In this document: positions 1 to 64,000 of the stretch, piece after piece | Numbering within the stretch: position 1 is the stretch's first letter | How the letters are laid out: each line of letters begins with the position of its first letter | DNA from: Escherichia coli | Lineage (GTDB): Bacteria; Pseudomonadota; Gammaproteobacteria; Enterobacterales; Enterobacteriaceae | DNA length: 64,000 nt | Direction: 5' to 3' (one strand) | Assembly: GCF_017348835.2 (NCBI RefSeq) | Contig: NZ_CP071375.1 | Position numbers and translations under genes: made by a program | The notes under the pieces: model-generated | Seen by the model: the letters and a program-made list of their open reading frames with translations, nothing else | Told to the model about the DNA's origin: nothing | Database searches by the model: none

Positions 1-32
1 GAGTAGTTAATGCCGTAGACCAGAATTTTCAT
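1..32 (-). CDS. wcaI: Colanic acid glycosyltransferase WcaI, 5' end only (runs off window start)
   Basis: Minus-strand ATG at 30-32 overlapping the gmm stop (ATGA); encoded [10 protein letters not shown] matches the remembered WcaI N-terminus; only about 11 codons are in the window. Confidence 0.5.
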
Positions 33-508
33 AATCCGGGTACTCCGGCACGCTTCTCAGCGAGAAAATAGGCGCGGCTGTTAGCGTGAACATTGTCACT
101 GGCGAGCAGTGCATCCGGCGTCAGCCAGCGGTAATCGTCATGCTGCTCATCCGGCAGTAACAGTTCTTCTTCCGCTACTCTGAAGCGAAAACCGAGCACC
201 ACATAGTGAGTGGTGAAATCCGTGCCAGAGAAGTTATCGTCATAAAAGTGCTGCCAGACACCGTAAAACTGGCCTGCTGTTATCGGCAGACGCAGCCCCA
301 GTTCCGCCATCGTCAGCCGCTCAAATGCGGCTTCCAGCGTTTCGTCTTTCTGCACGCGCCCTCCCGGCACAAACCAGTAACCCTGCGCCGGGCGGTTGGT
401 TCTTTTGCCAAGCAGAAACTCGCCGCGACTGTTCTCGACAATAAAGTCGAGAGAGACAAGCGGAGTGGAGCGCACTACCGTGGCAAAGTCTTCCTGACGT
501 AAAAACAT
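29..508 (-). CDS. gmm: GDP-mannose mannosyl hydrolase (NUDIX)
   Basis: ORF 29..511 translation (M)[26 protein letters not shown]... matches Gmm/WcaH; position between wcaI and fcl; start taken at the second ATG (159 aa) from memory of K-12. Confidence 0.85.
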
Positions 509-510
509 CA

Positions 511-1476
511 TTACCCCCGAAAGCGGTCTTGATTCTCAAGGAACCACTGGTAAGTGCTGGCAAGCCCCGCTTCCAGTGAGATTTCGTGATACCAGCCAAG
601 CTGATGCAGGCGCGTCACATCCAGCAGTTTGCGCGGCGTACCATCCGGTTTGCTGGCATCAAAAACCACCCGACCTTTGTAACCCACCACTTTGGCGATG
701 GTTTGCGCTAGCTCGCGGATAGTGCAGTCAACGCCCGTGCCGACGTTAATGTGTGACAGCATCGGCTGGGTGTTTTCCAGCCAGACTTCGTGCGCCAGCT
801 CCATCACATGAATGCTCGCCGCCGCCATATCATCGACGTGCAGAAATTCACGCATCGGTGTACCACTGCCCCACACCACCACGTCCGGCGCATTCTGTGC
901 CGTCGCCTCGTGGAAGCGACGCAGCAATGCTGGGATCACATGCGAATTACTCGGGTGGAAGTTGTCATGCGGCCCGTACAGGTTGGTCGGCATGACAGAG
1001 CGGTAATCGCGTCCATACTGGCGGTTGTAAGATTCGCACAGTTTGATCCCGGCGATTTTGGCAATGGCGTAAGGCTCGTTGGTCGGCTCCAGCGTGCCCT
1101 GCAATAACTCGCTTTCTGCCATCGGCTGTTTTGCCAGTTTCGGGTAGATGCAGGACGATCCAAGAAACAGCAGTTTGTTCACGTCGTTCTGATGCGCGGC
1201 GTGAATGATGTTGCTCTCAATCATCATGTTCTGGTAGATGAAATCCGCCGGATAGGTGTTGTTGGCAACAATGCCGCCCACTTTCGCCGCCGCCAGATAG
1301 ACCTGGTCAATACGTTCGCTGGCAAAGAAATCATGCACGGCGCGGCTGTCCAGCAGGTTCAGCTCGTCGCGGGTGCGTAATACCAGTTCCACATCACCGC
1401 GCTGTTCGAGCTGCCGCCTGATGGCAGAACCGACCATCCCGCGATGGCCAGCGATAAAAATGCGTTGTCTACTCAT
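511..1476 (-). CDS. fcl: GDP-L-fucose synthase
   Basis: 321-aa [24 protein letters not shown]..., NAD(P)-binding Rossmann motif, epimerase/reductase; conserved position downstream of gmd. Confidence 0.92.
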
Positions 1477-1478
1477 GC

Positions 1479-2600
1479 TTATGACTCCAGCGCGATCGCC
1501 ACGTCGTAGCCGTGAGATTTCAGCAGAGAGTGTTTTTTCGCCGCTTCGAGGTCATTAGCCACCATTTCAGACACCATCTCTCTGAGGGTGATTTCCGGTT
1601 TCCAGCCCAGTTTTTCGTGCGCTTTGGTCGGGTCGCCGAGCAGCGTTTCAACTTCTGCCGGACGGAAGTAACGCGGGTCAACGGCGATAATCACATCACC
1701 CGGTTTAACGCCCGGCGCGTCATGCCCGGTGACGGAAACCACAATGCCCTTCTCTTCAACACCCGTGCCTTCAAAGCGCAGTTTGATGCCCAGCTGTGCT
1801 GCCGCCATTTCCACGAACTGACGTACGGAGTACTGAACGCCGGTAGCAATAACGAAATCTTCCGGCTGTTCCTGTTGCAGCATCATCCACTGCATTTTGA
1901 CGTAGTCTTTGGCATGGCCCCAGTCACGCAGGGAATCCATATTGCCGAGGTACAGGCACGACTCCAGCCCCTGGGCGATGTTGGCGATTGCGCGGGTGAT
2001 TTTGCGGGTAACGAAGGTTTCGCCGCGGCGCGGGGATTCATGGTTGAAGAGAATACCGTTACAAGCGTACATGCCATAGGATTCGCGGTAGTTAACGGTG
2101 ATCCAGTAGGCGTACAGTTTGGCGACCGCATACGGAGATCGCGGGTAGAACGGCGTGGTTTCTTTCTGCGGAATTTCCTGCACCAGACCGTACAGTTCAG
2201 AGGTGGAAGCCTGATAGAAACGGGTTTTCTTTTCCAGACCGAGGAAGCGGATCGCCTCCAGCAGGCGCAGCGTACCCATCGCGTCGACGTCAGCGGTATA
2301 TTCCGGTGACTCAAAAGAAACCGCAACGTGGCTCATTGCGCCCAGGTTGTACACTTCATCCGGCTGCACTTCACGCAAAATGCGCGTCAGGTTGGAGGTA
2401 TCACTCAGGTCGCCATAATGCAGATGGAATTTCGGGTTGCAGGTGTGCGGATCCTGATAAATGTGATCCACGCGCTCGGTGTTGAATGACGATGCACGAC
2501 GCTTAATACCATGCACCTCGTAACCTTTTTCCAGCAGAAACTCTGCCAGGTAAGAACCGTCTTGTCCGGTTACACCGGTGATGAGAGCGACTTTTGACAT
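1479..2600 (-). CDS. gmd: GDP-mannose 4,6-dehydratase
   Basis: 373-aa [34 protein letters not shown]...; classic Gmd N-terminus and SDR fold. Confidence 0.93.
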
Positions 2601-2626
2601 GTCTTATTCCTCTGTATTTTTTGAAT

Positions 2627-3175
2627 TTATTCAGTTTCAACGCGTTCGCGTATCACCACTGCGGGATTCCCCCGGCAAACCACATTTGCCGGAAGCGATT
2701 TAAAAACACTGCTTCGTGCACCCACGACGGTGCCGTCGCCAATCGTGACGCCAGGGGCAACAAAAACATCTGTCGCCAGCCAGCATTTCTCGCCAATCAC
2801 AATAGGCGTGGCGTTAATGGTGAAATGTTGACTTGCATGGTCGTGGCTCCCGGTGCATAAATAACTTTTTTGCGATATCACCGAATGTGCGCCAATGGTT
2901 ATTTCACCGAGGGTATATAAATTGACGTCATCGCCGACCCACGCGTAATCACCTAAGGTTAATTTCCACGGATAGGTAATTTTTACTGACGGCCGAATAA
3001 CTACGTTTTTTCCTATTTTTGCGCCGAATAAACGTAATAAAAATGCCCGCCAGCGATACAATACTTGTGGCGACCAGGCAAATAATGTTGCCTGTACTGC
3101 CCACCACAATTGCACTTTAATAGCGTTGCCACCCCGGAACCCTTTCGGCACCGAGAAACCGCTTAAATCCTGCAT
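2627..3175 (-). CDS. wcaF: Colanic acid biosynthesis acetyltransferase (hexapeptide-repeat)
   Basis: 182-aa ORF with left-handed beta-helix hexapeptide repeats; synteny in the wca cluster. Confidence 0.85.
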   Translation of the reverse strand: MQDLSGFSVPKGFRGGNAIKVQLWWAVQATLFAWSPQVLYRWRAFLLRLFGAKIGKNVVIRPSVKITYPWKLTLGDYAWVGDDVNLYTLGEITIGAHSVISQKSYLCTGSHDHASQHFTINATPIVIGEKCWLATDVFVAPGVTIGDGTVVGARSSVFKSLPANVVCRGNPAVVIRERVETE

Positions 3176-3190
3176 CGTTTTCCCTTATAT

Positions 3191-3937
3191 TCAGCTTTTG
3201 TTATATAAGGCTTTCGTCTTTGAGGTAGTACGCTGGCGTAAATGCCAGGATAATTCTGCCCAGAAGCCAGGCACATGTAATATTTGCCGTTGGACTTTTT
3301 TGGCGTCAGCACACAATTCCATATTATTGGTGGTTGATACCCCACCCATGGAAAACTCAGACACCAGGCCATTGAGTTTTTTAAATGCATAACCGGCTTT
3401 ATACATTTTAGCCGCCAGCGCGTAATCGGAAGAAACTTTATATTCCAGGTCATAACGCCATTTTTTCAAACCGGATACCGGGAAAAATATCGCCTGATGA
3501 CTGGCGGGCAGGCTGTGATAAATATACCAACCCGGTTTGGCGCTACGTTTAATTTTATGCCCGTCGCCAAAATCCAGCAGCGCATCGCCGGTGATCATCA
3601 CGTTATCTTTTTGCATTTTTAACTTACGGACAAAATTTGCGGCATCCTGATGAAAAATATCGCCCGAGTTGAGAAACAACGCGAACTTGCCTTGTGCCAT
3701 CGCAATGCCTTTGTTCATGGCGTCGTAGATACCGTTATCTGGCTCGCTGACAAAGCGTAGGTTATAGATACCATTGAGATTTTCCAGATACTCACGGGTA
3801 CCGTCGTTGGAACCGCCATCGACAACAATCCATTCGAAGCTGATATCGTCCGCCTGCGCCAGATGCGCCAGCGAGGCATGTGTTTTGACTATTCCTTCGA
3901 GGTTACGAAACGCGACAGTGATTATGCTAAGCAACAT
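3191..3937 (-). CDS. wcaE: Colanic acid biosynthesis glycosyltransferase (GT2)
   Basis: 248-aa ORF, GT2-like (DxD-type) motifs; synteny. Confidence 0.85.
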
Positions 3938-3947
3938 GTTCTTATTC

Positions 3948-5165
3948 TTACCTCGTAATATTTAACGCTTTTCGCAAAATAAACGGACAGACGATTAAAA
4001 ATGCATATTCCGGGCTAAATATCGAACCGGTAAAAAACAGCGATACCGGAGTAAAAAGATATAATTGCACGCGAAAATTGCGGTTATCACCAAAAGCGTT
4101 GATCATCATTTTTATCACTTTCCCCATGTACCACAGCGATAAAAACACCGCGAACCAGGAAAAATAAATAATCAGCAGATACAAACCATTGTCTATGGTT
4201 TTTCCGACATCCGCACCGTTAAATATTCCGAATGATGCGACATATTCATAAAGTGAGCCAAATCTGACTACACCGTCAATATGGGTCAAAGAATAACCGA
4301 CCATCACCAGCGGACCGACAATACGATAATACGATGACGATCCTTCCGTACCTAAATCGCCCAGGCGGGTGGAAATATAAGGAAATGCAATTACCACACC
4401 AACCAGGAATACAGCCAGAGAAATCAATGCTAACGGTAACTTTTTCTTAATCGCCTCTTTATTCAGATATTGAAATGCCCACTCCAGCAAATAAAACAGG
4501 ATAAAGGTCATAACCCCTGAAAACGATCCGGATAATATTATCCCTACGAGAATCATAGCATCTGTTTTAGGCGTTTTGATACCAAACTGTTTGATGCTGA
4601 GCCAAATTGAGATTAATGCCAGAGCGAAAAATGCCGGTTCGAAATAAAGTGCTGTCGTGCGCTTGCCGCCGAATTTGATGAAATTCAGCACATAGCTGTT
4701 GCTGTAAATCAGATATTTCGAAATCGACTCCATAATACTGCTGCCGCCGGTGAGGATAATTTGCGCCATCTCCATCGCCGCCAGCGCCACCACCAGCCCG
4801 ACCACCAGATAAAAGAAACGTAAAATCTTGCGATGGTTGTGTGGCGAAATTGTTTTAAAACGAATACTCCACACCATGCCAATAATGATCACAATATAGA
4901 CAAACAGCATGGTTGAAGTGACGTATTTACTGGCATCCAGCGACTGACCAAACAGATAGTTAAACGCCGTGAGTCCCGCACCAATCCCTAAGGCAATCAT
5001 CAATTTTTTAACGCTGATGCGTTCTAAAAACAGCAGTAACAAGACAGGTAAAAAAGTGACGATGGTGATGGGGAAACTTTCGCCAAGCTGGGCGATTTTG
5101 ACGTTAACCAGCAGGTAGATCAGCGGCAGCAGCAGGTAGCTACAGATTCTGATAGAAGTTGACAT
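3948..5165 (-). CDS. wcaD: Colanic acid polymerase, multi-pass membrane protein
   Basis: ORF track gives 429 aa; internal ATG at 5163-5165 gives the 405-aa product starting [13 protein letters not shown]...; highly hydrophobic polytopic sequence; synteny. Confidence 0.85.
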
Positions 5166-6357
5166 ACTCCTCCAGCATCTGTTGTCCACTGTAGGCCGCG
5201 CGGCTGCGTTGGCTGAACTCAGCCAGCGTGGTACCAAATATCGCCTGCGCGATTTCCGGTTTGCTTAACTGCACCAGTTGAAGCACGTCTTCTTCGCTGA
5301 CGGTTTTACCGCCGGATTTTTGCAACACTTCCCGCGCCGCATCGCTATGGGTGGCAATCACCGGCACGCCAATTGATAACGCCTCACACAAAATCAGCGG
5401 GTAGTTATCGACGCGAGAACTGAATACCAGCGCATCCATCTGATTGAGCGCGCTCATCAACTTGCGCTTGTCAGTTTCAAAGCCGTGATTAACCACGTTG
5501 CCAGCGGTGAACGGCGAGAACTTACCAAAGGTATGCAGTTCGATTTTGTCGCCCAGCGCCATCATCTCACGCACCAGTTGCTGGTTAGTTTTGCCGTCGT
5601 AACGCAGGTCATGCGCCACCACCGCGATTTTCGGCTTGCCCTGGGTTTCGCGCACCGGAGGCAAGTCCGCCAGAATCGCCTCGGTTGCCATATCAATACC
5701 GTTATTGATAATCCGGCAACGCCCTGGACCGTACAGGCTATTGAAAGCGTCAGCCACATGCTGGCTGGGGGAAATAAACTGACAGCCCAGCGCCAGCATC
5801 TCACGGAATAACTGGCGTTTGCCCGCCACCAGTTGGTGTGCGCGATCAATCTTCACCGGCGGATAATTATTTAAGGTCGGGCATTTCTGGCAGCCCGTTT
5901 TCCAGCCTTCGCAACCGTCGGTAAAGGCGCAGCGTCCGGTTACACTCCAGTGGTCGTGCAGCGTCCAGACCAGAGTGACGTCCGGTTTGTGGTTTTTCAC
6001 CTTTTCGCAAAAGCGCACCACGCTCTTAAGATTTAGCCAGTAGCTGTGCAGCACATGAAAATGCAGGACCACCGGACCCGGTGTGCGAGTAATGGTGCGA
6101 TATAACTCATTGAAATTGCCAAACAGATCGCGATTAAACAGACGAAACAGGGCAATATTCGCCATTGCGGTCATCCGCGGCGTATGTTTGATTACCTGCG
6201 GATAGTTCTGATGGCTGACGCTCTCTTTGCCGCCTTTGCCGTAGCCGTAGACAAAATGTGACGCCAGCCCCTGTTGCAGCGCGCGCTGGTGGAGATCTAA
6301 CGCCACACCTGCTGCCCCGCCTTCCGCCAGTCGCACATTAAATTGCAGAATATTCAT
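5140..6357 (-). CDS. wcaC: Colanic acid biosynthesis glycosyltransferase (GT4-like)
   Basis: 405-aa ORF MNILQFNVRLAEGGAAGVALDLHQ...; overlaps wcaD start by 26 nt; synteny. Confidence 0.88.
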   Translation of the reverse strand: MNILQFNVRLAEGGAAGVALDLHQRALQQGLASHFVYGYGKGGKESVSHQNYPQVIKHTPRMTAMANIALFRLFNRDLFGNFNELYRTITRTPGPVVLHFHVLHSYWLNLKSVVRFCEKVKNHKPDVTLVWTLHDHWSVTGRCAFTDGCEGWKTGCQKCPTLNNYPPVKIDRAHQLVAGKRQLFREMLALGCQFISPSQHVADAFNSLYGPGRCRIINNGIDMATEAILADLPPVRETQGKPKIAVVAHDLRYDGKTNQQLVREMMALGDKIELHTFGKFSPFTAGNVVNHGFETDKRKLMSALNQMDALVFSSRVDNYPLILCEALSIGVPVIATHSDAAREVLQKSGGKTVSEEDVLQLVQLSKPEIAQAIFGTTLAEFSQRSRAAYSGQQMLEEYVNFYQNL

Positions 6358-6842
6358 TTAATTACCTTCACTCGCGCTTTTTCTCCCACCACCAGCGCGT
6401 TGTCCGGGACAGAGTCGAGCACCACGCTGCCCGCGCCCACGGTGACGTTGTTACCAAGCGTGATATCACCAAGAATAATGACGTTGGCACCGAGTTCGAC
6501 GCCGTTGCCAATGTGTGGACATGCCATGTTATCGGCACCCCGATTGCCGATAGTGACTCCGTGGCGAATGGTGAAATCATCCCCCGCCACCACGTTTTTA
6601 TTGATCACTACGGCGTAACCGTGATGGATAGTAAAGCGGCGGCCAATGGTCGCGGCGGCCTGGATTTCATAACCGAAAAAGCATTCGGTGATAATGCGAT
6701 ACAGCACCAGCAGCGGGGCCGCCCACAGATTGTTGAGGACGTTCTTTTTGCGCCACACTGAACAAAAATGAGCAACACGATAGGCAAGTACCATGCAGCA
6801 CGGGCGTAAACTCCAGCTGTTGGCGCGCAGATCTTCCAGCAT
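6354..6842 (-). CDS. wcaB: Colanic acid biosynthesis acetyltransferase (serine acetyltransferase-like hexapeptide)
   Basis: 162-aa ORF with hexapeptide-repeat region; 4-nt overlap with wcaC. Confidence 0.88.
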   Translation of the reverse strand: MLEDLRANSWSLRPCCMVLAYRVAHFCSVWRKKNVLNNLWAAPLLVLYRIITECFFGYEIQAAATIGRRFTIHHGYAVVINKNVVAGDDFTIRHGVTIGNRGADNMACPHIGNGVELGANVIILGDITLGNNVTVGAGSVVLDSVPDNALVVGEKARVKVIK

Positions 6843-6844
6843 CT

Positions 6845-7684
6845 TTAGCGCCCCCGAATACCATCAGCCAGACGTTTGCCGTTACGCACCGACAGCAGCG
6901 TCAGCAAAGTGCGCCAGGTCATATGTTTATTGCGGATCTGGTAGAGGGTAAACAGCTGATATTTTTTGCTGGCGCGGTCAAATTTGTCTTTGTGCTTGCG
7001 GTAAAAGTGGAAGTATCCGGAGAATTTTTTCGGTGACGAGGTGATCTGCATTTCACCGTGATTGATATGCAGGATCTGCGTCGCCTCTTCCACTTTCCAC
7101 GGTTCGCCGTACTCCACCACCATCCGCAGGAAGATGTCGTAATCCTGTGCCGCTTTCAGTTCGGTATCGAACAAACACTCTTTGAAACGCCATGCCCAGG
7201 TAAAGACCTGATTGCCAATGATATTGCGTTTATAGAACAGGCGGCGTGAGTACGGCGATTTGGGATACAGTGGTAAGCTTGCCGGTTGGGAATAAACTTC
7301 TCCCTGGCATACGTAGTCGTTAGCGTACAAAAAGGCGTGAGTGACCAGTTGCTGTTTATGGGCGAGGAAGACGCTCAGGCGGTTGGGGGTCCATTCGTCA
7401 TCGTCATCGATCCCGGTAATGTATTCCCCTTGCGCCAGCATAATCGCCTGGTTACGTACCGCGCACGCCCCGCTGTTAATGTCGTTGTGAATGTAGGTAA
7501 TACGCGGATCGTTGAGGGCGGTGACGTACTGTTGCAGTTGTTCCCAGGAGGTGGAGCAATCATCCACGATGATCATCTCCCAGTTGCTGTAGTCCTGGCG
7601 CAAGACCGATTTTATCGCCCGAATCGCCAGTTGTTGGCGGTTCCAGGTCGGCATATAGATTGAGATCAGCGGATTGTCTTTCAT
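6845..7684 (-). CDS. wcaA: Colanic acid biosynthesis glycosyltransferase (GT2)
   Basis: 279-aa ORF MKDNPLISIYMPTWNRQQLAIRAIKSVLRQ... with GT2 N-terminal signature and DDDD motif. Confidence 0.9.
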   Translation of the reverse strand: MKDNPLISIYMPTWNRQQLAIRAIKSVLRQDYSNWEMIIVDDCSTSWEQLQQYVTALNDPRITYIHNDINSGACAVRNQAIMLAQGEYITGIDDDDEWTPNRLSVFLAHKQQLVTHAFLYANDYVCQGEVYSQPASLPLYPKSPYSRRLFYKRNIIGNQVFTWAWRFKECLFDTELKAAQDYDIFLRMVVEYGEPWKVEEATQILHINHGEMQITSSPKKFSGYFHFYRKHKDKFDRASKKYQLFTLYQIRNKHMTWRTLLTLLSVRNGKRLADGIRGR

Positions 7685-7714
7685 AGGTTGTTCTCCCGGC
7701 TTATGAGCTGGTTT

Positions 7715-7775
7715 GCTTGCCGGATGCGGCGTGAGCGCCTTATCCGGCCTACGGGGCGGTGCGAATGCAGGCGTC
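7715..7775. repeat. REP (repetitive extragenic palindrome) element between wcaA and wzc
   Basis: gccggatgcggcgtgagcgccttatccggcctacg, the typical E. coli REP consensus. Confidence 0.7.
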
Positions 7776-7776
7776 G

Positions 7777-9939
7777 TTATTTCGCGTCCGACTTATATTC
7801 GTATTCGTAATAGCCATAATCCTGATACGCGCTGGCGCGGCGGAAGATGGAGTTCAGAATCACCCCTTTCACCGGAATACCGTTTTGCTCAAAGCGGCTC
7901 AGACTGGTTTCCACTTCTTTCAATGTGTTGACCGCATAACGCGCCACCATTAACGTGGTTCCGACATGACGACCAACAATTGCCGCATCGGTCACTGCCA
8001 GAATCGGCGGCGTATCAATCAACACCAGGTCATAGTTTTTACTCGCCCAGTTCACCAGTTCGGCAAAGCGTTCGCTCATTAACAGTTCAGAAGGATTTGG
8101 CGGCACCTGACCGCGCGGGATCAGGTCAAATTTGGCAATAGAGGTCGGTTTAGCTACGGTAGTAATATCGCCCTGACCAATCAGAATTTCCGACAGGCCA
8201 TTAACGTTATTAGTGCCCAACAGCTCATGGGTGTAGCCTTTGCGCATATCGCAGTCGATCAACAACACCCGTTTATTGGTCTGGCTGATCACTGCCGCCA
8301 GGTTGGCGCAGACAAAGGTTTTACCGATTGACGGGCTAACCCCGGTCATCATCAACACATTGTTCTGCGCCTGCATCATCGCGAAGTGCAGACTGGTACG
8401 CAGACTACGGATGGCTTCAATCGCCAGATCGGTTGGATTCCCCACCGCCAGTAGCTGGCTCTGTTTATAGCGTTTAATCCCTTTGATGGTTTTGACGCTA
8501 TCGCGCGCTTTCTGCCACTCCGACAGCGGGATGCTGGCATAGACGCTGATACCGTGTTCTTCCAGCACCTGCGGGCTTTCGATGCCGCGATTAAACAACG
8601 AGCGCAGCAGCACACCCACGATAGAGAGCATCAGGCCAAGGATAATCGCGCCGAGGATAATCAGCCCTTTCTTCGGTTTTAGCACGCCAGGCTGGGTGAT
8701 TGCCGGGTCAACAATGCGCACATCGCCGACGGTGCTGGCTTCGGTGATTTTCAGCTCCTGCTCTTTATTCAGCAGTTGCATATAGACCTGCTGACCAGAC
8801 TCGACATCGCGGGTCAGGCGCACAATCTCCTGCTGGGTTTTCGGCATCGCCGTTACGCGACCGTTAAGTTTGGCTTTCTCTTCTTCCAGCGCCTGACGTT
8901 TCTCCAGCAGCGTGCGGTACGCCGGGTGAACTTTGGTGTACAGCTTGGAGATTTCCGCCTCTTTAAAGGTCAGTTCGTTCAACTGCGCGTCGATGTTCAC
9001 CATCGAATCGAGCACCGCTTTCGCTTCCAGCGGCAGATCAACAGAATCTTTATCCTGACGGAAGGCATTCAGTTTGTTTTCGGCAACATCAAGGCGGCTA
9101 CGTACTTCCGGTAACTGTTGCGCGAGGAAAGCGAGGCTTTTCGACGCTTCCGCCGATTTGCGCTCAATATTTTGTTCCTGATAGTTACGGGCGATGCTGT
9201 TAAGAATGTCGCGGATCTGTTCGCGATCTTCACCGGTATAAGTCAGGCTCAGTACGCCTGCGTCTTTGCCGTTCTCCGTTACCGTCAGGCTGTTTTGCAG
9301 TTGGTTGATCATCCCCAGCTTGGAGTATTTGGTGATGGTAAACTCACTGCCCGGGCTGGCGTGAATAGCTTCAACCATCAGCGTGACGCCTTCTTTTGTC
9401 AGCATCTGGCCCGCTTGCCCACGGGCGCTAAAGCCGCCATCGCTGCTCAGAGTGTAGTTTTTATCGTCCAGCACATTAAGCGTAAACACCTGATCCGCCA
9501 TCTCTTTCGGACGGTTAAAGGTAGTCACTTTCACCGTCTCGTTCTGGCGTCCCATCAGACGATCCCAGCCCGCACCGAAAATCGGGAACGTGTTTTTGCT
9601 CACCGCAATATCGAGGTCGAGATCGTCCACCGTTTTACCAAGCACCAGGCGCGAACGAATCAACTGGATCTCGGCGTCCGATGCAGGCGGTTTGTTGGCT
9701 AACGCCGATCCGATATCCTGCACTAACGAATTGCCGCTGCTTTGCTCGATTTGTACCAGTGCGTCGGCACTATAAATCGGCGTGGCGAAGAAGGTGTAAA
9801 CCACGGCACAGAGGGCAAATACGGCGGTGATGCCAATCACCCACCAGCGCGCTTCAATGACGGTGCCGACCAGGCGACCAATATCGATTTCATCACTGCC
9901 CGTTACCGGAGCGGCATGTTGTTTTACTTTTTCTGTCAT
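7777..9939 (-). CDS. wzc: Tyrosine autokinase / polysaccharide co-polymerase Wzc
   Basis: ORF track 732 aa; ATG at 9937-9939 gives the 720-aa product MTEKVKQHAAPVTGSDEIDIGRLVG...; Walker A (GVSPSIGKT) and C-terminal Tyr-rich tail (YQDYGYYEYEYKSD). Confidence 0.93.
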   Translation of the reverse strand: MTEKVKQHAAPVTGSDEIDIGRLVGTVIEARWWVIGITAVFALCAVVYTFFATPIYSADALVQIEQSSGNSLVQDIGSALANKPPASDAEIQLIRSRLVLGKTVDDLDLDIAVSKNTFPIFGAGWDRLMGRQNETVKVTTFNRPKEMADQVFTLNVLDDKNYTLSSDGGFSARGQAGQMLTKEGVTLMVEAIHASPGSEFTITKYSKLGMINQLQNSLTVTENGKDAGVLSLTYTGEDREQIRDILNSIARNYQEQNIERKSAEASKSLAFLAQQLPEVRSRLDVAENKLNAFRQDKDSVDLPLEAKAVLDSMVNIDAQLNELTFKEAEISKLYTKVHPAYRTLLEKRQALEEEKAKLNGRVTAMPKTQQEIVRLTRDVESGQQVYMQLLNKEQELKITEASTVGDVRIVDPAITQPGVLKPKKGLIILGAIILGLMLSIVGVLLRSLFNRGIESPQVLEEHGISVYASIPLSEWQKARDSVKTIKGIKRYKQSQLLAVGNPTDLAIEAIRSLRTSLHFAMMQAQNNVLMMTGVSPSIGKTFVCANLAAVISQTNKRVLLIDCDMRKGYTHELLGTNNVNGLSEILIGQGDITTVAKPTSIAKFDLIPRGQVPPNPSELLMSERFAELVNWASKNYDLVLIDTPPILAVTDAAIVGRHVGTTLMVARYAVNTLKEVETSLSRFEQNGIPVKGVILNSIFRRASAYQDYGYYEYEYKSDAK

Positions 9940-9941
9940 TC

Positions 9942-10385
9942 TTATACCTGCTCTGCGTTCAATGCCTGCGCCCACTGGCGGGCAGACCGTTCAAGTAATG
10001 TGTACACCGCTGCAAACGTTTCCCGGCTTTTGCGATACGGATCGGGGATTTCACATTCGTTATCCCAGTGACCAAACAGCATCACTTTGCCGCGCATCTC
10101 CGGTGCCATCTCGCATAAGCGTTCGATATGGCGCTTTTCCATGGTCAAAATCAGGTCGTAGTTGCGACACAGACGGCGGCTGATTTGACGGGCACAGTGA
10201 CCTTCCAGAGACAGTTGATGTTCTGCGGCGACGCTGATAGCGGTAGGATCAGCGCCCTTACCGACCAGCGCGCCGAGTCCAGCGGACTCCACTTTCAGCT
10301 CCGGGTGATAACGTTGCAGTAAGCGTTCCGCCGTCGGGGAACGGCAAATATTGCCGACACAGACAACTAATATGTTGTTAAACAT
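9942..10385 (-). CDS. wzb: Low-molecular-weight protein-tyrosine phosphatase Wzb
   Basis: 147-aa ORF MFNNILVVCVGNICRSPTAERLL..., the CX5R LMW-PTP P-loop. Confidence 0.93.
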   Translation of the reverse strand: MFNNILVVCVGNICRSPTAERLLQRYHPELKVESAGLGALVGKGADPTAISVAAEHQLSLEGHCARQISRRLCRNYDLILTMEKRHIERLCEMAPEMRGKVMLFGHWDNECEIPDPYRKSRETFAAVYTLLERSARQWAQALNAEQV

Positions 10386-10390
10386 GACGA

Positions 10391-11530
10391 TTACCAGTTA
10401 TGAATGTCGCTGGCTGTATCCGTCATGTAACGGACACCGCTAATAGTTGGCAGCAACTGATTGATCAGACGGTTCCAGCGGGAAACCGGGGCGGTGGTGA
10501 CATACACCACGTCATAAGGTTGCAGGCGGAATTCTGTCGCCATCACCAGCGACGTGGCATCGGACATATCCAGCTGGTAGATATTGGCAATCTTGCCGTT
10601 ACGCCCGCCCTCGCCTTTCAGCGGACGAATGACAAAGATGCCGCTGGCGTTGGAGGTGGTCATGTCGATGCCTTCAGCATTGCCCAGGGCTTCGGTCAGG
10701 GTCATGCCGCTAAAGTCCATTTTCAGGGTGCTCTGTTTCTTCACTTCACCCATCACAAATACTTTCAGATCATCATTACGCGGCACGTAGAGAATATCGC
10801 CGGGGTAAAGCAGTCGATTCTGGTTGAGGTCGCCGTTTTGCATCAGCGCCTGCAAAGAAATGCGCTCTTCACGACCATTGTGTGTTAGCACCACGTTGCG
10901 CCAGTCAGCGGTGTCGGTCAGGCCACCTGCGGCGTTGATGGCATCGAGAATGGTCAGTGGTACGTTGGTAATCGCCTGTTGACCGGATTTATTCACCTGG
11001 CCGGAGATATAGGCTTTTTGCGAGCGGAAGGCGGCGATATTAACGTCCACCTGCGGGTCAGCGATGTACGTCGCTAAGCGCCCGGTAATATCACTGCGGA
11101 TTTCAGCGAGCGTTTTCCCGACTACGTGAACCTTGCCGATATACGGGTAAAACATAGTGCCGTCAGGCTGTACCCAGTTGCCGGTGTCGCTGGAGCTGCG
11201 GTACTGACCGGCTGGCGTGGTGAGTTCCGGGTGATCCCAGACGGTGACATTCAGAACGTCCCCCGGCCCGACGCGATACTGGTAATTCGCGATCTCACTT
11301 TCCAGCGTCATATTGGGGCGCGCTACATTCGGGCGTGGGCGTAATTGGTCAATCAGGCGCGGGGTCAGCGGATAAACATTCACCATTTTGTCGAGATCGA
11401 AATCAGCGTCCTGCTGTTTGATGACGTCTTTGCCCATCGTCGACATATTGCTGCCCGGAAGTACTGTGCAACCGCTTATCAAGGTTACTGACACCAATAA
11501 TGGCATCAATTTCATTTTGGATTTCATCAT
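10391..11530 (-). CDS. wza: Outer-membrane polysaccharide export lipoprotein Wza
   Basis: 379-aa ORF with lipoprotein signal peptide (…[11 protein letters not shown]…); first gene of the wza-wzb-wzc-wca operon. Confidence 0.93.
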
Positions 11531-11708
11531 TGTTTATTTATCACTTTGGCAGAGTTATTATCCTGTGCACTATTAATAGCAATGTCGCCATGCACATTTA
11601 CCTTGCAGTTAATTGAATAAAAATTTAACTGGCATCAGTCCTAAAAAAATTGATTTCATCCGCAGGCTATTGACAGAATAATTCAGACTGGTCTTTCAGG
11701 CATCCAGA

Positions 11709-11720
11709 CACGCTACCGCC
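11709..11720 (-). promoter_or_regulatory. ops element (RfaH recruitment site) within the JUMPstart sequence of the wza leader
   Basis: Plus strand reads cacgctaccgcc, whose reverse complement is GGCGGTAGCGTG, the ops consensus; lies in the long untranslated leader upstream of wza. Confidence 0.7.
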
Positions 11721-11933
11721 CCTGGCTTTTTAGCTACCAATACACTGATTTAGCTTAATTTTTCAAACCCTCTCAACATACAGTCGTTGATGAGAAAGGG
11801 TTATTGTGGAAATTAACTTCCGAATATAAGGTGACATTATGGTAATTGAATATTGGCTCTCCAATAATGCAGGAGGAAGTGTTACAGCTAACGGAATAGC
11901 AGGCAAGGTAACAATTCGGCAATTGGCTATTTT

Positions 11934-11947
11934 TAAGAATTATATTA
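11934..11947. promoter_or_regulatory. Candidate RcsAB box upstream of the colanic acid operon promoter
   Basis: TAAGAATTATATTA resembles the remembered RcsAB-box consensus (TaAGaatatTCctA); placement upstream of wza is appropriate; exact site not verified. Confidence 0.3.
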
Positions 11948-12188
11948 AGTGTCATTCAATATAGTTTTTAGGAATTTCTTTAGATTGACAATAATTAATA
12001 TAGCGTCTCCACATGCGATATTTCTTAAATAATATTTTATTATTACCACTTTTAATTCAGGGATAATGCGATGTTCTAGCCCTCAAATAATGTGAGATAA
12101 ATAGTGCTGTGACATTGCATTTTTGCCCTGATTTATCCATGATCGAATTGTGACATTTGTCATACAACGAATAGGTTTTGTACTTACT

Positions 12189-13772
12189 ATGGAATGGATT
12201 GCCGATCCGTCTATCTGGGCCGGGTTAATCACGCTGATTGTGATCGAACTGGTCCTCGGCATTGATAACCTGGTCTTTATTGCCATCCTCGCCGAAAAAC
12301 TACCGCCGAAGCAGCGCGACCGCGCACGGGTTACCGGGCTGCTGCTGGCGATGTTAATGCGCCTGTTACTGCTGGCGTCAATCTCCTGGCTGGTCACCCT
12401 GACTCAACCGCTGTTCAGCTTCCGCTCGTTTACCTTTAGCGCCCGCGACTTAATCATGCTGATTGGTGGTTTCTTCCTGTTGTTCAAAGCCACGATGGAG
12501 CTGAACGAACGGCTGGAAGGGAAAGACAGCAATAATCCCACACAACGCAAAGGTGCGAAGTTCTGGGGCGTGGTGACACAAATTGTGGTACTGGACGCCA
12601 TCTTCTCACTCGACTCAGTGATTACCGCCGTCGGGATGGTCGACCATTTACTGGTCATGATGGCCGCCGTGGTTATCGCTATCAGCCTGATGTTGATGGC
12701 CAGCAAGCCGTTAACGCAATTTGTTAACAGTCACCCGACGATCGTTATTCTCTGCTTAAGCTTCCTGTTGATGATTGGCTTTAGTCTGGTGGCAGAAGGT
12801 TTCGGTTTCGTCATTCCGAAAGGCTACCTGTACGCTGCCATTGGTTTCTCGGTGATGATCGAGGCGCTCAATCAGTTGGCTATCTTTAACCGGCGACGTT
12901 TTCTTTCCGCTAACCAGACGCTGCGCCAGCGGACTACCGAAGCGGTAATGCGCCTGCTTAGCGGGCAAAAAGAGGATGCGGAACTGGACGCCGAAACCGC
13001 GTCCATGCTGGTGGATCATGGTAACCAGCAGATCTTTAATCCGCAGGAACGGCGGATGATTGAGCGGGTACTTAATCTTAACCAGCGTACCGTCAGCAGC
13101 ATTATGACGTCGCGCCACGATATTGAGCATATCGATCTCAACGCGCCGGAAGACGAGATCCGCCAGTTGCTGGAGCGAAATCAGCATACGCGGCTGGTGG
13201 TTACCGACGGTGATGACGCAGAAGATTTGCTCGGTGTTGTTCACGTTATCGACCTGCTACAACAGTCACTGCGCGGCGAACCGCTCAACCTGCGGGTGTT
13301 GATTCGCCAGCCGCTGGTGTTCCCGGAAACCTTGCCATTGTTACCTGCCCTGGAGCAGTTCCGTAATGCCCGCACACACTTTGCTTTTGTGGTGGATGAG
13401 TTTGGTTCAGTGGAAGGGATTGTGACATTAAGTGACGTCACTGAAACCATTGCCGGTAACTTACCGAACGAAGTGGAAGAGATCGACGCCCGCCATGATA
13501 TTCAGAAGAATGCGGACGGATCCTGGACGGCGAATGGTCATATGCCGCTGGAAGATCTGGTGCAATATGTGCCGCTGCCGCTGGATGAAAAACGTGAATA
13601 TCACACCATTGCCGGGCTGTTGATGGAGTATTTGCAGCGTATTCCAAAACCTGGCGAAGAAGTTCAGGTGGGGGATTATTTGCTTAAAACGTTGCAGGTA
13701 GAAAGCCATCGCGTGCAGAAGGTGCAAATTATTCCGCTTCGTAAGGATGGCGAGATGGAGTACGAGGTGTGA
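12189..13772 (+). CDS. yegH: Inner-membrane protein YegH (TerC-family membrane domain plus CBS pair and CorC/HlyC C-terminal domain)
   Basis: ORF track 540 aa; ATG at 12189 gives the 527-aa product [30 protein letters not shown]... Confidence 0.9.
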
Positions 13773-13781
13773 TAAAACATC

Positions 13782-13818
13782 AAATGCGCAGGTTCAAACT
13801 GCGCATTTGATTTATACA
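13782..13818 (+). terminator. Intrinsic terminator after yegH
   Basis: Hairpin caaatgcgcag-(gttcaaa)-ctgcgcatttg followed by a T-rich tract. Confidence 0.55.
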
Positions 13819-13846
13819 AAATTTAGTATAATCTAAGGATGGAGTA

Positions 13847-14185
13847 ATGAGAAAAAAGCTGGCTTTTCTTGATACCAGTCTTGACGATTTACGCGCATTT
13901 CCAGAATCGTCTCGACAGGAAATTGGCTATCAACTCGACAGGATCCAACAAGGGTTAAACCCATACGACTGGAAACCTTTTTCAACTATCGGCCCTGGTG
14001 TGCGAGAGATTCGTACTCGCGATGCTGATGGGATCTATCGCGTCATGTATGTCGCAAAATTTGAAGAAGCGGTTTACGTATTGCATTGTTTTCAAAAGAA
14101 AACACAGACTACCAGTCAATCGGATATTGATTTAGCCAAACGACGCTATAAAGAACTTGTTCAGGAGCGGAAAAATGAAAATTGA
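13847..14185 (+). CDS. Type II toxin, RelE/ParE superfamily, HigB-like (phage Gp49-like)
   Basis: 112-aa ORF MRKKLAFLDTSLDDLRAFPESSRQEIGYQLDRIQQGL...VYVLHCFQKKTQ; small basic protein, toxin-first gene order, overlaps the following HTH gene; RBS aaggatgga upstream. Confidence 0.65.
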   Translation: MRKKLAFLDTSLDDLRAFPESSRQEIGYQLDRIQQGLNPYDWKPFSTIGPGVREIRTRDADGIYRVMYVAKFEEAVYVLHCFQKKTQTTSQSDIDLAKRRYKELVQERKNEN

Positions 14186-14465
14186 AACCTTTGATAGTGT
14201 GTGGGATGCGGTGAGTGACACCCCTGAACAAGCGGAAAATATGCGGATCCGTGCCGAGCTTGTAACGATCATTAATAACTGGATTGAACAACAAGGGATT
14301 AGCCAGGCTCAGGCAGCTTCTGCTTTAGGGGTCACTCAACCTCGCATCTCTGAACTTGCCAGAGGTAAAATCCAGATCTTTAGTATCGATAAATTGATCA
14401 CCATGATGGCTCATGCAGGACTACATATTCAACGTATTGAAGTTCAATATCCACATGCTGCTTAG
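14175..14465 (+). CDS. Type II antitoxin, XRE-family helix-turn-helix, HigA-like
   Basis: ORF 14157..14465; likely start at ATG 14175 (MKIETFDSVW..., RBS ggagcgg); HTH motif ISQAQAASALGVTQPRISELARGK; overlaps the toxin stop by 11 nt. Confidence 0.65.
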   Translation: MKIETFDSVWDAVSDTPEQAENMRIRAELVTIINNWIEQQGISQAQAASALGVTQPRISELARGKIQIFSIDKLITMMAHAGLHIQRIEVQYPHAA

Positions 14466-14477
14466 TGCTATAAATAC

Positions 14478-14505
14478 AGATGGCGACAAATTGATGCCGC
14501 CATCT
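14478..14505. terminator. Hairpin between convergent higA-like gene and asmA (likely bidirectional terminator)
   Basis: agatggcg-(12 nt loop)-cgccatct palindrome flanked by A/T-rich sequence on both sides. Confidence 0.4.
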
Positions 14506-14517
14506 ATATAACTTGTC

Positions 14518-16371
14518 TTACATCTTCTCCAGCAACTTCTTCACATCTTTGCCATTGCGGGAATCTTTATTCCGCTCGGCCCAGTCATTCAGGCGACGTT
14601 TCGCTTCGTCCTGTAGATGTTTGCGCAGTAACTGATCCACTTGCAGACTGTAATTGAGTTGCTGCCAGTTGCCATAAACCCGCAGCGGTACTGGCGTTTC
14701 TTTGAGGAAATCAATCAGTTTGCTTTCCCCGTTCCAGCCACCCACGACCCGAATATCAAACTGGGTGTCGCAGGTTTGATCTGCCAGATTCAACATACCT
14801 TCCCCTGTCAACGCCAGCACAGGCGATTGACCTTGCATGTCGTTTAACGTCACGACGCCATCCTTCAACGTCAAATCGGTGGTAAAGCGGTCAAGACGCG
14901 TCACGTTATCGAAGTTTTCAGCGGCCTTCACATCACCACCATTACGTTCTACCGCTTGCTGAATCATCTGCTGGAAGTTCATCCCTTCCATGCGCGTATC
15001 GGCCATTTCGACATGCGCCGTCCCCTGCCAGTTGTGGCGGAATGCGTCGGCATCTATGTCAGCACCGGAGAAATCACCAGCCAGTGACATCTTTCCGGTC
15101 AACGAAATCGGATAGTTAAACGCCTTCAGAATGGTGCCAATCTCAACGTTTTCCAGCCGTGGCTGGAAGTTTATCCGCGGATTTATTGATGTCGCGTCCA
15201 GCGTGCCCGGCAGTGAAACCTGTCCACCGTTAAGTTTGCCCTGCAGTTGAGTAATTTCCAGCAAACCCGACTTGTTGGTCATTTGCGTGGCAACATCTGT
15301 AAAATTCATTCCGCGCCAGCGCACGTTACTGGCCTGCAACAAAATATCAGCCGTAAAGCCTTGCAGTCCCTGATAGGCCGGTTCATCAATACGCGAAGAA
15401 ATGACCGGGCGCGGCAACGTTGATTGGCTCTGCCCCTGCTGCGCGGCACCGTTTTCACCATTCGCGGTTTCATTAAGCGGGATGAGGTTGTCAAGATTCA
15501 GTTGCGGGAATTGCAGCCTCAGCTGCCATTCCGGTTTCTCTGTCAGCGTGACCTGTGCTTGCCCGCTCAGCGTACTATCATTGGCGGTCAAACTAATTTG
15601 GTTAAATGAAAGGCGTTTATGTGACTCCTGCCACTGGGCCTGGAAACTCCCCTGCCCCTGAATACCTTGTTTTGGTAAATCTGCACCCTGCAACTGCCAG
15701 TTAATTTGTTCAATAGCCGCCGTTAAATCATGCGGATAATCAGAAGCATCTACCGTACCGTTAAGGGATATCGTGAGATCGCGCTGATCGCGATTAACCC
15801 GCCCGGAGAACTCAAATGAGCCACGATGTTGGGGATCTTGTTCCATTTGCAGGCGGATATTGCGGATTGTCACCTGCTCGTCATCTTCATGCTGGAACAC
15901 CAGAACGCTGTCCGCCACCTTAAGACTGGATATATCAAACGACCATCCGCGATCGTCTGACAGATCCGGCAAGGTATTGTCGCGCGGTGCAACCGGAGCG
16001 TCTTCACTGCGCACCGCTTCCGTCTGCGGCGTCAGTTGGATCACTGCCCCTTTTAGCATCACCTGCTTAACGCTCAGTTGATGACTCAGTAGTGGTAAAA
16101 GCGCCACGTCCAGGCGCATGTTGTCGGCGCGAACCAGTGGCTGGCTCGCGCCCTGGGCGGTGAGAGACATTCGCCCGGAGAGGATACTAAGCTGCGGCCA
16201 GACGTGCCAACGCAGTGGCCCGTCGAGCTGCAATTGATAACCGCTACGTGCAGCAACTTGCTTGACCATATAGTCGCGGAAATCATTCGGATTCACCAGC
16301 AACACTAACGCAGATAACCCGGCCACCAGCACGACCAGGAGTATCATCAGCGTCGTCAGAAATCGTCTCAT
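14518..16371 (-). CDS. asmA: Outer-membrane protein assembly factor AsmA
   Basis: 617-aa ORF MRRFLTTLMILLVVLVAGLSALVLLVNPNDFRDYMVKQV...; N-terminal anchor plus long periplasmic domain. Confidence 0.92.
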   Translation of the reverse strand: MRRFLTTLMILLVVLVAGLSALVLLVNPNDFRDYMVKQVAARSGYQLQLDGPLRWHVWPQLSILSGRMSLTAQGASQPLVRADNMRLDVALLPLLSHQLSVKQVMLKGAVIQLTPQTEAVRSEDAPVAPRDNTLPDLSDDRGWSFDISSLKVADSVLVFQHEDDEQVTIRNIRLQMEQDPQHRGSFEFSGRVNRDQRDLTISLNGTVDASDYPHDLTAAIEQINWQLQGADLPKQGIQGQGSFQAQWQESHKRLSFNQISLTANDSTLSGQAQVTLTEKPEWQLRLQFPQLNLDNLIPLNETANGENGAAQQGQSQSTLPRPVISSRIDEPAYQGLQGFTADILLQASNVRWRGMNFTDVATQMTNKSGLLEITQLQGKLNGGQVSLPGTLDATSINPRINFQPRLENVEIGTILKAFNYPISLTGKMSLAGDFSGADIDADAFRHNWQGTAHVEMADTRMEGMNFQQMIQQAVERNGGDVKAAENFDNVTRLDRFTTDLTLKDGVVTLNDMQGQSPVLALTGEGMLNLADQTCDTQFDIRVVGGWNGESKLIDFLKETPVPLRVYGNWQQLNYSLQVDQLLRKHLQDEAKRRLNDWAERNKDSRNGKDVKKLLEKM

Positions 16372-16392
16372 GGTATCCTCAATGGGCCTGAA

Positions 16393-16974
16393 TTAGTCTT
16401 TATCGATTCGGCTGGCTACCGCGCCCTGCTGGTTGCGATATTTCGCATCTTCACGGCGGTTGTAAGGTCGCGCCGCCGGGCCGGAAAGCGGCTCAAAGCT
16501 CAGCGCACCAATTAACATGCCCGGACGTAGCGCCAGCGGCAGCTTACCGGAGTTGTAGAACTCCAGCACAATGCAGCCAGACCAGCCCGGATCGATGCGG
16601 TGCGCGGTGACGTGCACCATCAGCCCCAGACGCGCCAAGGAGGAACGCCCGTCCAGCCAGCCCACCAGATCGGCTGGCAGCGTCACCGACTCCAGCGTCA
16701 CCGCCAGCGCCAGCTCTCCTGGGTGAAGATAGAACGCCTCGCTTTCATCGAGAACGATCTCATCGCTCATCACGCGATCAAGCGCGGCGCTCACTTCATC
16801 TTTGGGACCGCTCAGATCGATAAACGCTGCCGTGTGACCACGGAAGGTACGAAATTTATTGCCCAGGCGTACATCCACCGTCGCGCCGTTAATACGCTCC
16901 ACTGGCGGACGTGGGTTGATCGACAAACGGCCTTCATCAAGCCAGGCTTCAATATCTCGGTCACACAGACGCAT
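16393..16974 (-). CDS. dcd: dCTP deaminase
   Basis: 193-aa [26 protein letters not shown]... Confidence 0.95.
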
Positions 16975-17065
16975 GGCATTTTCTCCTTTCGCGCATCACT
17001 CCCTTAACGCCAATTACGTCAAGGGCATACCAGGTTATCACTGAACGGTACACAATTTATCAAGC

Positions 17066-17707
17066 TTATTCAAAGAACTGACTTATTTTCGCTTTCAATA
17101 TATCGATCGCGATGCGGTTTTTCCCGCCGCGCGGCACGATAATGTCCGCATATTGTTTAGAAGGCTCAATGAATTGCAGGAACATTGGGCGCACGGTTTT
17201 TTGATATTGCGCCATCACGGAATCCATTGAACGCCCACGCTCGTTAACGTCACGCTTGATGCGGCGCATCAGGCAGATATCCAGCGGGGTATCAACGAAA
17301 ATGGAGAAGTTAAGTTCGTCACGCAAACGCGCATCCGTCAGCAACAAAATGCCTTCGAGAATGATGACTTTCTTCGGCTCAACCGTCACCGTTTCTTTCA
17401 TACGCGTATGTTCAACATAGCTGTAAACCGGCAGGTCAATTGCCGAGCCGCGTTTCAACGCTTGTAAATGCTCAAGCAACAGGCTGTGATCCATCGCGCT
17501 GGGATGGTCGTAGTTGGTCTTAACGCGTTCTTCCATCGACAGATGGCTTTGATCTTTGTAATAGCAGTCTTCGGGAATTACGCCGATGTGTTCATCACCG
17601 ACTTGCTCACGTAATTCACGATAAAGGGTACTGGCAATAAGACTCTTGCCGGAAGCCGATGCGCCAGCGATACCGATAATGACGCACTGATGAGACTGAT
17701 CAGTCAT
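17066..17707 (-). CDS. udk: Uridine/cytidine kinase
   Basis: ORF track 234 aa; ATG at 17705-17707 gives the 213-aa product [27 protein letters not shown]... (P-loop). Confidence 0.93.
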
Positions 17708-18024
17708 ATATTTAGCGACCTGATTAACCTGGATGTTAGGAAGGGGGCGACGAAGCGCCAAACGCGGCAATTATAGGGATTTCATCCGCCTGATACCAGT
17801 CGAATAGCGTTGCCGCGCGCTCAGAGTTAATTGTTGACGAAGAATTCCCGGTGGCAAATTACGTTGATCAGTTTTATACAAGGTAAAAATTGTTATACGC
17901 AGTTGCGCAAATTATCCGCCTTTACGTCACTTTATGAGCAATTCGCATATAAAATGTAAAACTTTTGTACTAGCATAAACACAGAAACGAATACTGGCGA
18001 CCTGGCCTTGCGGATAAAGCGGTA

Positions 18025-21000
18025 ATGAGCAAACAATCACAGCATGTATTAATTGCCCTGCCCCACCCGCTGCTTCACCTGGTCAGTTTAGGTTTAGTCT
18101 CGTTTATCTTCACCCTTTTCTCGCTTGAGCTTTCGCAGTTTGGCACCCAACTCGCCCCACTGTGGTTCCCGACGTCCATCATGATGGTGGCGTTTTATCG
18201 CCATGCCGGGCGCATGTGGCCGGGAATTGCGCTGAGCTGTTCGCTGGGAAATATCGCCGCATCCATCCTGCTTTTTTCCACCAGCTCGCTGAACATCACC
18301 TGGACGACCATCAATATTGTTGAAGCCGTGGTCGGGGCAGTGCTGCTACGTAAATTGCTGCCGTGGTATAACCCCTTGCAAAATCTGGCTGACTGGCTGC
18401 GTCTGGCACTCGGCAGCGCCATTGTTCCGCCTCTGTTGGGGGGTGTTCTTGTTGTCCTGCTGACGCCCGGAGACGATCCTCTCAGGGCATTTTTGATATG
18501 GGTACTGTCAGAATCCATCGGCGCTCTGGCACTGGTGCCGCTGGGATTGTTATTTAAACCACACTATCTGCTGCGCCATCGCAACCCACGGTTGCTTTTT
18601 GAGTCGCTGCTCACGTTAGCCATCACACTGACGTTAAGCTGGCTTTCGATGCTGTATCTGCCGTGGCCTTTTACTTTCATTATTGTGCTGTTGATGTGGA
18701 GCGCCGTGCGCCTGCCACGAATGGAAGCTTTTTTGATCTTCCTTACCACGGTGATGATGGTGTCACTGATGATGGCCGCGGATCCCTCCCTGCTTGCTAC
18801 GCCGCGTACGTACCTGATGAGCCATATGCCGTGGCTACCGTTTTTGCTGATCCTGCTGCCCGCCAACATCATGACCATGGTGATGTATGCCTTTCGTGCG
18901 GAACGCAAACACATTTCCGAAAGCGAAACCCGCTTTCGGAACGCGATGGAATATTCCGCTATCGGTATGGCGTTAGTGGGCACCGAGGGACAATGGCTGC
19001 AATCCAACAAAGCGCTCTGCCAGTTTCTCGGTTACAGTCAGGAAGAGCTGCGCGGACTCACCTTTCAGCAACTGACCTGGCCGGAGGATCTCAATAAAGA
19101 TCTCCAACAGGTTGAAAAGCTGATAAGCGGTGAAATAAACACCTATTCAATGGAAAAACGCTACTACAACCGTAATGGCGATGTTGTCTGGGCGTTGCTT
19201 GCCGTCTCACTGGTGCGCCACACGGATGGCACGCCGCTCTATTTTATCGCTCAGATTGAAGACATTAACGAGCTAAAACGCACCGAACAGGTGAATCAGC
19301 AACTGATGGAACGCATCACGCTGGCTAACGAAGCGGGCGGGATTGGCATCTGGGAGTGGGAGTTGAAGCCGAATATTTTTAGCTGGGATAAGCGGATGTT
19401 CGAGCTGTATGAAATTCCTCCACATATCAAACCGAACTGGCAGGTGTGGTACGAGTGCGTGCTGCCGGAAGATCGCCAGCATGCCGAAAAAGTGATTCGT
19501 GATTCGTTGCAATCACGCTCGCCCTTTAAACTGGAATTTCGCATTACCGTAAAAGACGGTATTCGCCATATCCGCGCCCTCGCCAACCGGGTACTGAATA
19601 AAGAAGGCGAAGTCGAACGCCTGCTCGGCATTAATATGGATATGACCGAGGTTAAACAGCTTAACGAGGCATTGTTTCAGGAAAAAGAGCGCCTGCACAT
19701 TACGCTTGATTCCATCGGTGAAGCCGTGGTCTGTATTGATATGGCGATGAAAATTACCTTTATGAATCCGGTGGCGGAGAAGATGAGCGGCTGGGCGCAG
19801 GAAGAAGTATTAGGTGTTCCGCTCCTGACGGTGTTGCATATTACTTTTGGCGACAACGGACCATTAATGGAGAACATTTACAGTGCCGACACCTCACGTT
19901 CCGCGATCGAACAAGATGTGGTGTTGCACTGTCGGAGCGGCGGCAGTTACGACGTGCATTACAGTATTACGCCGTTAAGTACTCTGGACGGCAGCAATAT
20001 TGGTTCGGTTCTGGTGATTCAGGACGTTACCGAATCACGCAAAATGCTGCGCCAGCTGAGCTACAGCGCCTCCCATGATGCACTGACGCATCTCGCCAAC
20101 CGCGCCAGTTTTGAGAAACAACTGCGTATCCTGCTGCAAACGGTAAACAGTACGCATCAGCGACATGCACTGGTGTTTATCGATCTTGATCGCTTTAAAG
20201 CGGTGAATGACAGCGCCGGGCATGCGGCGGGCGACGCTTTGCTGCGCGAACTGGCGTCGTTGATGCTGAGTATGCTGCGCTCCAGTGACGTGCTGGCGCG
20301 GCTCGGCGGTGATGAATTTGGTCTGCTGCTGCCAGACTGCAATGTTGAAAGCGCTCGTTTTATCGCTACACGTATTATCAGTGCTGTGAATGACTATCAC
20401 TTTATATGGGAAGGCCGGGTACATCGGGTAGGTGCCAGCGCCGGGATTACCTTGATCGATGACAACAATCATCAGGCGGCAGAAGTGATGTCGCAGGCTG
20501 ATATCGCCTGTTATGCCTCCAAAAATGGTGGACGGGGCCGGGTGACGGTTTACGAACCACAGCAAGCTGCCGCACATAGCGAACGGGCGGCGATGTCGCT
20601 TGATGAACAGTGGCGGATGATTAAAGAGAATCAGTTGATGATGATCGCCCACGGTGTCGCTTCGCCGCGGATCCCGGAAGCGCGTAATTTGTGGCTGATT
20701 TCACTTAAGCTCTGGAGTTGCGAAGGCGAGATTATTGATGAACAAACATTTCGTCGTAGCTTCAGCGATCCGGCGCTTAGCCATGCTCTTGACCGCCGGG
20801 TATTCCACGAATTTTTCCAGCAGGCCGCAAAAGCGGTTGCCAGTAAAGGCATAAGCATCGCCCTCCCCCTTTCCGTTGCCGGTTTGAGTAGCGCCATGCT
20901 GGTGAATGACCTGGTTGAGCAGCTGGAAAATAGCCCTCTACCACCACGGTTATTACATCTGATTATTCCGGCTGAAGCGATTTTAGATCACGCAGAAAGC

Positions 21001-21342
21001 GTGCAAAAACTGCGGCTGGCGGGATGTCGGATAGTGCTCAGCCAGGTGGGCCGCGATCTGCAAATCTTCAACTCGCTGAAAGCGAATATGGCAGATTACC
21101 TGCTACTTGATGGTGAGTTATGCGCCAACGTGCAGGGTAATTTGATGGATGAGATGCTGATTACGATTATTCAGGGGCACGCTCAGCGACTCGGGATGAA
21201 AACCATCGCCGGGCCAGTCGTTTTACCCTTAGTGATGGATACGCTTTCTGGCATCGACGTCGATCTGATTTATGGTGATGTGATTGCCGATGCCCAACCG
21301 CTGGATTTGCTGGTGAATAGTAGTTATTTCGCGATTAACTGA
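18025..21342 (+). CDS. dgcE: Diguanylate cyclase DgcE (MASE1 membrane domain, PAS domains, GGDEF, degenerate EAL)
   Basis: 1105-aa ORF; N-terminal multi-pass membrane region, PAS-like blocks, GGDEF signature (RLGGDEFGLLL) and a C-terminal EAL-like domain. Confidence 0.9.
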   Translation: MSKQSQHVLIALPHPLLHLVSLGLVSFIFTLFSLELSQFGTQLAPLWFPTSIMMVAFYRHAGRMWPGIALSCSLGNIAASILLFSTSSLNITWTTINIVEAVVGAVLLRKLLPWYNPLQNLADWLRLALGSAIVPPLLGGVLVVLLTPGDDPLRAFLIWVLSESIGALALVPLGLLFKPHYLLRHRNPRLLFESLLTLAITLTLSWLSMLYLPWPFTFIIVLLMWSAVRLPRMEAFLIFLTTVMMVSLMMAADPSLLATPRTYLMSHMPWLPFLLILLPANIMTMVMYAFRAERKHISESETRFRNAMEYSAIGMALVGTEGQWLQSNKALCQFLGYSQEELRGLTFQQLTWPEDLNKDLQQVEKLISGEINTYSMEKRYYNRNGDVVWALLAVSLVRHTDGTPLYFIAQIEDINELKRTEQVNQQLMERITLANEAGGIGIWEWELKPNIFSWDKRMFELYEIPPHIKPNWQVWYECVLPEDRQHAEKVIRDSLQSRSPFKLEFRITVKDGIRHIRALANRVLNKEGEVERLLGINMDMTEVKQLNEALFQEKERLHITLDSIGEAVVCIDMAMKITFMNPVAEKMSGWAQEEVLGVPLLTVLHITFGDNGPLMENIYSADTSRSAIEQDVVLHCRSGGSYDVHYSITPLSTLDGSNIGSVLVIQDVTESRKMLRQLSYSASHDALTHLANRASFEKQLRILLQTVNSTHQRHALVFIDLDRFKAVNDSAGHAAGDALLRELASLMLSMLRSSDVLARLGGDEFGLLLPDCNVESARFIATRIISAVNDYHFIWEGRVHRVGASAGITLIDDNNHQAAEVMSQADIACYASKNGGRGRVTVYEPQQAAAHSERAAMSLDEQWRMIKENQLMMIAHGVASPRIPEARNLWLISLKLWSCEGEIIDEQTFRRSFSDPALSHALDRRVFHEFFQQAAKAVASKGISIALPLSVAGLSSAMLVNDLVEQLENSPLPPRLLHLIIPAEAILDHAESVQKLRLAGCRIVLSQVGRDLQIFNSLKANMADYLLLDGELCANVQGNLMDEMLITIIQGHAQRLGMKTIAGPVVLPLVMDTLSGIDVDLIYGDVIADAQPLDLLVNSSYFAIN

Positions 21343-21351
21343 GGCGTGCTT

Positions 21352-21448
21352 CCCCATCGCCTGATGCGACGCTAACGCGTCTTATCATGCCTACAAATCG
21401 CTCATTCTCCAGGCCGGATAAGGCGCTCGCACCGCATCCGGCGACCAA
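21352..21448. repeat. REP/BIME element between dgcE and alkA
   Basis: cctgatgcgacgctaacgcgtcttatcatgcctac...ccggataaggcgctcgcaccgcatccggcg, inverted REP units. Confidence 0.65.
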
Positions 21449-21450
21449 CG

Positions 21451-22299
21451 TCATGCTTCGTCTGGTTGCCAGCCTTCCGTATACCAGATATGCAACAGCG
21501 CATAAGAACGCCAGGGCTTCCAGCGTTCGGCATAACGGCGGATTTGTGCTGGTGTCATTCCCGGAAATCGCTGTTTAATCAGATAATCATCCGGCAGGAA
21601 AACATCTTTCGCCTGCCAGCCACGCAAAGCGAAATAATTCGCCGTCCAGCGCCCGATACCCGGAAAAGTTTGCAGCGTTTTCATCGCTTGTTCTACGTCG
21701 CCCGGTATTGTCATTGGTAAGGTGCCCTCCAGCGCCGCATTTGCCAGATGAATCAGCGCCTCTGCCCGTTTCAACGGCATGCCTAACGCTTTTAATGCCT
21801 GCGGGTCGGCTGCTGCCAGCCGCTGAGGCGTGGGGAAGCAGATATACTCCGGAAAATCATCCAGCCGTTCGCCATAAAGCTGTGCCACTCTGGCGGTCAA
21901 TTTTGCCGCCATCGCCACGCTCACCAGTTGGCCTAAAATCGCCCGCACGCCCTGCTCAAAAGCATCAACACTGCCGGGTAAACGCAATCCAGGCCGCGCC
22001 GCGCCTAACTTGCCCAACGCACCGTTAACAATCTGCGGGTTACATTGCAGATCAAGCAGGCGGCTCATTTTCGCCAGACACTCTGCGGCAACGGGTTCTA
22101 AATCTGCACTTAAATTTATGTGCAGAGTATGGCGGGCTATATCCGGAATAGCAGTCACCACGCCGCGATATTCGCCCACCGCCAGACTACGGGCATAATA
22201 ATCGTCAGCGACCGTTTCCACACCACTCACCGCACGGGCGGCGAGAAATCCCAACATCCACGACCAGTCATACGGCGGCTGCCAGTTCAGGGTATACAT
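21451..22299 (-). CDS. alkA: 3-methyladenine DNA glycosylase II
   Basis: 282-aa ORF MYTLNWQPPYDWSWMLGFLAARAVSGVETV... Confidence 0.95.
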   Translation of the reverse strand: MYTLNWQPPYDWSWMLGFLAARAVSGVETVADDYYARSLAVGEYRGVVTAIPDIARHTLHINLSADLEPVAAECLAKMSRLLDLQCNPQIVNGALGKLGAARPGLRLPGSVDAFEQGVRAILGQLVSVAMAAKLTARVAQLYGERLDDFPEYICFPTPQRLAAADPQALKALGMPLKRAEALIHLANAALEGTLPMTIPGDVEQAMKTLQTFPGIGRWTANYFALRGWQAKDVFLPDDYLIKQRFPGMTPAQIRRYAERWKPWRSYALLHIWYTEGWQPDEA

Positions 22300-22432
22300 C
22301 GCATCTCCTTATTCATCCGCTTTCAGCATAAACGTTATTCAGACGCTGCGCTTTGCTTTCATATTCCGGTTGTCGCGACGGCAACATTTCGCTAAAGTCA
22401 CGCCCCTTCTTCACCGGCATGGGGATTATTTC

Positions 22433-23785
22433 GTGTTTATTGGTTTTGATTACGGTACAGCAAACTGTTCAGTGGCGGTCATGCGTGACGGTAAACCGCA
22501 TTTGCTAAAAATGGAAAACGACAGCACGCTGCTGCCTTCAATGCTTTGCGCGCCAACGCGTGAAGCGGTAAGCGAATGGCTGTACCGCCATCATGATGTT
22601 CCGGCAGACGACGATGAAACGCAGGCGCTGTTGCGTCGGGCGATTCGTTATAACCGCGAAGAAGATATCGATGTTACAGCGAAAAGCGTGCAGTTCGGTC
22701 TTTCCTCACTGGCACAGTACATTGATGATCCAGAAGAAGTGTGGTTTGTGAAATCACCAAAATCGTTCCTCGGTGCCAGCGGCTTAAAACCGCAGCAGGT
22801 AGCGCTGTTTGAGGATCTGGTCTGCGCAATGATGTTGCACATTCGCCAGCAGGCGCAGGCGCAGCTGCCAGAAGCGATTACTCAGGCGGTGATTGGTCGC
22901 CCGATCAACTTCCAGGGGCTGGGCGGCGATGAAGCAAACGCCCAGGCGCAAGGGATTCTGGAACGCGCGGCGAAGCGTGCCGGGTTTAAGGATGTGGTAT
23001 TCCAGTACGAGCCGGTAGCGGCAGGGCTGGATTACGAAGCGACTTTGCAGGAAGAAAAACGGGTGCTGGTGGTGGATATCGGCGGTGGTACGACTGACTG
23101 TTCATTGCTGCTGATGGGGCCGCAGTGGCGTTCGCGTCTCGATCGTGAAGCCAGCCTGCTGGGTCACAGTGGTTGCCGTATTGGCGGTAACGATCTGGAT
23201 ATCGCGCTGGCGTTTAAAAACCTGATGCCGTTACTGGGCATGGGTGGCGAAACCGAAAAAGGCATCGCCCTGCCGATTCTGCCGTGGTGGAATGCGGTTG
23301 CCATCAACGACGTACCTGCGCAGAGTGATTTCTACAGTAGTGCCAACGGTCGTCTGCTTAACGATCTGGTACGCGATGCCCGCGAACCGGAAAAAGTGGC
23401 CCTGCTACAGAAAGTCTGGCGTCAGCGTTTAAGCTATCGCCTGGTGCGTAGCGCAGAAGAGTGCAAAATTGCTCTTTCAAGCGTAGCGGAAACCCGCGCC
23501 TCACTGCCTTTTATCAGCGATGAACTGGCTACGCTGATTAGCCAGCAAGGGCTGGAAAGCGCCCTCAGCCAGCCACTGGCGCGGATTCTGGAACAGGTGC
23601 AACTGGCCCTCGATAACGCCCAGGAAAAACCGGACGTTATCTACCTGACCGGCGGAAGCGCCCGTTCGCCGCTGATTAAAAAAGCGCTGGCAGAACAGTT
23701 GCCGGGCATTCCGATTGCAGGCGGCGATGACTTTGGCTCCGTCACCGCCGGGCTGGCACGCTGGGCGGAAGTGGTGTTTCGTTAA
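22433..23785 (+). CDS. yegD: Hsp70-family (DnaK-like) protein YegD
   Basis: ORF track 471 aa; GTG at 22433 gives the 450-aa product (M)FIGFDYGTANCSVAVMRDGK..., the Hsp70 N-terminal phosphate-1 motif. Confidence 0.85.
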   Translation: MFIGFDYGTANCSVAVMRDGKPHLLKMENDSTLLPSMLCAPTREAVSEWLYRHHDVPADDDETQALLRRAIRYNREEDIDVTAKSVQFGLSSLAQYIDDPEEVWFVKSPKSFLGASGLKPQQVALFEDLVCAMMLHIRQQAQAQLPEAITQAVIGRPINFQGLGGDEANAQAQGILERAAKRAGFKDVVFQYEPVAAGLDYEATLQEEKRVLVVDIGGGTTDCSLLLMGPQWRSRLDREASLLGHSGCRIGGNDLDIALAFKNLMPLLGMGGETEKGIALPILPWWNAVAINDVPAQSDFYSSANGRLLNDLVRDAREPEKVALLQKVWRQRLSYRLVRSAEECKIALSSVAETRASLPFISDELATLISQQGLESALSQPLARILEQVQLALDNAQEKPDVIYLTGGSARSPLIKKALAEQLPGIPIAGGDDFGSVTAGLARWAEVVFR

Positions 23786-23797
23786 TTGAAAAATGGC

Positions 23798-25747
23798 TCA
23801 GCAGCGGCTTAAATCTGCCTGCGCCTGAGCCAGTTTTTCTGCCGCCTGACGTAACGGTTCCATCAACGGCATGGTCCGTGCTGGAGCATGAAGGCGGAAT
23901 CGCTGCAACTCTGTCGCGCCGACAGTCAACGCCGATTCCAGCCGATGTCGTTTGGCGGCCATTTTCGCCATTACCGCTTGTCTGTCTGCAGGCGTTACCG
24001 CTTCGTTCGGCCTGAACACAAAACGGCGTTCACAGCTCGCTTTCCAGTCGATAACCGCCTGGGTCAGATGATCACCAAACCCTTTAACTTGCTTAACCCC
24101 ACGACGGGTAACATCCGCGGCTGTTTCAATACCAAAAGACCGTAACGCCGCTTTACGCGCAGGGCCAACGCCGGGAATAGAGGCAGCATCAATAAAAAAT
24201 CCCTCCAGAAACTTCTGCTTCTGCCGTTCCCTTGCGGTGTCGTGAAGTGCTGCCAGAGCACGTTTTTCTTCTTCCGGTAACCCGAGAATTTCTTCCTTCA
24301 TTTTTTCGAGCATCGTCCGTTTGGCGATAAAACCTTCCAGCCCGCCCAACTGTTGGATCTGGCTGACTAAATGGTCATAGTCCATTTTCGCGCGATTAAA
24401 TGCCTCACGGCGTTGCTGGATTTCTGCTTTATAAGCTTTGCTTGTCAGACTGCCAATAATCCAGATAGCCGCCAGCACAGGAACCAAAATAATATAACGC
24501 GGTTCTGCCTGAAGGCCGCAAAGCAGCAGCGATACCGCTGACAGTGCGATCTCAATCAGGATGATGTATTCGCGCCGTAACAGGCCTGAAGGAAGCGGCC
24601 TGCCAGTCGGTTGGAAATGATCGGGTAATGGCAGTTGCAATGCTGGCGGCGCTACTGACGCCATCACCATCGCCCAGACTTTCGCCAGCACAAAATCACC
24701 GCTGGTGGTAATGACCTCTTCGCCGAGATCAATAAAATAGATAACGCCTTGATTATCCAGCGCACACCACGGGCAGTCAGTCAAATGAGCTGGGTAAACA
24801 TGCATTGCTGAAACGGTACATTTCTTTAACTGTTGGCGTAGAGAGTCCAGTGCCGCTACCCACGCTTTAGCCGTCGGACGCCCCGTTGCCACGCCACTTT
24901 CCGTGAATGCCTGCTGAAACATGGCTTCAACATCACTCGGTAACATCGATAGCGGAATAGATCGTGGCGGCGGTTTTAAACCACGTCGCTGATTATCTGA
25001 CGCGTAGGCATAACGGAAATGGGTAATATCCGTCTCCAGCGCATTACCCGCATCAGAGATAAGCGGCACACCAGAATAAGGATGCCGCCCACCAAACAAG
25101 ACGTGAAAAATCAGCAACGCAAGGCCAAAATTATCGTGATTCGCGGTACGTTCAAAACCGACAAATGATGGCAAGGTTTGTAGCTCTGGCGGCGTAAAAT
25201 GCGACACGCCGACTTCGCATAAATGCAGTGTGCCATTGGCGTTAATCTGAAAGGAGTCACTATCGATCAACACCACTTTGCTGTCGCGACCTACCATAAA
25301 GCTGTTCTGGTTTACGTCCCCCACGACGTGCCCGTGCTCGTGAACCGTAGCAAAAGATGAAGCAATATTGCGCGCAACATAGAGTAGAAAATCCCACGCA
25401 CAATGAGGGTAACGTTGACGACGATGTGCCGGGCTATAGATCATATGAATCGGTTCTTTACCAGAAACTTTTGGCATCATAAAACCGATAACTTTTCCGC
25501 CTCGTCCACCGTGAAGCGTTGCCTGCGGCCAGGCGACATAATTCAACAACTGCGCGTCAGCTGTCGCAGCCATAAAGGCAAGTTTGTCCTGTTTTAAGGC
25601 GGGTGGCGGCGTGTGATAAATCTTGGCGACGCTATCGACAAACTCATTGATATCATAAACCGCGCCTTCGCCACCTTTGCCCAGTTCACGGCCTGGCGTA
25701 ACGCACTCACCAGTAGCAGTATATAAAGTGGGTTTCATGGTAACCAC
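23798..25747 (-). CDS. yegI: Hanks-type Ser/Thr protein kinase-like membrane protein YegI
   Basis: 649-aa ORF; kinase-like N-terminal region, central transmembrane segment(s), C-terminal helix-hairpin-helix-like region (GVGPARKAALRSFGIE). Confidence 0.85.
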   Translation of the reverse strand: MVTMKPTLYTATGECVTPGRELGKGGEGAVYDINEFVDSVAKIYHTPPPALKQDKLAFMAATADAQLLNYVAWPQATLHGGRGGKVIGFMMPKVSGKEPIHMIYSPAHRRQRYPHCAWDFLLYVARNIASSFATVHEHGHVVGDVNQNSFMVGRDSKVVLIDSDSFQINANGTLHLCEVGVSHFTPPELQTLPSFVGFERTANHDNFGLALLIFHVLFGGRHPYSGVPLISDAGNALETDITHFRYAYASDNQRRGLKPPPRSIPLSMLPSDVEAMFQQAFTESGVATGRPTAKAWVAALDSLRQQLKKCTVSAMHVYPAHLTDCPWCALDNQGVIYFIDLGEEVITTSGDFVLAKVWAMVMASVAPPALQLPLPDHFQPTGRPLPSGLLRREYIILIEIALSAVSLLLCGLQAEPRYIILVPVLAAIWIIGSLTSKAYKAEIQQRREAFNRAKMDYDHLVSQIQQLGGLEGFIAKRTMLEKMKEEILGLPEEEKRALAALHDTARERQKQKFLEGFFIDAASIPGVGPARKAALRSFGIETAADVTRRGVKQVKGFGDHLTQAVIDWKASCERRFVFRPNEAVTPADRQAVMAKMAAKRHRLESALTVGATELQRFRLHAPARTMPLMEPLRQAAEKLAQAQADLSRC

Positions 25748-26496
25748 AGCGCCAGTGCCAACGTTTTATCATCATCGGTACGCTCGTTTACCGCTGGGCT
25801 CGACAAAAACTGCTTTAACAATTCAGGTAATAAATCGAGTTGTTCCTGCGTTGCTGCCGCCAGTCCATTGAAAAAAGAGGTAAAGAAAGGCACATGGGGA
25901 GAATTATCCAGCATATTTAACGCCAGTCGCTGGATACCATCCGTAAATGCTGCAACTTTATGCACACGCTCAGTGCTGGTGAAAGTTTCCAGTCTGGAAA
26001 CGGCATCTTCATCGGTAATGAAGTGCGTCATATTGGCATATTCACCCACCATCGGCGTGAGCGGCAGTTCCAGACCACGACCAAAATCCACCACTACACC
26101 GCCGTCGCCAATTTGCATAATCAATGTGCCGTTAGCCGATGAAATCAATCCCAGAAACGTGCAGGCAAAATCGCGAACCGCTAATGCTTTGGCTTCCGCC
26201 TCGGCAAAAAGTCGCTGACGAATGGTCAGCACAATATCCGTGGCGAGGACATCATTAACCCCCAATTCACCGCCCTGTACTTTTTGCATCATAAACGCCA
26301 TCGCTTCATTGACGGCGAGCGTCGCGCCTTCTCCTCCCTGCGAAACGCTACCTGCGCCATCAGCAAGGAACATCACCAGTAATGGTTGCTGGTCGTTTAG
26401 CCAGGCAACCTGCATCTGGCAGGCATCCTGACAAGGTAAATCAGCGCTAATGTGCGACGTTCCAACAGCGGATGCATAAACCAGACGCCAGCTCAC
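25735..26496 (-). CDS. yegK: PP2C-family Ser/Thr protein phosphatase YegK
   Basis: 253-aa [30 protein letters not shown]...FLADGAGS..., PP2C metal-binding motifs; overlaps yegI start by 13 nt. Confidence 0.85.
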
Positions 26497-27152
26497 ACTG
26501 ACGTCCAGCCTTTTGGCGCTTCCAGCACAACTTCCGTTCCCGGCGTGGAGCGGGAAACCGAACGCAGCGAACTGGATAACCAGCTAAACAGTTCACGGAA
26601 TTGTAATCCCTGCAGTGGCAAAGGCTGACGAACGCTGATTTGTGCCAGCGTCTTCATATCCGCCCCCTGAACACCGATGGAAAAGAAGGCAAACTTCTTA
26701 TCTTCTTCCCCCTGAAACACTTTGTTGGCGGCAGCCTGCCACTCATCGGTTGGAGCGCCATCGGTGATCAGGAAAATCCACGGGCGATAATACGAAATAC
26801 CATTTGCGCGGTACTCACGTTTCCTCTCTTCAACCATATCCAGGGCTTTGGTAATGGCGGCCCCCATAGGCGTATCCCCCTGGGCAAACAGGATGGGCGG
26901 GAAAAAGTTAGCGGCGCTGGTAAAGGGTTGTTCCACATGCACCGGGCCGAACGTCACAATGCCGAGTTCCACTCTTTTTAAAGCCAGCGGATCAGCAAGC
27001 AGTTCATCACGAAAGGTAACCAATCCGGCGTTAAGTTCATTAATAGGTCTGCCGCTCATCGAGCCAGAAACATCCAGCAGCAGAATGCAGGGGCAACGTG
27101 GTTCCGGGTTACTGGCAAAATCGCTGGTGGCAAACGTGATTTGTTCGCTCAT
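26493..27152 (-). CDS. yegL: von Willebrand factor A (vWA) domain protein YegL
   Basis: 219-aa ORF with vWA MIDAS motif ([10 protein letters not shown]); 4-nt overlap with yegK. Confidence 0.85.
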
Positions 27153-27333
27153 AAGAAATCCTTTCTTAGAGAATTATTGAGGTCCGGTATCATACCGACT
27201 GCAATAATGAAATAAGAGCAGGCAAAGCAACTTTCAGAATTCGGCCCGGCGGCGCAGAAAATTTTGCTATTCGCCTCGCAAGAACGGAGAGCCGTCGATT
27301 GACACTAAGGGCGGAGTGACATAATTTCAGGAG

Positions 27334-27482
27334 TGAGGGTTAGGGAGAGGTTTCCCCCTCCCCCTGGTGTTCTTAGTAAGCCTGGAAGCTAATCACTAAG
27401 AGTATCAGCAGTATGATGACGTGCTTCATCATAACCCTTTCCTTATTAAAAGCCCTCTTCTCCGGGAGAGGGTTTCCCGTTT
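27334..27482 (+). ncRNA. sibA: Sib antisense sRNA, copy 1 (approximate ends)
   Basis: Plus-strand transcript fully overlapping the ibs ORF; candidate -35 ttgaca at 27299-27304 and terminator hairpin gccctcttctccgggagaggg + T-tract near 27450-27482. Ends inferred, not mapped. Confidence 0.6.
27373..27432 (-). CDS. ibsA: Ibs type I toxin, copy 1 (19 aa, MMKHVIILLILLVISFQAY)
   Basis: Hand translation of the reverse complement of 27373-27432; hydrophobic membrane peptide typical of Ibs toxins. Confidence 0.7.
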   Translation of the reverse strand: MMKHVIILLILLVISFQAY

Positions 27483-27667
27483 CAGCGTCCCGCTGAAATC
27501 GTCGGCTTACCTCCTTTCGCCCTGAATGCAGTCTATCGCTAACGCGTGAACAAAATAGTTCCCTCTGTGATTATTGCGTAACGACTCGCAAAGAATATTT
27601 GCTGGCAGGATCGCAGACTGCAAAGCCTGCAGATTGACAATCTTATCGTGAAGGCATACTTTCAGGA

Positions 27668-27811
27668 GTGAGGGTAGAGTGGGGTTTCCCCCGCCCTGGT
27701 AGTCTTAGTAAGCCGGGAAGCTTATGACTAAGAGCACCACGATGATGATCCACTTCATCATGACCCTTTCCTTATTTAAGGCCCCTTCCTCGGGAGGGGC
27801 TTTCCCGTTTC
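27668..27811 (+). ncRNA. sibB: Sib antisense sRNA, copy 2 (approximate ends)
   Basis: Candidate -35 ttgaca at 27634-27639, -10-like tacttt; terminator ggccccttcctcgggaggggc + T-tract ending about 27811. Confidence 0.6.
27705..27761 (-). CDS. ibsB: Ibs type I toxin, copy 2 (18 aa, MMKWIIIVVLLVISFPAY)
   Basis: Hand translation of the reverse complement of 27705-27761. Confidence 0.65.
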   Translation of the reverse strand: MMKWIIIVVLLVISFPAY

Positions 27812-27994
27812 AGCGTCCCGCTGAAATCGTCGGCTTACCTCCTTTCGCCCTGAATTCAGTCTATCGCTAACGCGTGAACAAAATAGTTTCCTCTGTGATT
27901 ATTGCGTAACGTCTCGCAAAGAATATTTGCTGGCAGGATCGCAGACTGCAAAGCCTGCGGATTGACATTCTGAACGTGAAGGCATACTTTCAGG

Positions 27995-28138
27995 AGTGAG
28001 GGTAGAGCGGGGTTTCCCCCGCCCTGGTAGTCTTAGTATGCTGGGTAGCTAATCACTAAGAGCACCACGATGATGAGTATCTTCATCATGACCCTTTCCT
28101 TATTTATGGCCCCTTCCTCGGGAGGGGCTTTCCCGTTT
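27995..28138 (+). ncRNA. Sib antisense sRNA, copy 3 (extra copy relative to the two I remember at this K-12 locus; approximate ends)
   Basis: Third repeat unit with the same promoter-like ttgaca…tacttt and terminator hairpin ggccccttcctcgggaggggc + T-tract. Confidence 0.55.
28033..28089 (-). CDS. Ibs type I toxin, copy 3 (18 aa, MMKILIIVVLLVISYPAY)
   Basis: Hand translation of the reverse complement of 28033-28089. Confidence 0.6.
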   Translation of the reverse strand: MMKILIIVVLLVISYPAY

Positions 28139-28296
28139 CAGCGTCCCGCTGAAATCGTCGGCTTACCTCCTTTCGCCATGCAAGCAGTCTATCGCTAACG
28201 CGTAGATAAAATAGTTTCCTGTGTTATTACTGGATGCGTGCTCGCAAATGTGCCCGCCATTCAGACGATTCCCGATAGTGTTTCATAATTCCTCCA

Positions 28297-28314
28297 TTTT
28301 TCTCCCTTATTGGC
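28297..28314 (+). promoter_or_regulatory. BaeR box upstream of mdtA
   Basis: TTTTTCTCCCTTATTGGC closely matches the remembered BaeR consensus TTTTTCTCCATDATTGGC; about 55 bp upstream of the mdtA start. Confidence 0.55.
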
Positions 28315-28367
28315 TGGCTACACTAGTATCATTCCGCGAAACGTTTCAGGAAGAGAAACTCTTAACG

Positions 28368-29615
28368 ATGAAAGGCAGTTATAAATCCCGTTGGGTAATC
28401 GTAATCGTGGTGGTTATCGCCGCCATCGCCGCATTCTGGTTCTGGCAAGGCCGCAATGACTCCCAGAGTGCAGCCCCAGGGGCGACGAAACAAGCGCAGC
28501 AATCGCCAGCGGGTGGTCGCCGTGGTATGCGTTCCGGCCCATTAGCCCCGGTTCAGGCGGCGACCGCCGTAGAACAGGCAGTTCCGCGTTACCTCACCGG
28601 GCTTGGCACTATTACCGCTGCTAATACTGTTACGGTGCGTAGCCGCGTGGACGGTCAACTGATGGCGTTACATTTCCAGGAAGGCCAGCAGGTCAAAGCA
28701 GGCGATTTACTGGCAGAAATTGACCCCAGCCAGTTCAAAGTTGCATTAGCACAAGCCCAGGGCCAACTGGCAAAAGATAAAGCCACGCTTGCCAACGCCC
28801 GCCGTGACCTGGCGCGTTATCAACAACTGGTAAAAACCAATCTCGTATCTCGTCAGGAACTGGATGCCCAACAGGCGCTGGTCAGTGAAACCGAAGGCAC
28901 CATTAAGGCTGATGAAGCAAGCGTCGCCAGCGCACAGCTGCAACTCGACTGGAGCCGCATCACCGCACCAGTCGATGGTCGCGTTGGTCTCAAGCAGGTT
29001 GATGTTGGTAACCAAATCTCCAGTGGTGATACCACCGGAATTGTGGTGATCACCCAGACGCATCCTATCGATTTGCTCTTTACCCTGCCGGAAAGCGATA
29101 TCGCTACCGTCGTGCAGGCGCAAAAAGCCGGGAAACCGCTTGTGGTAGAAGCCTGGGATCGCACCAACTCGAAGAAATTAAGTGAAGGCACGCTGTTAAG
29201 TCTCGATAACCAAATCGATGCCACTACCGGTACGATTAAAGTGAAAGCACGCTTTAATAATCAGGATGATGCGCTGTTTCCCAATCAGTTTGTTAACGCG
29301 CGCATGTTAGTCGACACCGAACAAAACGCCGTAGTGATCCCAACAGCCGCCCTGCAAATGGGCAATGAAGGCCATTTTGTCTGGGTGCTGAATAGCGAAA
29401 ACAAGGTCAGCAAACATCTGGTGACGCCAGGCATTCAGGACAGTCAGAAAGTGGTGATCCGTGCAGGTATTTCTGCGGGCGATCGCGTGGTGACAGACGG
29501 CATTGATCGCCTGACCGAAGGGGCGAAAGTGGAAGTGGTGGAAGCCCAGAGCGCCACCACTCCGGAAGAGAAAGCCACCAGCCGCGAATACGCGAAAAAA
29601 GGAGCACGCTCCTGA
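28368..29615 (+). CDS. mdtA: Multidrug efflux membrane-fusion (periplasmic adaptor) protein MdtA
   Basis: ORF track 464 aa; ATG at 28368 gives the 415-aa product [27 protein letters not shown]... Confidence 0.93.
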
Positions 29616-32600
29616 TGCAGGTGTTACCTCCGAGCAGCACAGGCGGCCCGTCGCGCCTGTTTATTATGCGTCCTGTCGCCACCACGCTGCTGATGGTGGC
29701 GATCTTACTCGCCGGGATTATCGGTTATCGCGCCCTGCCCGTTTCGGCGCTGCCGGAAGTGGACTATCCGACCATTCAGGTGGTCACGCTCTACCCAGGT
29801 GCGAGCCCGGATGTCATGACCTCTGCCGTTACCGCGCCGCTCGAACGCCAGTTCGGGCAGATGTCTGGTCTGAAACAGATGTCGTCGCAAAGTTCCGGCG
29901 GTGCGTCAGTTATCACTTTGCAGTTCCAGCTAACATTACCGCTGGATGTCGCCGAGCAGGAAGTACAGGCCGCGATTAACGCTGCGACCAACTTGTTGCC
30001 GAGCGATCTGCCTAACCCGCCGGTTTACAGCAAAGTGAACCCGGCAGATCCGCCGATCATGACGCTCGCCGTCACCTCAACAGCCATGCCGATGACGCAA
30101 GTGGAAGATATGGTGGAAACCCGCGTCGCGCAGAAAATCTCGCAGATTTCCGGCGTCGGCCTGGTGACGCTTTCCGGCGGCCAGCGTCCGGCTGTTCGCG
30201 TCAAACTTAACGCTCAGGCGATTGCCGCCCTCGGCCTGACCAGCGAAACCGTGCGAACCGCCATTACCGGCGCTAACGTTAACTCGGCAAAAGGTAGCCT
30301 CGACGGCCCTTCCCGTGCGGTCACGCTTTCCGCGAATGACCAAATGCAATCTGCGGAAGAATATCGCCAGTTGATTATCGCCTACCAGAACGGCGCGCCG
30401 ATTCGTCTGGGCGATGTCGCAACCGTAGAGCAAGGTGCAGAAAACAGCTGGCTCGGCGCGTGGGCGAATAAAGAACAGGCCATCGTGATGAATGTTCAGC
30501 GCCAGCCCGGTGCTAACATTATCTCCACCGCCGACAGCATCCGGCAGATGCTGCCACAGCTCACCGAGAGTCTGCCGAAATCGGTGAAGGTGACGGTACT
30601 TTCTGACCGTACCACCAATATCCGCGCATCCGTCGATGATACTCAGTTTGAATTGATGATGGCTATCGCGCTGGTAGTAATGATTATCTACCTGTTTTTG
30701 CGCAATATTCCGGCGACCATCATTCCCGGCGTCGCAGTGCCGCTGTCGTTAATCGGCACCTTCGCGGTCATGGTGTTTCTCGATTTTTCAATCAATAACC
30801 TGACGCTGATGGCGTTAACTATCGCCACCGGATTCGTGGTCGATGACGCCATCGTGGTGATCGAAAATATTTCCCGCTATATCGAAAAAGGCGAAAAACC
30901 GTTGGCGGCGGCGCTCAAAGGCGCAGGTGAAATCGGCTTTACCATTATCTCGCTGACCTTCTCGCTGATTGCGGTGTTGATCCCACTGCTGTTTATGGGC
31001 GATATCGTCGGGCGACTGTTCCGCGAATTTGCTATTACCCTGGCGGTAGCGATTTTAATCTCAGCCGTGGTGTCGCTAACCCTGACACCGATGATGTGCG
31101 CACGGATGCTCAGCCAGGAGTCGTTGCGTAAACAGAACCGCTTCTCCCGTGCCTCGGAAAAAATGTTCGACAGGATAATCGCCGCCTATGGTCGTGGACT
31201 GGCGAAAGTGCTGAATCATCCGTGGCTGACCTTAAGCGTGGCGCTCAGCACGCTGCTGCTTAGCGTTCTATTGTGGGTGTTCATTCCGAAAGGTTTCTTC
31301 CCGGTACAGGATAACGGCATTATTCAGGGCACTTTGCAGGCACCGCAATCCAGCTCCTTTGCCAATATGGCCCAGCGGCAACGCCAGGTCGCGGACGTGA
31401 TTTTGCAGGATCCGGCAGTGCAAAGTCTGACCTCATTTGTTGGCGTTGATGGCACTAACCCGTCGCTGAACAGTGCGCGTTTGCAGATCAACCTCAAACC
31501 GCTGGATGAACGTGATGATCGGGTGCAAAAAGTCATCGCCCGTCTGCAAACGGCGGTGGATAAAGTGCCGGGCGTCGATCTCTTCCTGCAACCAACGCAG
31601 GACCTGACCATCGATACTCAGGTCAGCCGCACCCAGTACCAGTTTACCTTGCAGGCCACGTCACTGGATGCGCTCAGTACCTGGGTGCCACAGTTGATGG
31701 AAAAACTCCAGCAGCTGCCACAGCTATCTGATGTCTCCAGCGACTGGCAGGACAAAGGGCTGGTGGCGTATGTCAATGTTGATCGCGACAGCGCCAGCCG
31801 TCTGGGGATCAGCATGGCGGACGTCGATAACGCCCTGTACAACGCGTTTGGTCAGCGGCTGATTTCCACTATTTATACTCAGGCTAACCAGTATCGCGTG
31901 GTGCTGGAGCACAACACCGAAAATACCCCAGGGCTTGCGGCGCTGGATACCATTCGCCTGACCAGTAGCGAAGGCGGCGTGGTGCCGTTAAGCTCAATTG
32001 CCAAAGTTGAACAGCGTTTTGCGCCGCTTTCCATCAACCATCTGGATCAGTTCCCGGTAACGACCATCTCTTTTAACGTGCCAGATAACTATTCGCTGGG
32101 CGATGCGGTGCAGGCGATTATGGACACCGAAAAGACGCTGAATCTGCCGGTGGATATCACCACGCAGTTCCAGGGCAGCACCCTCGCCTTCCAGTCGGCG
32201 CTGGGCAGCACTGTCTGGCTGATTGTCGCGGCGGTGGTGGCGATGTATATCGTGCTCGGCATTCTATACGAGAGCTTTATTCACCCGATCACCATTCTCT
32301 CGACGCTACCCACCGCAGGGGTCGGCGCACTGCTGGCGTTAATGATTGCCGGTAGCGAACTGGATGTGATTGCGATTATCGGCATTATTTTGCTGATCGG
32401 TATCGTGAAGAAGAACGCCATCATGATGATCGACTTCGCGCTGGCTGCTGAGCGCGAGCAAGGCATGTCGCCGCGCGATGCAATCTACCAGGCTTGTCTG
32501 TTGCGTTTTCGTCCGATCCTGATGACCACTCTGGCGGCTCTGCTTGGCGCGCTGCCGCTGATGTTGAGTACCGGGGTCGGCGCGGAACTGCGTCGTCCGT

Positions 32601-32737
32601 TAGGTATCGGCATGGTCGGCGGCCTGATTGTCAGCCAGGTGCTGACGCTGTTCACCACGCCGGTGATTTATCTGCTGTTCGACCGCCTGGCATTGTGGAC
32701 CAAAAGCCGCTTTGCCCGTCATGAAGAGGAGGCGTAA
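29615..32737 (+). CDS. mdtB: RND multidrug efflux transporter MdtB
   Basis: 1040-aa [42 protein letters not shown]..., 12-TM RND architecture. Confidence 0.95.
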
Positions 32738-35700
32738 GTGAAGTTTTTTGCCCTCTTCATTTACCGCCCGGTGGCGACGATTTTACTGTCGGTCGCCATT
32801 ACCCTGTGCGGCATACTGGGTTTCCGTATGCTGCCGGTCGCCCCGCTGCCGCAGGTCGATTTTCCGGTGATTATGGTCAGCGCCTCGCTGCCCGGTGCGT
32901 CGCCGGAGACAATGGCGTCTTCCGTTGCCACGCCGCTGGAGCGCTCACTTGGGCGCATTGCCGGGGTCAGTGAAATGACCTCCAGCAGTTCGCTCGGCAG
33001 CACGCGTATTATTTTGCAGTTTGATTTTGACCGGGATATCAACGGTGCGGCGCGTGATGTGCAGGCGGCGATCAACGCCGCACAAAGTCTGCTGCCCAGT
33101 GGGATGCCCAGCCGCCCGACTTATCGCAAAGCGAACCCGTCGGATGCGCCAATTATGATCCTGACGCTAACCTCCGATACTTATTCGCAGGGTGAATTGT
33201 ACGATTTCGCCTCGACGCAGCTGGCTCCGACGATTTCGCAAATCGACGGCGTCGGTGATGTCGATGTCGGCGGCAGCTCGCTGCCCGCCGTGCGCGTCAG
33301 GCTGAACCCGCAGGCGCTGTTTAATCAGGGCGTGTCGCTGGACGACGTACGCGCTGCCATCAGCAATGCCAACGTGCGTAAACCGCAGGGGGCGCTGGAA
33401 GATGGCACTCACCGCTGGCAGATCCAGACCAACGATGAACTGAAAACCGCCGCTGAATATCAGCCGTTGATTATTCATTACAACAACGGCGGCGCGGTTC
33501 GTCTGGGCGATGTGGCGACGGTGACCGACTCAGTGCAGGATGTGCGCAACGCCGGGATGACCAACGCCAAACCGGCTATTTTGCTGATGATCCGCAAGCT
33601 GCCGGAAGCCAATATTATCCAGACGGTTGACAGCATCCGGGCAAAATTACCGGAGTTGCAGGAAACCATTCCGGCGGCGATTGATCTGCAAATTGCTCAG
33701 GATCGCTCCCCCACCATTCGCGCCTCGCTGGAAGAAGTCGAGCAAACGCTGATTATCTCGGTGGCGCTGGTGATTCTGGTGGTGTTTTTATTCCTGCGCT
33801 CGGGTCGCGCCACTATTATTCCCGCCGTTGCGGTGCCGGTTTCGCTGATTGGTACGTTTGCGGCGATGTACCTGTGCGGATTCAGTCTCAATAACCTGTC
33901 GTTAATGGCGCTCACCATCGCCACAGGCTTTGTGGTGGATGACGCCATCGTGGTGCTGGAAAACATTGCCCGTCATCTGGAAGCGGGGATGAAACCACTA
34001 CAGGCCGCGCTACAAGGTACTCGCGAAGTCGGTTTTACGGTGCTGTCGATGAGTCTGTCACTGGTGGCGGTGTTCCTGCCGCTGCTGTTGATGGGCGGAT
34101 TGCCGGGACGACTGTTACGCGAGTTTGCCGTAACGCTTTCTGTCGCCATTGGTATTTCGTTGCTGGTTTCCCTGACGCTAACGCCGATGATGTGTGGCTG
34201 GATGCTGAAAGCCAGCAAGCCGCGCGAGCAAAAGCGACTACGTGGTTTTGGTCGCATGTTGGTAGCCCTGCAACAAGGCTACGGCAAGTCACTGAAATGG
34301 GTGCTCAATCATACCCGTCTGGTGGGCGTGGTGCTGCTTGGCACCATTGCGCTGAATATCTGGCTATATATCTCGATCCCGAAAACCTTCTTCCCGGAGC
34401 AGGACACTGGCGTGTTGATGGGCGGGATTCAGGCGGATCAGAGTATTTCGTTTCAGGCGATGCGCGGTAAGTTGCAGGATTTCATGAAAATTATCCGTGA
34501 CGATCCGGCAGTGGATAATGTCACCGGATTTACCGGCGGTTCGCGAGTGAACAGCGGGATGATGTTTATCACCCTCAAGCCACGCGACGAACGCAGCGAA
34601 ACGGCGCAGCAAATTATCGACCGTCTGCGCGTGAAGCTGGCGAAAGAACCGGGGGCGAATCTGTTCCTGATGGCGGTACAGGATATTCGCGTTGGTGGGC
34701 GTCAGTCGAACGCCAGCTACCAGTACACGTTGTTATCCGACGACCTGGCGGCACTGCGCGAATGGGAGCCGAAAATCCGCAAAAAACTGGCGACGTTGCC
34801 GGAACTGGCGGACGTGAACTCCGATCAGCAGGATAACGGCGCGGAGATGAATCTGGTTTACGACCGCGACACCATGGCACGGCTGGGAATCGACGTACAG
34901 GCCGCCAACAGTCTGTTAAATAACGCCTTCGGTCAGCGGCAAATCTCGACCATTTACCAGCCGATGAACCAGTATAAAGTGGTGATGGAAGTGGATCCGC
35001 GCTATACCCAGGACATCAGCGCGCTGGAAAAAATGTTCGTTATCAATAACGAAGGCAAAGCGATCCCGCTGTCGTATTTCGCTAAATGGCAACCGGCGAA
35101 TGCCCCGCTGTCGGTGAATCATCAGGGATTATCGGCGGCCTCGACCATCTCGTTCAACCTACCGACCGGAAAATCGCTCTCGGACGCCAGTGCGGCGATC
35201 GATCGCGCAATGACCCAGCTTGGTGTGCCTTCGACGGTGCGCGGTAGTTTTGCCGGCACGGCGCAGGTGTTCCAGGAGACGATGAACTCGCAGGTGATCC
35301 TGATTATCGCCGCCATCGCTACGGTGTATATCGTGCTGGGTATCCTTTACGAGAGTTACGTACATCCGCTGACGATTCTCTCCACCCTGCCCTCGGCGGG
35401 CGTTGGAGCGCTGCTGGCGCTGGAGCTGTTCAATGCCCCGTTCAGCCTAATCGCCCTGATAGGGATCATGCTATTAATCGGCATCGTGAAGAAAAACGCC
35501 ATTATGATGGTCGATTTTGCGCTCGAAGCCCAACGGCACGGTAACCTGACGCCGCAGGAAGCTATTTTCCAGGCCTGTCTGCTGCGTTTTCGCCCGATTA
35601 TGATGACTACCCTGGCGGCGCTGTTTGGCACGCTGCCGCTGGTGTTGTCGGGCGGTGACGGCTCGGAGTTGCGCCAACCATTGGGGATCACCATTGTCGG

Positions 35701-35815
35701 CGGTCTGGTAATGAGCCAGCTCCTGACGCTGTATACCACGCCGGTGGTGTATCTCTTTTTCGACCGTCTGCGGCTGCGTTTTTCGCGTAAACCTAAACAA
35801 ACGGTAACCGAGTAA
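32738..35815 (+). CDS. mdtC: RND multidrug efflux transporter MdtC
   Basis: 1025-aa ORF (GTG start) [29 protein letters not shown]... Confidence 0.95.
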
Positions 35816-37231
35816 ATGACAGATCTTCCCGACAGCACCCGCTGGCAATTGTGGATTGTGGCTTTCGGCTTCTTTATGCAGTCGCTGGACACCACCATCG
35901 TAAACACCGCCCTTCCCTCAATGGCGCAAAGCCTCGGGGAAAGTCCGTTGCATATGCACATGGTCATTGTCTCTTATGTACTGACCGTGGCGGTGATGCT
36001 GCCCGCCAGCGGCTGGCTGGCGGACAAAGTCGGCGTGCGCAATATTTTCTTTACCGCCATCATGCTGTTTACTCTCGGTTCACTGTTTTGCGCGCTTTCC
36101 GGCACGCTGAACGAACTGTTGCTGGCACGCGCGTTACAGGGCGTGGGCGGTGCGATGATGGTGCCGGTCGGCAGGTTGACGGTGATGAAAATCGTACCGC
36201 GCGAGCAATATATGGCGGCGATGACCTTTGTCACGTTACCCGGTCAGGTCGGTCCGCTGCTCGGTCCGGCGCTTGGCGGTCTGCTGGTGGAGTACGCGTC
36301 GTGGCACTGGATCTTTTTGATCAACATTCCGGTGGGAATTATTGGTGCGATCGCCACATTGATGTTAATGCCGAACTATACCATGCAGACGCGGCGCTTT
36401 GATCTCTCCGGCTTTCTGTTGCTGGCGGTTGGCATGGCGGTATTAACCCTGGCGCTGGACGGCAGTAAAGGTACAGGTTTATCGCCGCTGGCGATTGCTG
36501 GCCTGGTCGCAGTTGGCGTGGTGGCACTGGTGCTTTATCTGCTGCACGCCAGAAATAACAACCGTGCCCTGTTCAGTCTGAAACTGTTCCGTACTCGTAC
36601 CTTTTCGCTGGGCCTGGCGGGGAGCTTTGCCGGACGTATTGGCAGTGGCATGTTGCCCTTTATGACACCGGTTTTCTTACAGATTGGCCTCGGTTTCTCA
36701 CCGTTTCATGCCGGACTGATGATGATCCCGATGGTGCTTGGCAGCATGGGAATGAAGCGAATTGTAGTTCAGGTGGTGAATCGCTTTGGTTATCGTCGGG
36801 TACTGGTAGCGACCACGCTGGGTCTGTCGCTGGTCACCCTACTGTTTATGACTACCGCTCTGCTGGGCTGGTACTATGTTTTGCCGTTCGTCCTGTTTTT
36901 ACAAGGAATGGTCAACTCGACGCGTTTCTCCTCTATGAACACCCTGACGCTGAAAGATCTCCCGGACAATCTGGCGAGCAGCGGCAACAGTCTGCTGTCG
37001 ATGATTATGCAATTGTCGATGAGTATCGGCGTCACCATCGCCGGGCTGTTGCTGGGACTTTTTGGTTCGCAGCATGTCAGCGTCGACAGCGGCACCACAC
37101 AAACCGTCTTTATGTACACCTGGCTTAGCATGGCGTTTATCATCGCCCTTCCGGCGTTCATCTTTGCCAGAGTGCCGAACGATACGCATCAAAATGTAGC
37201 TATTTCGCGGCGAAAAAGGAGCGCGCAATGA
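35816..37231 (+). CDS. mdtD: MFS transporter MdtD
   Basis: 471-aa [43 protein letters not shown]... Confidence 0.93.
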
Positions 37232-38631
37232 AGTTCTGGCGACCCGGTATTACCGGCAAACTGTTTCTGGCGATTTTCGCCACCTGCATTGTCTTGCTGA
37301 TCAGTATGCACTGGGCGGTGCGTATCAGTTTTGAGCGTGGCTTTATTGATTACATCAAGCATGGTAATGAACAGCGATTACAACTGTTAAGTGATGCGCT
37401 TGGCGAGCAGTATGCGCAGCATGGCAACTGGCGCTTCCTGCGCAACAATGATCGCTTTGTCTTTCAGATCCTGCGTTCATTTGAACACGATAATTCGGAA
37501 GATAAACCCGGCCCGGGTATGCCACCACACGGCTGGCGTACTCAGTTCTGGGTGGTTGATCAAAACAACAAGGTGCTGGTTGGTCCGCGAGCGCCGATTC
37601 CACCTGACGGTACACGGCGACCCATTCTGGTCAACGGTGCGGAAGTGGGCGCGGTGATTGCCTCCCCCGTTGAGCGGCTGACCCGCAATACTGATATCAA
37701 TTTCGATAAACAACAGCGGCAAACCAGCTGGCTGATTGTCGCCCTGGCAACGTTACTCGCGGCGCTCGCCACCTTTCTGCTGGCGCGTGGTCTTTTGGCC
37801 CCGGTCAAACGGCTGGTGGACGGCACGCACAAACTGGCGGCGGGCGATTTCACAACCCGCGTGACGCCCACCAGTGAAGATGAACTGGGCAAACTGGCGC
37901 AAGACTTCAACCAGCTTGCCAGCACGCTGGAGAAAAACCAGCAAATGCGGCGCGATTTTATGGCCGATATTTCTCACGAACTGCGTACGCCATTAGCGGT
38001 GCTGCGCGGTGAACTAGAAGCTATTCAGGATGGCGTGCGCAAATTCACGCCGGAGACGGTGGCGTCTTTACAGGCGGAGGTCGGTACACTGACCAAACTG
38101 GTTGACGATCTTCATCAGTTGTCGATGTCTGATGAAGGCGCTCTCGCCTATCAAAAAGCACCGGTAGATTTGATCCCACTGCTGGAAGTGGCGGGCGGCG
38201 CATTTCGCGAACGATTCGCCAGCCGTGGCCTGAAACTGCAATTTTCCCTGCCAGACAGTATTACCGTATTTGGCGATCGCGACCGTTTAATGCAGTTGTT
38301 CAATAATTTACTGGAAAACAGCCTGCGCTACACTGACAGCGGCGGCAGCCTGAAAATCTCTGCCGAGCAGCACGACAAAACGGTGCGCCTGACCTTTGCC
38401 GACAGTGCGCCAGGTGTCAGTGACGATCAGCTACAAAAATTGTTTGAACGTTTTTATCGCACCGAAGGTTCCCGCAACCGTGCCAGCGGCGGTTCCGGGC
38501 TGGGGTTGGCGATTTGCCTGAACATTGTTGAAGCACATAATGGCCGCATTATTGCTGCCCATTCGCCTTTTGGCGGGGTAAGCATTACAGTAGAGTTACC
38601 GCTGGAACGGGATTTACAGAGAGAAGTATGA
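37228..38631 (+). CDS. baeS: Envelope-stress sensor histidine kinase BaeS
   Basis: 467-aa ORF; HAMP domain, H-box ([10 protein letters not shown]) and HATPase_c motifs. Confidence 0.93.
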
Positions 38632-39350
38632 CCGAGTTACCAATCGACGAAAACACACCGCGTATTTTGATCGTGGAAGATGAACCGAAGCTGGGGCAGT
38701 TGCTCATTGATTATCTGCGTGCTGCGAGCTATGCGCCGACGCTTATCAGCCACGGCGATCAGGTACTGCCGTATGTGCGCCAGACACCACCGGATCTGAT
38801 CCTGTTGGATCTGATGCTCCCTGGCACCGATGGCTTGACGCTGTGCCGGGAAATTCGTCGTTTTTCTGACATTCCTATCGTGATGGTCACGGCAAAAATC
38901 GAAGAGATCGACCGCCTGCTCGGACTGGAGATTGGCGCAGATGATTATATCTGTAAGCCGTACAGCCCACGGGAAGTGGTAGCGCGCGTCAAAACCATTT
39001 TGCGCCGTTGCAAACCGCAGCGTGAGTTGCAGCAACAGGATGCTGAAAGCCCGTTGATTATCGACGAAGGTCGTTTTCAGGCTTCATGGCGCGGTAAAAT
39101 GCTTGACCTGACGCCTGCGGAATTTCGTCTGCTGAAAACGCTCTCTCACGAACCAGGAAAAGTGTTCTCCCGCGAGCAATTGCTCAATCATCTTTATGAC
39201 GACTACCGCGTAGTAACCGACCGCACCATCGACAGCCACATTAAAAACCTGCGCCGCAAGCTGGAATCTCTCGACGCCGAACAGTCATTTATCCGCGCCG
39301 TTTACGGCGTTGGTTACCGCTGGGAAGCCGACGCCTGCCGCATCGTTTAG
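38628..39350 (+). CDS. baeR: OmpR-family response regulator BaeR
   Basis: 240-aa ORF; receiver domain plus winged-helix domain; 4-nt overlap with baeS. Confidence 0.93.
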
Positions 39351-39540
39351 TTTTAGCGACATTACTTTGTTAGCCGGAGATGGCGTTCAGACCAGATCCG
39401 GCAACATTATCCCACGCATGGTCAGCAAACTGACATTATCTCTCCGCCCTGGCAGGCATCAGAAAATCGCTCATACTTTAATCGGTCAACAGCACCTTTA
39501 GATGCTGTTTTCGATAAGCAATTTCAATCAAGGAGTCATT

Positions 39541-39873
39541 ATGGCTGGTTGGTTTGAACTCAGTAAGAGCAGTGATAATCAGTTCCGGTTTGTGCTAAAA
39601 GCGGGCAATGGTGAGACTATCCTCACCAGCGAGCTGTATACCTCAAAAGCCTCTGCGGAAAAGGGCATCGCGTCGGTGCGTAGCAACAGCCCGCAAGAAG
39701 AACGCTATGAGAAAAAAACGGCAAGCAACGGCAAATTCTATTTCAATCTGAAAGCCGCCAATCATCAAATTATCGGCTCCAGCCAGATGTATGCTACCGC
39801 GCAATCTCGTGAAACCGGAATTGCCTCCGTTAAAGCCAATGGCACAAGCCAGACGGTGAAAGACAATACGTAA
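39541..39873 (+). CDS. yegP: UPF0339/DUF1508 tandem-domain protein YegP
   Basis: ORF track 123 aa; ATG at 39541 (RBS aaggag) gives the 110-aa product MAGWFELSKSSDNQFRFVLKAGNGE... with two internal repeats. Confidence 0.85.
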   Translation: MAGWFELSKSSDNQFRFVLKAGNGETILTSELYTSKASAEKGIASVRSNSPQEERYEKKTASNGKFYFNLKAANHQIIGSSQMYATAQSRETGIASVKANGTSQTVKDNT

Positions 39874-40116
39874 TTACGATGCCGGGCGTGGGTTGTTGGC
39901 GTCCGGCTTTATTTCCAAATAACGCTTATTTATTTACCTGCGCCATTAAAATAGTGGACACTGATGAATACTCATTGTGCTTTCTTTGTTTAACATCTCC
40001 ATGCTTATCCTCCTGAACATGTTCATCTGCCAAAATATCTTCTAATACTTTTCGTGACGCTATCCGGTTTATGACATACACTGATGTAAGATTTTTACTT
40101 ACAGGAGAGCATAAAC

Positions 40117-40368
40117 ATGGCCAGAACGATGACGGTTGATCTCGGCGATGAGTTGCGTGAATTTATCGAGTCCTTAATTGAATCCGGCGACTATCGCACC
40201 CAAAGCGAAGTGATCCGTGAGTCACTGCGCTTACTTCGAGAAAAGCAAGCAGAGTCTCGCCTGCAAGCGTTACGTGACATGCTTGCAGAAGGGTTGAGTA
40301 GTGGTGAAGCTCAGCCGTGGGAAAAGGACGCGTTTTTACGGAAGGTGAAAGCAGGGATAAGGAAATAA
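40117..40368 (+). CDS. parD: Type II antitoxin ParD (ribbon-helix-helix, CopG/ParD family)
   Basis: 83-aa ORF MARTMTVDLGDELREFIESLIESGDYRTQSEVIRESLRLLREKQ...; RBS acaggagag upstream. Confidence 0.75.
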   Translation: MARTMTVDLGDELREFIESLIESGDYRTQSEVIRESLRLLREKQAESRLQALRDMLAEGLSSGEAQPWEKDAFLRKVKAGIRK

Positions 40369-40369
40369 T

Positions 40370-40666
40370 GTGCGTATTATTAAACTCATGCCAAAAGCCA
40401 ATGAGGATTTAGAAGGCATCTGGTATTACAGTTATCACCATTTCGGCGAACCACAAGCCGACAGATATGTGGAACATCTTTCAGACGTTCTCCAGATTCT
40501 GAGTAACAATAATATAGGTACGCCCAGACCTGAATTAGGCGAAGGTATTTTTGTTCTTCCTTTTGAACGCCACGTAATTTATTTCCTGCAATCACCAGGG
40601 GAAATTATCGTCATTCGTACCCTTAACCAAAACCAGGACGCCACCAGACATTTACACTGGAGCTAA
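40370..40666 (+). CDS. parE: Type II toxin ParE (RelE/ParE superfamily)
   Basis: 98-aa ORF (GTG start one nt after the parD stop) …GTPRPELGEGIFVLPFERHVIYFLQSPGEIIVIRTLNQNQD…, typical ParE C-terminal block. Confidence 0.75.
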   Translation: MRIIKLMPKANEDLEGIWYYSYHHFGEPQADRYVEHLSDVLQILSNNNIGTPRPELGEGIFVLPFERHVIYFLQSPGEIIVIRTLNQNQDATRHLHWS

Positions 40667-40768
40667 ACCCGCCGATTGCGCTACAATGCCCGCCCTTAAA
40701 GTGGGGGCACTCCCCTAACCGCTTCATCAGGTGAAGCGGATCTGACCTGTCATCAGAACGAGAGAATT

Positions 40769-42130
40769 ATGTTTAAACCGGAACTCCTTTCCCCGGCGGG
40801 AACGCTGAAAAATATGCGTTACGCTTTCGCTTATGGCGCAGATGCTGTTTATGCGGGCCAGCCGCGTTACTCCCTGCGTGTGCGCAACAACGAATTCAAC
40901 CACGAAAACCTTCAGCTCGGCATCAATGAAGCCCACGCGCTGGGGAAAAAGTTTTATGTCGTGGTCAACATTGCACCGCACAACGCCAAGCTGAAAACCT
41001 TTATCCGTGACCTGAAACCGGTGGTGGAAATGGGGCCGGATGCGCTGATTATGTCCGATCCAGGGCTGATTATGCTGGTGCGTGAGCACTTCCCTGAAAT
41101 GCCGATCCACCTCTCGGTGCAGGCTAACGCCGTAAACTGGGCGACGGTGAAATTCTGGCAGCAAATGGGCCTGACCCGCGTGATCCTCTCTCGCGAGCTG
41201 TCGCTGGAAGAGATTGAAGAGATCCGTAATCAGGTGCCGGATATGGAGATCGAGATCTTCGTTCACGGCGCACTGTGCATGGCCTACTCCGGTCGCTGCC
41301 TGCTCTCTGGCTATATCAACAAGCGCGACCCGAACCAGGGTACCTGCACCAACGCCTGCCGCTGGGAGTACAACGTCCAGGAAGGGAAAGAAGATGAAGT
41401 TGGCAACATCGTACACAAGTACGAGCCGATTCCGGTGCAAAATGTTGAGCCGACGCTGGGTATCGGCGCGCCAACCGACAAAGTGTTTATGATCGAAGAG
41501 GCCCAGCGTCCGGGCGAGTATATGACCGCGTTTGAAGATGAGCACGGCACTTACATCATGAACTCGAAAGATCTGCGCGCCATCGCCCATGTAGAACGCC
41601 TTACCAAAATGGGCGTGCATTCGCTGAAAATCGAAGGTCGTACCAAATCTTTCTACTATTGCGCACGCACCGCACAGGTTTACCGCAAAGCTATCGATGA
41701 TGCCGCTGCGGGCAAACCGTTTGACACCAGCCTGCTGGAAACCCTGGAAGGTCTGGCGCATCGTGGCTATACCGAAGGTTTCCTGCGTCGTCATACTCAC
41801 GACGATTATCAGAACTACGAATACGGTTATTCAGTTTCTGACCGCCAGCAGTTTGTAGGTGAGTTTACCGGTGAGCGCAAGGGGGACCTCGCGGCGGTAG
41901 CGGTGAAAAATAAATTCTCCGTTGGCGACAGCCTTGAGCTGATGACGCCGCAAGGCAACATTAACTTTACCCTTGAGCACATGGAAAACGCCAAAGGTGA
42001 AGCGATGCCGGTCGCACCAGGCGATGGTTATACTGTGTGGCTCCCGGTCCCGCAGGATCTTGAGCTCAATTACGCTCTGCTGATGCGTAATTTCTCCGGG
42101 GAAACCACGCGTAACCCACACGGTAAGTGA
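40769..42130 (+). CDS. yegQ: Peptidase U32-family protein YegQ (TrhP, implicated in tRNA 5-hydroxyuridine synthesis)
   Basis: 453-aa ORF MFKPELLSPAGTLKNMRYAFAYGADAVYAGQPRYSLR... Confidence 0.9.
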   Translation: MFKPELLSPAGTLKNMRYAFAYGADAVYAGQPRYSLRVRNNEFNHENLQLGINEAHALGKKFYVVVNIAPHNAKLKTFIRDLKPVVEMGPDALIMSDPGLIMLVREHFPEMPIHLSVQANAVNWATVKFWQQMGLTRVILSRELSLEEIEEIRNQVPDMEIEIFVHGALCMAYSGRCLLSGYINKRDPNQGTCTNACRWEYNVQEGKEDEVGNIVHKYEPIPVQNVEPTLGIGAPTDKVFMIEEAQRPGEYMTAFEDEHGTYIMNSKDLRAIAHVERLTKMGVHSLKIEGRTKSFYYCARTAQVYRKAIDDAAAGKPFDTSLLETLEGLAHRGYTEGFLRRHTHDDYQNYEYGYSVSDRQQFVGEFTGERKGDLAAVAVKNKFSVGDSLELMTPQGNINFTLEHMENAKGEAMPVAPGDGYTVWLPVPQDLELNYALLMRNFSGETTRNPHGK

Positions 42131-42214
42131 TTAATTTCGATTATTTTTCCCGGATGGAAAATTCTTAGAAACCGATCACATACAGCTGCATTTATTAAGG
42201 TTATCATCCGTTTC

Positions 42215-42301
42215 GCTGAAAAACATAACCCATAAAATGCTAGCTGTACCAGGAACCACCTCCTTAGCCTGTGTAATCTCCCTTACACGGGCTTATTTTT
42301 T
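42215..42301 (+). ncRNA. cyaR: CyaR (RyeE) Hfq-dependent sRNA
   Basis: gctgaaaaacataacccataaaatgctagctgtaccaggaaccacctccttagcctgtgtaatctcccttacacgggcttatttttt matches my memory of CyaR, including the terminal hairpin and U-tract. Confidence 0.85.
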
Positions 42302-42459
42302 ATGCATAAGCCCTATCCCTGGTCACCGTCTTCCATTGACCACATCGATAGAATCTCCCTTCATAGCACGATGCCTTTCACGTAACGGCATCGTGCTCGC
42401 ACAGGTTCCGGCTAAGCACAACCAGAACGCGCATGTTTGACGCTTACCAAAAAATATTC

Positions 42460-42777
42460 TCACTCTCCACATTTGAATGTCAGACGAGCGACGCCATGTA
42501 ATCCTGCACCTTCTGTCTTCAGGTCAACTATCTGCATTTTTTTGCCCTGAGTAACACAGAAATGGGCTGCATCATTTTTTACTATATTTTCTGCACCAGA
42601 TATTCTACCCCTGGCTAAAGAAGCTTCGGCTTCGGTGTAGTATTGGTTATCGAGTTTACGCTGAATATTACTTTTATATGCAAGACCAAATTTACCGATA
42701 CTTGTCTCATCATTATGCACAGCACAACCAGACATAAGAAAAATACTAAATAATGATATAGCAACTATCTTTTTCAT
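42460..42777 (-). CDS. yegR: Small lipoprotein YegR
   Basis: 105-aa ORF MKKIVAISLFSIFLMSGCAVHNDE… with lipobox LMSGC. Confidence 0.8.
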   Translation of the reverse strand: MKKIVAISLFSIFLMSGCAVHNDETSIGKFGLAYKSNIQRKLDNQYYTEAEASLARGRISGAENIVKNDAAHFCVTQGKKMQIVDLKTEGAGLHGVARLTFKCGE

Positions 42778-43183
42778 CTCACCTTCCCCCCATTAAATAC
42801 CAACGACACGCCCTGGTGTTTAAATATAATAATGGCATGATTATTATAATTGAATAGGATTATAATAAATGTTCTGTACAACATTTCCTACATAAGTAGG
42901 AATTACGGACATGGAGGCCCTTCCGGGTAACTCTATGGGGGCTTTAATATATTATATTGAAGATGCCACTGTTTAGTTGAATATTAGGTATATGCTCTTT
43001 TTTGAAATTTATCGGTGGCTGCCGTTAGTATTCGCTGTCCCCATTGCAAGCTCCTGGTGGTAACCACTGAATCCTCCATACTTGAACTGACTATTTATCC
43101 TCCGACTTTCATCCTGTTCTGACTCCACCTTTTCTTTTCTGCTCTACACTATCTACAGACCAATCATAAAGGCACATACGATC

Positions 43184-44083
43184 ATGGCAGAATTTCCCGC
43201 CAGCTTACTGATTCTTAATGGCAAAAGTACTGACAATCTACCCTTGCGCGAAGCAATTATGCTGTTGCGTGAGGAAGGAATGACGATCCATGTGCGGGTC
43301 ACCTGGGAGAAAGGCGATGCCGCACGATATGTAGAGGAGGCCCGGAAGTTGGGCGTCGCAACGGTGATTGCCGGTGGTGGCGATGGCACCATTAATGAAG
43401 TTTCTACGGCGTTGATTCAGTGTGAGGGGGATGACATACCCGCGCTGGGAATTTTGCCATTAGGAACCGCCAATGATTTTGCCACCAGTGTAGGGATTCC
43501 TGAGGCACTGGATAAGGCGCTGAAACTGGCAATTGCCGGTAACGCCATTGCGATAGATATGGCGCAGGTCAACAAACAAACCTGTTTTATTAATATGGCG
43601 ACAGGCGGATTTGGGACGCGTATTACCACAGAAACGCCGGAAAAATTAAAAGCCGCGCTGGGTGGCGTCTCTTATATCATTCATGGCTTAATGCGCATGG
43701 ATACTCTGCAACCGGACCGTTGTGAAATCCACGGTGAAAACTTTCACTGGCAAGGTGACGCCCTGGTCATTGGTATTGGTAACGGGCGTCAGGCCGGTGG
43801 CGGTCAACAATTGTGCCCGAACGCGTTAATTAACGATGGCTTGCTGCAACTGCGCATTTTTACCGGCGATGAAATTCTTCCGGCTCTCGTATCAACCTTA
43901 AAATCTGACGAAGATAACCCGAATATTATCGAAGGCGCTTCGTCGTGGTTTGATATACAAGCCCCACACGAAATCACTTTTAATCTTGATGGCGAACCGT
44001 TGAGTGGGCAAAACTTCCATATTGAAATACTTCCGGCGGCGTTGCGTTGTCGATTACCACCAGATTGTCCATTATTGCGTTAA
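43184..44083 (+). CDS. yegS: Lipid kinase YegS (DAGK_cat family)
   Basis: 299-aa [49 protein letters not shown]...GGDGT…. Confidence 0.9.
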
Positions 44084-44120
44084 TCAAACTATTCTCTCTT
44101 GAACCAGGGAGAATCCGTAA

Positions 44121-44152
44121 TGCCGGATGCGGTGTAAACACCTTATCCGGCA
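44121..44152. repeat. REP element between yegS and gatR
   Basis: tgccggatgcggtgtaaacaccttatccggcatac. Confidence 0.65.
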
Positions 44153-44164
44153 TACAGAACAATA

Positions 44165-44944
44165 CTACACCGTAATTAATTTTACCCGTGTCTTCTGCAA
44201 TGCCAGTTTATCCACCTCTGACACGGCATCATCGGTAATAATAATGTCAATTTTTTCGATTGGCAGTACCTGATTAAAACCGCGACGATTAAATTTCGAT
44301 GAATCGAGAACGGCAATCACTTTATTTGCGGCGGTGACCATCGCCCCGCTAATCGAATAACCTTCATTAAAGGTCGTAATACCATTAACCGCATCAATAC
44401 CATCAGCACCGACAAACATTAAATCGGCATTAATATCCTGCAATGAACGCTCGGCAATGGAACCATGCATCGAGCGCGTTTTATGGCGGACCGTGCCACC
44501 ACAGACGACCAGAGTAATGTCTTTATTTTCGGAAAGGGCAAACGCTGCCGGGAGACTGTTGGTAATCACCGTGATATTTTTGGCGGTCATTAATCCTTCG
44601 GCGATAAGCATTGTCGTACTTCCGCTGTCGAGAATAACGGTCATCCCTTCGTGGATCATTTTGACTGCCGCCTGCGCTATTCTGTTTTTTGGCGCGCTGG
44701 CGAGCTGAAATCGCTCTTTAAACCCGACTTCCTGGGTCTCGGTTTCACTATTACCGGACATTATTTTCGCCGCACCGCCATGAAAGCGCGTAACCACGCC
44801 TTTTTGTTCGAGAAAGCGCAAATCGGCACGGATTGTCGCTTCCGAGGCAGCAAATACTCCCGCCAGATCCTGAACAAGCACGGTTCCCTGTTCATTCACT
44901 AATTGGATGATCTTATTCCTTCGCTCGAATGAATTCATCGTCAT
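44165..44944 (-). CDS. gatR: DeoR-family galactitol operon repressor GatR (apparently intact)
   Basis: 259-aa uninterrupted ORF MTMNSFERRNKIIQLVNEQGTVLVQDLAGVFAASEATIRADLRFLEQKG…; no IS element interrupts it. Confidence 0.88.
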   Translation of the reverse strand: MTMNSFERRNKIIQLVNEQGTVLVQDLAGVFAASEATIRADLRFLEQKGVVTRFHGGAAKIMSGNSETETQEVGFKERFQLASAPKNRIAQAAVKMIHEGMTVILDSGSTTMLIAEGLMTAKNITVITNSLPAAFALSENKDITLVVCGGTVRHKTRSMHGSIAERSLQDINADLMFVGADGIDAVNGITTFNEGYSISGAMVTAANKVIAVLDSSKFNRRGFNQVLPIEKIDIIITDDAVSEVDKLALQKTRVKLITV

Positions 44945-45043
44945 TTACCCATATTCAATTGTGGCTAGTGTAAACGAAGGGGGACCATTGGTGAATGATC
45001 TGTTTTGCACAATACCGGGCCAGCATCACGCTGGCCCGCGGTT

Positions 45044-46084
45044 TCAGGGAATGAGCAACACTTTGCCCGGCATAGCATTACGAGCGATGTCACGCACCGC
45101 CTGGGCGAAGCATTCAAAGCTTCCACGGTGAGCGATTAATGGCTCCAGGCTTAACTTACGTTCTGTCAGCAACCGGCTCGCCGTTTCCCACTCCTGCCCC
45201 GGCCAAGGGCTGGAGTAGTTCATCCAACTGCCGATAACCGTCAGCTCTTTACGCAATATTTTGCCAAACGTTGCCGATGTTAAATGCAGATCCTGATGCA
45301 ACGTCCCCACCAGCGCCAGTTGGGCATGAGGACCGGCAATCTCTACCGCCAGTTCCACAGTTTGCGGTACGCCAGCCGTCTCGAGGATAAGCTGATTAAA
45401 GCGCAGCTCGCGTAAAACGCCCTGCATTTGCGGCGCGCTCATTTCGCTACTGTTAAATGTTTGCATCGCACCGAAAGATTTTGCCAGTGCCAGTTTTTCT
45501 GAGCTAATGTCGATCGCCGTCACACTCTTTGCTCCCAGCGCGACAGCGCACTGAATAGCCAGCAGACCAATGGTTCCGGCACCAATAATAATAACGTTTT
45601 TATTCTCACAACCTTGCGCTAAATGAAAAGCATGCAGGCCAACGGTAATCGGTTCAATAAAAGCCCCATCCTCAATAGGCATATCCGTGGGTAGAGCAAA
45701 GACATTTTTCCGCTTAACGACAATATATTCGGCAAATCCACCATCACGCCGTGAGCCAATAAAATCATATTTTGCGCACTGGGAATAAAACCCTTTCAGA
45801 CACTCTGGACAAGTAAAACAAGGTAATAACGGCACACAGGCAACCGCATCGCCAGGGTGTAAATCATCAACACCGGATCCCACCACATCAATATAGCCGC
45901 TAAATTCATGGCCTAACGTTATTGGATAATAATGTGCACCATTTTTAAATATCCTGGGTAAATCGGAACCACATAAGCCCGAGCTGGCAATTTTTACCCG
46001 CACCTCATCCTGATGTTTAATTTCAGGAATGACGCTTTCTGCAACGCGCACGATACCATCAGTATCATTCACCACTGATTTCAT
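45044..46084 (-). CDS. gatD: Galactitol-1-phosphate 5-dehydrogenase
   Basis: 346-aa ORF, Zn-dependent MDR alcohol dehydrogenase motifs. Confidence 0.93.
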   Translation of the reverse strand: MKSVVNDTDGIVRVAESVIPEIKHQDEVRVKIASSGLCGSDLPRIFKNGAHYYPITLGHEFSGYIDVVGSGVDDLHPGDAVACVPLLPCFTCPECLKGFYSQCAKYDFIGSRRDGGFAEYIVVKRKNVFALPTDMPIEDGAFIEPITVGLHAFHLAQGCENKNVIIIGAGTIGLLAIQCAVALGAKSVTAIDISSEKLALAKSFGAMQTFNSSEMSAPQMQGVLRELRFNQLILETAGVPQTVELAVEIAGPHAQLALVGTLHQDLHLTSATFGKILRKELTVIGSWMNYSSPWPGQEWETASRLLTERKLSLEPLIAHRGSFECFAQAVRDIARNAMPGKVLLIP

Positions 46085-46131
46085 AAAAACTCCTGATTGT
46101 TAAGGGGGATAACCTCCCCCTCAGGTAAAAA

Positions 46132-47487
46132 TTATTCTGCGAGAACGGTTTTCTCTTGTTTAATAAAACCACGCGCTCTACGCCAGGTCATGAAAATACC
46201 GGTCAGATAAATTGCGCCGATAATAATGAAACCGGGAATATTTTGCGGGGAGAAAACCTGAATCAGTAACCAGGTAATGGGAGAACCGCCCTGATCCATT
46301 GAAGCCACCATACCCCCGGCTTTTAACGCCCCAGCATTAGCCGCCAGTTGGGTGTGCAAACCAATAGTTTGCGTCGCGATCCACAGGGTGATGCTCATAA
46401 TGATGACACCCGAGATTAAGGTGCGGAACAGATTTCCACGATGCACCGCGACCGCCATCGCCACGAAGAAGCCGATAGTGGCAAGATCGCCAAACGGCAG
46501 CACCTGATTACCCGGCACACAAACAGCAATTAAAATGGTGAGCGGGATAAAAATCAGGCTTGCCGATACCACCGCCGTATGCCCCAGCAGTAATGCGGGA
46601 TCCAGGCCAATCAGGAACTCCTGACCGCCGAACTTCGCCTGTAAACGACTACGGGCCTGCTTAGCGATGGGCGTTAAACCATCCATGATGGGTTTAATCA
46701 CCCGTGGCATTAGCAGCATCACCGCCGCCGTTTTTACCGCCAGCTGCAATACACCTTTGACATCGTAACCCGCGAGGATGCCGATAATCAGCCCCATCAC
46801 AAAACCCACGGTGACAGGCTCGCCAAAAGGGCCAAATTTGCGCTGAATATCATCGGCGCTAAATTTAATTCGGTTAACGCCTGGGATTTTCTCGATAATG
46901 GCATCGACCAGCACCGCAATCGGCCCCATATACGCCGACGTACCGTGCGGAATAGCAATGCCTTCCAGCTCAAAGAAATTTCGGGTATCGCGGGCAAACC
47001 AGTCGCCGAGCTTATAAACAAACGCCGCGTGAATTACCACACCCGCCATCCCTATCATCCATGAACCGGTTGCCAGGTGCAGCAACGCGCCGGTGAAGGT
47101 CATATGCCAGATATTCCAGATATCAACATTTACCACCCGCGTCATACGGGTCAGTAACATCGCCACGTTAACCAGAATCGCAATCGGAATCGCCACCAGC
47201 GCAATTTGCGACGCCCAGGTCATTGGTGAAGAGCCCGGCCAGCCAACATCGACCACATGCAGATTCAGGTCGAAATTTTCCGCCATCGCTTTCGCCGCCG
47301 GACCAATGGAATCCAGCATTAAGCCAATCACAAGGCCAATGCCAACAAAGCCAATCCCGATATGCAGACCCGCTTTAAAGCAATCGCCTGCCTTCATGCC
47401 TAATATTTTAGAAAAAATAATGATGACAATCGGCAGCATCACCGTAGGGCCGAGATCGAGAATATAACGCATGACTTCTGAAAACAT
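46132..47487 (-). CDS. gatC: PTS galactitol-specific EIIC
   Basis: 451-aa polytopic membrane ORF MFSEVMRYILDLGPTVMLPIVIII…. Confidence 0.93.
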   Translation of the reverse strand: MFSEVMRYILDLGPTVMLPIVIIIFSKILGMKAGDCFKAGLHIGIGFVGIGLVIGLMLDSIGPAAKAMAENFDLNLHVVDVGWPGSSPMTWASQIALVAIPIAILVNVAMLLTRMTRVVNVDIWNIWHMTFTGALLHLATGSWMIGMAGVVIHAAFVYKLGDWFARDTRNFFELEGIAIPHGTSAYMGPIAVLVDAIIEKIPGVNRIKFSADDIQRKFGPFGEPVTVGFVMGLIIGILAGYDVKGVLQLAVKTAAVMLLMPRVIKPIMDGLTPIAKQARSRLQAKFGGQEFLIGLDPALLLGHTAVVSASLIFIPLTILIAVCVPGNQVLPFGDLATIGFFVAMAVAVHRGNLFRTLISGVIIMSITLWIATQTIGLHTQLAANAGALKAGGMVASMDQGGSPITWLLIQVFSPQNIPGFIIIGAIYLTGIFMTWRRARGFIKQEKTVLAE

Positions 47488-47490
47488 AGG

Positions 47491-47775
47491 TCACCCCTGT
47501 AAGATAGTCAGAATTTTATTTTGTAATGCTTCGATACCGACACCAGAAACAAAAGGCATGCCGTGAACTAACGGAATATCGCCAAAACTACGATCCACCC
47601 TGGCAGTGGTACATATCAAATGCACACCATCCATATAGGTTTCTATTTCATTAACCCGACACTGGATTAATTCAACAGGAATATTATGACTCTGACACAA
47701 CTCTTTAATTTCTTCCGCCGCCATCGTAGAGGTCGCAACCGCGCCTCCGCAAGCGACAATAATCTTGCGTTTCAT
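47491..47775 (-). CDS. gatB: PTS galactitol-specific EIIB
   Basis: 94-aa [30 protein letters not shown]…. Confidence 0.93.
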
Positions 47776-47805
47776 AAATAGTCCTTTTTATTGTTACAGA
47801 GGGAT

Positions 47806-48258
47806 TTATTCGTCTGAATCTAAAACATACTTTGTGAAGTATTCCTTTAACTGGGTTTCAGGAAGAGTGATTAGTGTCTCGACGATATCGGGCTGTTGTA
47901 ACTTGCCAAATAAACAGCGTAAAAGTTTCAATTGCTGCTGCGGATTTTCCACAATCAACGCAATAACCAACGATACCGCCACGTCGTTATCATCATCCGC
48001 TTGCTGAAAATGAACTTTATTTGTTGGCCTTAACAGATAAATGGCTGACGACTTAGCATGAATCGCCTCACAATGCGGTATTGCAATGGCGTGCTGCTCA
48101 AGCATTATCCCGGTAGGGAATTCTGCTTCTCTGGCAATTAATGCCTGTGGCCAGGTATCATGAACCACACCTTTCGCGAGCATCTCATTACCGATATGGG
48201 TTAAAACTTCGCTACGATCGACAAAAGAAATTCCGCTACGAACAAACAGGTTAGTCAT
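47806..48258 (-). CDS. gatA: PTS galactitol-specific EIIA
   Basis: 150-aa ORF MTNLFVRSGISFVDRSEVLTHIGNEMLAKG…. Confidence 0.93.
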   Translation of the reverse strand: MTNLFVRSGISFVDRSEVLTHIGNEMLAKGVVHDTWPQALIAREAEFPTGIMLEQHAIAIPHCEAIHAKSSAIYLLRPTNKVHFQQADDDNDVAVSLVIALIVENPQQQLKLLRCLFGKLQQPDIVETLITLPETQLKEYFTKYVLDSDE

Positions 48259-48267
48259 ATACCGTCC

Positions 48268-49530
<1,263 letters not shown>

Positions 49531-49531
49531 A

Positions 49532-50467
<936 letters not shown>

Positions 50468-50572
50468 TTAAATGTCGAGATAACGATCACAAAAACGACA
50501 ATATGAAAAATTGTTCGAGGAGTGAAAGGCAAAAAAAACGGCCTCCCGATAGGGAAGCCGTAGCAAAGTGCG

Positions 50573-50712
50573 CGTTATTTTATGCCGGATGCAGTGTAAA
50601 CATACGTGGCAGCGCTGTGTAGGCATGATAAGACGCTTCAGCGTCGCATCAGGCATAGGTTGCCGGATGCAGCGTAAACGCCTTATCCGTCCTACGGGGT
50701 GGTGTTGTTCGT
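50573..50712. repeat. REP/BIME cluster between gatY and fbaB
   Basis: gccggatgcagtgtaaacatacg…gataagacgcttcagcgtcgcatcaggc…gccggatgcagcgtaaacgccttatccgtcctacg, multiple inverted REP units. Confidence 0.7.
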
Positions 50713-50722
50713 ATAAGGCGTA

Positions 50723-51775
50723 TCAGGCGATAGTAATTTTGCTATCGAGATAAACGTCCTGCACGGCGTTAATCAGTTTCACGCCGTCAGCCATCGATTT
50801 CTTGAACGCCTTACGTCCAAGAATCAGCCCCATTCCGCCAGCGCGTTTGTTGATAACCGCAGTACGCACTGCATCGCTGAGGTCAGTTTCACCGCCTGCA
50901 GCACCGCCGGAGTTTATCAACCCGGCCCGGCCCATATAGCAGTTAGCTAACTGATAACGCACCAGATCAATCGGGTTTTCGCTGGTCAACTTGCTGTACA
51001 CGCGATCGTCTGTATAACCGTAATTAACCGCTTTATAGCCGCCGTTATTTTCCGCCATTTTTTGTTTGACGATATCTGCACCTATGGTTGCCGCCAGATG
51101 GTTCGCCTGACCAGTCAGGTCGGCGGAGACATGGTAATCAACGCCATCTTTCTTAAAGGCGGAGTTACGCAAATAGGCCCACAGCACTGTCACCATGCCC
51201 AGCTCGTGCGCACGTTCAAAAGCCGCAGAAATTTCTTCAATCTGGCGACGTGACTCTTCCGAGCCAAAATAGATAGTCGCACCAACCGCCACCGCGCCCA
51301 TGTTGAACGCCTGCTCCACGCTGGCATACAGCGTTTGATCGTAGGTATTCGGGTAACTTAGCGTCTCGTTGTGATTAAGTTTGACGAGAAATGGAATGCG
51401 ATGCGCATAGCGCCGCGATACCGACGCCAACACGCCGTAAGTTGATGCCACACAGTTACAGCCCGCTTCGATCGCCAGTTCAACAATGTTTTTCGGGTCA
51501 AAGTAGAGCGGGTTAGCAGCAAATGAAGCTCCGGCAGAGTGCTCAACGCCCTGGTCAACCGGCAGAATAGAAAGATATCCTGTGCCAGCCAGACGCCCGG
51601 TGTTGTACAACGTCTGCATATTACGTAACACCGCTGGCGGGCGATTATTGTCAATCATCACGCGGTCTACGTAGTCATGTCCGGGGAGATAAAGCTGGTC
51701 AGAAGGAATAGTCATACAACGGTGCTGTAAAAGGTTGTCGGCGTCTTTGCCAAGCAACTGCGCAATATCTGTCAT
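50723..51775 (-). CDS. fbaB: Fructose-bisphosphate aldolase class I
   Basis: ORF track 374 aa; ATG at 51773-51775 gives the 350-aa product [32 protein letters not shown]…. Confidence 0.92.
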
Positions 51776-52031
51776 TACTATGCTCCCGTAAATTCCGATT
51801 GGATATCGGCTATGGATTGTCCTGGCCCGCCTTTTGCGGGCAATCATAATCCTGGTCGTTACGGGCGAGTTTTTCCATCTTTTGGATGTTTTTTCAGCGT
51901 TTTCTGTTGGCTCGATTCATCAGAAAAAATGTTAGCGCGGTCAAGTTTTCACCGCAAAGGTATTTAAAAGGTATTATTAAGTGGTATTGTCATCGCGTAC
52001 CTTACATTACCTGTCATGAAGGAATTAAAAG

Positions 52032-53309
52032 ATGAAAACAACAGCAAAGCTGTCGTTCATGATGTTTGTTGAATGGTTTATCTGGGGCGCGTGGTTTGTG
52101 CCATTGTGGTTGTGGTTAAGTAAAAGCGGTTTTAGTGCCGGAGAAATTGGCTGGTCCTATGCCTGTACCGCCATTGCGGCGATCCTGTCGCCAATTCTGG
52201 TTGGCTCCATCACTGACCGCTTTTTCTCGGCGCAAAAAGTGCTGGCGGTATTGATGTTCGCAGGCGCGCTGCTGATGTATTTCGCTGCGCAACAGACCAC
52301 TTTTGCCGGGTTCTTCCCGTTACTGCTGGCCTACTCGCTAACCTATATGCCGACCATTGCGCTGACTAACAGTATCGCTTTTGCCAACGTGCCGGATGTG
52401 GAGCGTGATTTCCCGCGCATTCGTGTGATGGGCACTATCGGTTGGATTGCCTCCGGTCTGGCATGTGGATTCTTGCCGCAAATGCTGGGGTATGCCGATA
52501 TCTCACCAACCAATATTCCATTACTGATTACCGCCGGAAGTTCTGCTCTACTCGGTGTGTTTGCGTTTTTCCTGCCCGACACGCCGCCAAAAAGCACCGG
52601 CAAAATGGATATTAAAGTCATGCTCGGCCTGGATGCGCTGATCCTGCTGCGCGATAAAAACTTCCTCGTTTTTTTCTTCTGTTCATTCCTGTTTGCGATG
52701 CCGTTGGCGTTCTATTACATCTTTGCCAATGGTTATCTGACCGAAGTCGGGATGAAAAACGCCACCGGCTGGATGACGCTCGGCCAGTTCTCTGAAATCT
52801 TCTTTATGCTCGCATTACCGTTTTTCACCAAACGCTTTGGTATCAAAAAGGTATTATTGCTTGGTCTGGTCACCGCTGCGATCCGCTATGGCTTCTTTAT
52901 TTACGGTAGTGCGGATGAATATTTCACCTACGCGTTACTGTTCCTCGGTATTTTGCTTCACGGCGTAAGTTACGATTTTTACTACGTTACCGCTTACATC
53001 TATGTCGATAAAAAAGCCCCCGTGCATATGCGTACCGCTGCGCAGGGGCTGATCACGCTCTGCTGCCAGGGCTTCGGCAGTTTGCTCGGCTATCGTCTTG
53101 GCGGTGTGATGATGGAAAAGATGTTCGCTTATCAGGAACCGGTAAACGGACTGACTTTCAACTGGTCCGGGATGTGGACTTTTGGCGCGGTGATGATTGC
53201 CATTATCGCCGTGCTGTTCATGATCTTTTTCCGCGAATCCGACAACGAAATTACGGCTATCAAGGTCGATGATCGCGATATTGCGTTGACACAAGGGGAA
53301 GTTAAATGA
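52032..53309 (+). CDS. yegT: Nucleoside permease-like MFS transporter YegT (NupG/XapB family)
   Basis: 425-aa polytopic ORF MKTTAKLSFMMFVEWFIWGAWFVPLWLWL…. Confidence 0.88.
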   Translation: MKTTAKLSFMMFVEWFIWGAWFVPLWLWLSKSGFSAGEIGWSYACTAIAAILSPILVGSITDRFFSAQKVLAVLMFAGALLMYFAAQQTTFAGFFPLLLAYSLTYMPTIALTNSIAFANVPDVERDFPRIRVMGTIGWIASGLACGFLPQMLGYADISPTNIPLLITAGSSALLGVFAFFLPDTPPKSTGKMDIKVMLGLDALILLRDKNFLVFFFCSFLFAMPLAFYYIFANGYLTEVGMKNATGWMTLGQFSEIFFMLALPFFTKRFGIKKVLLLGLVTAAIRYGFFIYGSADEYFTYALLFLGILLHGVSYDFYYVTAYIYVDKKAPVHMRTAAQGLITLCCQGFGSLLGYRLGGVMMEKMFAYQEPVNGLTFNWSGMWTFGAVMIAIIAVLFMIFFRESDNEITAIKVDDRDIALTQGEVK

Positions 53310-54310
53310 AAACAGAACGTATTCTCGGTGCTCTTTATGGGCAGGCGTTAGGGGATGCGATGGGGATGCCCTCCGAGCTTTGGCCACGCAGCCGCGTTAA
53401 AGCATACTTTGGCTGGATTGACCGTTTTCTGCCTGGACCAAAGGAGAATAACGCGGCCTGTTATTTTAACCGCGCCGAATTCACCGACGATACCTCGATG
53501 GCGCTGTGTCTGGCGGATGCGTTGCTGGAACGTGAAGGCAAGATCGATCCGGATCTGATTGGGCGTAATATCCTCGACTGGGCGCTGCGTTTCGACGCCT
53601 TCAACAAAAACGTGCTAGGTCCGACCTCGAAGATTGCGCTTAACGCCATTCGCGACGGTAAACCCGTTGCTGAACTGGATAACAACGGCGTGACCAACGG
53701 CGCAGCGATGCGCGTCTCGCCATTAGGTTGTTTGCTTCCGGCGCGTGATGTTGATTCCTTTATTGATGATGTGGCGCTGGCGTCCAGCCCGACCCATAAA
53801 TCCGATCTGGCGGTTGCAGGTGCGGTAGTCATCGCATGGGCGATTTCTCGTGCCATTGACGGAGAAAGCTGGTCAGCAATTGTTGATTCACTGCCTTCAA
53901 TTGCGCGACATGCACAGCAAAAACGCATCACTACCTTCAGCGCCTCACTGGCGGCGCGGCTGGAGATTGCGCTGAAAATTGTGCGCAATGCAGACGGCAC
54001 TGAATCCGCCAGCGAACAGCTTTACCAGGTCGTTGGCGCAGGTACCAGCACTATTGAGTCCGTTCCGTGCGCCATTGCGCTGGTTGAACTGGCACAAACC
54101 GACCCGAACCGTTGCGCCGTCCTCTGCGCTAACCTTGGCGGCGATACAGACACCATCGGTGCTATGGCGACGGCAATCTGCGGCGCGTTGCATGGCATTA
54201 ACGCTATCGATCCTGCGTTAAAGGCGGAACTGGATGCGGTAAATCAGCTTGATTTCAACCGCTATGCCACAGCGCTGGCGAAGTATCGTCAACAACGGGA
54301 GGCGGCATGA
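53306..54310 (+). CDS. yegU: ADP-ribosylglycohydrolase-family protein YegU
   Basis: 334-aa ORF MKTERILGALYGQALGDAMGMPSELW…, ARH family N-terminal signature; 4-nt overlap with yegT. Confidence 0.85.
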   Translation: MKTERILGALYGQALGDAMGMPSELWPRSRVKAYFGWIDRFLPGPKENNAACYFNRAEFTDDTSMALCLADALLEREGKIDPDLIGRNILDWALRFDAFNKNVLGPTSKIALNAIRDGKPVAELDNNGVTNGAAMRVSPLGCLLPARDVDSFIDDVALASSPTHKSDLAVAGAVVIAWAISRAIDGESWSAIVDSLPSIARHAQQKRITTFSASLAARLEIALKIVRNADGTESASEQLYQVVGAGTSTIESVPCAIALVELAQTDPNRCAVLCANLGGDTDTIGAMATAICGALHGINAIDPALKAELDAVNQLDFNRYATALAKYRQQREAA

Positions 54311-55272
54311 GCGGCGCTCGATTACACACGCTGCTGCCTGAATTAACCACGCGTCAGCCGGTTATGGTGATTGGCGCGGCAGTCATTGATGTGATCGCCG
54401 ACGCTTATGCCCTCCCCTGGCGTGGGTGCGATATCGAACTGAAACAGCAGAGCGTTAACGTTGGCGGCTGCGCACTGAATATTGCCGTGGCGTTAAAGCG
54501 CCTCGGCATCGAAGCGGGTAAAGCCTTGCCGCTCGGTCAGGGCGTGTGGGCGGAGATTATTCGCAACCGGATGGCAAAAGAGGGCTTAATCAGCCTGATC
54601 GATAACGCCGAAGGTGATAACGGCTGGTGTCTGGCGCTGGTTGAGCCGGATGGCGAACGCACTTTTATGTCATTCAGCGGTGTGGAAAATCAGTGGAATC
54701 GCCAGTGGCTGGCGCGATTAACCGTTGCGCCTGGCAGCCTGCTCTATTTTTCCGGTTATCAACTGGCCTCGCCCTGCGGCGAATTGTTAGTGGAATGGCT
54801 GGAAAAGCTGCAAGACGTGACGCCGTTTATCGATTTTGGCCCACGTATTGGCGATATCCCGGACGCATTACTGGCGCGGATCATGGCCTGTCGACCTTTA
54901 GTGTCACTCAATCGTCAAGAGGCTGAGATTGCCGCCGAACGTTTTGCTTTATCCGCAGAGATAACAACACTTGGCAAGCAATGGCAGGAGAAATTTGCCG
55001 CGCCGTTGATCGTTCGTCTCGATAAAGAAGGCGCATGGTATTTCAGCAACGACGCTTCTGGCTGCATTCCGGCATATCCAAGGCAAGTTGTAGATACCAT
55101 TGGGGCGGGCGACAGTCATGCAGGTGGCGTACTTGCCGGGCTGGCTTCTGGTCTGCCACTGGCGGATGCCGTATTACTGGGCAATGCAGTGGCGTCGTGG
55201 GTTGTCGGGCATCGGGGCGGTGATTGTGCGCCAACGCGCGAGGAACTACTCCTCGCACACAAAAACGTATAG
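54307..55272 (+). CDS. yegV: PfkB-family sugar/nucleoside kinase YegV
   Basis: 321-aa ORF with PfkB C-terminal signature (DTIGAGDSHAGG); 4-nt overlap with yegU. Confidence 0.85.
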   Translation: MSGARLHTLLPELTTRQPVMVIGAAVIDVIADAYALPWRGCDIELKQQSVNVGGCALNIAVALKRLGIEAGKALPLGQGVWAEIIRNRMAKEGLISLIDNAEGDNGWCLALVEPDGERTFMSFSGVENQWNRQWLARLTVAPGSLLYFSGYQLASPCGELLVEWLEKLQDVTPFIDFGPRIGDIPDALLARIMACRPLVSLNRQEAEIAAERFALSAEITTLGKQWQEKFAAPLIVRLDKEGAWYFSNDASGCIPAYPRQVVDTIGAGDSHAGGVLAGLASGLPLADAVLLGNAVASWVVGHRGGDCAPTREELLLAHKNV

Positions 55273-55992
55273 ATCGCTGCGACAGTGGCTAATGCTGTAC
55301 TCAATAGGCCGTTGCTGTTGGTCAAGCGCCACTTGCTTGATCACCAGCACCGGTATTTTGCTATCTAACTGAATATGTGACTGAAACTCGGCATCCGGCA
55401 TCCGGGCGCTAACGCGGGAACGCGTACGTTGTGGGTAAATGTGCTGGCTGCGGAAATAGTCATAAAGAGAAATTCCGATGGCATCAACATCATGAATTAA
55501 ATGCGCCGGAACCCACGATTCCTCAATCGATACCGCTTCTTCATCGACATAGCGAATACGCTTAAGCAAAAAGACATCACTTCCCGCTTCGACCGCCAGC
55601 TGCTGCGCGACTTCTTCGGGACATTTCACGACACGCTTGTTAACCCATAGCGTATCGGGCTTTTTCCCGCGCAATACCACCTGCTGAGAAAAACCTCGCG
55701 CTTCTTTCAACGAGTATTCGAAGATGTTGTTGATCTGCGTGCCGTAACCACGCGAACGCGTCACCACGCCCTCTTCTTCCAGCGCCTGCATCGCCTTGCG
55801 CACCGTAATGCGCGAAACGCCGGTTAACTGACTTAAATCACGCTCACCGGGCAAAATATTGCCATGCTCCAGCACCCCGCTGCGCACGGCATTTTTTACC
55901 GTTTCGGCAAACTTAATATAAAGCGGCGTGTTATCCGCCGCTAAAATACGCTCGTTCAGTTGGGCAATCAGCTGGGTATGCGCTTGTTCCAT
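55246..55992 (-). CDS. yegW: GntR-family (HutC subfamily) transcriptional regulator YegW
   Basis: 248-aa ORF; N-terminal winged HTH (LPGERDLSQLTGVSRITVRKAMQALEEEG) plus UTRA-like C-terminal domain. Confidence 0.85.
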   Translation of the reverse strand: MEQAHTQLIAQLNERILAADNTPLYIKFAETVKNAVRSGVLEHGNILPGERDLSQLTGVSRITVRKAMQALEEEGVVTRSRGYGTQINNIFEYSLKEARGFSQQVVLRGKKPDTLWVNKRVVKCPEEVAQQLAVEAGSDVFLLKRIRYVDEEAVSIEESWVPAHLIHDVDAIGISLYDYFRSQHIYPQRTRSRVSARMPDAEFQSHIQLDSKIPVLVIKQVALDQQQRPIEYSISHCRSDLYVFVCEE

Positions 55993-56039
55993 TTGTCTTT
56001 TTCCTGCCAGGGAGTCTGGTGGGAGTATATCACTGCTTC

Positions 56040-56870
56040 TTATTTAAGGCGTTTCTTTATCCCCTCAACGAATGCCTGCAACTCCTCCACCGTGCCATTA
56101 AATACATTAAAATCCACCGGACCATTGATGCCATCTACCTGTCCACGGTCGGAATGCTGCCAGAAGCGCCAGGCCATGCCGTCATTGTCCGGACGACGTT
56201 GATAGTAGTGCGCCACCCACCACGGATATTCATTGAAATAGCCCGCCAGATTGGTGTGATAAAAAACGGCTCCTGAGTAAATAATCGGCTTTTTTCCCGT
56301 ACTTTTTTCGACCATTTTTAGCCACTGACTTACCCGCTTGCGTAATTCTTTTGCCGATAATTTTCCCCGCTCTTCTACGTCCAGTACCGCAGGGAAATCG
56401 CCTTGTGAGAAATCCACCGTTTGCAGAAATAATCGCGCCTGAACCGGCGCTGCTACCGACGGGGAGAAATAATGATACGCCCCGCGCAGCAGGCCATTTT
56501 CGCGGCTTAGTTGCCAGTTACGCGAAAAATACGGGTCCACCAGCTTTTCGCCTTCCGTCGCCTTAATAAAAGCAAACTGTAAGCGGATACCGTTGTCGCG
56601 CATTTTTGCCACCCGCTGCCAGTCGATCCGCTCCTGCCAGCGCGAAACATCTATTCCGTGAATGGTGTAACTGGCAGGAATGCGAATAGCGAAAGATTTA
56701 ACCGGGCGATAACCGTAGAAGTGGATGTAGTCTTTAATCTGAATTGCTGTCGAATAGAAAAAATTCACCGTCTGACGCGGATAAATTGCAACGATGGAAA
56801 TTAGCCCAAGAGCGCATAATAGAGCGGTGAGTTTTTTTCGACTGGTAATGCTTAGCTGCATTGGTTTCAT
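56040..56870 (-). CDS. yegX: Glycoside hydrolase family 25 (lysozyme-like) protein YegX
   Basis: 276-aa ORF with signal/anchor sequence and GH25-like motif (GIDVSRWQERIDW); true start may be a few codons downstream. Confidence 0.8.
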   Translation of the reverse strand: MKPMQLSITSRKKLTALLCALGLISIVAIYPRQTVNFFYSTAIQIKDYIHFYGYRPVKSFAIRIPASYTIHGIDVSRWQERIDWQRVAKMRDNGIRLQFAFIKATEGEKLVDPYFSRNWQLSRENGLLRGAYHYFSPSVAAPVQARLFLQTVDFSQGDFPAVLDVEERGKLSAKELRKRVSQWLKMVEKSTGKKPIIYSGAVFYHTNLAGYFNEYPWWVAHYYQRRPDNDGMAWRFWQHSDRGQVDGINGPVDFNVFNGTVEELQAFVEGIKKRLK

Positions 56871-56925
56871 CCCTGAATGTCAGTGCCAAAGGCTGACAAT
56901 AACCAAAGCAGCTATAGTACGGTGC

Positions 56926-57726
56926 TCACCACCAGGCGTGGAAGTGGTGAACCGGACCAATACCGTGACCAACTTCCAGCGTGTCGGCCTGTGCTAACGC
57001 CGATGAAAGCCAGCTTTTTGCCTCCTGTACGGTGTCAGCCCAGTTTGTATGGCGCGGGCGTAGTGCAGCCAACGCCGCAGAGAGCGTACAACCAGTGCCG
57101 TGGGTGTTTTTGGTCATAATGCGCGGTGCAGTAAATCGTTGTTCTCCCTCACGAGTAAACAGCCAGTCCGGGCTTTGTTCAGCATCCAGATGACCACCTT
57201 TCATTAGCACTGCGCCACAGCCCATCGCCAACAGCGATCGCCCTTGTTCCAGCATTTCCTGTTCGGTGCGCGCGTGTGGCGCGTCGAGCAAGGCGGCTGC
57301 TTCGGGCAAGTTTGGCGTTATTAATGAAACCTGTGGCAATAATCGACTGCGTAGCGTGGCAACTGCCGAGGGTGAAAGCAGTGGGTCGCCGCTTTTTGCC
57401 AGCATAACGGTGTCGAGTACCACGTTTTGGATCTGATAACGTTGCAACCGTTCTGCCACCGCTTCAACAATATCGGTTTCCGCCAACATACCGATTTTAG
57501 TGGTGTCGATTCGCACATCGCTGAACACCGAATCGAGCTGGGCAGCGACAAAATCAGGCTCAATGCGATACACCGACTGTACGCCACGGGTGTTTTGCGC
57601 CACCAGAGCAGTAATAACTGAGCAACCATAAGCGCCAAGTGCCGAGAAGGTTTTAAGATCGGCCTGAATCCCCGCACCACCACTCGGATCAGTACCGGCA
57701 ATCGTCAGAGCGTTAATTCGTTTCAT
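56926..57726 (-). CDS. thiD: Hydroxymethylpyrimidine / phosphomethylpyrimidine kinase
   Basis: 266-aa [37 protein letters not shown]…. Confidence 0.95.
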
Positions 57727-58511
57727 GCCTGCACCTCCTGCGTCAATTGCCAGAGCGCATCAAGGAAATGTGGAACAAAACTGCCTGGCCCCTCGCTTCT
57801 GGCGACTGCGCGTTCTCCGGCTTGTTTCATCCAGTGACAGGCAGATGCGACATTTTCCAGCGTATCGCCTGGTAACGCACAGCAGGCAGCGACAACCGCC
57901 GATAATGCACAGCCAGTTCCTACCACTTTGGTCATTAACGGATCGCCACCGTGAATACCAATGATACGATGTCCATCGGTAACATAATCCATCTCTCCAG
58001 TGACCACGACGATTGCGCCGGTTTCCCGTGCCAGTGTTTGTGCAGCGGGTATCGCGTTAGCTGCGGCGTCAGTGGTATCCACTCCCCGTCCGCCATTAGC
58101 AATGCCAGCTAATGCCATGATTTCCGAAGCATTACCACGTATCGCTGCCGGTTTAAAAGATAAAAGTTCATGACAAAAATGGCGGCGATAATCGAGCGCA
58201 CCAACCGCTACTGGATCAAGCGTCCAGGGTGTTTGAGAGCTTTTTGCTTGCTCAACGGCAGCACGCATCGCCTGTGCGCGTGGCTGCGTCAGTGTGCCAA
58301 CGTTAATCAACAAGGCACTGGCGATAGCCGCAAACTGACTGGCCTCTTCGGTTTCGATAACCATCGCTGGCGATGCACCGAGCGCCAGCAAGGTATTGGC
58401 AGTAAAGGTTTGCACCACATCGTTGGTCATGCAGTGCACAAGAGGGGAATGTTGGTGAAAAAGGTGTAACGTGTGCGCAGATTGCGCGGAACTCAGCAGG
58501 TCGACTTGCAT
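57723..58511 (-). CDS. thiM: Hydroxyethylthiazole kinase
   Basis: 262-aa [37 protein letters not shown]…; 4-nt overlap with thiD. Confidence 0.95.
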
Positions 58512-58644
58512 AGTTTGCTCCTGCCATAACGTGAAGAAGCAATGACCTGGTGGTCCGTGACTTCCCTACGCTGGCATTATCCAGATCAGGTGATACGGGT
58601 ATTTCTCAGCCTTCACGCAGAAGGGCACCCCGAGTCGTTTGGTT
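58512..58644 (-). promoter_or_regulatory. TPP (THI-box) riboswitch in the thiM leader
   Basis: Minus strand reads aaccaaacgactcggggtgcccttctgcgtgaaggctgagaaatacccgtatcacctgatctggataatgccagcgtagggaag…ggcaggagcaaactATG, which matches the well-studied E. coli thiM aptamer and expression platform as I remember it. Confidence 0.9.
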
Positions 58645-58733
58645 GCGATGATAAATCGCAGAGGAGGATGGTAATGTCCAGCGCACCCGTTGTAAACGAG
58701 GAAAAACGGCAGTTTTACAATCGCGTTAATAAA

Positions 58734-59006
58734 TTATTTGATATATGAATCCAGCACCTTCAGAACGACATCCAGATCTTCTTCACGTTTTAGCTCATCC
58801 CCCTGGTGAACGATGTGTTCAGTTAGATGACCTTTAATCACTTCCCGCATCAGACCGTTTACCGCGCCACGGATAGCAGCAATCTGTTGTAAAACTGCAG
58901 CGCATTCGTGCGGCTCGTCGAGCATTTTCTTGAGCGCCACGACCTGGCCCTGAATCTTACTGGCACGTGCTTTCAGTTTCTGTTTATCACGGATTGTATG
59001 AGACAT
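58734..59006 (-). CDS. rcnR: Ni(II)/Co(II)-responsive repressor RcnR (CsoR/RcnR family)
   Basis: 90-aa [51 protein letters not shown]…. Confidence 0.93.
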
Positions 59007-59054
59007 GGCAACACCTGGTTAACAAGAACATGAAAAATCATAGCACTATTAATC

Positions 59055-59089
59055 TACTGGGGGGTAGTATCAGGTACTGGGGGGGAGTA
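59055..59089. promoter_or_regulatory. Two RcnR operator sites (TACT-G6/7-AGTA) in the rcnR-rcnA divergent promoter region
   Basis: tactggggggtagta (59055-59069) and tactgggggggagta (59075-59089), inverted TACT/AGTA half-sites around G-tracts. Confidence 0.8.
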
Positions 59090-59126
59090 GAATCAGATTG
59101 CCGAATTAATACTAAGAATTATTATC

Positions 59127-59951
59127 ATGACCGAATTTACAACTCTTCTTCAGCAAGGAAACGCCTGGTTCTTCATCCCCAGCGCCATCTTACTTGGTGC
59201 GCTTCATGGCCTGGAACCAGGGCACTCAAAAACGATGATGGCGGCGTTTATCATCGCCATCAAAGGCACCATTAAACAGGCGGTGATGCTCGGACTGGCA
59301 GCAACCATTTCGCATACCGCAGTGGTCTGGTTGATTGCCTTTGGCGGGATGGTGATCAGCAAGCGCTTTACTGCTCAATCAGCAGAACCGTGGCTCCAGT
59401 TGATTTCCGCAGTGATCATTATTGGCACCGCGTTCTGGATGTTCTGGCGTACCTGGCGCGGCGAACGCAACTGGCTGGAGAATATGCACGAGCATGATCA
59501 TGAGCATCATCACCACGATCACGAAGATCACCACGACCAAGGACATCATCACCATCACGAACATGGCGAGTATCAGGATGCCCATGCACGAGCCCATGCC
59601 AATGACATTAAACGACGCTTTGATGGTAGAGAGGTCACCAACTGGCAAATTTTGCTATTTGGCTTAACCGGTGGCCTTATCCCCTGCCCGGCAGCAATTA
59701 CCGTGCTGTTGATTTGCATTCAGTTGAAAGCCCTGACACTGGGCGCAACACTGGTCGTCAGTTTCAGCATTGGCCTGGCGTTAACGCTTGTCACCGTAGG
59801 CGTTGGCGCAGCAATCAGCGTTCAGCAGGTCGCAAAACGCTGGAGCGGATTTAACACTCTCGCTAAACGCGCCCCCTATTTTTCCAGTCTGTTGATTGGC
59901 TTAGTTGGTGTGTATATGGGCGTACATGGCTTCATGGGCATAATGCGATAA
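59127..59951 (+). CDS. rcnA: Nickel/cobalt efflux permease RcnA
   Basis: 274-aa ORF with His-rich cytoplasmic loop (HEHDHEHHHHDHEDHHDQGHHHHHEHGEYQDAHARAH) between transmembrane blocks. Confidence 0.93.
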   Translation: MTEFTTLLQQGNAWFFIPSAILLGALHGLEPGHSKTMMAAFIIAIKGTIKQAVMLGLAATISHTAVVWLIAFGGMVISKRFTAQSAEPWLQLISAVIIIGTAFWMFWRTWRGERNWLENMHEHDHEHHHHDHEDHHDQGHHHHHEHGEYQDAHARAHANDIKRRFDGREVTNWQILLFGLTGGLIPCPAAITVLLICIQLKALTLGATLVVSFSIGLALTLVTVGVGAAISVQQVAKRWSGFNTLAKRAPYFSSLLIGLVGVYMGVHGFMGIMR

Positions 59952-60169
59952 CTCAATCCTTTAGGCTTGCATGTTATCTTCAGCCCAGGATGATTCTTAA
60001 ATCAGCTATTTCCGCAGACTCTCTGCTCGCTAAGGATGCTTTTAGGGCATCCTTTCATTTACACTTTTTACGAAATCATGGGATCACTAACAAAATATCG
60101 CTTGTCAGTTATATTGTATGGCAGGAAAGATATGCGACTGATATTACAGATCCCCAAAGTGGAGAGTTT

Positions 60170-60508
60170 ATGACCATTCAAAATAAGATGTTGCTGGGTG
60201 TGCTTTTGCTAGTTACCAGTGCCGCCTGGGCCGCACCAGCCACCGCGGGTTCGACCAATACCTCGGGAATTTCTAAGTATGAGTTAAGCAGTTTCATTGC
60301 TGACTTTAAGCATTTCAAACCAGGCGATACCGTCCCAGAGATGTACCGCACCGATGAGTACAACATTAAGCAGTGGCAGTTACGTAACCTGCCCGCACCT
60401 GATGCCGGGACGCACTGGACCTATATGGGTGGCGCGTACGTGTTGATCAGCGACACCGACGGTAAAATCATTAAAGCCTACGACGGTGAGATTTTTTATC
60501 ATCGCTAA
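60170..60508 (+). CDS. rcnB: Periplasmic Ni/Co homeostasis protein RcnB (YohN)
   Basis: ORF track 172 aa; ATG at 60170 gives the 112-aa product MTIQNKMLLGVLLLVTSAAWAAP… with signal peptide. Confidence 0.85.
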   Translation: MTIQNKMLLGVLLLVTSAAWAAPATAGSTNTSGISKYELSSFIADFKHFKPGDTVPEMYRTDEYNIKQWQLRNLPAPDAGTHWTYMGGAYVLISDTDGKIIKAYDGEIFYHR

Positions 60509-60510
60509 AA

Positions 60511-60535
60511 AAAGCCCCCTCATCATGAGGGGGAA
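60511..60535 (-). terminator. Intrinsic terminator downstream of yehA (read on the minus strand)
   Basis: Minus strand reads ccccctcatgatgaggggg followed by ctttttttag; GC-rich hairpin plus U-tract. Confidence 0.6.
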
Positions 60536-60589
60536 ATGCAGACATCTTGTTATTTTTTATTATTAGCCACTTGCTCGTCTTGCTTGTTA

Positions 60590-61624
60590 TTAGTCGTATT
60601 TCACGTTGATTAGTGCGGTTGCCTGTAGTGCGCCAGATTTAACTTTGTTTGTATCGTAGACGTAGTAACTGGCTGTTATCGGAATTGAAACCGTTGTATC
60701 TGTAAGTTTTGACTTTGCCGCAATTTCTTTTAAATTTGTGTATCCTTTACTGCTGTTAGTGATATTTAAAAGTGTGACTGGCGAACCATTACTTTCAAGA
60801 ATAAATCCTACGCCATTATCTTCCGCACCTTTCAGTATTGTGTTGCTGTTGGTTAACAAGTCAGAACTTGATAAATACACCTGCATTTTCCGTGATGTTT
60901 GATTTTGTTGACCTAATAAATTTTTACAACGCAGAATAATATCCTCTTTTTTACTATTTATTGTTGCTTTGTTACCTGTCGCTGGTAATTGTGAAACGGG
61001 AATACTGTCTAAAGTAATTAATAAATCGTCCGGTTTGCAGGTTGTGGTTATCGGGTTGTATGACAATGTCAGATTAAAGGAATAGACACCTGCATTTTGT
61101 GCCAATGCATTTCTGTAGCTATTTACACATGCATCCCATGACTTACCACCTAATAAACACAGTAGAAATTGTACTGCGGCACTCCCGCGTGTCGATGATG
61201 AAGCACTGGATAATGTCGCAACTCCATTAATCATCACTGAACCGCCGCCCCCCGCAGAAACATTCACTTTTGCATTACTAGCCGCAGGTGTCACCGTTAC
61301 CGAATAACCACTGGTGAAACTGGTCTGATTATTTGACAACGTGATGTTGTTTTTATTGGTCCATTCAAAATGTAAATTTAATTTAATGGTATCGTTATAA
61401 AGTCCAACAATAATATCCGACGGGCTCATAGGGGTGATAGTATTTGTACTCACGCATGACGAATCATTAAAATTATGCTCATAGGTCGCCATTTGTGTTT
61501 GAGTAAGTGCAAAATCCCCCTGAACAACCAAGTTGTGCTGAACAGATAACTCACTATAACATGCTGCATAGCTCACTGGCATAACCATCATCATTAATAT
61601 AAATAGCATTATGCGAATTTTCAT
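60590..61624 (-). CDS. yehA: Fimbrial adhesin-like subunit YehA
   Basis: 344-aa ORF with signal peptide (MKIRIMLFILMMMVMPVSYA), Ser/Thr/Asn-rich, low GC; last gene of the yehDCBA chaperone-usher operon. Confidence 0.85.
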   Translation of the reverse strand: MKIRIMLFILMMMVMPVSYAACYSELSVQHNLVVQGDFALTQTQMATYEHNFNDSSCVSTNTITPMSPSDIIVGLYNDTIKLNLHFEWTNKNNITLSNNQTSFTSGYSVTVTPAASNAKVNVSAGGGGSVMINGVATLSSASSSTRGSAAVQFLLCLLGGKSWDACVNSYRNALAQNAGVYSFNLTLSYNPITTTCKPDDLLITLDSIPVSQLPATGNKATINSKKEDIILRCKNLLGQQNQTSRKMQVYLSSSDLLTNSNTILKGAEDNGVGFILESNGSPVTLLNITNSSKGYTNLKEIAAKSKLTDTTVSIPITASYYVYDTNKVKSGALQATALINVKYD

Positions 61625-61639
61625 AGAACCACCTGACTA

Positions 61640-64000
61640 TTACTGGCAAATATAATTTCTACTTTCATCAATCTCTTTACCGAAGATGATTGTGCATGAA
61701 AGTCCTTGTTGCTTATTAATTGCCACATTAACCGATGGCGGTACTTCATTGGTGCGAATAAATAACTGACTTCCCTGGCCGACAACGCCAATATTATGAC
61801 CGTGGATATCATTGACTTCATAACCAAACGTTAATGGTTGCCCATCCGCTCTTAACGCTTTTATAAACCAAGGCTTGCGCTGATCGGTATCAAAATTGAC
61901 CAGTACAACCGCGCCGCGATAAGGTGCGGCAATTTTCCGGTTACCGCGCAATTCTGCTTCGCTATCGCTTTGCGACACATCCAGCATCAGGTGATTTTCC
62001 CGATAAGGTGTCATTCCGTCGTATACCACCACTCCATTACGGTTTGTTGTGCGATATTTTTGCCCATTGACATAAGCATCTTTAATTCCTGGTGCATTCA
62101 TCACAGCAAACGTTTCGGAAAGACGGTTCGCCAGATTAACGCCACCCGACCAGGCGACAATGCCCCCTGAAACACTGGCTCCAGCCTGTCGATAAGTACT
62201 CGACTGACTATAACTGCCATTCACTGTTGCCACCGGCGCGTTCCAGGTTAAATTCGCTCCAGCTGTCGTTTCATTTCCCTGATGTTGATGACTCAGGTTG
62301 ACGCCATAATTGAACTGATCCCGACTCCCTACTGTTCCTGATAATCCCGTATTATTTGAGGCAAAACCCTGATCATCAAACGTCGTTGAGTTAGACATAT
62401 ATATTTGCCGACGAGGCGTCGTAACGTCATCACCCCAATCAAAGGGAATCGATATAAAAATATTAAAACGTTTCTCTTCATGATGATTCTCGTCATACGC
62501 CTGGCTTGCCGCGAGGGTATAGCTTATCCGTCGCAGGTTGTTGGAATAACTCAACTGATAATCCTTACTGCTGCCACTACGCCCCCAGTAATCTCGCCAT
62601 AACGTACTTAATGACACAGACCCCCAGCCTTCTGGCAATGACTGGCTCATATTGGCAGAAAAGCTATTTTTACGGCCAAAATCGTTCTGGTAATAATCGG
62701 CAATGTCATAGATATCGTTTTCATCACGGCGATAATTATCTTTATTGTTTGCCCAAACGTGATCGTTAAATGTCCGGTAATCACGCGACGAATAACGCCA
62801 GGCCGCCAGACCAAAACGCGTCGACCTTTGGCTCACAAATTTGTTGTAGGCAATTTGATAACTTTGCCCGTCAAACACATCGCCGTTGTCTTGTTTACTA
62901 TGCGACTTCGTGGCATCGACGGAAATTGCGCCAATGCGCGTGTTCCAACCTGTTCCGAGGGTAAACGCATAGTAATTATTAGCAACCATCGTGCCGCCAT
63001 ACAGCGTCAATAAGTTATTAAAACCATACTGATAACCTGCCTGGACAAAATCACTTTGCTTGCTCGCACCTTCAATATGACTACGGCCCGCTGCAAAATC
63101 ATATTTTGATACGCCAGGTTGCAACATATTAGGTACTGCCGCATAAGGCACCAGATAGGTGGTTACCGAACCGTCCGCCTCTTTCACGCTGACATCAAGA
63201 TCTGCTCCACCACCGGCCAACTGCAAATCTGTAATCGCAAACGGGCCAGGAGGAACCTCTTTCTGATAAACCACAAAACCGTTCTGTTCAATAGTTACCA
63301 GCGCGTTACTCTGAGCAATCCCCTGCACCCGTGGCGTAAAATTTTGTTTCGAGTTAGGCAACATCTGCATATCACGAAACAACCGCACACCGCTGAAGCG
63401 AACAGAATCAAAAATATCGCTTGATGTGTACATATCACCCACGCGAAGCGTGCCGAGAAGTTGGGCAAATCCACGTTCCAGATACAGGGTATTGCTTTTC
63501 CACGCCCCTGGATTGTTATTTGTTTTACTGAAACTGGCATCAGAATGCAGTTGCCACCCCAGTAAATTTAACCCGCTGTTAAAACGTACATATGTACTCT
63601 TACTATTACCCGACGCTTTATAGTCGCTGTAATACTGACTTACGTAATAAGACGTATAAAACGCATTGATTCCCCGCTCCCAGTTTTCTGGCGGAACGTA
63701 ACCATTTTCCAGCTCTTCAACCCAGGCTTGCGGAACAGCGAGATCCAAACGAAAAATCCCAATATCCCAGGAGTAGCTTCCGCCCTGAACAAGTTGCTCA
63801 AATGTTAAACACTGATTTTCGCATGCAAAATTATCGCTATTTATACCTAACCGCTTTACAATTTCACGCGTCAGGCAAGTTTCATGTGGGTTATCTTTGA
63901 CGATAATCTCATATTTTCCACGCCATTGTTTATTGACATAAATATCAATGTCGTACTGCCCAGGTAAAGGCTGATTATCATCAAGACGCAAATTTGTTAC
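61640..64000 (-). CDS. yehB: Fimbrial outer-membrane usher YehB (3' portion; N-terminus lies beyond the window end)
   Basis: Open frame from the window edge to the stop at 61640; translation …CTIIFGKEIDESRNYICQ, usher C-terminal Cys pair and beta-barrel-like composition. Confidence 0.85.
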   Translation of the reverse strand, partial: VTNLRLDDNQPLPGQYDIDIYVNKQWRGKYEIIVKDNPHETCLTREIVKRLGINSDNFACENQCLTFEQLVQGGSYSWDIGIFRLDLAVPQAWVEELENGYVPPENWERGINAFYTSYYVSQYYSDYKASGNSKSTYVRFNSGLNLLGWQLHSDASFSKTNNNPGAWKSNTLYLERGFAQLLGTLRVGDMYTSSDIFDSVRFSGVRLFRDMQMLPNSKQNFTPRVQGIAQSNALVTIEQNGFVVYQKEVPPGPFAITDLQLAGGGADLDVSVKEADGSVTTYLVPYAAVPNMLQPGVSKYDFAAGRSHIEGASKQSDFVQAGYQYGFNNLLTLYGGTMVANNYYAFTLGTGWNTRIGAISVDATKSHSKQDNGDVFDGQSYQIAYNKFVSQRSTRFGLAAWRYSSRDYRTFNDHVWANNKDNYRRDENDIYDIADYYQNDFGRKNSFSANMSQSLPEGWGSVSLSTLWRDYWGRSGSSKDYQLSYSNNLRRISYTLAASQAYDENHHEEKRFNIFISIPFDWGDDVTTPRRQIYMSNSTTFDDQGFASNNTGLSGTVGSRDQFNYGVNLSHQHQGNETTAGANLTWNAPVATVNGSYSQSSTYRQAGASVSGGIVAWSGGVNLANRLSETFAVMNAPGIKDAYVNGQKYRTTNRNGVVVYDGMTPYRENHLMLDVSQSDSEAELRGNRKIAAPYRGAVVLVNFDTDQRKPWFIKALRADGQPLTFGYEVNDIHGHNIGVVGQGSQLFIRTNEVPPSVNVAINKQQGLSCTIIFGKEIDESRNYICQ

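Follow-up and report, generated by a model that had tools for sequence, protein, structure and literature searches.

A fixed wcaC/wcaD junction and a separate low-GC3 tract in the colanic acid operon of Escherichia coli

The window, the 64,000-nt stretch of Escherichia coli DNA that we analysed, carries a polysaccharide operon in which two neighbouring genes, wcaC and wcaD, overlap by 26 nt and in which wcaD, wcaE and wcaF are more AT-rich than the genes on either side. Do the long overlap and the AT-rich genes both record a mosaic assembly of the locus, or are they two separate and old features? We favour the second answer, with a probability of roughly 0.7 for the account as a whole: a colanic acid operon with a fixed, ancient junction at which a predicted hairpin would couple the translation of wcaD to that of wcaC, and with a separate AT-rich tract that is maintained.

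The colanic acid operon and its gene junctions

The window is 100% identical to the annotated chromosome of E. coli strain PE164, and its positions 1-11530 are the chromosomal E. coli colanic acid (wca/cps, slime capsule) operon, from wza to wcaI, on the minus strand, as are all features described below. In the RefSeq annotation of the identical record, the genes follow one another on a single strand in the canonical order wza-wzb-wzc-wcaA-B-C-D-E-F-gmd-fcl-gmm-wcaI-cpsB-cpsG-wcaJ-wzxC-wcaK-wcaL, and the chromosomal neighbours yegH and asmA adjoin the operon. About 4,800 of 5,426 complete E. coli genomes carry it, and the order from wza to gmm is unchanged in the loci of other genera. The part inside the window (29-11530, RefSeq coordinates) contains wza (10391-11530), wzb (9942-10385), wzc (7777-9939), wcaA (6845-7684), wcaB (6354-6842), wcaC (5140-6357), wcaD (3948-5165), wcaE (3191-3937), wcaF (2627-3175), gmd (1479-2600), fcl (511-1476) and gmm (29-508); wcaI extends past the window edge. 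WcaC is the colanic acid glycosyltransferase and WcaD the colanic acid polymerase (Wzy-type), each of 405 aa. The gene identities given in the initial annotation are correct by the RefSeq annotation and by the NCBIfam equivalogs TIGR04015, TIGR04010, TIGR04009 and TIGR04008, which match WcaC, WcaD, WcaE and WcaF over their full length, all above the curated cut-offs (898.9 bits against 784.85 for WcaC, residues 1-405 of 405; 871 bits against 589.65 for WcaD, residues 1-404 of 404). In the AT-rich leader upstream of wza (GC 0.35), the sequence GGCGGTAGCGTG at 11709-11720, which we take to be the ops/JUMPStart motif, matches the pattern GGCGGTAGNNTG, found once in the window against 0.06 matches expected by chance.

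The operon forms one long co-directional unit in which nearly every gene has its ribosome-binding site within the end of the preceding gene, most extremely so at the wcaC/wcaD junction. The window contains 12 co-directional overlaps among 39 co-directional neighbour pairs, and the -26 overlap is the longest of them. The cluster is indeed as tightly packed as initially described, and two of the short overlaps noted there hold, the 4-nt ATGA stop-start overlaps of wcaB/wcaC (6354-6357) and gmm/wcaI (29-32), both in RefSeq; the former is -4 in 75 of 77 loci of other genera. The broader statement that several other junctions overlap was right for these two and overstated for the rest: most of the others are 2-nt gaps, as at wzb/wzc, wcaA/wcaB, gmd/fcl and wcaI/cpsB, and three are larger, with 10, 15 and 26 nt at wcaD/wcaE, wcaE/wcaF and wcaF/gmd, respectively. 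A wzb/wzc overlap arising from a mechanical GTG open reading frame at 9975 was rejected because RefSeq and the other genera back the ATG at 9939, with 2 nt between the two genes.

The fcl/gmm junction, TAATGATG (506-513), contains two ATG triplets. The first shares 1 nt with the fcl TAA, so that the 1-nt overlap proposed for this pair exists if translation starts there; RefSeq, however, places the gmm start at the second ATG (508-506), 2 nt from fcl, and it is the second ATG, not the first, that is conserved in other genera. The PDB constructs of the gmm product used the longer form, meaning that the crystallised 160-aa proteins begin at an ATG that is not the conserved start.

A fixed overlap, a conserved Shine-Dalgarno sequence and a predicted hairpin

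The 26-nt overlap of wcaC and wcaD was confirmed at 5140-5165, in agreement with RefSeq. It holds the last eight codons of wcaC with its TAG, and the ATG of wcaD with the eight codons that follow; relative to the wcaC frame, that of wcaD is shifted one base forward, and wcaC ends 23 nt past the wcaD ATG. We found the same -26 overlap in 80 of 80 loci of other genera (about 25 genera of Enterobacteriaceae). It is also present in 4,736 E. coli genomes, and its core is invariant in the strains sampled. As judged from these alignments, the -26 layout is ancient, and it is fixed among the Enterobacteriaceae with this cluster. The overlap is an ordinary feature of an operon and shows no sign of recent gene shuffling.

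The conservation is not confined to the overlap. From -17 to +26 the junction hardly varies, so that the freeze covers about 17 nt ahead of the wcaD ATG, synonymous wcaC sites included. In the frozen block CAGATGCTGGAGGA(G/A)TATGTC (5161-5181), the synonymous wcaC sites upstream of the overlap are unchanged across 81 sequences. This block contains the wcaD Shine-Dalgarno (SD) sequence GGAGGAG (5167-5173), which is embedded in the wcaC codons CTG-GAG-GAG, 2-3 nt from the ATG, and which is invariant in the alignment except for G/A at 5167. Its calculated anti-SD duplex (-9.3 kcal/mol) is the second strongest in the cluster after that of gmm (-9.9 kcal/mol), and the SD and the ATG both fall within the last 12 wcaC codons. 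In wcaC, 76 alignment columns hold an invariant amino acid that has more than one codon. The codon is invariant too in just seven of them, all within the last 13 codons, and three of the seven are located upstream of the overlap, outside the dual-coding stretch. CTG and CAG are also generally preferred codons.

The same region is predicted to fold into an mRNA hairpin (candidate, 5142-5182), with the SD in its 5' arm, the AUG in the apical loop and a 3' arm that ends at the T of the wcaC TAG. The fold is predicted both in single sequences and in the alignment, with free energies of -12 to -18 kcal/mol (z -0.85 to -3.06), and 98.8% of the hairpin cells are paired compared to about 40% in slid controls. 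In the two most variable stem columns, purine-for-purine changes stand opposite U in nearly all sequences, which preserves the pair. For hairpin stability, the synonymous codons in use rank second of 96 in E. coli and fourth to seventh of 96 in other genera, and the E. coli-specific change of TCG to AAC gives a stronger predicted stem (-16.7 compared to -12.4 kcal/mol). In two of the seven individually folded sequences, both with GAG together with TCG, the inner stem folds otherwise (z -0.85 and -1.26). We found no compensatory double substitutions in the alignment, where 9 of the 15 pairs never vary, and the shuffle control for covariation returned the observed value as the columns scarcely vary; covariation therefore speaks neither for nor against the hairpin. 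Dual coding in any case fixes much of the 3' arm, and the SD by itself could account for the freeze in the 5' arm.

Together, the conserved SD and the predicted hairpin suggest that translation of the polymerase is coupled to that of wcaC. The two genes also have the layout of a coupled pair, being co-directional and overlapping, with the downstream ribosome-binding site inside the upstream reading frame. In the naked mRNA, the hairpin of about 41 nt would pair the SD, with the AUG in the loop, and we propose that free ribosomes would therefore start wcaD poorly. A ribosome completing wcaC would melt the hairpin, after which either a new 30S subunit could bind the exposed SD or the terminating ribosome could slip back by about 20 nt and restart. 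Judging from typical ribosome footprints, a spacing of -26 probably leaves no room for a terminating ribosome next to an initiating 30S subunit, so that re-initiation or a brief window after release would be needed. In this way, synthesis of the Wzy-type polymerase WcaD would be tied to translation of the glycosyltransferase WcaC. In practical terms, re-coding, splitting or refactoring wcaC/wcaD, for instance in colanic acid engineering, would destroy the 41-nt element and could change polymerase output. A WcaC-WcaD fusion made by programmed frameshifting was considered and rejected, as no slippery motif was seen and the positions upstream of the ATG vary in ways that are non-synonymous in the wcaD frame.

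The overlap might instead be a frozen accident without a regulatory role, produced by an ancestral shift of a start or stop and then locked in place by dual coding. No base of the overlap falls at the third codon position in both frames at once, which is enough to explain the invariance of 5140-5165, and the absence of covariation in the predicted hairpin fits such an accident, as does the view that selection presumably acts against longer overlaps (review PMC12548453). Dual coding, however, ends where the overlap ends, while the freeze reaches 17 nt further upstream into sequence that codes for wcaC only; there, all three of the degenerate columns with an invariant amino acid are codon-invariant, compared to 0 of 69 such columns in the part of wcaC that precedes the junction. 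The strength and conservation of the SD and the near-optimal codon choice for the predicted hairpin also argue against an accident. Moreover, gap length differs at the neighbouring junctions of the same 80 loci, indicating that the wcaC/wcaD gap could in principle have drifted. We regard an accident without function as unlikely. That the overlap is an annotation artefact, with the real wcaD start downstream of the wcaC stop, is highly improbable: long annotated overlaps do sometimes stem from start-codon errors, but the wcaD ATG (5165-5163) is unchanged in 81 of 81 sequences, none of the 29 wcaD codons after it is ATG, GTG or TTG, residues 8-22 of WcaD form its first hydrophobic segment and are preceded by Arg6, the head MS(R/T)SIR(I/V)CSYLLLP is conserved at the protein level, and the NCBIfam WcaD profile alignment begins at residue 1.

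The low-GC3 tract of wcaD, wcaE and wcaF

The AT-richness reported initially for wcaD, wcaE and wcaF was borne out, with GC contents of 0.424, 0.461 and 0.485 compared to 0.51-0.56 in the other wca genes, and with GC3 values of 0.505, 0.514 and 0.475 compared to 0.59-0.68. The gene boundaries are not the boundaries of the dip. Codons 2-126 of wcaD have a flank-like GC3 (mean 0.65 over 81 sequences; 0.57 in the window), which falls only past codon 130-150 or so, to 0.47 (0.45 in the window), and at the other end the dip extends into gmd. The low-GC3 tract thus spans approximately 2450-4780, comprising the distal two-thirds of wcaD, all of wcaE and wcaF and about the first 50 gmd codons. A compositional seam at the wcaC/wcaD overlap was rejected, as the GC3 of the first 125 wcaD codons matches that of the flanks; the overlap does not coincide with such a seam. 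The dip recurs in 70 of 70 loci, drawn from about 25 genera of Enterobacteriaceae, at a near-constant offset (mean GC3 difference -0.155, range -0.10 to -0.235).

The initial annotation had called this composition consistent with the mosaic origin typical of polysaccharide loci. In such a scenario, wcaD-wcaE-wcaF came from a donor of lower GC and was joined to genes of higher GC, and the difference is a remnant. Several observations suit it: the tract is contiguous, measures about 2.3 kb and lies about 0.15 in GC3 below 15 otherwise uniform cluster genes; hydrophobicity fails as an explanation, as wzxC has a GRAVY of +0.89 compared to +0.88 for WcaD and yet a GC3 of 0.71; the gaps inside the block (10, 15 and 26 nt) differ from the 2-nt gaps and 4-nt overlaps elsewhere; and the intragenic boundaries would suit homologous replacement. 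In addition, saturation of the 4-fold sites is incomplete (identity about 0.5 compared to 0.3 expected; about two-thirds of the sites have turned over), so that some ancestral signal could persist.

For the same reason, the simple argument that saturation implies active maintenance of the dip fails, and we used directional substitution counts at 4-fold sites in its place, a method with a known parsimony bias. These counts, approximate and biased at this divergence, gave 517 W>S and 734 S>W changes, i.e. no excess of AT-to-GC changes and no sign of amelioration toward the host or the flanks. The parsimony-based implied equilibrium GC4 is 0.485 (0.43-0.53) in the tract and 0.59 (0.57-0.61) in the flanks, and in both it lies below the current GC. 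The tract also diverges together with its surroundings, as its pairwise protein distances correlate with those of the two flanks at r 0.80 and 0.80, compared to 0.78 between one flank and the other; together with its presence in every locus sampled, this leaves neither a patchy distribution nor a discordant phylogeny. Nor is its composition atypical for the host. Relative to 33 other E. coli coding sequences in the window, the GC3 of wcaD, wcaE and wcaF has z values of -0.6 to -1.1, within about 1 SD, whereas the rest of the cluster is at +0.4 to +1.6; the sole compositional value that is low for the host is the total GC of wcaD (z -2.3), mainly from GC1.

A dip that is family-wide, co-diverging and not ameliorating means that any transfer must predate the radiation of these genera, and an event so old differs from the mosaicism seen between strains at O-antigen loci. 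A chimeric assembly of very great age is possible, and there is no pointer to recent strain-to-strain mosaicism of the O-antigen kind. Overall, we consider a mosaic origin improbable, and the initial attribution, in the form given, is unsupported in view of the dip in 70 of 70 loci, the left edge inside wcaD, the co-divergence, the missing AT-to-GC excess and the GC3 values within about 1 SD of other genes.

A further possibility is that wcaD is low in GC merely owing to the amino-acid make-up of a polytopic membrane protein rich in Phe, Ile and Leu. The GC1 of wcaD (0.42 compared to 0.51-0.62 in neighbouring wca genes), the GRAVY of WcaD and a T-rich coding strand fit this, and it explains why wcaD has the lowest total GC. 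However, GC3 is low as well, wcaE and wcaF encode soluble-type enzymes and are nevertheless low, and the equally hydrophobic wzxC has a GC1 of 0.56. Within wcaD, GC3 changes from 0.65 in the first third to 0.47 in the rest while GC1 and GC2 hardly shift. Hydrophobicity as the sole cause is thus largely refuted by the wzxC control and by the GC3 shift within wcaD, and we consider amino-acid composition a very doubtful explanation of the dip.

Instead, the tract is an old, family-wide local composition that is separate from the overlap, co-diverges with its flanks and is not relaxing. Since the dip is family-wide and co-diverging, does not drift to the flank composition and has a GC3 that is unremarkable for E. 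coli, we read it as an ancient, maintained feature and not as evidence of recent mosaicism. Local selection or a substitution bias is more likely than a fading trace of foreign DNA, and a candidate cause would be the low-GC, low-expression habit reported for wzy genes. More tentatively, and at odds we would put below even, 5142-5182 may be a conserved translational switch that hides the strong wcaD SD until a ribosome completing wcaC opens it, and that fixes a low, coupled WcaD:WcaC ratio throughout the Enterobacteriaceae with this cluster, and the tract, separately, may be a selected, position-specific programme of slow translation or low expression for the polymerase and the next two enzymes, as opposed to a relic of transfer. 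More generally, a polysaccharide locus can show a compositional dip without recent gene shuffling; the one described here is family-wide, co-diverging and not decaying.

Comparison with known systems

The colanic acid (wca/cps) gene cluster of E. coli K-12 was reportedly described by Stevenson et al. in 1996 (J Bacteriol) and by Stevenson, Lan and Reeves in 2000 (FEMS Microbiol Lett). The operon in the window has identical genes in identical order and shows no difference in kind. The window GC values of wcaD, wcaE and wcaF match those in a published table (42.4, 45.9 and 47.5; PMC5359238). The cluster, the annotated overlap and the per-gene GC values are thus already on record, and what is added here is the family-wide constancy of the -26 junction, the frozen block of SD and predicted hairpin, and the low-GC3 tract that starts inside wcaD.

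The wzy genes for O-antigen polymerases are low in GC and contain rare codons, reported also at their 5' end, which has been linked to low basal expression (review PMC12004945). WcaD, the Wzy-type polymerase of this cluster, likewise has the lowest GC (0.424), and in its gene codon 6 is AGA and 4.0% of the codons are rare. In contrast to those genes, the low-GC3 part of wcaD is its distal two-thirds and the 5' third is GC3-rich, and the tract runs on through the non-polymerase genes wcaE and wcaF. Whereas O-antigen Wzy proteins are highly divergent, WcaD is 82-94% identical across genera.

Stop-start overlaps of the ATGA (-4) and TAATG/TGATG (-1) types are coupled by termination-reinitiation (Huber et al. 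2019, PMC6728339; Huber et al. 2023, PMC10666635). The wcaB/wcaC and gmm/wcaI overlaps are textbook -4 junctions, while wcaC/wcaD, at 26 nt, falls well outside both classes. RNA-unfolding and ribosome-scanning models of coupling have been put forward, and coupling is described across overlaps of -38 to -50 nt (PMC12548453). Cases in which an mRNA structure sequesters the ribosome-binding site include E. coli atpH-atpA (Rex et al. 1994), rpmI-rplT and the MS2/fr coat-lysis overlaps of -38 to -50 nt (PMC12548453). The coupling that we propose for wcaC-wcaD is drawn from sequence and a predicted fold, and the arrangement resembles these examples in that the downstream SD and AUG lie inside the upstream reading frame, a predicted local hairpin covers the wcaD SD, and the ribosome translating wcaC would cross this hairpin and terminate just downstream of it.

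Gene map and junctions of the colanic acid operon

The first 11.5 kb of the window is, on the minus strand, the Escherichia coli colanic acid (wca/cps) operon; the operon, its annotation and its GC values are already known and published. In a megablast search, positions 1-12000 matched strain PE164 (NZ_CP114128.1) over a stretch of 100% identity; of 5,426 complete E. coli genomes, 4,780 had matches that cover 80% or more of this query. The RefSeq annotation of the PE164 record, converted to window positions, places wza at 10391-11530, wzb at 9942-10385, wzc at 7777-9939, wcaA at 6845-7684, wcaB at 6354-6842, wcaC at 5140-6357, wcaD at 3948-5165, wcaE at 3191-3937, wcaF at 2627-3175, gmd at 1479-2600, fcl at 511-1476, gmm at 29-508 and the start of wcaI at 32, all on the minus strand. 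These assignments, together with the NCBIfam equivalog models for WcaC, WcaD, WcaE and WcaF, which exceed their curated cut-offs at full length in each case, bear out the gene calls of the initial annotation. The leader upstream of wza (11531-12188, minus strand) is very AT-rich (GC about 0.35) and contains one exact match to the pattern GGCGGTAGNNTG (GGCGGTAGCGTG) at 11709-11720 (minus strand), with 0.06 expected by chance; we take this match to be the ops/JUMPStart motif.

The genes for the glycosyltransferase WcaC and the Wzy-type polymerase WcaD overlap at 5140-5165 by 26 nt, exactly as had been read from the sequence and in agreement with RefSeq. The length follows from the two reading frames there: on the coding strand, wcaC ends in ...CTG GAG GAG TAT GTC AAC TTC TAT CAG AAT CTG TAG, and wcaD begins with ATG TCA ACT TCT ATC AGA ATC TGT AGC. 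The 4-nt ATGA overlaps of wcaB/wcaC (6354-6357) and gmm/wcaI (29-32), both on the minus strand, were also correctly described. At the fcl/gmm junction (506-513, minus strand), which reads TAATGATG and has two adjacent ATGs, the claimed 1-base overlap holds only if the first ATG is the start, as in the 160-aa MMFLRQ form of the crystallised Gmm constructs (PDB 1RYA, 2GT2, 2GT4), but the second ATG is favoured by RefSeq (159 aa) and by the other genera, where it is present in 73 of 73 loci and the first in few only. The remaining junctions are gaps, of 2 nt at wzb/wzc, wcaA/wcaB, gmd/fcl and wcaI/cpsB, 5 nt at wza/wzb, 10 nt at wcaD/wcaE, 15 nt at wcaE/wcaF, 26 nt at wcaF/gmd and 92 nt at wzc/wcaA. 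Tight coupling is therefore a fair description of the cluster, but the statement that several other junctions overlap goes too far.

Throughout the window, 12 of the 39 co-directional neighbour pairs overlap. The longest of these overlaps is the 26 nt of wcaC/wcaD; nine others measure 4 nt, and the last two 1 and 11 nt. The convergent genes yegV (plus strand) and yegW (minus strand) overlap at their 3' ends by 27 nt (55246-55272). Between yegH and asmA, a RelE/ParE-family toxin gene (13847-14185, plus strand) and an HTH antitoxin gene (14175-14465, plus strand), with GC3 of 0.36-0.38, overlap by 11 nt; the pair resembles a small toxin-antitoxin module that has been inserted there. Another RelE/ParE toxin (40370-40666, plus strand) adjoins a ParD antitoxin that RefSeq flags as frameshifted (the two together at ~40071-40666), and could be an orphaned toxin or part of a decaying module. 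Between mdtA and yegL (~27373-28089, minus strand) are three tandem Ibs-family type I toxin mini-ORFs, each 19-20 codons long. In the identical RefSeq record, gatY (~49559-50413, minus strand) is annotated as a pseudogene with an internal stop, the other gat operon genes being intact.

Conservation of the wcaC/wcaD overlap

A WcaD protein scan with one genome per species yielded 80 loci. They represent about 25 genera, among which are Salmonella, Citrobacter, Enterobacter, Lelliottia, Kosakonia, Buttiauxella, Cedecea, Mangrovibacter and Atlantibacter. The 26-nt overlap is present in 80 of 80 loci, with the wcaC stop and the wcaD start at unchanged places, while the neighbouring junctions are more variable across the same loci. 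This exact, family-wide conservation is an addition of the present analysis. A mis-called wcaD start can be dismissed, because the ATG is invariant across the compared sequences, no alternative in-frame start occurs in the 29 codons after it, and both the WcaD N-terminus, MS(R/T)SIR(I/V)CSYLLLP, which runs into the first hydrophobic segment, and the WcaC tail, MLEEYV(S/N)FYQ(N/S/G)L, are conserved as protein. An enterobacterial-type colanic acid cluster, with a WcaD that shares 91% identity with the E. coli protein, was also found on a contig labelled 'Chryseobacterium sp. 18061', probably through mislabelling or contamination of the assembly.

Within E. coli, a 131-nt junction query matched 4,736 genomes, and in three strains spanning the identity range every difference falls outside the central junction block. 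Invariance inside the overlap is expected, because each base occupies codon position 1 or 2 in at least one of the two frames. The overlap does contain a three-base difference, AAC in E. coli (listed at 5113-5115, minus strand; invariant in the sampled strains) versus TCG in nearly all other genera, which changes Ser to Asn in WcaC and Arg to Thr in WcaD.

Conservation also continues upstream of the wcaD ATG for 17 nt, where the sequence codes for WcaC only. Among 81 sequences, 76 wcaC columns have an invariant degenerate amino acid and the codon is also invariant in seven, all within the last 13 codons; three of these (CAG, CTG and GAG) lie upstream of the overlap. The frozen block holds the wcaD Shine-Dalgarno (SD) sequence GGAGGAG, whose pairing with the 16S rRNA tail (-9.3 kcal/mol) is the second strongest in the cluster after that of gmm (-9.9) and which ends only 2-3 nt from the ATG.

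A candidate hairpin and proposed translational coupling

A hairpin at 5142-5182 (minus strand), with arms ACAGAU-CUGG-GGAGU and (A/G)CUUCU-UCAG-AUCUGU, is predicted both by RNAalifold on 20 genera and by folding of single sequences. Its 5' arm would contain the SD and its apical loop the AUG, and the last base of the 3' arm would be the first of the wcaC stop codon. Over 69 distinct sequences, 98.8% of the stem cells are paired, versus 34-44% when the partners are shifted by 1-3 columns. In the two stem columns that vary most, purines replace purines opposite U in nearly every sequence, so that the pair survives. The 5' arm includes five degenerate codons, which can be written in 96 synonymous ways; the natural choice ranks second for stability in E. 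coli and fourth to seventh in other genera. The change from TCG to AAC near the loop, specific to E. coli, strengthens the predicted fold by about 4 kcal/mol (-12.4 to -16.7 kcal/mol). The z-scores range from -0.85 to -3.06, and among the 15 pairs, nine of which never vary, there are no double compensatory changes. Much of the junction conservation could be explained by the SD requirement and dual coding; the hairpin is plausible rather than established.

Two models of translational coupling have been described, in which the upstream ribosome unfolds an inhibitory structure or the terminating ribosome re-initiates after scanning, and RNA phages couple genes over overlaps of -38 to -50 nt (PMC12548453). 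The simplest reading of the wcaC/wcaD junction is unfolding by the wcaC ribosome. Free ribosomes would start wcaD poorly, we propose, because its SD is paired and very near the AUG. A ribosome completing wcaC would open the hairpin, 23 nt beyond the wcaD AUG, and permit initiation by a fresh 30S subunit or, after a backward shift of about 20 nt, by the ribosome that has just finished wcaC. The layout of the junction and its conservation are demonstrated here, and we infer that translation of wcaD depends on that of wcaC. The frozen block of SD and predicted hairpin, which the present analysis adds, probably couples synthesis of the polymerase to wcaC.

An apparently maintained low-GC3 tract from wcaD to gmd

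The wcaD, wcaE and wcaF genes are AT-richer than the other wca genes, as initially noted (GC 0.424, 0.461 and 0.485 versus 0.51-0.56; GC3 0.505, 0.514 and 0.475 versus 0.59-0.68), and the same GC values have been published for other strains of E. coli in tabular form (PMC5359238). Relative to 33 other genes of the window, their GC3 is within about one SD (z -0.6 to -1.1) and the remaining cluster genes are GC3-rich (z +0.4 to +1.6), so the contrast is that of a mildly low tract within a mildly high cluster. The real compositional outliers of the window, far below wcaD, wcaE and wcaF, are a hypothetical gene at 42460-42777 (minus strand, GC3 0.27) and the fimbrial adhesin gene yehA at 60590-61624 (minus strand, GC3 0.35).

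The GC3 dip occurs in 70 of 70 loci with the full gene set (mean offset -0.155, range -0.10 to -0.235), and its absolute GC3 follows the host genome. In means over 71 sequences, wcaD GC3 is 0.63-0.69 over the first ~125 codons and 0.36-0.55 past codon ~130-150, wcaE falls from about 0.64 to 0.45 along the gene, wcaF is at 0.37-0.63, both below the flanks, and recovery comes only after about codon 50 of gmd. The first third of wcaD contrasts with the rest in 81 of 81 sequences and the 5' end of gmd in 74 of 74, although other genes, too, are somewhat AT-richer at their 5' ends. The tract (~2450-4780, minus strand) has these intragenic edges, near wcaD codon 130-150 and gmd codon 50, in every sampled genus, which rules out a start at the wcaC/wcaD overlap. 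Hydrophobicity was rejected as the cause of the dip, since wzxC has a GRAVY of +0.89 versus +0.88 for wcaD, yet a GC3 of 0.71.

The AT-richness had been described as consistent with a mosaic origin, a reading that the detail does not bear out; chimeric assembly before the radiation of these genera, as the ultimate origin of the tract, seems possible but unlikely to us. Besides the family-wide dip, the intragenic start and a GC3 that is not unusual for E. coli, pairwise protein distances of the tract are correlated with the distances of the left flank (r 0.80) and the right flank (r 0.80) as closely as the flanks are with each other (0.78), indicating a shared history. No upward drift is seen at conserved 4-fold sites, where parsimony gives 517 AT-to-GC versus 734 GC-to-AT changes and an implied equilibrium GC4 of 0.485 (0.43-0.53) versus 0.59 (0.57-0.61) in the flanks, although such counts are biased at this divergence (identity about 0.5 versus 0.3 expected) and are indicative only. 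The tract is an old, conserved and apparently maintained local composition; its start within wcaD and its behaviour as a stable feature rather than a recent mosaic are further additions of the present analysis. Low GC and rare codons, tied to low expression, are typical of wzy genes (PMC12004945). While this habit accounts neither for the spared 5' third of wcaD nor for the low GC shared by wcaE and wcaF, it fits WcaD in general.

Follow-up and report, generated by a model that had tools for sequence, protein, structure and literature searches.

A single Y-type REP between wzc and wcaA in the colanic acid operon of Escherichia coli and its likely modest effect on the operon mRNA

Stem-loops located after wzc are known from related polysaccharide operons. 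For the Klebsiella cps loci, a stem-loop is predicted at the matching position (Rahn & Whitfield 2003). For the colanic acid operon, Lacour et al. place a stem-loop attenuator immediately after wzc, the source given there being a review, and Navasa et al. 2013 state that RfaH is needed for the genes downstream of wzc, citing a study of the K30 group 1 capsule. Hence, the interpretation offered in the initial annotation of the DNA described here, namely that a palindrome between wcaA and wzc could stabilize the mRNA or partly terminate it and so set the export genes apart from the glycosyltransferase genes, is already in print; a primary test of the attenuator idea for the colanic acid REP was not found in the literature. 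Stem-loops, including REPs, also keep PNPase and RNase II from degrading Rho-terminated transcripts from their 3' ends. For REP325 in the yjdM-yjdN operon, it was reported that the upstream gene is stabilized and the downstream gene attenuated, the latter partly in a Rho-dependent manner (Harris et al. 2026 bioRxiv). Across 146 REP-containing tandem gene pairs, expression is biased toward the upstream gene with wide scatter, and the effects of REPs reportedly depend on context and are often absent. Iguchi et al. 2011 (PLoS One 6:e23250) found REPs of 34-36 bp between wcaA and wzc, one of which is conserved in all the strains in their comparison. Hence, the element itself is already described.

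The wzc-wcaA element analyzed here is an ordinary single Y-type REP of the E. coli repeated extragenic palindrome family. It is contained in a 64-kb stretch of E. coli DNA (64,000 nt, referred to as the window), where the 2 kb around it match strain PE164 with 100% identity and most other strains, K-12 among them, with 97-98%. The two strings by which it had been recognized, GCCGGATGCGGCGT and CCTTATCCGGCCTAC, are located at 7719-7732 and 7738-7752, and the plus strand at 7719-7752, within the 7715-7775 interval given in the initial annotation, reads GCCGGATGCGGCGTGAGCGCCTTATCCGGCCTAC. This sequence agrees with the Y-type consensus in 33 of 34 bases (E = 1.4e-12, blastn-short within the window); the census of the window used consensus sequences of the Y, Z1, and Z2 types. 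CTAC at 7749-7752 on the plus strand appears in the mRNA as GUAG 5' of the hairpin and is the GTAG/CTAC tag of REPs. The element is extragenic, flanked by the stop codon of wzc (7777) and the start codon of wcaA (7684), and it is multicopy: a 126-nt spacer query matches, mostly via the REP, a median of at least 40 places per E. coli genome. Of the label under which it was first listed, a REP/BIME at an operon boundary, the REP part holds. The spacer of the window contains one REP and not the two or more alternating REPs with linkers of a BIME, and it is located inside an operon.

The Rfam model naRNA4 (RF02564) is a REP-derived two-hairpin unit of the Y+Z2 type with a gathering threshold of 59.5 bits. 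The wzc-wcaA REP covers one hairpin of this model at 7705-7749 on the minus strand with 37.3 bits and thus stays below the threshold; beyond this match, which is the REP itself, no other known structured RNA is found in the spacer. In mRNA order, the spacer consists of the wzc UAA, 24 nt, GUAG, the REP hairpin, 34 nt, and the wcaA AUG, so that the tag begins 24 nt and the stem 28 nt past the stop codon. The hairpin is composed of a 7-bp stem, a 2x2 internal loop, a 4-bp stem, and a CUCA loop. Folded alone, it has an energy of -19.5 kcal/mol (z = -4.0), accounts for 85% of the ensemble, and is equaled in stability by 0 of 200 shuffles. The 116-nt region folded as a whole is not significant (z = -1.47), and the REP hairpin alone stands out. 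In the minimum-energy fold, CCCG (7755-7752, minus strand) just before the REP additionally pairs with CGGG (7695-7698), which shares bases with the wcaA Shine-Dalgarno sequence, so that the REP hairpin is enclosed. This pairing is missing from the centroid and hence weak; it could link translation of wcaA to the folding of the REP. The coordinates of all features are collected in Table 1, where the bounds of wzc are those of an open reading frame extended to the farthest possible start codon.

Table 1. REPs and related features of the window, with strand and the basis of each assignment.
Feature	Coordinates	Strand	Basis
Y-type REP, single	7719..7752	-	33/34 to consensus, hairpin fold, sub-threshold naRNA4 match
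wzc-wcaA intercistronic spacer, 92 nt	7685..7776	-	ORF coordinates
wcaA Shine-Dalgarno GGGAGA, 7 nt before ATG	7692..7697	-	conserved across genera as GGGGAA
wzc, tyrosine kinase; TAA at 7779-7777	7777..9975	-	ORF list, gene name by comparison
wcaA, glycosyltransferase, first gene 3' of the REP	6845..7684	-	ORF list, gene name by comparison
JUMPstart with ops GGCGGTAG (11720-11713), upstream of wza	11709..11747	-	Rfam, 57.3 bits vs gathering 35
Z2-type REP between convergent dgcE and alkA	21359..21394	+	consensus match, fold
Y-type REP, inverted, between convergent dgcE and alkA	21411..21442	-	consensus match, fold
Single Y-type REP between convergent yegS and gatR	44122..44151	+	consensus match, fold
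Half REP, left arm only, GCCGGATGCAGTGTAAAC, downstream of fbaB toward gatY	50584..50601	+	consensus match
BIME in the fbaB 3' untranslated region, Z2 + Y head-to-head	50619..50695	-	consensus, Rfam, fold
Intrinsic-terminator-like hairpin + 8-T run, immediately 3' of the BIME as read on the fbaB strand	50538..50561	-	sequence scan

Full-length REPs occur at just four sites in the 64 kb (blastn-short with the Y/Z1/Z2 consensus). All of them had been named in the initial annotation, whose three sites other than wzc-wcaA, namely dgcE-alkA, yegS-gatR, and gatY-fbaB, each hold consensus matches; besides the wzc-wcaA REP, this amounts to five full REPs and one half REP. A loose 14-mer search gives 25 matches versus 10.2 expected, a number reached by no shuffle. 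The Z2 and Y REPs between dgcE and alkA stand tail-to-tail over a 16-nt linker and form a BIME-like pair. The fbaB BIME is composed of a Z2 REP at 50619-50654 (minus strand) and a Y REP at 50662-50695 (plus strand). Because this pair clears the gathering score of naRNA4 (64.5 versus 59.5 bits), its REP nature is confirmed independently by Rfam. The MG1655 RefSeq record carries repeat features at none of the four REP sites, an absence that is uninformative.

Several neighboring features of the window can be noted in passing. In gatY (49559-50419, minus strand), an in-frame TAG at 49991-49993 gives GQLGG*EDD in place of GQLGGQEDD in K-12, and the gene is thus probably a pseudogene here. The gatR gene (44165-44944, minus strand) is intact with 259 amino acids, and the K-12 copy is interrupted by IS3E. 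SIB RNA (Sib antitoxin) gives three tandem full-length matches on the plus strand at 27299-27447, 27634-27776, and 27962-28104 with 138-143 bits; K-12 presumably has two copies at the equivalent locus, so that the copy number appears to differ. The sRNA CyaR (42213-42298, plus strand) and a TPP riboswitch (58546-58642, minus strand) are found at gathering scores and are ordinary and expected.

On the mRNA, the wzc-wcaA hairpin is followed by AAGCAAACCAGC and by no U-tract. Hence, the REP is not an intrinsic terminator, and a consensus scan of the minus strand from 7300 to 8200 yields no terminator-like site. The initially proposed separation of export from glycosyltransferase genes by stabilization or partial termination is plausible by analogy with other REPs; termination of the intrinsic type is the part of it that falls, given the missing U-tract on the mRNA strand. 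Two further candidates were rejected: a terminator-like match at 7696-7711 is antisense, on the wrong strand, and of chance frequency (1 found versus 0.9 expected), and an internal wcaA promoter is represented by 0 sites in a sigma-70 consensus scan of 7300-8200, within the reach of that scan. The JUMPstart/ops upstream of wza is the expected RfaH loading site for a transcript that crosses the REP, and an RfaH-modified, termination-resistant RNA polymerase is hence predicted there. In position, a hairpin that follows wzc directly, with JUMPstart/ops at the head of the operon, corresponds to the K30-type arrangement. Exact GGCGGTAG octamers are also present at 12300-12307 and 45343-45350 on the minus strand and at 31042-31049 and 41893-41900 on the plus strand; these four extra octamers compare with ~2 by chance (both strands, 64 kb), and none is inside a JUMPstart match.

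Expression across the junction can be judged from published fold-changes. Upon Rcs induction by a LolCDE inhibitor at two doses, wza is induced 47x and 93x, wzb 45x and 95x, wzc 17x and 45x, wcaA 11x and 26x, wcaF 12x and 26x, and gmd 9x and 23x, values that are inductions and not absolute levels. The drop in induction from wzc to wcaA is 1.6-1.7x, and the REP-free drop from wzb to wzc is larger (2.1-2.6x); hence, the gradient need not stem from the REP. In E. coli K92, loss of rcsB lowers wzc 14.7-fold and wcaA 17.9-fold, and loss of rcsA lowers wzc 1.7-fold, wcaA 2.7-fold, and wcaD 6.9-fold (Navasa et al. 2013). The two genes are co-regulated with a step of at most ~1.7-fold, and any effect of the REP is therefore modest. 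Transcription clearly continues across the REP, and a strong terminator is excluded by these fold-changes, which neither prove nor exclude a modest effect. As for 3' ends, neither wzc nor wcaA is mentioned in the main texts of the Term-seq papers.

The explanation favored here, with moderate confidence, is read-through combined with a modest post-transcriptional exonuclease-barrier effect in favor of wza-wzb-wzc, to which weak Rho-dependent attenuation may add without RfaH. The REP occupies the one gap in the proximal part of the cps/wca operon that tolerates insertions. It is transcribed within the Rcs-driven wza-wzb-wzc-wcaA... mRNA. Most RNA polymerases would read through it, especially with RfaH loaded at ops, and the main effect, if any, would be post-transcriptional. 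Once the mRNA has been cut by an endonuclease or terminated farther downstream, the hairpin would block the 3'-to-5' exonucleases PNPase and RNase II, and the wza-wzb-wzc segment would outlive the distal glycosyltransferase segment, giving a modest upstream-biased ratio. With RfaH in short supply or wcaA poorly translated, weak, partly Rho-dependent attenuation as in REP325 may contribute as well. Judged by analogy, the most likely effect is that exonucleases are kept from the upstream mRNA, a possible one is weak Rho-dependent attenuation, and the REP probably at most fine-tunes the mRNA of export genes relative to that of synthesis genes. As it stands, this is of little import: the REP is the most abundant E. 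coli repeat, this copy is published, and its proposed roles are textbook knowledge. The level and phosphorylation state of Wzc control the amount and polymer size of colanic acid. If spacer alleles shift Wza/Wzb/Wzc relative to the synthesis enzymes, the junction would be a natural case of REP turnover tuning an operon, and such tuning, if true, would leave promoters and coding sequence untouched.

Three common alleles of the wzc-wcaA spacer are found within E. coli, which differ in how many REPs they contain, in REP orientation, and in how far the REPs lie from the stop codon. Allele A, with 92 nt, is that of the window and of K-12; its one Y REP is oriented GUAG-first, and the stem follows the stop codon at a distance of 28 nt. 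Allele C, with 177 nt, begins 11 nt after the stop codon with a REP GUCGGAUGCGAUGC...CCGACCUAC of the opposite orientation (-19.4 kcal/mol, z = -6.4), which is followed by a half Y REP and a full Y REP; with two inverted REPs and a half REP, it constitutes a BIME. Allele B, with 128 nt, contains one REP and a half REP and resembles allele C minus 49 nt between direct copies of a REP half. Alleles B and C share the oppositely oriented REP, which begins 11 nt past the stop codon of wzc. Example spacers are found at 1086-1262 of locus L002, 1086-1213 of L003, and 1373-1500 of L007. Among 5,426 complete genomes, allele A is present in 2,738, C in ~1,050-1,180, and B in ~890-950, with shares of about 58%, 22%, and 20%, respectively; an evenly spaced sample of 59 genomes gives 34 A, 14 C, and 11 B. 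About 670 of the 5,426 genomes are without a megablast match to the wcaA-wzc region, and in these the cluster may have been deleted, may have diverged, or may have given way to another locus (e.g., one for a group 1 capsule). All three alleles retain at least one complete REP hairpin. Eight divergent allele-A sequences show two loop substitutions, a 3-nt bulge insertion, and one G-C to G-U change in the REP, and the stem is broken in none of the eight, a small sample chosen for divergence.

Beyond E. coli, one genome per species was scanned with WcaA, giving 80 loci from ~25 genera, and the spacer was extracted from 79. Some stable palindromic repeat is present at the junction in 68 of the 79 Enterobacteriaceae species, in strongly folding spacers of 56-347 nt. 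The remaining 11 species, among them Leclercia, Silvania, Cedecea, and Pseudescherichia vulneris, have a 10-28 nt spacer without a hairpin, which shows that the hairpin is dispensable for the operon. Citrobacter carries E. coli-type REPs in either orientation. Enterobacter, Lelliottia, Kosakonia, Kluyvera, Phytobacter, and others carry 1-5 copies of CCCTCTCCC-N-GGGAGAGGG palindromes, often followed by GGGTGAGGG; in this group (within loci L008-L086, ~60-350 nt upstream of wcaA), spacers extend to 347 nt and minimum free energies to -204 kcal/mol. Salmonella and some other genera contain further kinds of element. No terminator-type U-tract follows the strongest hairpins in the spacers of these species. 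Conservation across genera is confined to ~12 nt directly upstream of the wcaA start codon, the Shine-Dalgarno region GGGGAA. At the control junction wcaA-wcaB, the gap is 2 nt in 73 of 77 species. The junction data fit either selection for some hairpin after wzc or the sole junction with room for mobile palindromes.

The second of these options leads to the strongest rival explanation, in which the REP is a neutral passenger: a selfish or hitch-hiking element in the sole gap that accepts insertions, with no measurable effect on cps. It is a serious possibility that falls short of being probable. The 11 of 79 species that manage with a spacer of 10-28 nt and no element agree with it, as do the neighboring junctions, which overlap or measure 2-5 nt and cannot accept insertions. 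Element family, copy number, and orientation vary freely among genera and E. coli alleles, wzc and wcaA are equally responsive to loss of RcsB, and REP effects, depending on context, are often nil. Neutrality is less easily reconciled with the intact hairpin in every E. coli allele and with variation within an allele that spares the stem. Moreover, a stable palindrome is present in 86% of species, compared with a REP in ~6% of the tandem gene pairs of MG1655 (146/~2,600), and a hairpin of -19.5 kcal/mol should hinder 3' exonucleases acting on an mRNA.

Less likely than a neutral passenger, and unlikely on the whole, is a partial attenuator, in which the hairpin pauses the polymerase, Rho terminates some transcripts after wzc, and RfaH recruited at ops relieves this; it overlaps with the favored explanation of read-through and an exonuclease barrier. 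The literature that places a stem-loop attenuator right after wzc in the colanic acid operon speaks for it, together with the stated requirement for RfaH downstream of wzc (Navasa et al. 2013, citing the K30 study) and the stem-loop predicted at the matching place of Klebsiella cps loci. REP325 attenuates partly Rho-dependently, an ops is present upstream, and the losses upon deletion of rcsA grow downstream (wzc -1.7, wcaA -2.7, wcaD -6.9). On the other hand, the published statement rests on a review, with primary colanic acid data not found in the literature, and the hairpin lacks a U-tract. Just 34 nt stay untranslated before a good Shine-Dalgarno sequence and ATG; since the wcaA Shine-Dalgarno sequence is located inside these 34 nt, little untranslated RNA would be left for Rho loading. 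The C/G ratio around and past the REP is modestly raised, to 1.2-1.8, and the step at the junction (at most ~1.7x) is below the REP-free step from wzb to wzc.

A broader reading of the interspecies data, which is doubtful, sees the junction as a selected 'hairpin slot' into which unrelated palindrome families (E. coli/Citrobacter REPs, the CCCTCTCCC/GGGAGAGGG palindromes, and others) are recruited; the E. coli alleles could then determine, lineage by lineage, how much Wzc is made relative to the glycosyltransferases. If true, the alleles could act via mRNA stability, attenuation, or ribosome stalling, and the amount or chain length of colanic acid would be altered without a change in promoter or protein.

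A role at the DNA level, either as a binding site for gyrase, IHF, or DNA polymerase I or as a recombination junction for the O-antigen/colanic acid region, is improbable. Binding of gyrase and IHF is a property of BIMEs. The window holds a single REP and not a BIME, and the free orientation of the elements argues against an orientation-specific function of the DNA. The three-allele spacer, in which B resembles C minus 49 nt between direct repeats of REP halves, would suit recombination, and Iguchi et al. 2011 saw REP-containing indels that coincide with recombination junctions in the region; they report the wcaA-wzc REP, however, as conserved in all their strains and not as a junction point. 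Harris et al. moreover found no role in chromosome compaction and no REP-REP contacts.

Most improbable of all is translational down-regulation of wzc, in which a stop-proximal REP would stall the terminating ribosome and lead to mRNA cleavage and tmRNA tagging. Such stalling reportedly involves a REP within roughly 15 nt of the stop codon, and the distances in the window, 28 nt for the stem and 24 nt for GUAG, exceed this limit; it is the 28-nt distance that makes stalling unlikely for allele A. For alleles B and C (~42% of genomes), where a REP follows the wzc stop codon after 11 nt, the mechanism of Liang, Rudd and Deutscher 2015 is a fair question.

Compared with the systems described previously, the element is closest to that of Iguchi et al. 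2011, which is the same REP at the same locus; REPs are treated there only as possible recombination points, with no three spacer alleles and no expression test. The K30/Klebsiella group 1 attenuator has in common with it the position after wzc and before the glycosyltransferase genes, the JUMPstart/ops and RfaH logic, and the proposed split of export from synthesis genes. It differs in belonging to another locus and in its structure, which is described as related to a Rho-independent attenuator, whereas the colanic acid element is a REP without a U-tract for which attenuation was not found reported in the literature. The malE-malF and hisJ-hisQ loci contain two or more REPs each, compared with one in the window. 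At both loci, as at wzc-wcaA, a hairpin is located between co-transcribed genes, and protection of the upstream mRNA from 3' exonucleases was proposed to cause differential expression within the operon; that role was tested by deletion, whereas the role of the wzc-wcaA REP is proposed by analogy (Newbury et al. 1987; Stern et al. 1988). REP325 is likewise a REP element between tandem genes. However, it is a large multi-REP array with a ~35-fold ratio of upstream to downstream expression and is linked to Rfam naRNA4, whereas the wzc-wcaA junction has one REP that stays below the naRNA4 threshold (37.3 versus 59.5 bits) and a step of at most ~1.7x.

Follow-up and report, generated by a model that had tools for sequence, protein, structure and literature searches.

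The wza–yegH intergenic region of Escherichia coli: three conserved Rcs-type boxes, a predicted promoter and a JUMPstart/ops element upstream of the colanic-acid operon

Introduction

Which sequences in the AT-rich DNA between the divergent genes wza and yegH direct transcription of the colanic-acid operon and, in particular, where does the wza transcript begin, which sites are candidates for binding by RcsAB, and how much of the intergenic gap is leader? We have taken up these questions for a window of 64,000 nucleotides of Escherichia coli DNA (the whole stretch analyzed, in which positions are counted from its first letter), starting from a preliminary description that treated the entire gap as a long leader of wza and pointed to an ops/JUMPstart element, one possible RcsAB box and a short, probably meaningless reading frame. 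The region is already well known as the one that controls the colanic-acid (cps/wca) operon of E. coli; the cps promoter, the dependence of this promoter on RcsAB and the JUMPstart/ops element have belonged to textbook knowledge since the 1990s. As a discovery, the present analysis carries little weight; the gains lie in annotation, among them the recognition of three conserved Rcs-type boxes upstream of a predicted core promoter.

Materials and Methods

A total of 80 wza loci from species-representative Enterobacteriaceae genomes were compared (genera sampled: Citrobacter, Salmonella, Enterobacter, Lelliottia, Kosakonia, Phytobacter, Franconibacter, Atlantibacter, Trabulsiella, Buttiauxella, Cedecea, and others), and an alignment of 76 upstream regions was used as the phylogenetic footprint. 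All 14-mers on either strand of the gap were scored against the RcsAB box consensus TaAGaatatTCctA, as quoted from Wehland and Bernhard (2000), with a maximum score of 20. Agreement was also counted at the capital-letter positions of the consensus, namely T1, A3, G4, T10, C11, and A14 (the last of which one source prints in lower case). The structure-derived RcsB palindrome TN(G/A)GAN4TC(T/C)NA (Huesa et al., 2021) was compared with the same sites. Promoter-like sites were ranked by a composition-corrected sigma-70 position weight matrix (PWM), RNA families were assigned by Rfam, and conserved RNA structure between JUMPstart and the wza ATG was assessed by RNAalifold in 38 diverse sequences.

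Results

The wza–yegH gap and its conservation

The wza gene (10391..11530, minus strand) is the first gene of the colanic-acid operon. Because PGAP, in genomes that are identical or nearly so, puts its ATG at 11530 (minus strand) and that of yegH at 12189 (plus strand), the 658-bp gap of 11531–12188 that the preliminary description placed between wza (minus) and yegH (plus) is correct, and all of the sequences quoted in that description were found where it had located them. The divergent intergenic region (11531..12188) is AT-rich, with a GC fraction of 0.34 vs. 0.51 for the 64-kb window; local GC ranges from 0.29 to 0.40 along the gap and is ~0.55 in the flanks. No intrinsic terminators were found in the gap. 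The homologous region of strain CFT073 is bound by H-NS.

Matches to the region were found in 4,839 of 5,426 complete E. coli genomes, with wza and yegH annotated on either side, and 901 bases around the gap are 100% identical to those of E. coli PE164 and F2_81. The intergenic haplotype is rare: only 11 of the 4,839 matching E. coli genomes have an identity of at least 99% over 11400–12300. The K-12 version differs from the window at 25 positions of the gap, none of which falls in ops/JUMPstart, in the predicted -35/-10 or in the sites designated below as boxes B and C; a single difference (11974) lies within box A, which reads TAAAGAAACTCCTA in K-12.

Conservation of the gap across the 76 aligned loci is patchy. 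The conserved blocks farther upstream, given in the sense of wza, cover 12027–12014, 11992–11965, 11949–11931, and 11906–11872; these are accompanied by the JUMPstart element and three blocks in the proximal leader, and the segment 11870–11750 shows weak conservation. The promoter, JUMPstart, and ops are missing in three loci of the Pseudescherichia vulneris type (L037, L038, L041).

Three candidate Rcs-type boxes

The single RcsAB box proposed in the preliminary description, at 11934–11947 (box B; TAAGAATTATATTA on the plus strand, or TAATATAATTCTTA followed by AAAA on the sense strand), was recovered by our motif scan with a score of 15/20 in either orientation and 5/6 capital-letter positions, the exception being C11 in the plus-strand reading or G4 in the sense-strand reading. 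Yet it turned out to be one of three conserved candidate boxes, the other two of which score as well or better. Box A (TAAAGAAATTCCTA, then AAAA; 11969..11982, minus strand) has the best score of the gap (16/20, 5/6 capitals), and box C (TAAGAAATATCGCA; 12014..12027, minus strand), with 15/20 and 6/6, is the only 14-mer of the gap that retains every capital-letter position of TaAGaatatTCctA in E. coli. Relative to the transcription start predicted below, boxes B, A, and C are centered at about -70, -105, and -150, respectively, i.e., already box B is upstream of the predicted core promoter, and the wza region can be described as carrying three conserved 14-mers, matching the consensus at 15–16/20, upstream of that promoter.

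A single match at the level of box B is not above chance, with 0.71 expected per shuffled gap. The actual gap contains 4 such matches, distributed over three sites, which is unusual, as 2 of 300 shuffles had at least as many; the three best-scoring sites all fall in blocks that are conserved across genera. Scores of at least 14 were obtained in 74 of the 76 loci for box B, in 70 for box A, and in 36 for box C, and the RcsB palindrome is matched with no more than one mismatch at box B in 69/76 and at box C in 60/76 loci. Within the window, box B departs from this palindrome by one mismatch; box A departs from it by two in most genera, and in some genera it takes the canonical form TGAGGATAATCCTA or TGAGGCTAATCCTA.

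The most strictly maintained portions of boxes A and B are closely alike. In box B, TCTTAAAA is invariant (76/76 loci), and the right half of box A, A(A/T)TCCTAAAA, is nearly so; both boxes have in common a near-invariant right half that runs into an A-tract, A(A/T)TCCTAAAA and A(A/T)TCTTAAAA, which can be summarized as A(A/T)TC(C/T)TAAAA and which resembles the K-12 rcsA site TAAGGATTATCCGAAAA. Because of its conservation, its fit to the palindrome and a 12-mer, TTAATATAATTC, that it has in common with rcsA box1, box B is very probably a genuine Rcs-type box, one of three. The site named in the preliminary description is thus real and near-invariant; its reading as an RcsAB box is plausible but incomplete, given the scores of boxes A (11982→11969) and C (12027→12014).

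A literal text search with the three box sequences, in their window and K-12 versions and on either strand, retrieved no relevant paper, and the literature refers to "the" RcsAB box at wza in the singular. The wza box was reportedly mutated by Wehland and Bernhard in 2000. This usage in the singular would suit a reading by which only box C or only box A is the functional, published RcsAB box and box B is conserved for some other reason, whether as a site for another regulator, as an H-NS or curvature element or as an UP-like A-tract. Box C alone has all of the capital-letter positions in E. coli, box A has the best overall score, and box B contains in most genera a perfect palindrome, TTAATATTAA, that could serve another protein. 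We consider this reading rather doubtful, since box B stays within one mismatch of the RcsB palindrome in the great majority of loci (69/76), its right half with the trailing A-tract recurs in both box A and the rcsA box, and the 12 nt in common with rcsA box1 belong to an operator that is itself a two-box site. We retain the reading of box B as one of three Rcs-type boxes, and modeling of Rcs regulation of wza should consider three conserved boxes, not one.

Predicted promoter and transcription start

Conservation together with the PWM points to a sigma-70 core promoter, TTGCCT-17-(TGT)AACACT (11878..11906, minus strand), with a predicted -35 TTGCCT at 11906→11901, TGn at 11886→11884, and -10 AACACT at 11883→11878. 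This is the top sense-strand match in the window, and the corresponding site is among the top 5 in 74/76 loci. TTGCCT and TGn are invariant and the 17-bp spacer is variable between genera, so that the block 11906–11872 shows conserved hexamers around a changing spacer as is typical of a core promoter; the -10 reads AACAAT in most genera and AACACT, a weak -10, in E. coli. The position of the -10 gives a predicted transcription start at 11868..11871 on the minus strand (~2,137,581–2,137,584 in K-12), which is where cross-genus conservation ends, and the resulting placement of distal boxes at about -70/-105/-150 agrees with the rcsA precedent. From these sequence features we predict that wza transcription starts near 11870; in the CFT073 dataset the wza TSS is given as NA.

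Two other promoter candidates were rejected. The only match reported by the promoter tool, TGGAGA-16-CATAAT (11863→11836), sits where the region is least conserved. The second is a perfect TATAAT present in E. coli at 11944→11939, within box B. If it were the wza -10, transcription would start at ~11932 with a leader of ~400 nt, and box A (center at -43.5) would act as a class-II site for RcsAB or RcsB that overlaps the -35; RcsB homodimer sites usually lie in this position, immediately upstream of the -35. We regard this as improbable: the TATAAT is unconserved and specific to E. coli (a T at 11941 in 73/76 loci gives TATTAA or TATTAT), it comes without a -35, the pair is absent among the top 10 PWM matches, and the invariant part of box B is TCTTAAAA, not a -10 pattern. 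Moreover, a near-identical rcsA sequence, ~170 bp upstream of the rcsA start, has been described as an RcsAB box. The start predicted near 11870 and the alternative one at ~11932 are both upstream of ops, and the circumstance that the preliminary description had named as speaking against it, a start downstream of ops, would therefore not arise in either case.

JUMPstart and ops

The ops element GGCGGTAGCGTG (core GGCGGTAG; 11709..11720, minus strand) is a perfect 12-mer that precedes the wza ATG by 190 nt and follows the predicted promoter (11906→11878), at about +151 from the predicted start. It is on the same strand (minus) as wza and, because the wza sense strand is the non-template strand, in the right orientation for RfaH recruitment. 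No second match to the 12-mer occurs in the 64-kb window, even with one mismatch allowed (chance expectation 0.26), and with up to one mismatch it is found ~190 nt before the wza start in 75/80 loci. This sole match lies inside a JUMPstart element of 39 nt (11709..11747, minus strand), in which a small hairpin, UUGGU/GCCAG, is followed by ops and which matches Rfam family RF01707 well above threshold (57.3 bits vs. a gathering score of 35, E = 2.8e-12, model positions 1–38 of 38).

Published data on strain CFT073 bear directly on this element. In CFT073, an RfaH ChIP signal (published in 2022) was seen at eight leader ops sites, of which the wza ops (GGCGGTAGCGTG, at -190 relative to the first gene) is one. 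The signal was obtained in a dhns dstpA strain; in that background a sigma-70 peak appears upstream of wza, and in the wild type H-NS lies over the wza promoter and the operon is silent. For RfaH control of colanic acid, the same study cites Navasa et al. (2014). Thus, the ops call of the preliminary description named the right element on the right, non-template strand, as the Rfam match, the 75/80 loci and the CFT073 ChIP signal attest, and the RfaH ChIP that it had proposed as a check is already available in print for an identical element. By analogy with CFT073, the wza ops probably remains silent in the absence of induced initiation, the promoter being covered by H-NS.

These data also bear on whether the ops and box matches could be functionless chance likenesses in an AT-rich spacer, for which one might cite the ~0.7 consensus matches of box B level expected per gap of such composition. 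We consider this extremely improbable. It is contradicted by the maintenance of all elements in many genera amid leader sequence that has diverged, and by the RfaH ChIP signal published for the identical site, in addition to the E-value of the JUMPstart match.

Two further observations concern this element. In the sigma-70 matrix scan, JUMPstart (TTGGTA-19-TAGCGT, 11710–11740, minus strand) is among the top five promoter-like sites in 45/76 loci, so the ops region has a -10-like character. A second wza locus of Kosakonia oryziphila (L074) carries a wza paralogue whose JUMPstart includes GGCGGTAGCATA as a variant of ops; the proximal leader blocks described below are also present there.

The wza leader

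The preliminary description of the whole 658-bp gap as leader was inaccurate. The conserved promoter predicts a wza leader of ~340 nt (11870→11531; 11531..11870, minus strand), with JUMPstart at ~+124..+162 from the predicted start, so that roughly half of the gap is leader given a start at ~11870. The Rcs boxes fall outside the leader, in operator DNA upstream of it, and the portion of the gap farthest from wza belongs with yegH.

Within the leader, the alignment reveals three conserved blocks on the minus strand downstream of ops: ATTATTCTGTCAA at 11682–11670, TTTTTAGGACTGATGCCAGTTA at 11626..11647, and CACAGGATAATAACTCTGCCAAAGTGATAAATAAACA at 11531..11568, directly upstream of the wza ATG, where ~40 nt ending at the ATG are conserved. 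Between JUMPstart and the ATG, RNAalifold analysis of the 38 diverse sequences yielded no conserved structure other than the JUMPstart and ops hairpins, of which the former has 5 bp and the latter is small, with one compensatory pair in total; the JUMPstart hairpin is kept almost without compensatory change, and the other leader blocks are conserved in sequence, not in structure, across the 38 sequences. A riboswitch-like fold of the leader found no support in the same analysis and was rejected, as was a leader uORF of 16 codons from the ATG at 11659, which runs through unconserved columns. There were no other credible Rfam matches, two microRNA matches being far below the cut-offs. No obvious Shine-Dalgarno sequence adjoins the wza ATG, which fits a reported habit of RfaH-controlled operons.

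The two proximal blocks (11626–11647 and 11531–11568, minus strand) contain the GGA motifs UUAGGACUGAU and CACAGGAUAAU and are near-invariant across genera; both persist in L037, L038, and L041, the loci without promoter/ops. In Citrobacter amalonaticus (L047), an insertion of ~120 nt (at ~2300–2420 of that locus) between the conserved proximal blocks shifts ops to ~335 nt from the wza ATG; the inserted DNA may represent a small mobile element or a repeat. Another likeness links the leader with the operator: ATTATTGTCAAT (11984–11995, minus strand), just upstream of box A, resembles ATTATTCTGTCAAT (11669–11682, minus strand), in the leader downstream of ops. Both sites are conserved, with TGTCAA invariant at the ATTATTGTCAAT site, and a common factor might recognize the two, or the likeness might be coincidental.

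Judging from their sequence conservation, the leader blocks downstream of ops may constitute a post-transcriptional control site. Tentatively, one could go further and propose that the wza operator is a conserved, rcsA-like array of three boxes (at about -70/-105/-150) and that the leader blocks represent a second, undescribed control acting on wza translation or stability, a combined proposal that we put forward as possible and with some hesitation.

Reading frames and the yegH side of the gap

The 60-codon ORF at 11773..11955 (minus strand), which the preliminary description had considered spurious, is by all sequence indications just that, a chance reading frame. Its ATG is present in 1/76 loci, the length of the frame from the aligned start column varies from 1 to 84 codons among the 76 loci, and no Pfam match was found for it; the ORF lies mostly in the least conserved segment and begins upstream of the predicted transcription start. 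On the plus strand, PGAP annotates in some E. coli genomes a "hypothetical protein" of 49 aa, WP_162829205.1 (1940–2089 in L001), whose equivalent in the window is 11839–11964. This is probably a false gene call, because the frame overlaps the predicted wza promoter, is partly unconserved and has no Pfam match. Neither the 60-codon ORF nor the plus-strand "hypothetical protein" merits gene annotation.

On the opposite side of the gap, a strongly conserved block (12118–12170) just upstream of the yegH ATG contains, at 12149–12164 on the plus strand, the near-palindrome TGTGACATTTGTCATA, which resembles a CRP site (TGTGA-N6-TCACA) and is also a weak Rcs-type match in 30/76 loci.

Discussion

Combining these observations with published data on the colanic-acid operon suggests a likely sequence of events. 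The AT-rich, H-NS-bound DNA upstream of wza would carry conserved Rcs-type boxes, box B among them, to which RcsA-RcsB~P would bind, thereby activating a weak sigma-70 promoter, TTGCCT-17-TGT-AACACT, near 11870. RNA polymerase would meet JUMPstart/ops ~150 nt into a leader of ~340 nt, where the exposed non-template GGCGGTAGCGTG would recruit RfaH. RfaH would then ride with polymerase and suppress Rho- and H-NS/StpA-dependent loss of transcription over an operon of ~20 genes, and it would probably also aid the translation of wza, a gene lacking an obvious Shine-Dalgarno sequence. The RcsAB dependence of the wza promoter, the binding of H-NS and the recruitment of RfaH at the wza ops are taken from the literature; the exact start site, the box or boxes occupied by RcsAB and the translational role of RfaH are what we infer. 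We hold the model as a whole, i.e., Rcs boxes, a weak sigma-70 promoter at ~11870, RfaH loaded at ops and an ORF that arose by chance, with good confidence.

The closest precedent for the proposed operator is the K-12 rcsA gene, which has a two-box RcsAB operator in AT-rich, H-NS-bound DNA, with box1 ~170 bp upstream of the start. The rcsA upstream region contains TAAGGATTATCCGAAAAA and, 33 bp upstream of it, CATTAATATAATTCCGTAA, which overlaps the published box1/YdaT footprint. Wza box B (CTTAATATAATTCTTAAAA) and the rcsA box1 region have the 12-mer TTAATATAATTC in common, the boxes of both genes are situated well upstream of the start in AT-rich DNA bound by H-NS, and their spacing is similar (33 bp for the rcsA pair vs. 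35 bp for the A/B pair of wza). There are differences as well: one box ends in an A-tract in rcsA, whereas both A and B do so in wza; the two types of box occur in the opposite order; and at wza a third box is found another 45 bp upstream.

A second comparison is with group 1 capsule/Klebsiella cps loci, in which an RcsAB box and JUMPstart/ops precede a wza-wzb-wzc export module, as they do at wza. In Klebsiella, the RcsAB box TAAGATTATTCTCA belongs to galF P1 and JUMPstart precedes wzi, i.e., the box and JUMPstart are on separate promoters (P1 and P2), whereas in E. coli both serve a single wza promoter. Finally, the JUMPstart/ops element itself is that of the RfaH-dependent operons at large (Hobbs and Reeves, 1994; RF01707), being carried by rfb, waa, hly, kps, and tra leaders. 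Like those leaders, the one of wza offers a full-length 39-nt match and a perfect ops on the non-template strand, is untranslated and precedes a long polysaccharide operon, and the wza copy shows no difference of substance from the known elements.

What the first reader, a model, noticed from the sequence alone, without database searches (positions are those of the whole stretch)
13847..14465. HigB/HigA-like type II toxin-antitoxin islet between yegH and asmA
Two small overlapping plus-strand genes lie between the convergent core genes yegH and asmA. The first (112 aa) looks like a RelE/ParE-superfamily HigB-like (phage Gp49-like) toxin; the second (about 96 aa from ATG 14175) has an XRE-type helix-turn-helix. 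Toxin-first order with an 11-nt overlap is the hig-type arrangement. From memory yegH and asmA are adjacent in K-12, so this looks like a strain-variable insertion, bracketed by a hairpin terminator on each side (13782-13818, 14478-14505).
Basis: partly seen in the sequence, partly recalled or inferred. Interest (0 to 1): 0.5.

Follow-up and report, generated by a model that had tools for sequence, protein, structure and literature searches.

The report
Gp49/HTH toxin-antitoxin pair, yegH-asmA spacer
Two small overlapping genes between yegH and asmA are an ordinary, already annotated type II toxin-antitoxin pair (a RelE-like mRNA-cutting toxin and its DNA-binding antidote), carried by about one in seven E. 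coli strains and decaying in some of them.

Summary
Two overlapping plus-strand ORFs (13847-14185, 112 aa; 14175-14465, 96 aa; 11-nt overlap) fill the yegH-asmA spacer.

- **Family.** The first protein matches Pfam Gp49 (PF05973, E=1.5e-30). Its model (pLDDT 92.9) looks most like M. tuberculosis HigB1 and other RelE/ParE toxins. The second matches HTH_37 (PF13744, E=1.7e-21), an XRE-type fold. RefSeq already annotates the pair this way.
- **Precise type.** It is the tad-ata / Gp49-type "HigBA" group. It is not the canonical HigB/HigA families, whose models it misses or scores below cut-off.
- **Linkage.** In all 80 related loci fetched from other species, the antitoxin homologue follows the toxin directly.
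- **Candidate operator.** A 16-bp palindrome (ATACAAAATTTTGTAT) lies just upstream of the toxin in 69 of 79 of those loci. In the window it is 13814-13829 and overlaps a perfect TATAAT.
- **Distribution.** 792 of 5,426 complete E. coli genomes hold the whole 744-bp, 42% G+C cassette. It replaces the entire spacer rather than inserting into it. About 118 more genomes hold only part of it.
- **Decay.** The toxin has been broken at least three separate ways with the antitoxin left intact.

Toxicity, mRNA cleavage and repression are inferred, not shown.

The parts
13774..14517 (.). Allele-specific cassette (744 bp, 41.9% G+C against 52-53% in yegH and asmA). It replaces the whole yegH-asmA spacer.
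   Evidence: Alignments with the K-12, REP-only and long alleles diverge straight after the yegH stop and rejoin at the asmA stop. G+C. Complete in 792 of 5,426 genomes.
13779..13811 (.). Left hairpin (16-nt arms). Possibly the yegH terminator. It covers the position where relatives have their -35.
   Evidence: I1.: -20.6 kcal/mol, z = -7.9. One search accepts it as terminator-like only on the minus strand.
13814..13829 (.). Candidate operator: palindrome ATACAAAATTTAGTAT (extended arms 13812-13831). Predicted binding site of the antitoxin dimer.
   Evidence: I4. The same 16-mer, with 4 mismatches or fewer, lies 16-20 nt upstream of the toxin ATG in 69 of 79 homologous loci, against 4 of 1,335 control windows. 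It occurs once in the 64-kb window. It does not vary among 7 E. coli alleles. Binding is inferred.
13827..13832 (+). Perfect -10 hexamer TATAAT, overlapping the right half of the palindrome.
   Evidence: Read from the sequence. It aligns with the conserved TATAnT of relatives. No canonical -35 is present: 13804-13809 matches 0 of 6, and TTGATT lies at a 14-nt spacing. The scan found no + strand promoter. The promoter is inferred.
13847..14185 (+). Toxin gene, 112 aa, Gp49 family of the RelE/ParE superfamily.
   Evidence: [quoted passage not shown]
14163..14167 (+). Shine-Dalgarno AGGAG for the antitoxin, 7 nt before its ATG, inside the toxin gene.
   Evidence: Read from the sequence.
14175..14465 (+). 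Antitoxin gene, 96 aa: a short N-terminal segment (conserved F6, W10, D11, A12) followed by an XRE-type HTH (HTH_37).
   Evidence: A homologue lies directly downstream of the toxin in 80 of 80 loci.
14474..14509 (.). Right hairpin. More stable on the minus strand, where UAUUUAU follows it. Probably the asmA terminator and possibly the end of the TA operon.
   Evidence: I2.: + strand -14.3 kcal/mol, - strand -23.7 kcal/mol (z = -7.5).

Best explanation
This is an intact chromosomal type II toxin-antitoxin operon of the Gp49/HTH_37 (tad-ata, 'HigBA-like') type.

How it most likely works:
- The two genes are transcribed together and probably translationally coupled (11-nt overlap, AGGAG inside the toxin gene).
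- The toxin has a RelE fold. By analogy with M. tuberculosis HigB1 and the IncC-plasmid and A. baumannii Gp49-type HigB toxins, it enters the ribosomal A site, cuts the mRNA being translated and arrests growth.
- The antitoxin neutralises the toxin by direct binding, probably through its conserved N-terminal segment.
- As a dimer, the antitoxin's XRE-type HTH binds the 16-bp palindrome 13814-13829, which overlaps the -10, and so represses the operon. The toxin may act as co-repressor.
- If the labile antitoxin is not replenished, free toxin is released.

What is shown here: family membership, fold, conservation of catalytic-site counterparts, strict gene linkage, the conserved palindrome, presence/absence in the population, and repeated loss of the toxin with the antitoxin kept.

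What is inferred: toxicity, ribosome-dependent mRNA cleavage, neutralisation, DNA binding, promoter use, and any physiological role (addiction, stress response or phage defence).
For: - **Toxin family.** Pfam Gp49 E=1.5e-30 over the full model. PHROG 2523 E=5.7e-37. 33% identity to phage N15 gp49, which gives the Pfam family its name; Dziewit et al. 2007 report that N15 encodes a tad-ata-type TA system (title as listed in the references of PMC5906591).
- **Toxin fold.** AlphaFold2 model with pLDDT 92.9 and topology beta-alpha-alpha-beta4-long C-terminal helix. Best Foldseek matches in the PDB are Mtb HigB1 (7awk, and 7nbu on the ribosome), S. pneumoniae HigB, ParE2, V. cholerae HigB2, RelE and YafQ.
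- **Catalytic site.** E54, R56, F82, K84 and Q87 are invariant and R65 is in 60 of 61 relatives. They line up with HigB1 E66, R68, R77, F93, K95 and Q98, and with pneumococcal E66, R68, R73, F90 and K92 (PMC9098466; alignments).
- **Antitoxin.** HTH_37 E=1.7e-21. PDB 2a6c E=2e-14. XRE fold close to 2o38 and 2a6c, then HipB and HigA antitoxins.
- **Linkage.** 80 of 80 loci from other species carry the antitoxin homologue directly downstream; 66 of 80 have the ATGA 4-nt overlap.
- **Operator.** The palindrome is present in 69 of 79 loci against 4 of 1,335 control windows.
- **Precedent.** Gp49 toxins are listed as ribosome-dependent mRNases with toxin-first order (PMC11980606). Gp49-HTH_37 pairs are recognised TA modules in Tn3-family transposons (PMC7157771). 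For the A. baumannii Gp49-type pair, the antitoxin represses the promoter and the toxin is co-repressor (PMC5906591). The IncC tad-ata toxin is a growth-inhibiting, ribosome-dependent RNase (PMC8265657).
- **Decay pattern expected of an active toxin.** A 23-bp deletion (13911-13933), an IS1 insertion and a 5' truncation each destroy the toxin while the antitoxin ORF stays intact. The antitoxin shows 8 synonymous and 2 non-synonymous changes among 7 alleles.
- **Existing annotation.** PGAP annotates the pair in the same way.
Against: - No experiment on this locus was found in the searchable literature.
- No canonical + strand promoter: the -35 position matches 0 of 6, and the scan finds none. 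The pair could be weakly expressed or depend on read-through from yegH.
- Position 88 is Thr, where 42 of 61 relatives have Lys. The equivalent HigB1 K99A mutation abolished toxicity.
- Among 7 alleles the toxin shows 0 synonymous and 4 non-synonymous changes. The numbers are small, but they fit relaxed constraint.
[quoted passage not shown] PMC11980606 lists HigB3 under the Gp49 family and PMC5906591 calls both Gp49-domain homologues. Family membership therefore does not guarantee activity.
- Scores are below the NCBIfam cut-offs for the nearest curated TA models.
Confidence: 0.85

Rival explanations
1. The pair descends from a TA module, but in E. coli the toxin is attenuated or inactive. 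The locus would then survive as a neutral remnant, or mainly as an autoregulated XRE-family repressor.
For: - K-to-T at position 88, equivalent to HigB1 K99, whose alanine mutant is non-toxic.
- The toxin shows 0 synonymous and 4 non-synonymous changes, against 8 and 2 in the antitoxin.
- The toxin is disrupted in roughly 19% or more of carriers: about 50 with the 23-bp deletion, about 118 with partial cassettes, and one IS1 insertion.
- Strain NDM2 tolerates a frameshifted antitoxin.
- No canonical -35.
- The related M. tuberculosis toxins HigB2 and HigB3 are non-toxic.
Against: - The toxin ORF is full length in about 740 genomes, and one protein sequence (WP_001227701.1) recurs across divergent backgrounds.
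- The main catalytic-site counterparts are invariant.
- Position 88 also varies in relatives (A in 7, R in 6, T in 4), so Lys is not strictly required.
- In NDM2 the toxin also carries W42C at a Trp kept in 58 of 61 relatives. That suggests the toxin had to be disabled before the antitoxin could be lost.
- Breaking the toxin repeatedly while always keeping the antitoxin is what an active toxin predicts.
Confidence: 0.1
2. The module's main role is anti-phage defence by abortive infection. Phage-induced shut-off of host transcription would deplete the antitoxin and release the RNase.
For: - Close homologues occur in prophages and phages: PHROG 2523, Mycobacterium abscessus prophages at 58% identity, and N15.
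- There are weak hits to PADLOC candidate-defence models: PDC-M64C at 7e-5 for the antitoxin and NsnC at 1.4e-3 for the toxin.
- The strain-variable distribution resembles that of defence genes.
- RelE/ParE toxins are discussed as defence toxins in PMC11980606 (abstract).
Against: - There is no significant match to any established defence-system model. The PADLOC hits are marginal, and the toxin and antitoxin hit different systems.
- The locus is not in a defence island; the neighbours are wza, yegH, asmA and dcd.
- No experimental data were found.
Confidence: 0.05

Closest known systems
tad-ata / Gp49-type TA modules: Paracoccus plasmid pAMI2 tad-ata, phage N15 (gp49/gp48), the SXT element (Dziewit et al. 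2007), and IncC plasmid tad-ata ('higBA')
   Same: The toxin belongs to the same Pfam family (Gp49, PF05973) and is 33% identical to N15 gp49. The order is toxin first with overlapping genes, and the antitoxin is a small HTH protein. The IncC member is a ribosome-dependent RNase and an addiction module (PMC8265657).
   Different: The antitoxin is not detectably similar to N15 gp48; here it is HTH_37. This copy is chromosomal, in a core-gene spacer, not on a plasmid, phage or ICE. It has not been tested.
Gp49-HTH_37 modules of Tn3-family transposons (Tn4662a, TnPosp1 and others; PMC7157771)
   Same: The pairing of Pfam families is identical (PF05973 toxin, PF13744 antitoxin) and the order is toxin first.
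   Different: No transposase, resolvase or res site is nearby. Sequence identity to those transposon copies was not measured.
M. tuberculosis HigB1 (Rv1955) of the TAC system
   Same: It is the best structural match (7awk and 7nbu, TM-score about 0.65) and shares the long C-terminal helix. Counterparts of E66, R68, R77, F93, K95 and Q98 are conserved.
   Different: About 20% identity. There is no SecB-like chaperone gene here. The K99 counterpart is Thr. HigB1's preference for CCA codons cannot be assumed for this toxin.
Canonical HigBA (Proteus vulgaris Rts1, E. coli K-12 YgjN/YgjM, V. cholerae HigBA1/2)
   Same: RelE/ParE superfamily toxin, toxin-first operon and an XRE-type HTH antitoxin. 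V. cholerae HigB2 is among the fold matches.
   Different: The sequence families differ. The toxin gives no hit to PF05015 or PF09907, and the antitoxin scores below the cut-off of TIGR02607. PMC11980606 files V. cholerae HigB2 under PF06296.
Pantoea / Erwinia plasmid-borne homologues
   Same: These are the nearest relatives outside E. coli: toxin 70-74% and antitoxin about 65% identical, with the same palindrome (TATACGAAATTTCGTATA) and the same SD-containing leader.
   Different: They are plasmid-borne. They have a canonical TTGCAC -35 at a 16-nt spacing from the -10, which the E. coli cassette lacks.

Membership tests
Gp49 family of RelE/ParE toxins (Pfam PF05973) | Significant full-length match to the family HMM | tested here: met
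   E=1.5e-30, 105.6 bits, model positions 1-90 of 90.
Gp49 family of RelE/ParE toxins (Pfam PF05973) | RelE/ParE fold with the long C-terminal helix typical of Gp49-like toxins | tested here: met
   Model pLDDT 92.9 with helix 91-111. Top PDB matches are HigB1, pneumococcal HigB, ParE2, HigB2, RelE and YafQ. The long helix is described in PMC9098466.
Gp49 family of RelE/ParE toxins (Pfam PF05973) | Conserved catalytic-site residues (Glu-x-Arg on beta2, Arg on beta3, F-x-K-x-x-Q-K after beta4) | tested here: met
   E54, R56, R65, F82, K84 and Q87 are present and 98-100% conserved in 61 relatives. The last Lys is Thr88, where the family has K in 42 of 61.
Gp49 family of RelE/ParE toxins (Pfam PF05973) | Ribosome-dependent mRNA cleavage and growth arrest | not testable with these tools
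   Needs expression and cleavage assays.
Type II toxin-antitoxin system | Two small adjacent co-oriented genes, toxin plus protein antitoxin, kept together across genomes | tested here: met
   11-nt overlap. The antitoxin homologue lies directly downstream in 80 of 80 loci from other species.
Type II toxin-antitoxin system | Antitoxin binds and neutralises the toxin | not testable with these tools
   No complex prediction or assay was available. Indirect support only: the toxin is lost with the antitoxin kept in three independent alleles.
Type II toxin-antitoxin system | Autoregulation through an operator at the promoter | tested here: inconclusive
   A conserved palindrome overlaps the -10 in 69 of 79 loci and in the window. 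Binding and repression were not tested.
HTH_37 antitoxins (Pfam PF13744) | Significant match to the HMM and an XRE-type helix-turn-helix fold | tested here: met
   E=1.7e-21. Model pLDDT 88.9. Fold matches are 2o38 and 2a6c, then HipB and HigA.
Canonical HigA (NCBIfam TIGR02607 antidote_HigA) | Score at or above the curated cut-off (47.7 bits) | tested here: not met
   18.6 bits.
Canonical HigB (Pfam HigB_toxin PF09907 / HigB-like_toxin PF05015) | Match to either HMM | tested here: not met
   Neither family is among the Pfam hits with E of 10 or less.
NCBIfam TIGR02683 (upstrm_HI1419 RelE/ParE toxin) | Score at or above the curated cut-off (62.85 bits) | tested here: not met
   27 bits.
Known anti-phage defence systems (PADLOC-DB 2.0) | Significant match of both components to the models of one system | tested here: not met
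   Only marginal hits, and to different systems (NsnC 1.4e-3; PDC-M64C 7e-5).
Mobile genetic island or insertion | Target-site duplication, IS, integrase or tRNA at the boundaries, or the cassette found at other sites | tested here: not met
   The boundaries are clean replacements at the two stop codons. There was at most one place per record in E. coli. The 'plasmid' copies examined keep the chromosomal neighbours: wza-yegH...asmA-dcd and asmA-dcd.

The most novel reading that the evidence does not exclude
The Gp49/HTH_37 subfamily found here keeps an almost unchanged 16-bp operator (ATACAAAATTTTGTAT) built into its own -10. It does so across many proteobacterial lineages, with toxin homologues at about 58% identity also in Acidobacteria and Actinobacteria. 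In most members the toxin ATG lies only 6-8 nt after the -10, so the mRNA is probably leaderless. If that is real, the promoter, operator and antitoxin move between hosts as one self-contained unit, and antitoxins of homologous modules on incoming plasmids or prophages could cross-repress or cross-neutralise chromosomal copies such as this one (an anti-addiction role). The E. coli copy has lost the canonical -35 and carries K88T. It would then be a partly domesticated version kept for that protective role.
Probability: 0.12. Interest if true: 0.4.

Novelty: already known. Interest (0 to 1): 0.2.

Why it matters
In itself it matters little. It is one more strain-variable chromosomal TA module of a well-described family, and RefSeq already labels it a RelE/ParE toxin plus an HTH protein.

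It is modestly useful in three ways:
- It is a clean natural series for studying TA decay: intact, frameshifted, IS-disrupted, 5'-truncated, remnant and absent, all at one fixed chromosomal site. O157:H7 and O55:H7 carry the intact form.
- The strongly conserved operator gives a ready, testable prediction for how HTH_37 antitoxins recognise DNA.
- It is a marker locus showing that a core-gene spacer can exist as several unrelated alleles.

Tried and rejected
- **V. cholerae HigB2/HigA2 as the family (my recollection).** Rejected. PMC11980606 files HigB2 under PF06296, and it is only a distant fold match.
- **Canonical HigB/HigA membership.** Not met.
- **Independent mobility in E. coli.** The three near-identical 'plasmid' hits looked like evidence for it. 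The two examined keep the chromosomal neighbours (wza-yegH...asmA-dcd in one, asmA-dcd in the other), so they are chromosomal segments in records labelled plasmid.
- **Presence in other Escherichia species.** The scan of one genome per species gave no hit above 71% identity (Pantoea), so there is no evidence that the cassette at this site predates E. coli.
- **N15 gp48 as an antitoxin homologue.** No similarity.
- **Known RNA families in or around the cassette.** Only a chance-level STnc40 hit (21 bits, E=0.87).
- **Second copy of the toxin or the operator elsewhere in the window.** None.
- **Canonical sigma-70 promoter on the + strand.** Not found by the scan.
- **Literature on this exact locus.** Searches by protein accession, by yegH/asmA and by O157 plus Gp49 found nothing specific.
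- **Which spacer allele is ancestral.** Chimeric X + truncated-TA and X + remnant alleles exist, but the evidence does not separate 'X displaced the TA' from 'illegitimate recombination between two alleles'.

Full report
**1. The observation**

The window holds two overlapping plus-strand ORFs between the convergent genes yegH (12150-13772, +) and asmA (14518-16371, -).
- ORF 1 runs 13847-14185 and encodes 112 aa.
- ORF 2 runs 14175-14465 from its ATG and encodes 96 aa. A TTG at 14157 is the first possible start.
- They overlap by 11 nt. An AGGAG (14163-14167) lies 7 nt before the second ATG.
- RefSeq records with the identical sequence carry the same two CDS. They are annotated 'type II toxin-antitoxin system RelE/ParE family toxin' (WP_001227701.1) and 'helix-turn-helix domain-containing protein'.

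The left one is 13779-13811 (-20.6 kcal/mol, z = -7.9). The right one is 14474-14509 (-14.3 kcal/mol on the + strand, -23.7 on the - strand). Their role as terminators is less secure. The consensus scan accepts only the left one, and only on the minus strand. The right one fits best as the asmA terminator.

**2. What the proteins are**

*Toxin.*
- It matches Pfam Gp49 (PF05973) end to end at E=1.5e-30 and PHROG 2523 at 5.7e-37.
- It is 33% identical to gp49 of phage N15, which gives the family its name.
- An AlphaFold2 model built on 61 homologues is confident (pLDDT 92.9). Its order of elements is beta-alpha-alpha-beta4 followed by a long C-terminal helix.
- Foldseek against the PDB returns only RelE/ParE-superfamily toxins at the top. 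These are M. tuberculosis HigB1 (7awk, and 7nbu on the ribosome), S. pneumoniae HigB, ParE2, V. cholerae HigB2, RelE and YafQ.
- The proposed catalytic residues of HigB1 are E66, R68, R77, F93, K95, Q98 and K99. The pneumococcal counterparts are E66, R68, R73, F90 and K92 (PMC9098466).
- They correspond here to E54, R56, R65, F82, K84, Q87 and T88. The first six are invariant or nearly so in 61 relatives. Position 88 is Lys in 42 of 61 relatives but Thr in E. coli.

*Antitoxin.*
- It matches HTH_37 (PF13744, E=1.7e-21) and the structural-genomics protein 2a6c (E=2e-14).
- Its model (pLDDT 88.9) is an XRE-type five-helix domain preceded by a less confident N-terminal segment. That segment carries conserved F6, W10, D11 and A12.
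- The nearest folds are 2o38 and 2a6c, then HipB and HigA antitoxins.

**3. Precise family**

The name 'HigBA' fits only loosely.
- The toxin does not hit Pfam HigB_toxin or HigB-like_toxin.
- The antitoxin scores 18.6 bits against a 47.7-bit cut-off for NCBIfam antidote_HigA. The toxin scores 27 bits against 62.85 for TIGR02683.
- The correct box is the Gp49/HTH_37 group, also called tad-ata.
- A 2025 survey lists Gp49 toxins (tad, HigB1, HigB3) as ribosome-dependent mRNases with toxin-first order (PMC11980606).
- Gp49-HTH_37 pairs are recognised TA passengers of Tn3-family transposons (PMC7157771).
- Tested relatives include the IncC plasmid tad-ata/higBA, a growth-inhibiting ribosome-dependent RNase and addiction module (PMC8265657).
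- Another is the A. baumannii pAB120 HigBA2, where the antitoxin represses the promoter and the toxin acts as co-repressor (PMC5906591).

**4. Evidence from related loci**

A scan of one genome per species found 418 relatives, and the best 80 loci were fetched.
- They come mostly from a wide range of Proteobacteria, with a few from Acidobacteria and Actinobacteria. Toxin identity to the window is 58-71%.
- All 80 have an antitoxin homologue directly downstream on the same strand. In 66 of them the overlap is the 4-nt ATGA.
- The upstream DNA is otherwise unrelated between loci. Even so, 69 of 79 loci carry the palindrome ATACAAAATTTTGTAT (4 mismatches or fewer) centred 16-20 nt before the toxin ATG. 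Only 4 of 1,335 control windows from the same loci do.
- The right half-site forms the -10 (TATAnT). A conserved TTG lies 17 nt upstream of that hexamer.
- In the window the motif is ATACAAAATTTAGTAT (13814-13829, arms 13812-13831). It overlaps a perfect TATAAT (13827-13832), occurs once in the 64 kb and does not vary among seven E. coli alleles.

This palindrome is the obvious candidate operator for the HTH_37 dimer. One weakness applies to the window itself. The canonical -35 position (13804-13809, CATTTG) matches 0 of 6 because the yegH-side hairpin occupies it. TTGATT lies at a 14-nt spacing, and the scan finds no plus-strand promoter. Promoter use is therefore inferred, and read-through from yegH remains possible.

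**5. Distribution in E. coli**

Numbers of carriers:
- 792 of 5,426 complete genomes hold the whole 744-bp cassette (13774-14517), always at this site. About 118 more hold only part of it.
- Carriers include O157:H7 and O55:H7.
- The three near-identical 'plasmid' hits are not evidence of mobility. The two examined keep the chromosomal neighbours, wza-yegH...asmA-dcd in one and asmA-dcd in the other.

Nature of the cassette:
- It has 41.9% G+C against 52-53% in the flanking genes.
- It replaces the entire spacer. Other strains have a REP element alone (67 bp), the 273-bp K-12 allele or a 451-bp allele. None of these shares sequence with the cassette.
- There is no duplication, IS or integrase at the boundaries.
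- No other Escherichia species representative carries a close copy. The best hits outside E. coli are 71% identical among species-representative genomes (Pantoea) and 70-74% on Pantoea and Erwinia plasmids.

**6. Decay alleles**

The toxin has been inactivated at least three separate ways, each time with the antitoxin ORF left intact:
- A 23-bp deletion between CTCGACAGG direct repeats (13911-13933). About 50 records fall in the matching identity band, and all three sampled have the deletion.
- An IS1 insertion with a 9-bp duplication near 14070-14078.
- Replacement of everything up to 14015 by a repeated element 'X'.

One strain keeps only the last 104 nt of the cassette.

The single case of the opposite kind is strain NDM2, whose antitoxin is frameshifted. 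Its toxin carries W42C at a Trp conserved in 58 of 61 relatives.

Among seven alleles the antitoxin has 8 synonymous and 2 non-synonymous differences. The toxin has 0 and 4. The sample is small and was not drawn at random.

Losing the toxin first while keeping the antitoxin is what an active toxin predicts. It is indirect evidence only.

**7. Verdict**

The family is Gp49/HTH_37 rather than canonical HigBA. The cassette is an alternative spacer allele rather than a simple insertion.

The most likely mechanism is a standard type II TA circuit. A ribosome-dependent mRNase toxin is neutralised by an autorepressing XRE-type antitoxin that binds a palindrome over the -10. Family, fold, residues, linkage and operator conservation are shown here. 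Toxicity, cleavage, neutralisation and DNA binding are inferred.

The main rival reading is an attenuated toxin in a module on its way to decay (T88, the 0:4 pattern, no -35). I give it about 0.1. A primary role in phage defence has no specific support.

The locus is already annotated as a TA toxin plus an HTH protein, and the family is well studied. No paper on this particular chromosomal copy was found. Interest is low.

Noticed in passing
L003:373-760 (strain 254D-1), L005:112-500 (P276M), L001:374-~580 (K-12 keeps only the 3' half); absent from the window: In other strains the same spacer holds a ~390-nt element 'X'. It is multi-copy in E. coli (median 3 places per genome, up to 7, with some copies only ~82-84% identical). 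It gives sub-threshold hits to the TwoAYGGAY RNA family (RF01731, 31.9 bits against a gathering score of 43), and two hairpin loops reading AYGGAY can be seen..
   Followed up: partly
L005 (P276M) ~490-503; L006 (WB61) 701-804: Chimeric spacer alleles exist: X joined directly to the toxin gene at window-equivalent 14016, and X joined to the last 104 nt of the cassette together with a truncated yegH. The X/toxin junction lies exactly where X meets the REP element in the long allele. Whether X displaced the TA or two alleles recombined illegitimately is unresolved.
   Followed up: partly
L089:2335-3010 (E. coli NDM2, record labelled plasmid): The antitoxin is frameshifted by a 5-nt duplication (ACTCA) after window-equivalent 14333. 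The toxin ORF is full length but carries W42C at a Trp kept in 58 of 61 relatives. This is probably a toxin-dead allele that allowed the antitoxin to be lost.
   Followed up: partly
L010-L088, about 30 nt upstream of each toxin start: In most non-enterobacterial relatives the toxin ATG lies only 6-8 nt after the TATAnT -10, which suggests leaderless toxin mRNAs. The E. coli, Pantoea and Cedecea versions have a longer gap containing GGAG/GAGG.
   Followed up: no
window 13804-13812: The conserved -35 TTG of the family is missing at the canonical 17-nt spacing (CATTTG, 0 of 6), because the 3' arm of the yegH-side hairpin occupies that position. TTGATT lies 14 nt from the -10.
   Followed up: partly
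window 13847-14465 compared with L090, L092-L096: Among seven E. coli alleles the toxin has 0 synonymous and 4 non-synonymous differences (V52L, V69I, I94V, A97D). The antitoxin has 8 synonymous and 2 non-synonymous. The window's antitoxin has I42 where the six other alleles compared have F42.
   Followed up: partly
window 14108-14110 (toxin codon 88): Thr sits where 42 of 61 relatives have Lys. The equivalent HigB1 K99A mutant lost toxicity in M. smegmatis.
   Followed up: partly
phage records MW314858.1 and 11 related; L056, L086: Toxins about 58% identical occur in Mycobacterium abscessus prophages and in Mycobacterium and Rhodococcus genomes. This subfamily has therefore moved between Proteobacteria and Actinobacteria with little change.
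   Followed up: no
window 13736-13811: Weak Rfam hit to Salmonella sRNA STnc40 (21.2 bits against a gathering score of 45, E=0.87), spanning the end of yegH and the left hairpin. Most likely chance.
   Followed up: no

What the first reader, a model, noticed from the sequence alone, without database searches (positions are those of the whole stretch)
22433..27152. yegL-yegK-yegI operon (vWA protein / PP2C phosphatase / Hanks-type kinase) with divergent Hsp70-like yegD
Three tightly overlapping minus-strand genes (4-nt and 13-nt overlaps) encode a vWA-domain protein, a PP2C Ser/Thr phosphatase and a membrane-associated eukaryotic-like kinase with a C-terminal HhH-like region. The DnaK-like gene yegD sits immediately adjacent on the opposite strand, and the Sib/Ibs toxin repeats flank the other side. 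A vWA + PP2C + STK triad resembles architectures that have been proposed as conflict or signalling systems, and its physiological role in E. coli is, as far as I know, poorly defined. This is the best candidate in the window for an under-characterised multi-component system.
Basis: inference. Interest (0 to 1): 0.45.

Follow-up and report, generated by a model that had tools for sequence, protein, structure and literature searches.

The report
E. coli yegL-pphC-yegI TerY-P-type triad
This is the annotated E. coli yegL-pphC-yegI operon, a self-contained three-gene kinase/phosphatase switch of the 'TerY-P triad' kind that moves between hundreds of bacterial and archaeal species and often sits among anti-phage genes; its enzymes are already characterised, its biological role is still unknown, and the neighbouring yegD is not part of it.

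Summary
The genes are real and at the stated coordinates, in an E. coli chromosome. They are yegL (vWA, intact MIDAS), pphC/yegK (PP2C) and yegI (membrane Ser/Thr kinase), on the minus strand, with GTGA and ATGA stop/start overlaps.

Three corrections:
- yegD is convergent with yegI, not divergent.
- The '13-nt overlap' depends on an upstream GTG; the RefSeq ATG gives 4 nt.
- Pfam does not recognise YegI as a kinase. Structure prediction, family members and published biochemistry do.

All three proteins are homologous to the matching parts of the TerY-P triad on IncHI2 tellurite-resistance plasmids (profile E 1e-16 to 1e-25). They are barely related to the phage-tested 'TerY-P' system of Gao et al. 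PADLOC and NCBIfam miss this subtype.

The cassette keeps its order vWA, PP2C, kinase in 85 of 89 sampled loci. At least 559 species carry it, archaea included. No fourth gene is conserved, and yegD is adjacent only in Escherichia. About 7 of 12 annotated neighbourhoods hold known defence genes.

YegI is a kinase, a CHCC zinc knuckle, a transmembrane hairpin and a long coiled-coil stalk tipped by an (HhH)2 domain.

Best reading: a phospho-switch conflict or stress module, possibly sensing DNA at the membrane. The function is inferred, not shown. The locus and its enzymes are already published, so interest is moderate.

The parts
26493..27152 (-). yegL: 219-aa stand-alone TerY-like vWA protein with a complete MIDAS site (D27, S29, S31, T94, D131). 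First gene of the cassette.
   Evidence: ORF and RefSeq annotation. Pfam VWA 1.6e-9. 29% identity to IncHI2 TerY-C protein, E 1e-21. Family profile vs TerY1/TerY2/TerY-C 99.3-99.7%, E 5e-20 to 3e-25. MIDAS residues 97-100% conserved in 86 sequences. Within E. coli, dN/dS 0.03-0.08.
25735..26496 (-). pphC (yegK): 253-aa PP2C Ser/Thr phosphatase. GTG start overlaps the yegL stop (GTGA).
   Evidence: Pfam PP2C_2 1.7e-47. Family profile vs IncHI2 TerY-P phosphatase 98.7%, E 1.8e-16. Acidic metal ligands D24, D46, D131, D186, D242/D243 conserved. Junction sequence. Published activity and dephosphorylation of YegI (10.1101/303594).
23798..25738 (-). yegI: 646-aa inner-membrane Ser/Thr kinase. ATG overlaps the pphC stop (ATGA).
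   Evidence: AlphaFold2 with 68 homologues, pLDDT 93.1, pTM 0.80. Family of 9664 cluster representatives. Published kinase activity and two-pass topology (10.1101/819920).
24830..25738 (-). YegI residues 1-303: Hanks-type kinase domain with K39, D141-x-N143, and a D159-S-D161-S162 loop in place of DFG.
   Evidence: Foldseek vs PDB: PknB, Aurora B, Src and others, TM (target) 0.65-0.73. Invariant residues. 23 of 28 family members hit Pfam Pkinase. hhalign to the IncHI2 TerY-P kinase 99%, E 6.6e-18.
24764..24820 (-). YegI residues 307-325: invariant C307-H313-C322-C325 (CPWC) zinc knuckle/ribbon directly after the kinase domain.
   Evidence: Invariant in 68 and in 28 sequences. Aligns with the C...CPYC motif of the ter-plasmid TerY-P kinase. 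Metal binding is inferred.
24434..24574 (-). YegI residues about 389-435: transmembrane hairpin (two helices).
   Evidence: Hydrophobicity scan. Helices 389-408 and 415 onward in the model. PhoA-LacZ topology in 10.1101/819920.
23801..24433 (-). YegI residues 436-646: cytoplasmic antiparallel coiled-coil stalk. The (HhH)2 domain (residues about 518-571, nt 24026-24187) sits at its tip.

Best explanation
The locus is the Escherichia copy of a TerY-P-type 'phosphorylation triad'. It is a self-contained, horizontally spread three-gene cassette: TerY-like vWA, then PP2C, then kinase.

**Shown by others**
- YegI is an active, Mn2+-preferring Ser/Thr kinase that autophosphorylates its activation loop.
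- It sits in the inner membrane with both ends in the cytoplasm.
- PphC is an active PP2C that dephosphorylates YegI and is phosphorylated by it.
- Overproducing YegI or YegL raises DNA damage.

**Shown here**
- The three genes are inherited as one unit across phyla, with no conserved fourth partner.
- Each is homologous to its counterpart in the ter-plasmid TerY-P triad.
- YegL keeps a full MIDAS site.
- YegI carries an invariant zinc knuckle and a long coiled-coil stalk ending in an (HhH)2 domain.
- The cassette often lies among defence genes and on mobile elements.

**Inferred mechanism**
- YegI dimers are held off by PphC.
- A trigger at the cytoplasmic face of the membrane shifts the balance toward trans-autophosphorylation. 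My best guess for the trigger is DNA engaged by the HhH tip, for example incoming phage or plasmid DNA, or damaged or mislocalised DNA.
- The active kinase phosphorylates YegL and/or other host or invader proteins.
- YegL uses its MIDAS site to bind an acidic or phosphorylated segment, acting as the phospho-dependent adaptor.
- PphC resets the switch.
- The most likely biological role is a conflict (anti-phage or anti-mobile-DNA) or DNA-stress module in which the kinase itself is the effector.
For: **Homology to the ter-plasmid triad (L092)**
- vWA: pairwise E 1e-21; profile 99.3-99.7%.
- PP2C: 98.7%, E 1.8e-16.
- Kinase plus zinc ribbon: 99%, E 6.6e-18.
- Same gene order.

**Cassette behaviour**
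- At least 559 species carry a relative, from Proteobacteria to Actinobacteria, Clostridiales and Methanoregula.
- vWA-PP2C-kinase lie on one strand in 85 of 89 loci, and no other family recurs in more than 11 loci.
- The cassette is on conjugative plasmids and megaplasmids and inside a Tn7-like element.

**Defence-rich neighbourhoods**
- BrxR, JetB, ScoMcrA, SLFN helicase.
- AbiH, KAP NTPase.
- GmrSD and type I RM.
- Type I RM and Mrr.
- Kiwa, Nmad2/3, MmeI-like.
- Cap4 nuclease, HEPN-RES.
- ScoMcrA, PLD.

**Functional constraint**
- dN/dS is 0.03-0.23 within E. coli.
- Catalytic, MIDAS and zinc residues are conserved.

**Structure**
-.

**Literature**
- Enzymology and topology.
- DNA damage on overproduction of YegI and YegL.
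- TerY-P-type triads act against T7-like phages.
Against: - No phage, plasmid or stress phenotype is known for this triad.
- In E. coli it is a core locus, in 5402 of 5426 complete genomes. Its G+C content is ordinary. It lies between alkA/yegD and Sib/Ibs-mdtABCD, not in a defence island.
- Transcription was not detected under any tested condition.
- The phage-validated TerY-P of E. coli G3/10 is only remotely related. vWA E 1e-6; kinase core E 6e-6 at 85%; PP2C undetectable.
- PADLOC and NCBIfam TerY-P models do not match.
- There is no obvious effector domain.
- Some neighbourhoods are plain housekeeping or plasmid maintenance genes.
- The defence-context count has no matched control.
- DNA binding by the HhH tip, YegL as substrate or adaptor, and zinc binding are all predictions.
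Confidence: 0.5

Rival explanations
1. An ordinary chromosomal signalling pair of E. coli. YegI/PphC regulate a housekeeping process (envelope, stationary phase, DNA repair or metabolism) by Ser/Thr phosphorylation of host proteins, YegL acts as a scaffold, and there is no role in conflict with phages or plasmids.
For: - Present in 99.6% of complete E. coli genomes at one fixed locus, and in other Escherichia species.
- Ordinary G+C and purifying selection.
- No defence genes next to it in the window.
- This is the framing used in the enzymology papers.
- An analogous vWA-kinase-FHA-PP2C operon in Deinococcus is discussed as a DNA-damage signalling module.
Against: - Outside Escherichia the cassette is patchy, mobile and plasmid- or transposon-borne, at 35-63% identity across phyla and archaea. 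A lineage-specific housekeeping regulator would not look like this.
- Neighbourhoods are rich in defence genes.
- Many independently disrupted yegI alleles exist in E. coli, and K-12 carries the yegJ insertion.
- No expression was seen in standard growth.
Confidence: 0.22
2. A metal or xenobiotic (tellurite-type) stress sensor, as first proposed for TerY-P triads. The MIDAS site of YegL senses a metal or oxyanion-related signal, and the kinase/phosphatase pair relays it.
For: - The closest characterised relatives of all three proteins are the triad next to terW and TerY genes on IncHI2 tellurite-resistance plasmids.
- The published hypothesis of a metal-sensing phosphorylation switch is quoted in PMC11090510 and PMC4978471.
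Against: - No ter genes are in the window.
- None appeared in the Pfam- or record-annotated neighbourhoods of this subtype that I read. The other sampled loci were only clustered, not annotated.
- The kinase has a DNA-binding-type tip rather than a metal-binding TerY-C domain.
Confidence: 0.1
3. A silenced, decaying remnant in E. coli. The cassette was acquired by the Escherichia ancestor and is no longer used.
For: - No transcription was detected.
- The operon is split by yegJ in K-12 and related strains.
- Many truncated, internally deleted or fused yegI alleles sit on long contigs.
- Recurrent yegI mutations in the long-term evolution experiment are cited in 10.1101/303594.
Against: - All three genes are intact in the four strains compared, with dN/dS of 0.03-0.23 after up to 0.3 synonymous substitutions per site.
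- Every family-invariant catalytic, MIDAS and zinc residue is present.
- The proteins are enzymatically active.
Confidence: 0.1
4. A four-part system in which the Hsp70/actin-like YegD works with the triad.
For: - Adjacent in all Escherichia loci, 12 nt apart.
- yegD rises when the K-12-specific YegJ is overexpressed.
- yegD-yegI is listed as an overlapping convergent transcript pair.
- Hsp70 proteins occur in other predicted conflict systems.
Against: - YegD homologues are found next to the cassette only in the 3 Escherichia loci of the 89 clustered loci.
- The Klebsiella copy lies at another locus without yegD.
- The orientation is convergent, so there is no shared promoter.
- yegD shows a normal core-gene pattern.
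Confidence: 0.04

Closest known systems
TerY-P (TerY-phosphorylation) triad of ter-operon regions, e.g. IncHI2 plasmids (Anantharaman, Iyer and Aravind 2012, as summarised in PMC11090510 and PMC4978471; the original paper was not readable here)
   Same: Same three components in the same order, each detectably homologous. TerY-like vWA with MIDAS (E 1e-21 pairwise). PP2C (profile E 1.8e-16). Kinase followed by a Cys/His zinc ribbon with the CPxC motif (profile E 6.6e-18).
   Different: - A single short vWA gene instead of three TerY paralogues, and no TerY-C domain.
- PP2C of 253 aa instead of 545 aa.
- The kinase is extended by a transmembrane hairpin, a coiled-coil stalk and (HhH)2.
- No ter genes nearby.
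- Stand-alone and chromosomal in E. coli.
TerY-P anti-phage system of Gao et al. 2020 (homologue from E. coli G3/10, locus L096; RefSeq 'TerY-P anti-phage system' proteins)
   Same: Same logic and gene order (vWA, PP2C-type phosphatase, Ser/Thr kinase with a presumed nucleic-acid-binding C-terminus). It also sits next to a type I RM system. Reported active against T7-like phages.
   Different: - Only remote sequence relationship: vWA E 1e-6; kinase core 85%, E 6e-6; phosphatase not detectably related.
- The kinase is said to carry an OB fold rather than a TM/coiled-coil/HhH module.
- Rare accessory system, in 4 of 5426 E. coli genomes, versus core.
- PADLOC and NCBIfam models for it do not match YegL, PphC or YegI.
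P. aeruginosa 'TerY-P variant' (Costa et al. 2024, PMC10889362)
   Same: A three-gene vWA/PP2C/kinase set missed by PADLOC and DefenseFinder. It protects against Autographiviridae with most cells surviving.
   Different: Primer searches found nothing, and no P. aeruginosa protein appeared among close YegI relatives. Whether it is the YegLKI subtype is unknown.
TerY-P modules embedded in Type II / III-A CoCoNuT (McrBC-related) systems (PMC11090510)
   Same: vWA + PP2C + kinase fused to a C-terminal zinc ribbon, interpreted as a defensive add-on cassette.
   Different: Those are integrated into large McrBC/helicase/HEPN operons. Here the triad stands alone and the kinase has extra membrane and HhH parts.
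Hanks-type kinase / PP2C pairs such as PknB-PstP and PrkC-PrpC
   Same: Kinase fold, activation-loop autophosphorylation, a cognate PP2C in the same operon that dephosphorylates the kinase.
   Different: - No extracytoplasmic sensor domain; both termini are cytoplasmic.
- DSD instead of DFG, and VGD..Q.S instead of HRD..P.N.
- An obligatory vWA partner and a DNA-binding-type tip.
Deinococcus DRA0331-DRA0334 operon (vWA, STPK, FHA, PP2C; 10.64898/2026.01.23.701218)
   Same: A vWA protein encoded with a membrane Ser/Thr kinase and a PP2C that dephosphorylates it. Discussed in the context of DNA-damage signalling.
   Different: Different order, an extra FHA protein, and a KI-FHA fused to the phosphatase. 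Homology to the YegLKI proteins was not tested.

Membership tests
TerY-P triad (ter-plasmid archetype) | Three adjacent same-strand genes: TerY-like vWA, PP2C phosphatase, Ser/Thr kinase | tested here: met
   yegL, pphC and yegI lie on the minus strand with 4-nt overlaps. Same order as in L092.
TerY-P triad (ter-plasmid archetype) | vWA component homologous to TerY, with a metal-ion-dependent adhesion site | tested here: met
   tblastn hits TerY genes on 2331 plasmids. Pairwise E 1e-21. Profile 99.3-99.7%. D-x-S-x-S, T and D conserved 97-100%.
TerY-P triad (ter-plasmid archetype) | Phosphatase homologous to the triad's PP2C, with catalytic acidic residues | tested here: met
   Pairwise E 9e-6. 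Profile 98.7%, E 1.8e-16. Pfam PP2C_2 1.7e-47. Conserved Asp residues.
TerY-P triad (ter-plasmid archetype) | Kinase homologous to the triad's kinase, including the C-terminal zinc ribbon | tested here: met
   hhalign 99%, E 6.6e-18 over 318 columns reaching the CPWC/CPYC motif. C307, H313, C322 and C325 invariant.
TerY-P triad (ter-plasmid archetype) | The three genes are co-inherited as a unit | tested here: met
   All three present in order in 85 of 89 loci from many phyla.
TerY-P triad (ter-plasmid archetype) | Linkage to tellurite-resistance (ter) genes | tested here: not met
   No ter genes in the window. None in the Pfam- or record-annotated neighbourhoods of this subtype that I read. 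Per, stand-alone triads are accepted members, so this is not disqualifying.
Gao-type TerY-P anti-phage system | Match to the curated models used to call it (PADLOC, NCBIfam) | tested here: not met
   PADLOC: only YegL vs TerY at E 0.013. NCBIfam: no TerY-P model hit. Control: PADLOC also misses the IncHI2 triad.
Gao-type TerY-P anti-phage system | Sequence homology of all three proteins to the validated system | tested here: not met
   Against E. coli G3/10 proteins: vWA 91%, E 1e-6; kinase core 85%, E 6e-6; phosphatase 0.1%.
Gao-type TerY-P anti-phage system | Kinase with a C-terminal OB fold | tested here: not met
   The C-terminus is a TM hairpin, coiled coil and (HhH)2.
Gao-type TerY-P anti-phage system | Protection against phage | not testable with these tools
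   Needs plaque assays. No such data for yegLKI in the papers found.
Hanks-type (eukaryote-like) Ser/Thr kinases | Bilobed kinase fold with catalytic Lys and Asp | tested here: met
   Foldseek to PknB and many kinases. K39, D141, N143 and D159/D161 invariant. Activity published.
Hanks-type (eukaryote-like) Ser/Thr kinases | Recognised by Pfam Pkinase and carrying the HRD and DFG motifs | tested here: inconclusive
   No Pkinase hit for E. coli YegI, but 23 of 28 relatives hit it. HRD is replaced by VGD and DFG by DSD.
Hsp70-coupled conflict systems (yegD as a component) | Conserved co-occurrence of the Hsp70-like gene with the other components | tested here: not met
   YegD homologues are adjacent only in 3 Escherichia loci of 89. 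Convergent orientation.

The most novel reading that the evidence does not exclude
The silent, core-genome yegL-pphC-yegI cassette is a functional anti-phage or anti-plasmid system of a TerY-P subtype that current defence-finding tools miss. In this reading a membrane-anchored kinase uses a coiled-coil stalk tipped with (HhH)2 to detect DNA at the inner membrane and then acts as its own effector. That would add a defence system to nearly every E. coli and to at least 559 other species, including methanogenic archaea.
Probability: 0.3. Interest if true: 0.65.

Novelty: new member of a known kind. Interest (0 to 1): 0.4.

Why it matters
If the triad is a conflict module, almost every E. coli strain carries an unrecognised one. 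It belongs to a family with thousands of sequence clusters, across bacteria and archaea, that PADLOC and NCBIfam do not flag. It would also be a workable model for how TerY-P triads function, which is unknown even for the phage-validated versions. The kinase and phosphatase are already purified and assayable, and the structural predictions give clear mutants to test: MIDAS, zinc knuckle, HhH tip.

If it is instead a housekeeping switch, it is still one of only about eight known Ser/Thr/Tyr kinases in E. coli, and it has no known substrate.

For genome annotation the practical points are two. yegD should not be grouped with the operon. The label 'helix-hairpin-helix domain-containing protein' hides a kinase.

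Tried and rejected
- **PADLOC and NCBIfam scans** of the three proteins found no TerY-P match. I do not count this as evidence against the family, because PADLOC also fails on the archetypal IncHI2 triad.
- **Sequence search of PDB** found no relative with a solved structure.
- **Two key papers could not be read.** Anantharaman et al. 2012 and Gao et al. 2020 are not held. What I say about them comes from papers that cite them.
- **The P. aeruginosa TerY-P variant of Costa et al. could not be tied to this subtype.** Primers gave no match in fetched loci or in the metagenome scan. No P. aeruginosa proteins appeared near a Pseudomonas YegI homologue.
- **Conserved fourth gene.** Clustering of all ORFs in 89 loci gave only clade-limited neighbours: a TetR-like gene in Competibacteraceae, a secreted Cys-rich protein in Burkholderia, and a 69-aa ORF plus SNase in Burkholderiales.
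- **SNase or small-ORF remnant in the window.** None.
- **Promoter and terminator scans** of 22300-27450 found no more sites than in shuffled sequence and no promoter upstream of yegL. They say nothing about co-transcription.
- **Base composition.** No foreign signature.
- **Phage genomes.** No full-length copy in 50,697 records.
- **Positive selection as a sign of an arms race.** Gene-wide dN/dS is well below 1. Site-level tests were not done.

Full report
**1. What is there**

The window is E. coli chromosome. An 8-kb stretch around the finding is 100% identical to strain PE164. RefSeq annotation of that stretch gives the following genes:

| Gene | Window coordinates | Strand |
|---|---|---|
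| dgcE | – | – |
| alkA | – | – |
| yegD | 22433-23785 | + |
| yegI | 23798-25738 | - |
| pphC (formerly yegK) | 25735-26496 | - |
| yegL | 26493-27152 | - |
| three Ibs toxin genes | – | – |
| mdtA, mdtB | – | – |

- The ORF list agrees.
- The sequence shows yegL ending ...TCA GTG TGA, with pphC starting at that GTG (GTGA).
- It shows pphC ending ...CCA TGA, with yegI starting at that ATG (ATGA).
- Homologues start at the position of the ATG.
- yegD and yegI are tail to tail, with 12 nt between their stop codons. 'Divergent' is wrong.
- Rfam finds three Sib RNAs at 27299-28104.
- The K-12-specific yegJ insertion between pphC and yegI is absent here.

**2. Domain checks**

- PphC matches Pfam PP2C_2 at 1.7e-47.
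- YegL matches VWA at 1.6e-9.
- YegI gets no Pkinase hit, only HHH_5 at 0.0083.

The kinase assignment is nevertheless sound, on four grounds:
- An AlphaFold2 model built on 68 homologues has pLDDT 93 and pTM 0.80.
- Its N-terminal 300 residues superpose on PknB, Aurora B, Src and others, with TM-scores of 0.65-0.73 normalised to the target.
- 23 of 28 divergent family members do hit Pkinase.
- K39, D141, N143, D159, D161 and S162 are invariant.

Rajagopalan and Dworkin reported the following:
- YegI is an active, Mn2+-preferring Ser/Thr kinase with DSD in place of DFG.
- It autophosphorylates on activation-loop serines.
- PphC is an active PP2C that dephosphorylates YegI.
- They could not detect transcription of the locus, and they name no substrate or function.

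**3. Anatomy of YegI beyond the kinase**

- Right after the kinase domain lie four invariant residues, C307, H313, C322 and C325 (motif CPWC). I read them as a zinc knuckle.
- Then comes a poorly conserved linker, followed by two hydrophobic helices at about 389-435.
- Residues 436-646 were modelled alone at pLDDT 96. They form a long antiparallel coiled coil whose distal end carries two helix-hairpin-helix motifs, with conserved GIGP...ETAAD and G-F-G.
- The picture is a stalk rooted in the membrane, projecting into the cytoplasm, with a DNA-binding-type domain at its tip. DNA binding itself is a prediction.

**4. The other two proteins**

- In 86 aligned sequences the MIDAS residues of YegL (D27, S29, S31, T94, D131) are 97-100% conserved. 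The protein as a whole is strikingly conserved.
- The acidic metal ligands of PphC are likewise conserved.

**5. How the cassette behaves in evolution**

- YegI has 9664 cluster representatives at E <= 0.001 and 3238 at E <= 1e-30. The 646-residue architecture is kept down to 35% identity.
- A scan of one genome per species found at least 559 species with a relative. They include Beta-, Gamma- and Alphaproteobacteria, Actinobacteria, Planctomycetes, Acidobacteria, Chlorobi, Clostridiales, Synergistaceae and Methanoregula archaea.
- I clustered all ORFs of 89 loci. The kinase, PP2C and vWA families were present on one strand in that order in 85 loci. No other family occurred in more than 11 loci.
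- YegD homologues were adjacent only in the three Escherichia loci. The Klebsiella copy sits at a different locus.
- So the unit is three genes, and yegD is a local neighbour. In K-12 the pair yegD-yegI is listed among overlapping convergent transcripts, which could matter for local expression but not for the system's composition.

**6. Neighbourhoods**

| Locus | Organism or replicon | Neighbouring genes |
|---|---|---|
| L002 | Piscinibacter | SLFN-type helicase, MazG-like, ScoMcrA, SNase, BrxR, JetB |
| L003 | Chromobacterium | AbiH, KAP NTPase, protease-AAA pair, inside a Tn7-like element |
| L004 | Klebsiella | GmrSD, SymE and a type I RM system within 10 kb |
| L008 | metagenome contig | type I RM and Mrr |
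| L099 | Pseudomonas citronellolis | Kiwa, a 1708-aa helicase, Nmad2/3, an MmeI-like enzyme |
| L100 | Massilia | Cap4 nuclease, HEPN-RES, integrase |
| L101 | Noviherbaspirillum | ScoMcrA, PLD nuclease, radical-SAM pair |
| L009-L011, L102, L098 | metagenome contigs, Dyella, Rhizobium plasmid | toxins or unknowns |
| L006 | metagenome contig | housekeeping genes |
| L097 | P. putida megaplasmid | UmuDC-like genes |

- That makes about 7 of 12 neighbourhoods with recognised defence genes. This is suggestive, but I had no matched control.
- The cassette is on plasmids: 37 full-length hits, mostly conjugative.
- It is not in phage genomes.

**7. Status in E. coli**

- The triad is in 5402 of 5426 complete genomes.
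- Comparing four strains, all three genes are intact and under purifying selection. dN/dS is 0.03-0.08 for yegL, 0.12-0.23 for pphC and about 0.15 for yegI.
- pphC falls into two deep allele classes, with dS of 0.30 against 0.05-0.19 in flanking genes.
- The protein database also holds many independently damaged yegI alleles on long contigs: in-frame deletions, truncations and a pphC-yegI fusion.
- This fits the recurrent yegI mutations in the long-term evolution experiment mentioned.

**8. Comparison with known systems**

*Ter-plasmid triad.*
- tblastn with YegL hits the three TerY genes of 2331 ter-carrying plasmids.
- On an IncHI2 plasmid the order is TerY, TerY, TerY-C protein, PP2C, kinase.
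- YegL aligns to the TerY-C protein at 29% identity, E 1e-21.
- The YegL family profile matches TerY1, TerY2 and TerY-C at 99.3-99.7%.
- The PphC profile matches that PP2C at 98.7%, E 1.8e-16.
- The YegI profile matches that kinase at 99%, E 6.6e-18, through to the CPxC zinc motif.
- This is the TerY-P triad as described, and I count the E. coli operon as a member.

*Phage-tested TerY-P.*
- I recovered the version cloned from E. coli G3/10 through a supplementary table.
- It is only remotely similar: vWA E 1e-6, kinase core E 6e-6 at 85%, phosphatase not detectable.
- Its kinase is reported to end in an OB fold.
- So the phage data of Gao et al. and of Costa et al. support the kind of system, not this subtype directly.
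- The two enzymology papers on PphC and YegI mention neither TerY, tellurite, phage nor the HhH domain.

**9. Mechanism**

- *Shown:* an active kinase and its cognate phosphatase, the membrane topology, and DNA damage on overproduction of YegI and YegL.
- *Shown here:* obligate three-gene inheritance, intact MIDAS, the zinc knuckle, the stalk with an HhH tip, and defence-rich and mobile contexts.
- *Inferred:* PphC keeps YegI dephosphorylated. A signal at the inner face of the membrane, most plausibly DNA held by the HhH tip, favours trans-autophosphorylation of stalk-mediated dimers. The kinase then phosphorylates YegL and other proteins. YegL binds an acidic or phosphorylated segment through MIDAS and acts as adaptor. 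PphC resets the switch.
- With no effector domain in the cassette, the kinase would be the effector.

Confidence by level:

| Claim | Confidence |
|---|---|
| TerY-P family assignment | about 0.9 |
| Conflict or DNA-stress role | about 0.5 |
| DNA-sensing step | about 0.25 |

**10. Verdict**

- The locus and its enzymes are already published and the kind of system is known. What is added here:
  - the family assignment by direct homology;
  - the exclusion of yegD;
  - the full architecture of YegI;
  - the breadth and mobility of the cassette;
  - the point that current defence-finding models miss this subtype.
- Interest is moderate.

Noticed in passing
L103 4776-5657 (Agrobacterium plasmid pAt1D1460); also L098 10668-14964, L009 19574-21941, L101 3660-6223: A stand-alone 293-aa homologue of YegI's C-terminal TM + coiled-coil + (HhH)2 module (29% identity to YegI 428-623, E 1e-20) is encoded directly after hxsB-hxsC-hxsA. 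That is the His-Xaa-Ser radical-SAM system. It occurs on about 25 Agrobacterium plasmids and is followed by SH3, CHAT-protease and AAA genes. Hxs or Hxs-like radical-SAM pairs also lie near YegLKI-type triads in a Rhizobium plasmid and two other contexts.
   Followed up: partly
proteins P0019-P0044 (E. coli yegI alleles); window 23798-25738 is intact: Many independently disrupted yegI alleles exist in E. coli assemblies, several on contigs of 70-550 kb. They include in-frame deletions of residues 356-420, 403-493, 184-277 and 305-456; N-terminal losses to residue 139, 189 or 208; C-terminal truncations at 402-571; and one pphC-yegI fusion. Some short-contig cases may be assembly artefacts.
   Followed up: partly
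window 25735-26496 (pphC) compared with L093, L094, L095: pphC has two deep allele classes within E. coli. Synonymous divergence is about 0.30, against 0.05-0.19 in flanking genes, and dN/dS is still 0.12-0.23. This suggests old allelic lineages or recombination from outside.
   Followed up: partly
L093 8647-9108 (K-12), absent from window between 25738 and 25735: K-12 and a subset of other strains carry a roughly 735-bp insertion with the opposite-strand gene yegJ between pphC and yegI, breaking the translational coupling. A 2026 paper reports that YegJ binds RNase E and that its overexpression induces yegD.
   Followed up: no
window 23786-23797: yegD and yegI are convergent, with only 12 nt between their stop codons. 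The pair is listed among overlapping convergent transcripts ('excludons') in K-12, so transcription of one may interfere with the other.
   Followed up: no
window 27299-28104: There are three Sib RNA / Ibs toxin copies here. K-12 and strain S103EC have two, and RM9131 has three. The repeat number varies between strains.
   Followed up: no
L002 7719-8474; L009 7700-8501; L008 8075-8284; L015, L017, L027: In Burkholderiales relatives, which are among the closer non-Escherichia relatives of the E. coli cassette, a highly conserved 69-70-aa ORF (84-87% identical between loci) sits just upstream of the vWA gene on the same strand. A staphylococcal-nuclease-like gene often accompanies it. There is no trace of either in the window.
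   Followed up: partly
L092 4814-6022; L009 3962-5182; L101 7294-8376; L044, L049, L081: DUF4236 proteins recur near triads of this subtype, and one also lies next to terW and the TerY genes on the IncHI2 plasmid.
   Followed up: no
L096 7001-10260 (E. coli G3/10): The Gao-type TerY-P anti-phage system is present in only 4 of 5426 complete E. coli genomes. It lies beside an IS5-family element and a type I RM system. Those strains therefore carry two unrelated-looking vWA/PP2C/kinase triads.
   Followed up: partly
L003 16276-21870: The Chromobacterium copy of the cassette lies with AbiH and a KAP NTPase next to TnsA/TnsB/TniB/TniQ-like genes. It is probably cargo of a Tn7-like transposon.
   Followed up: no
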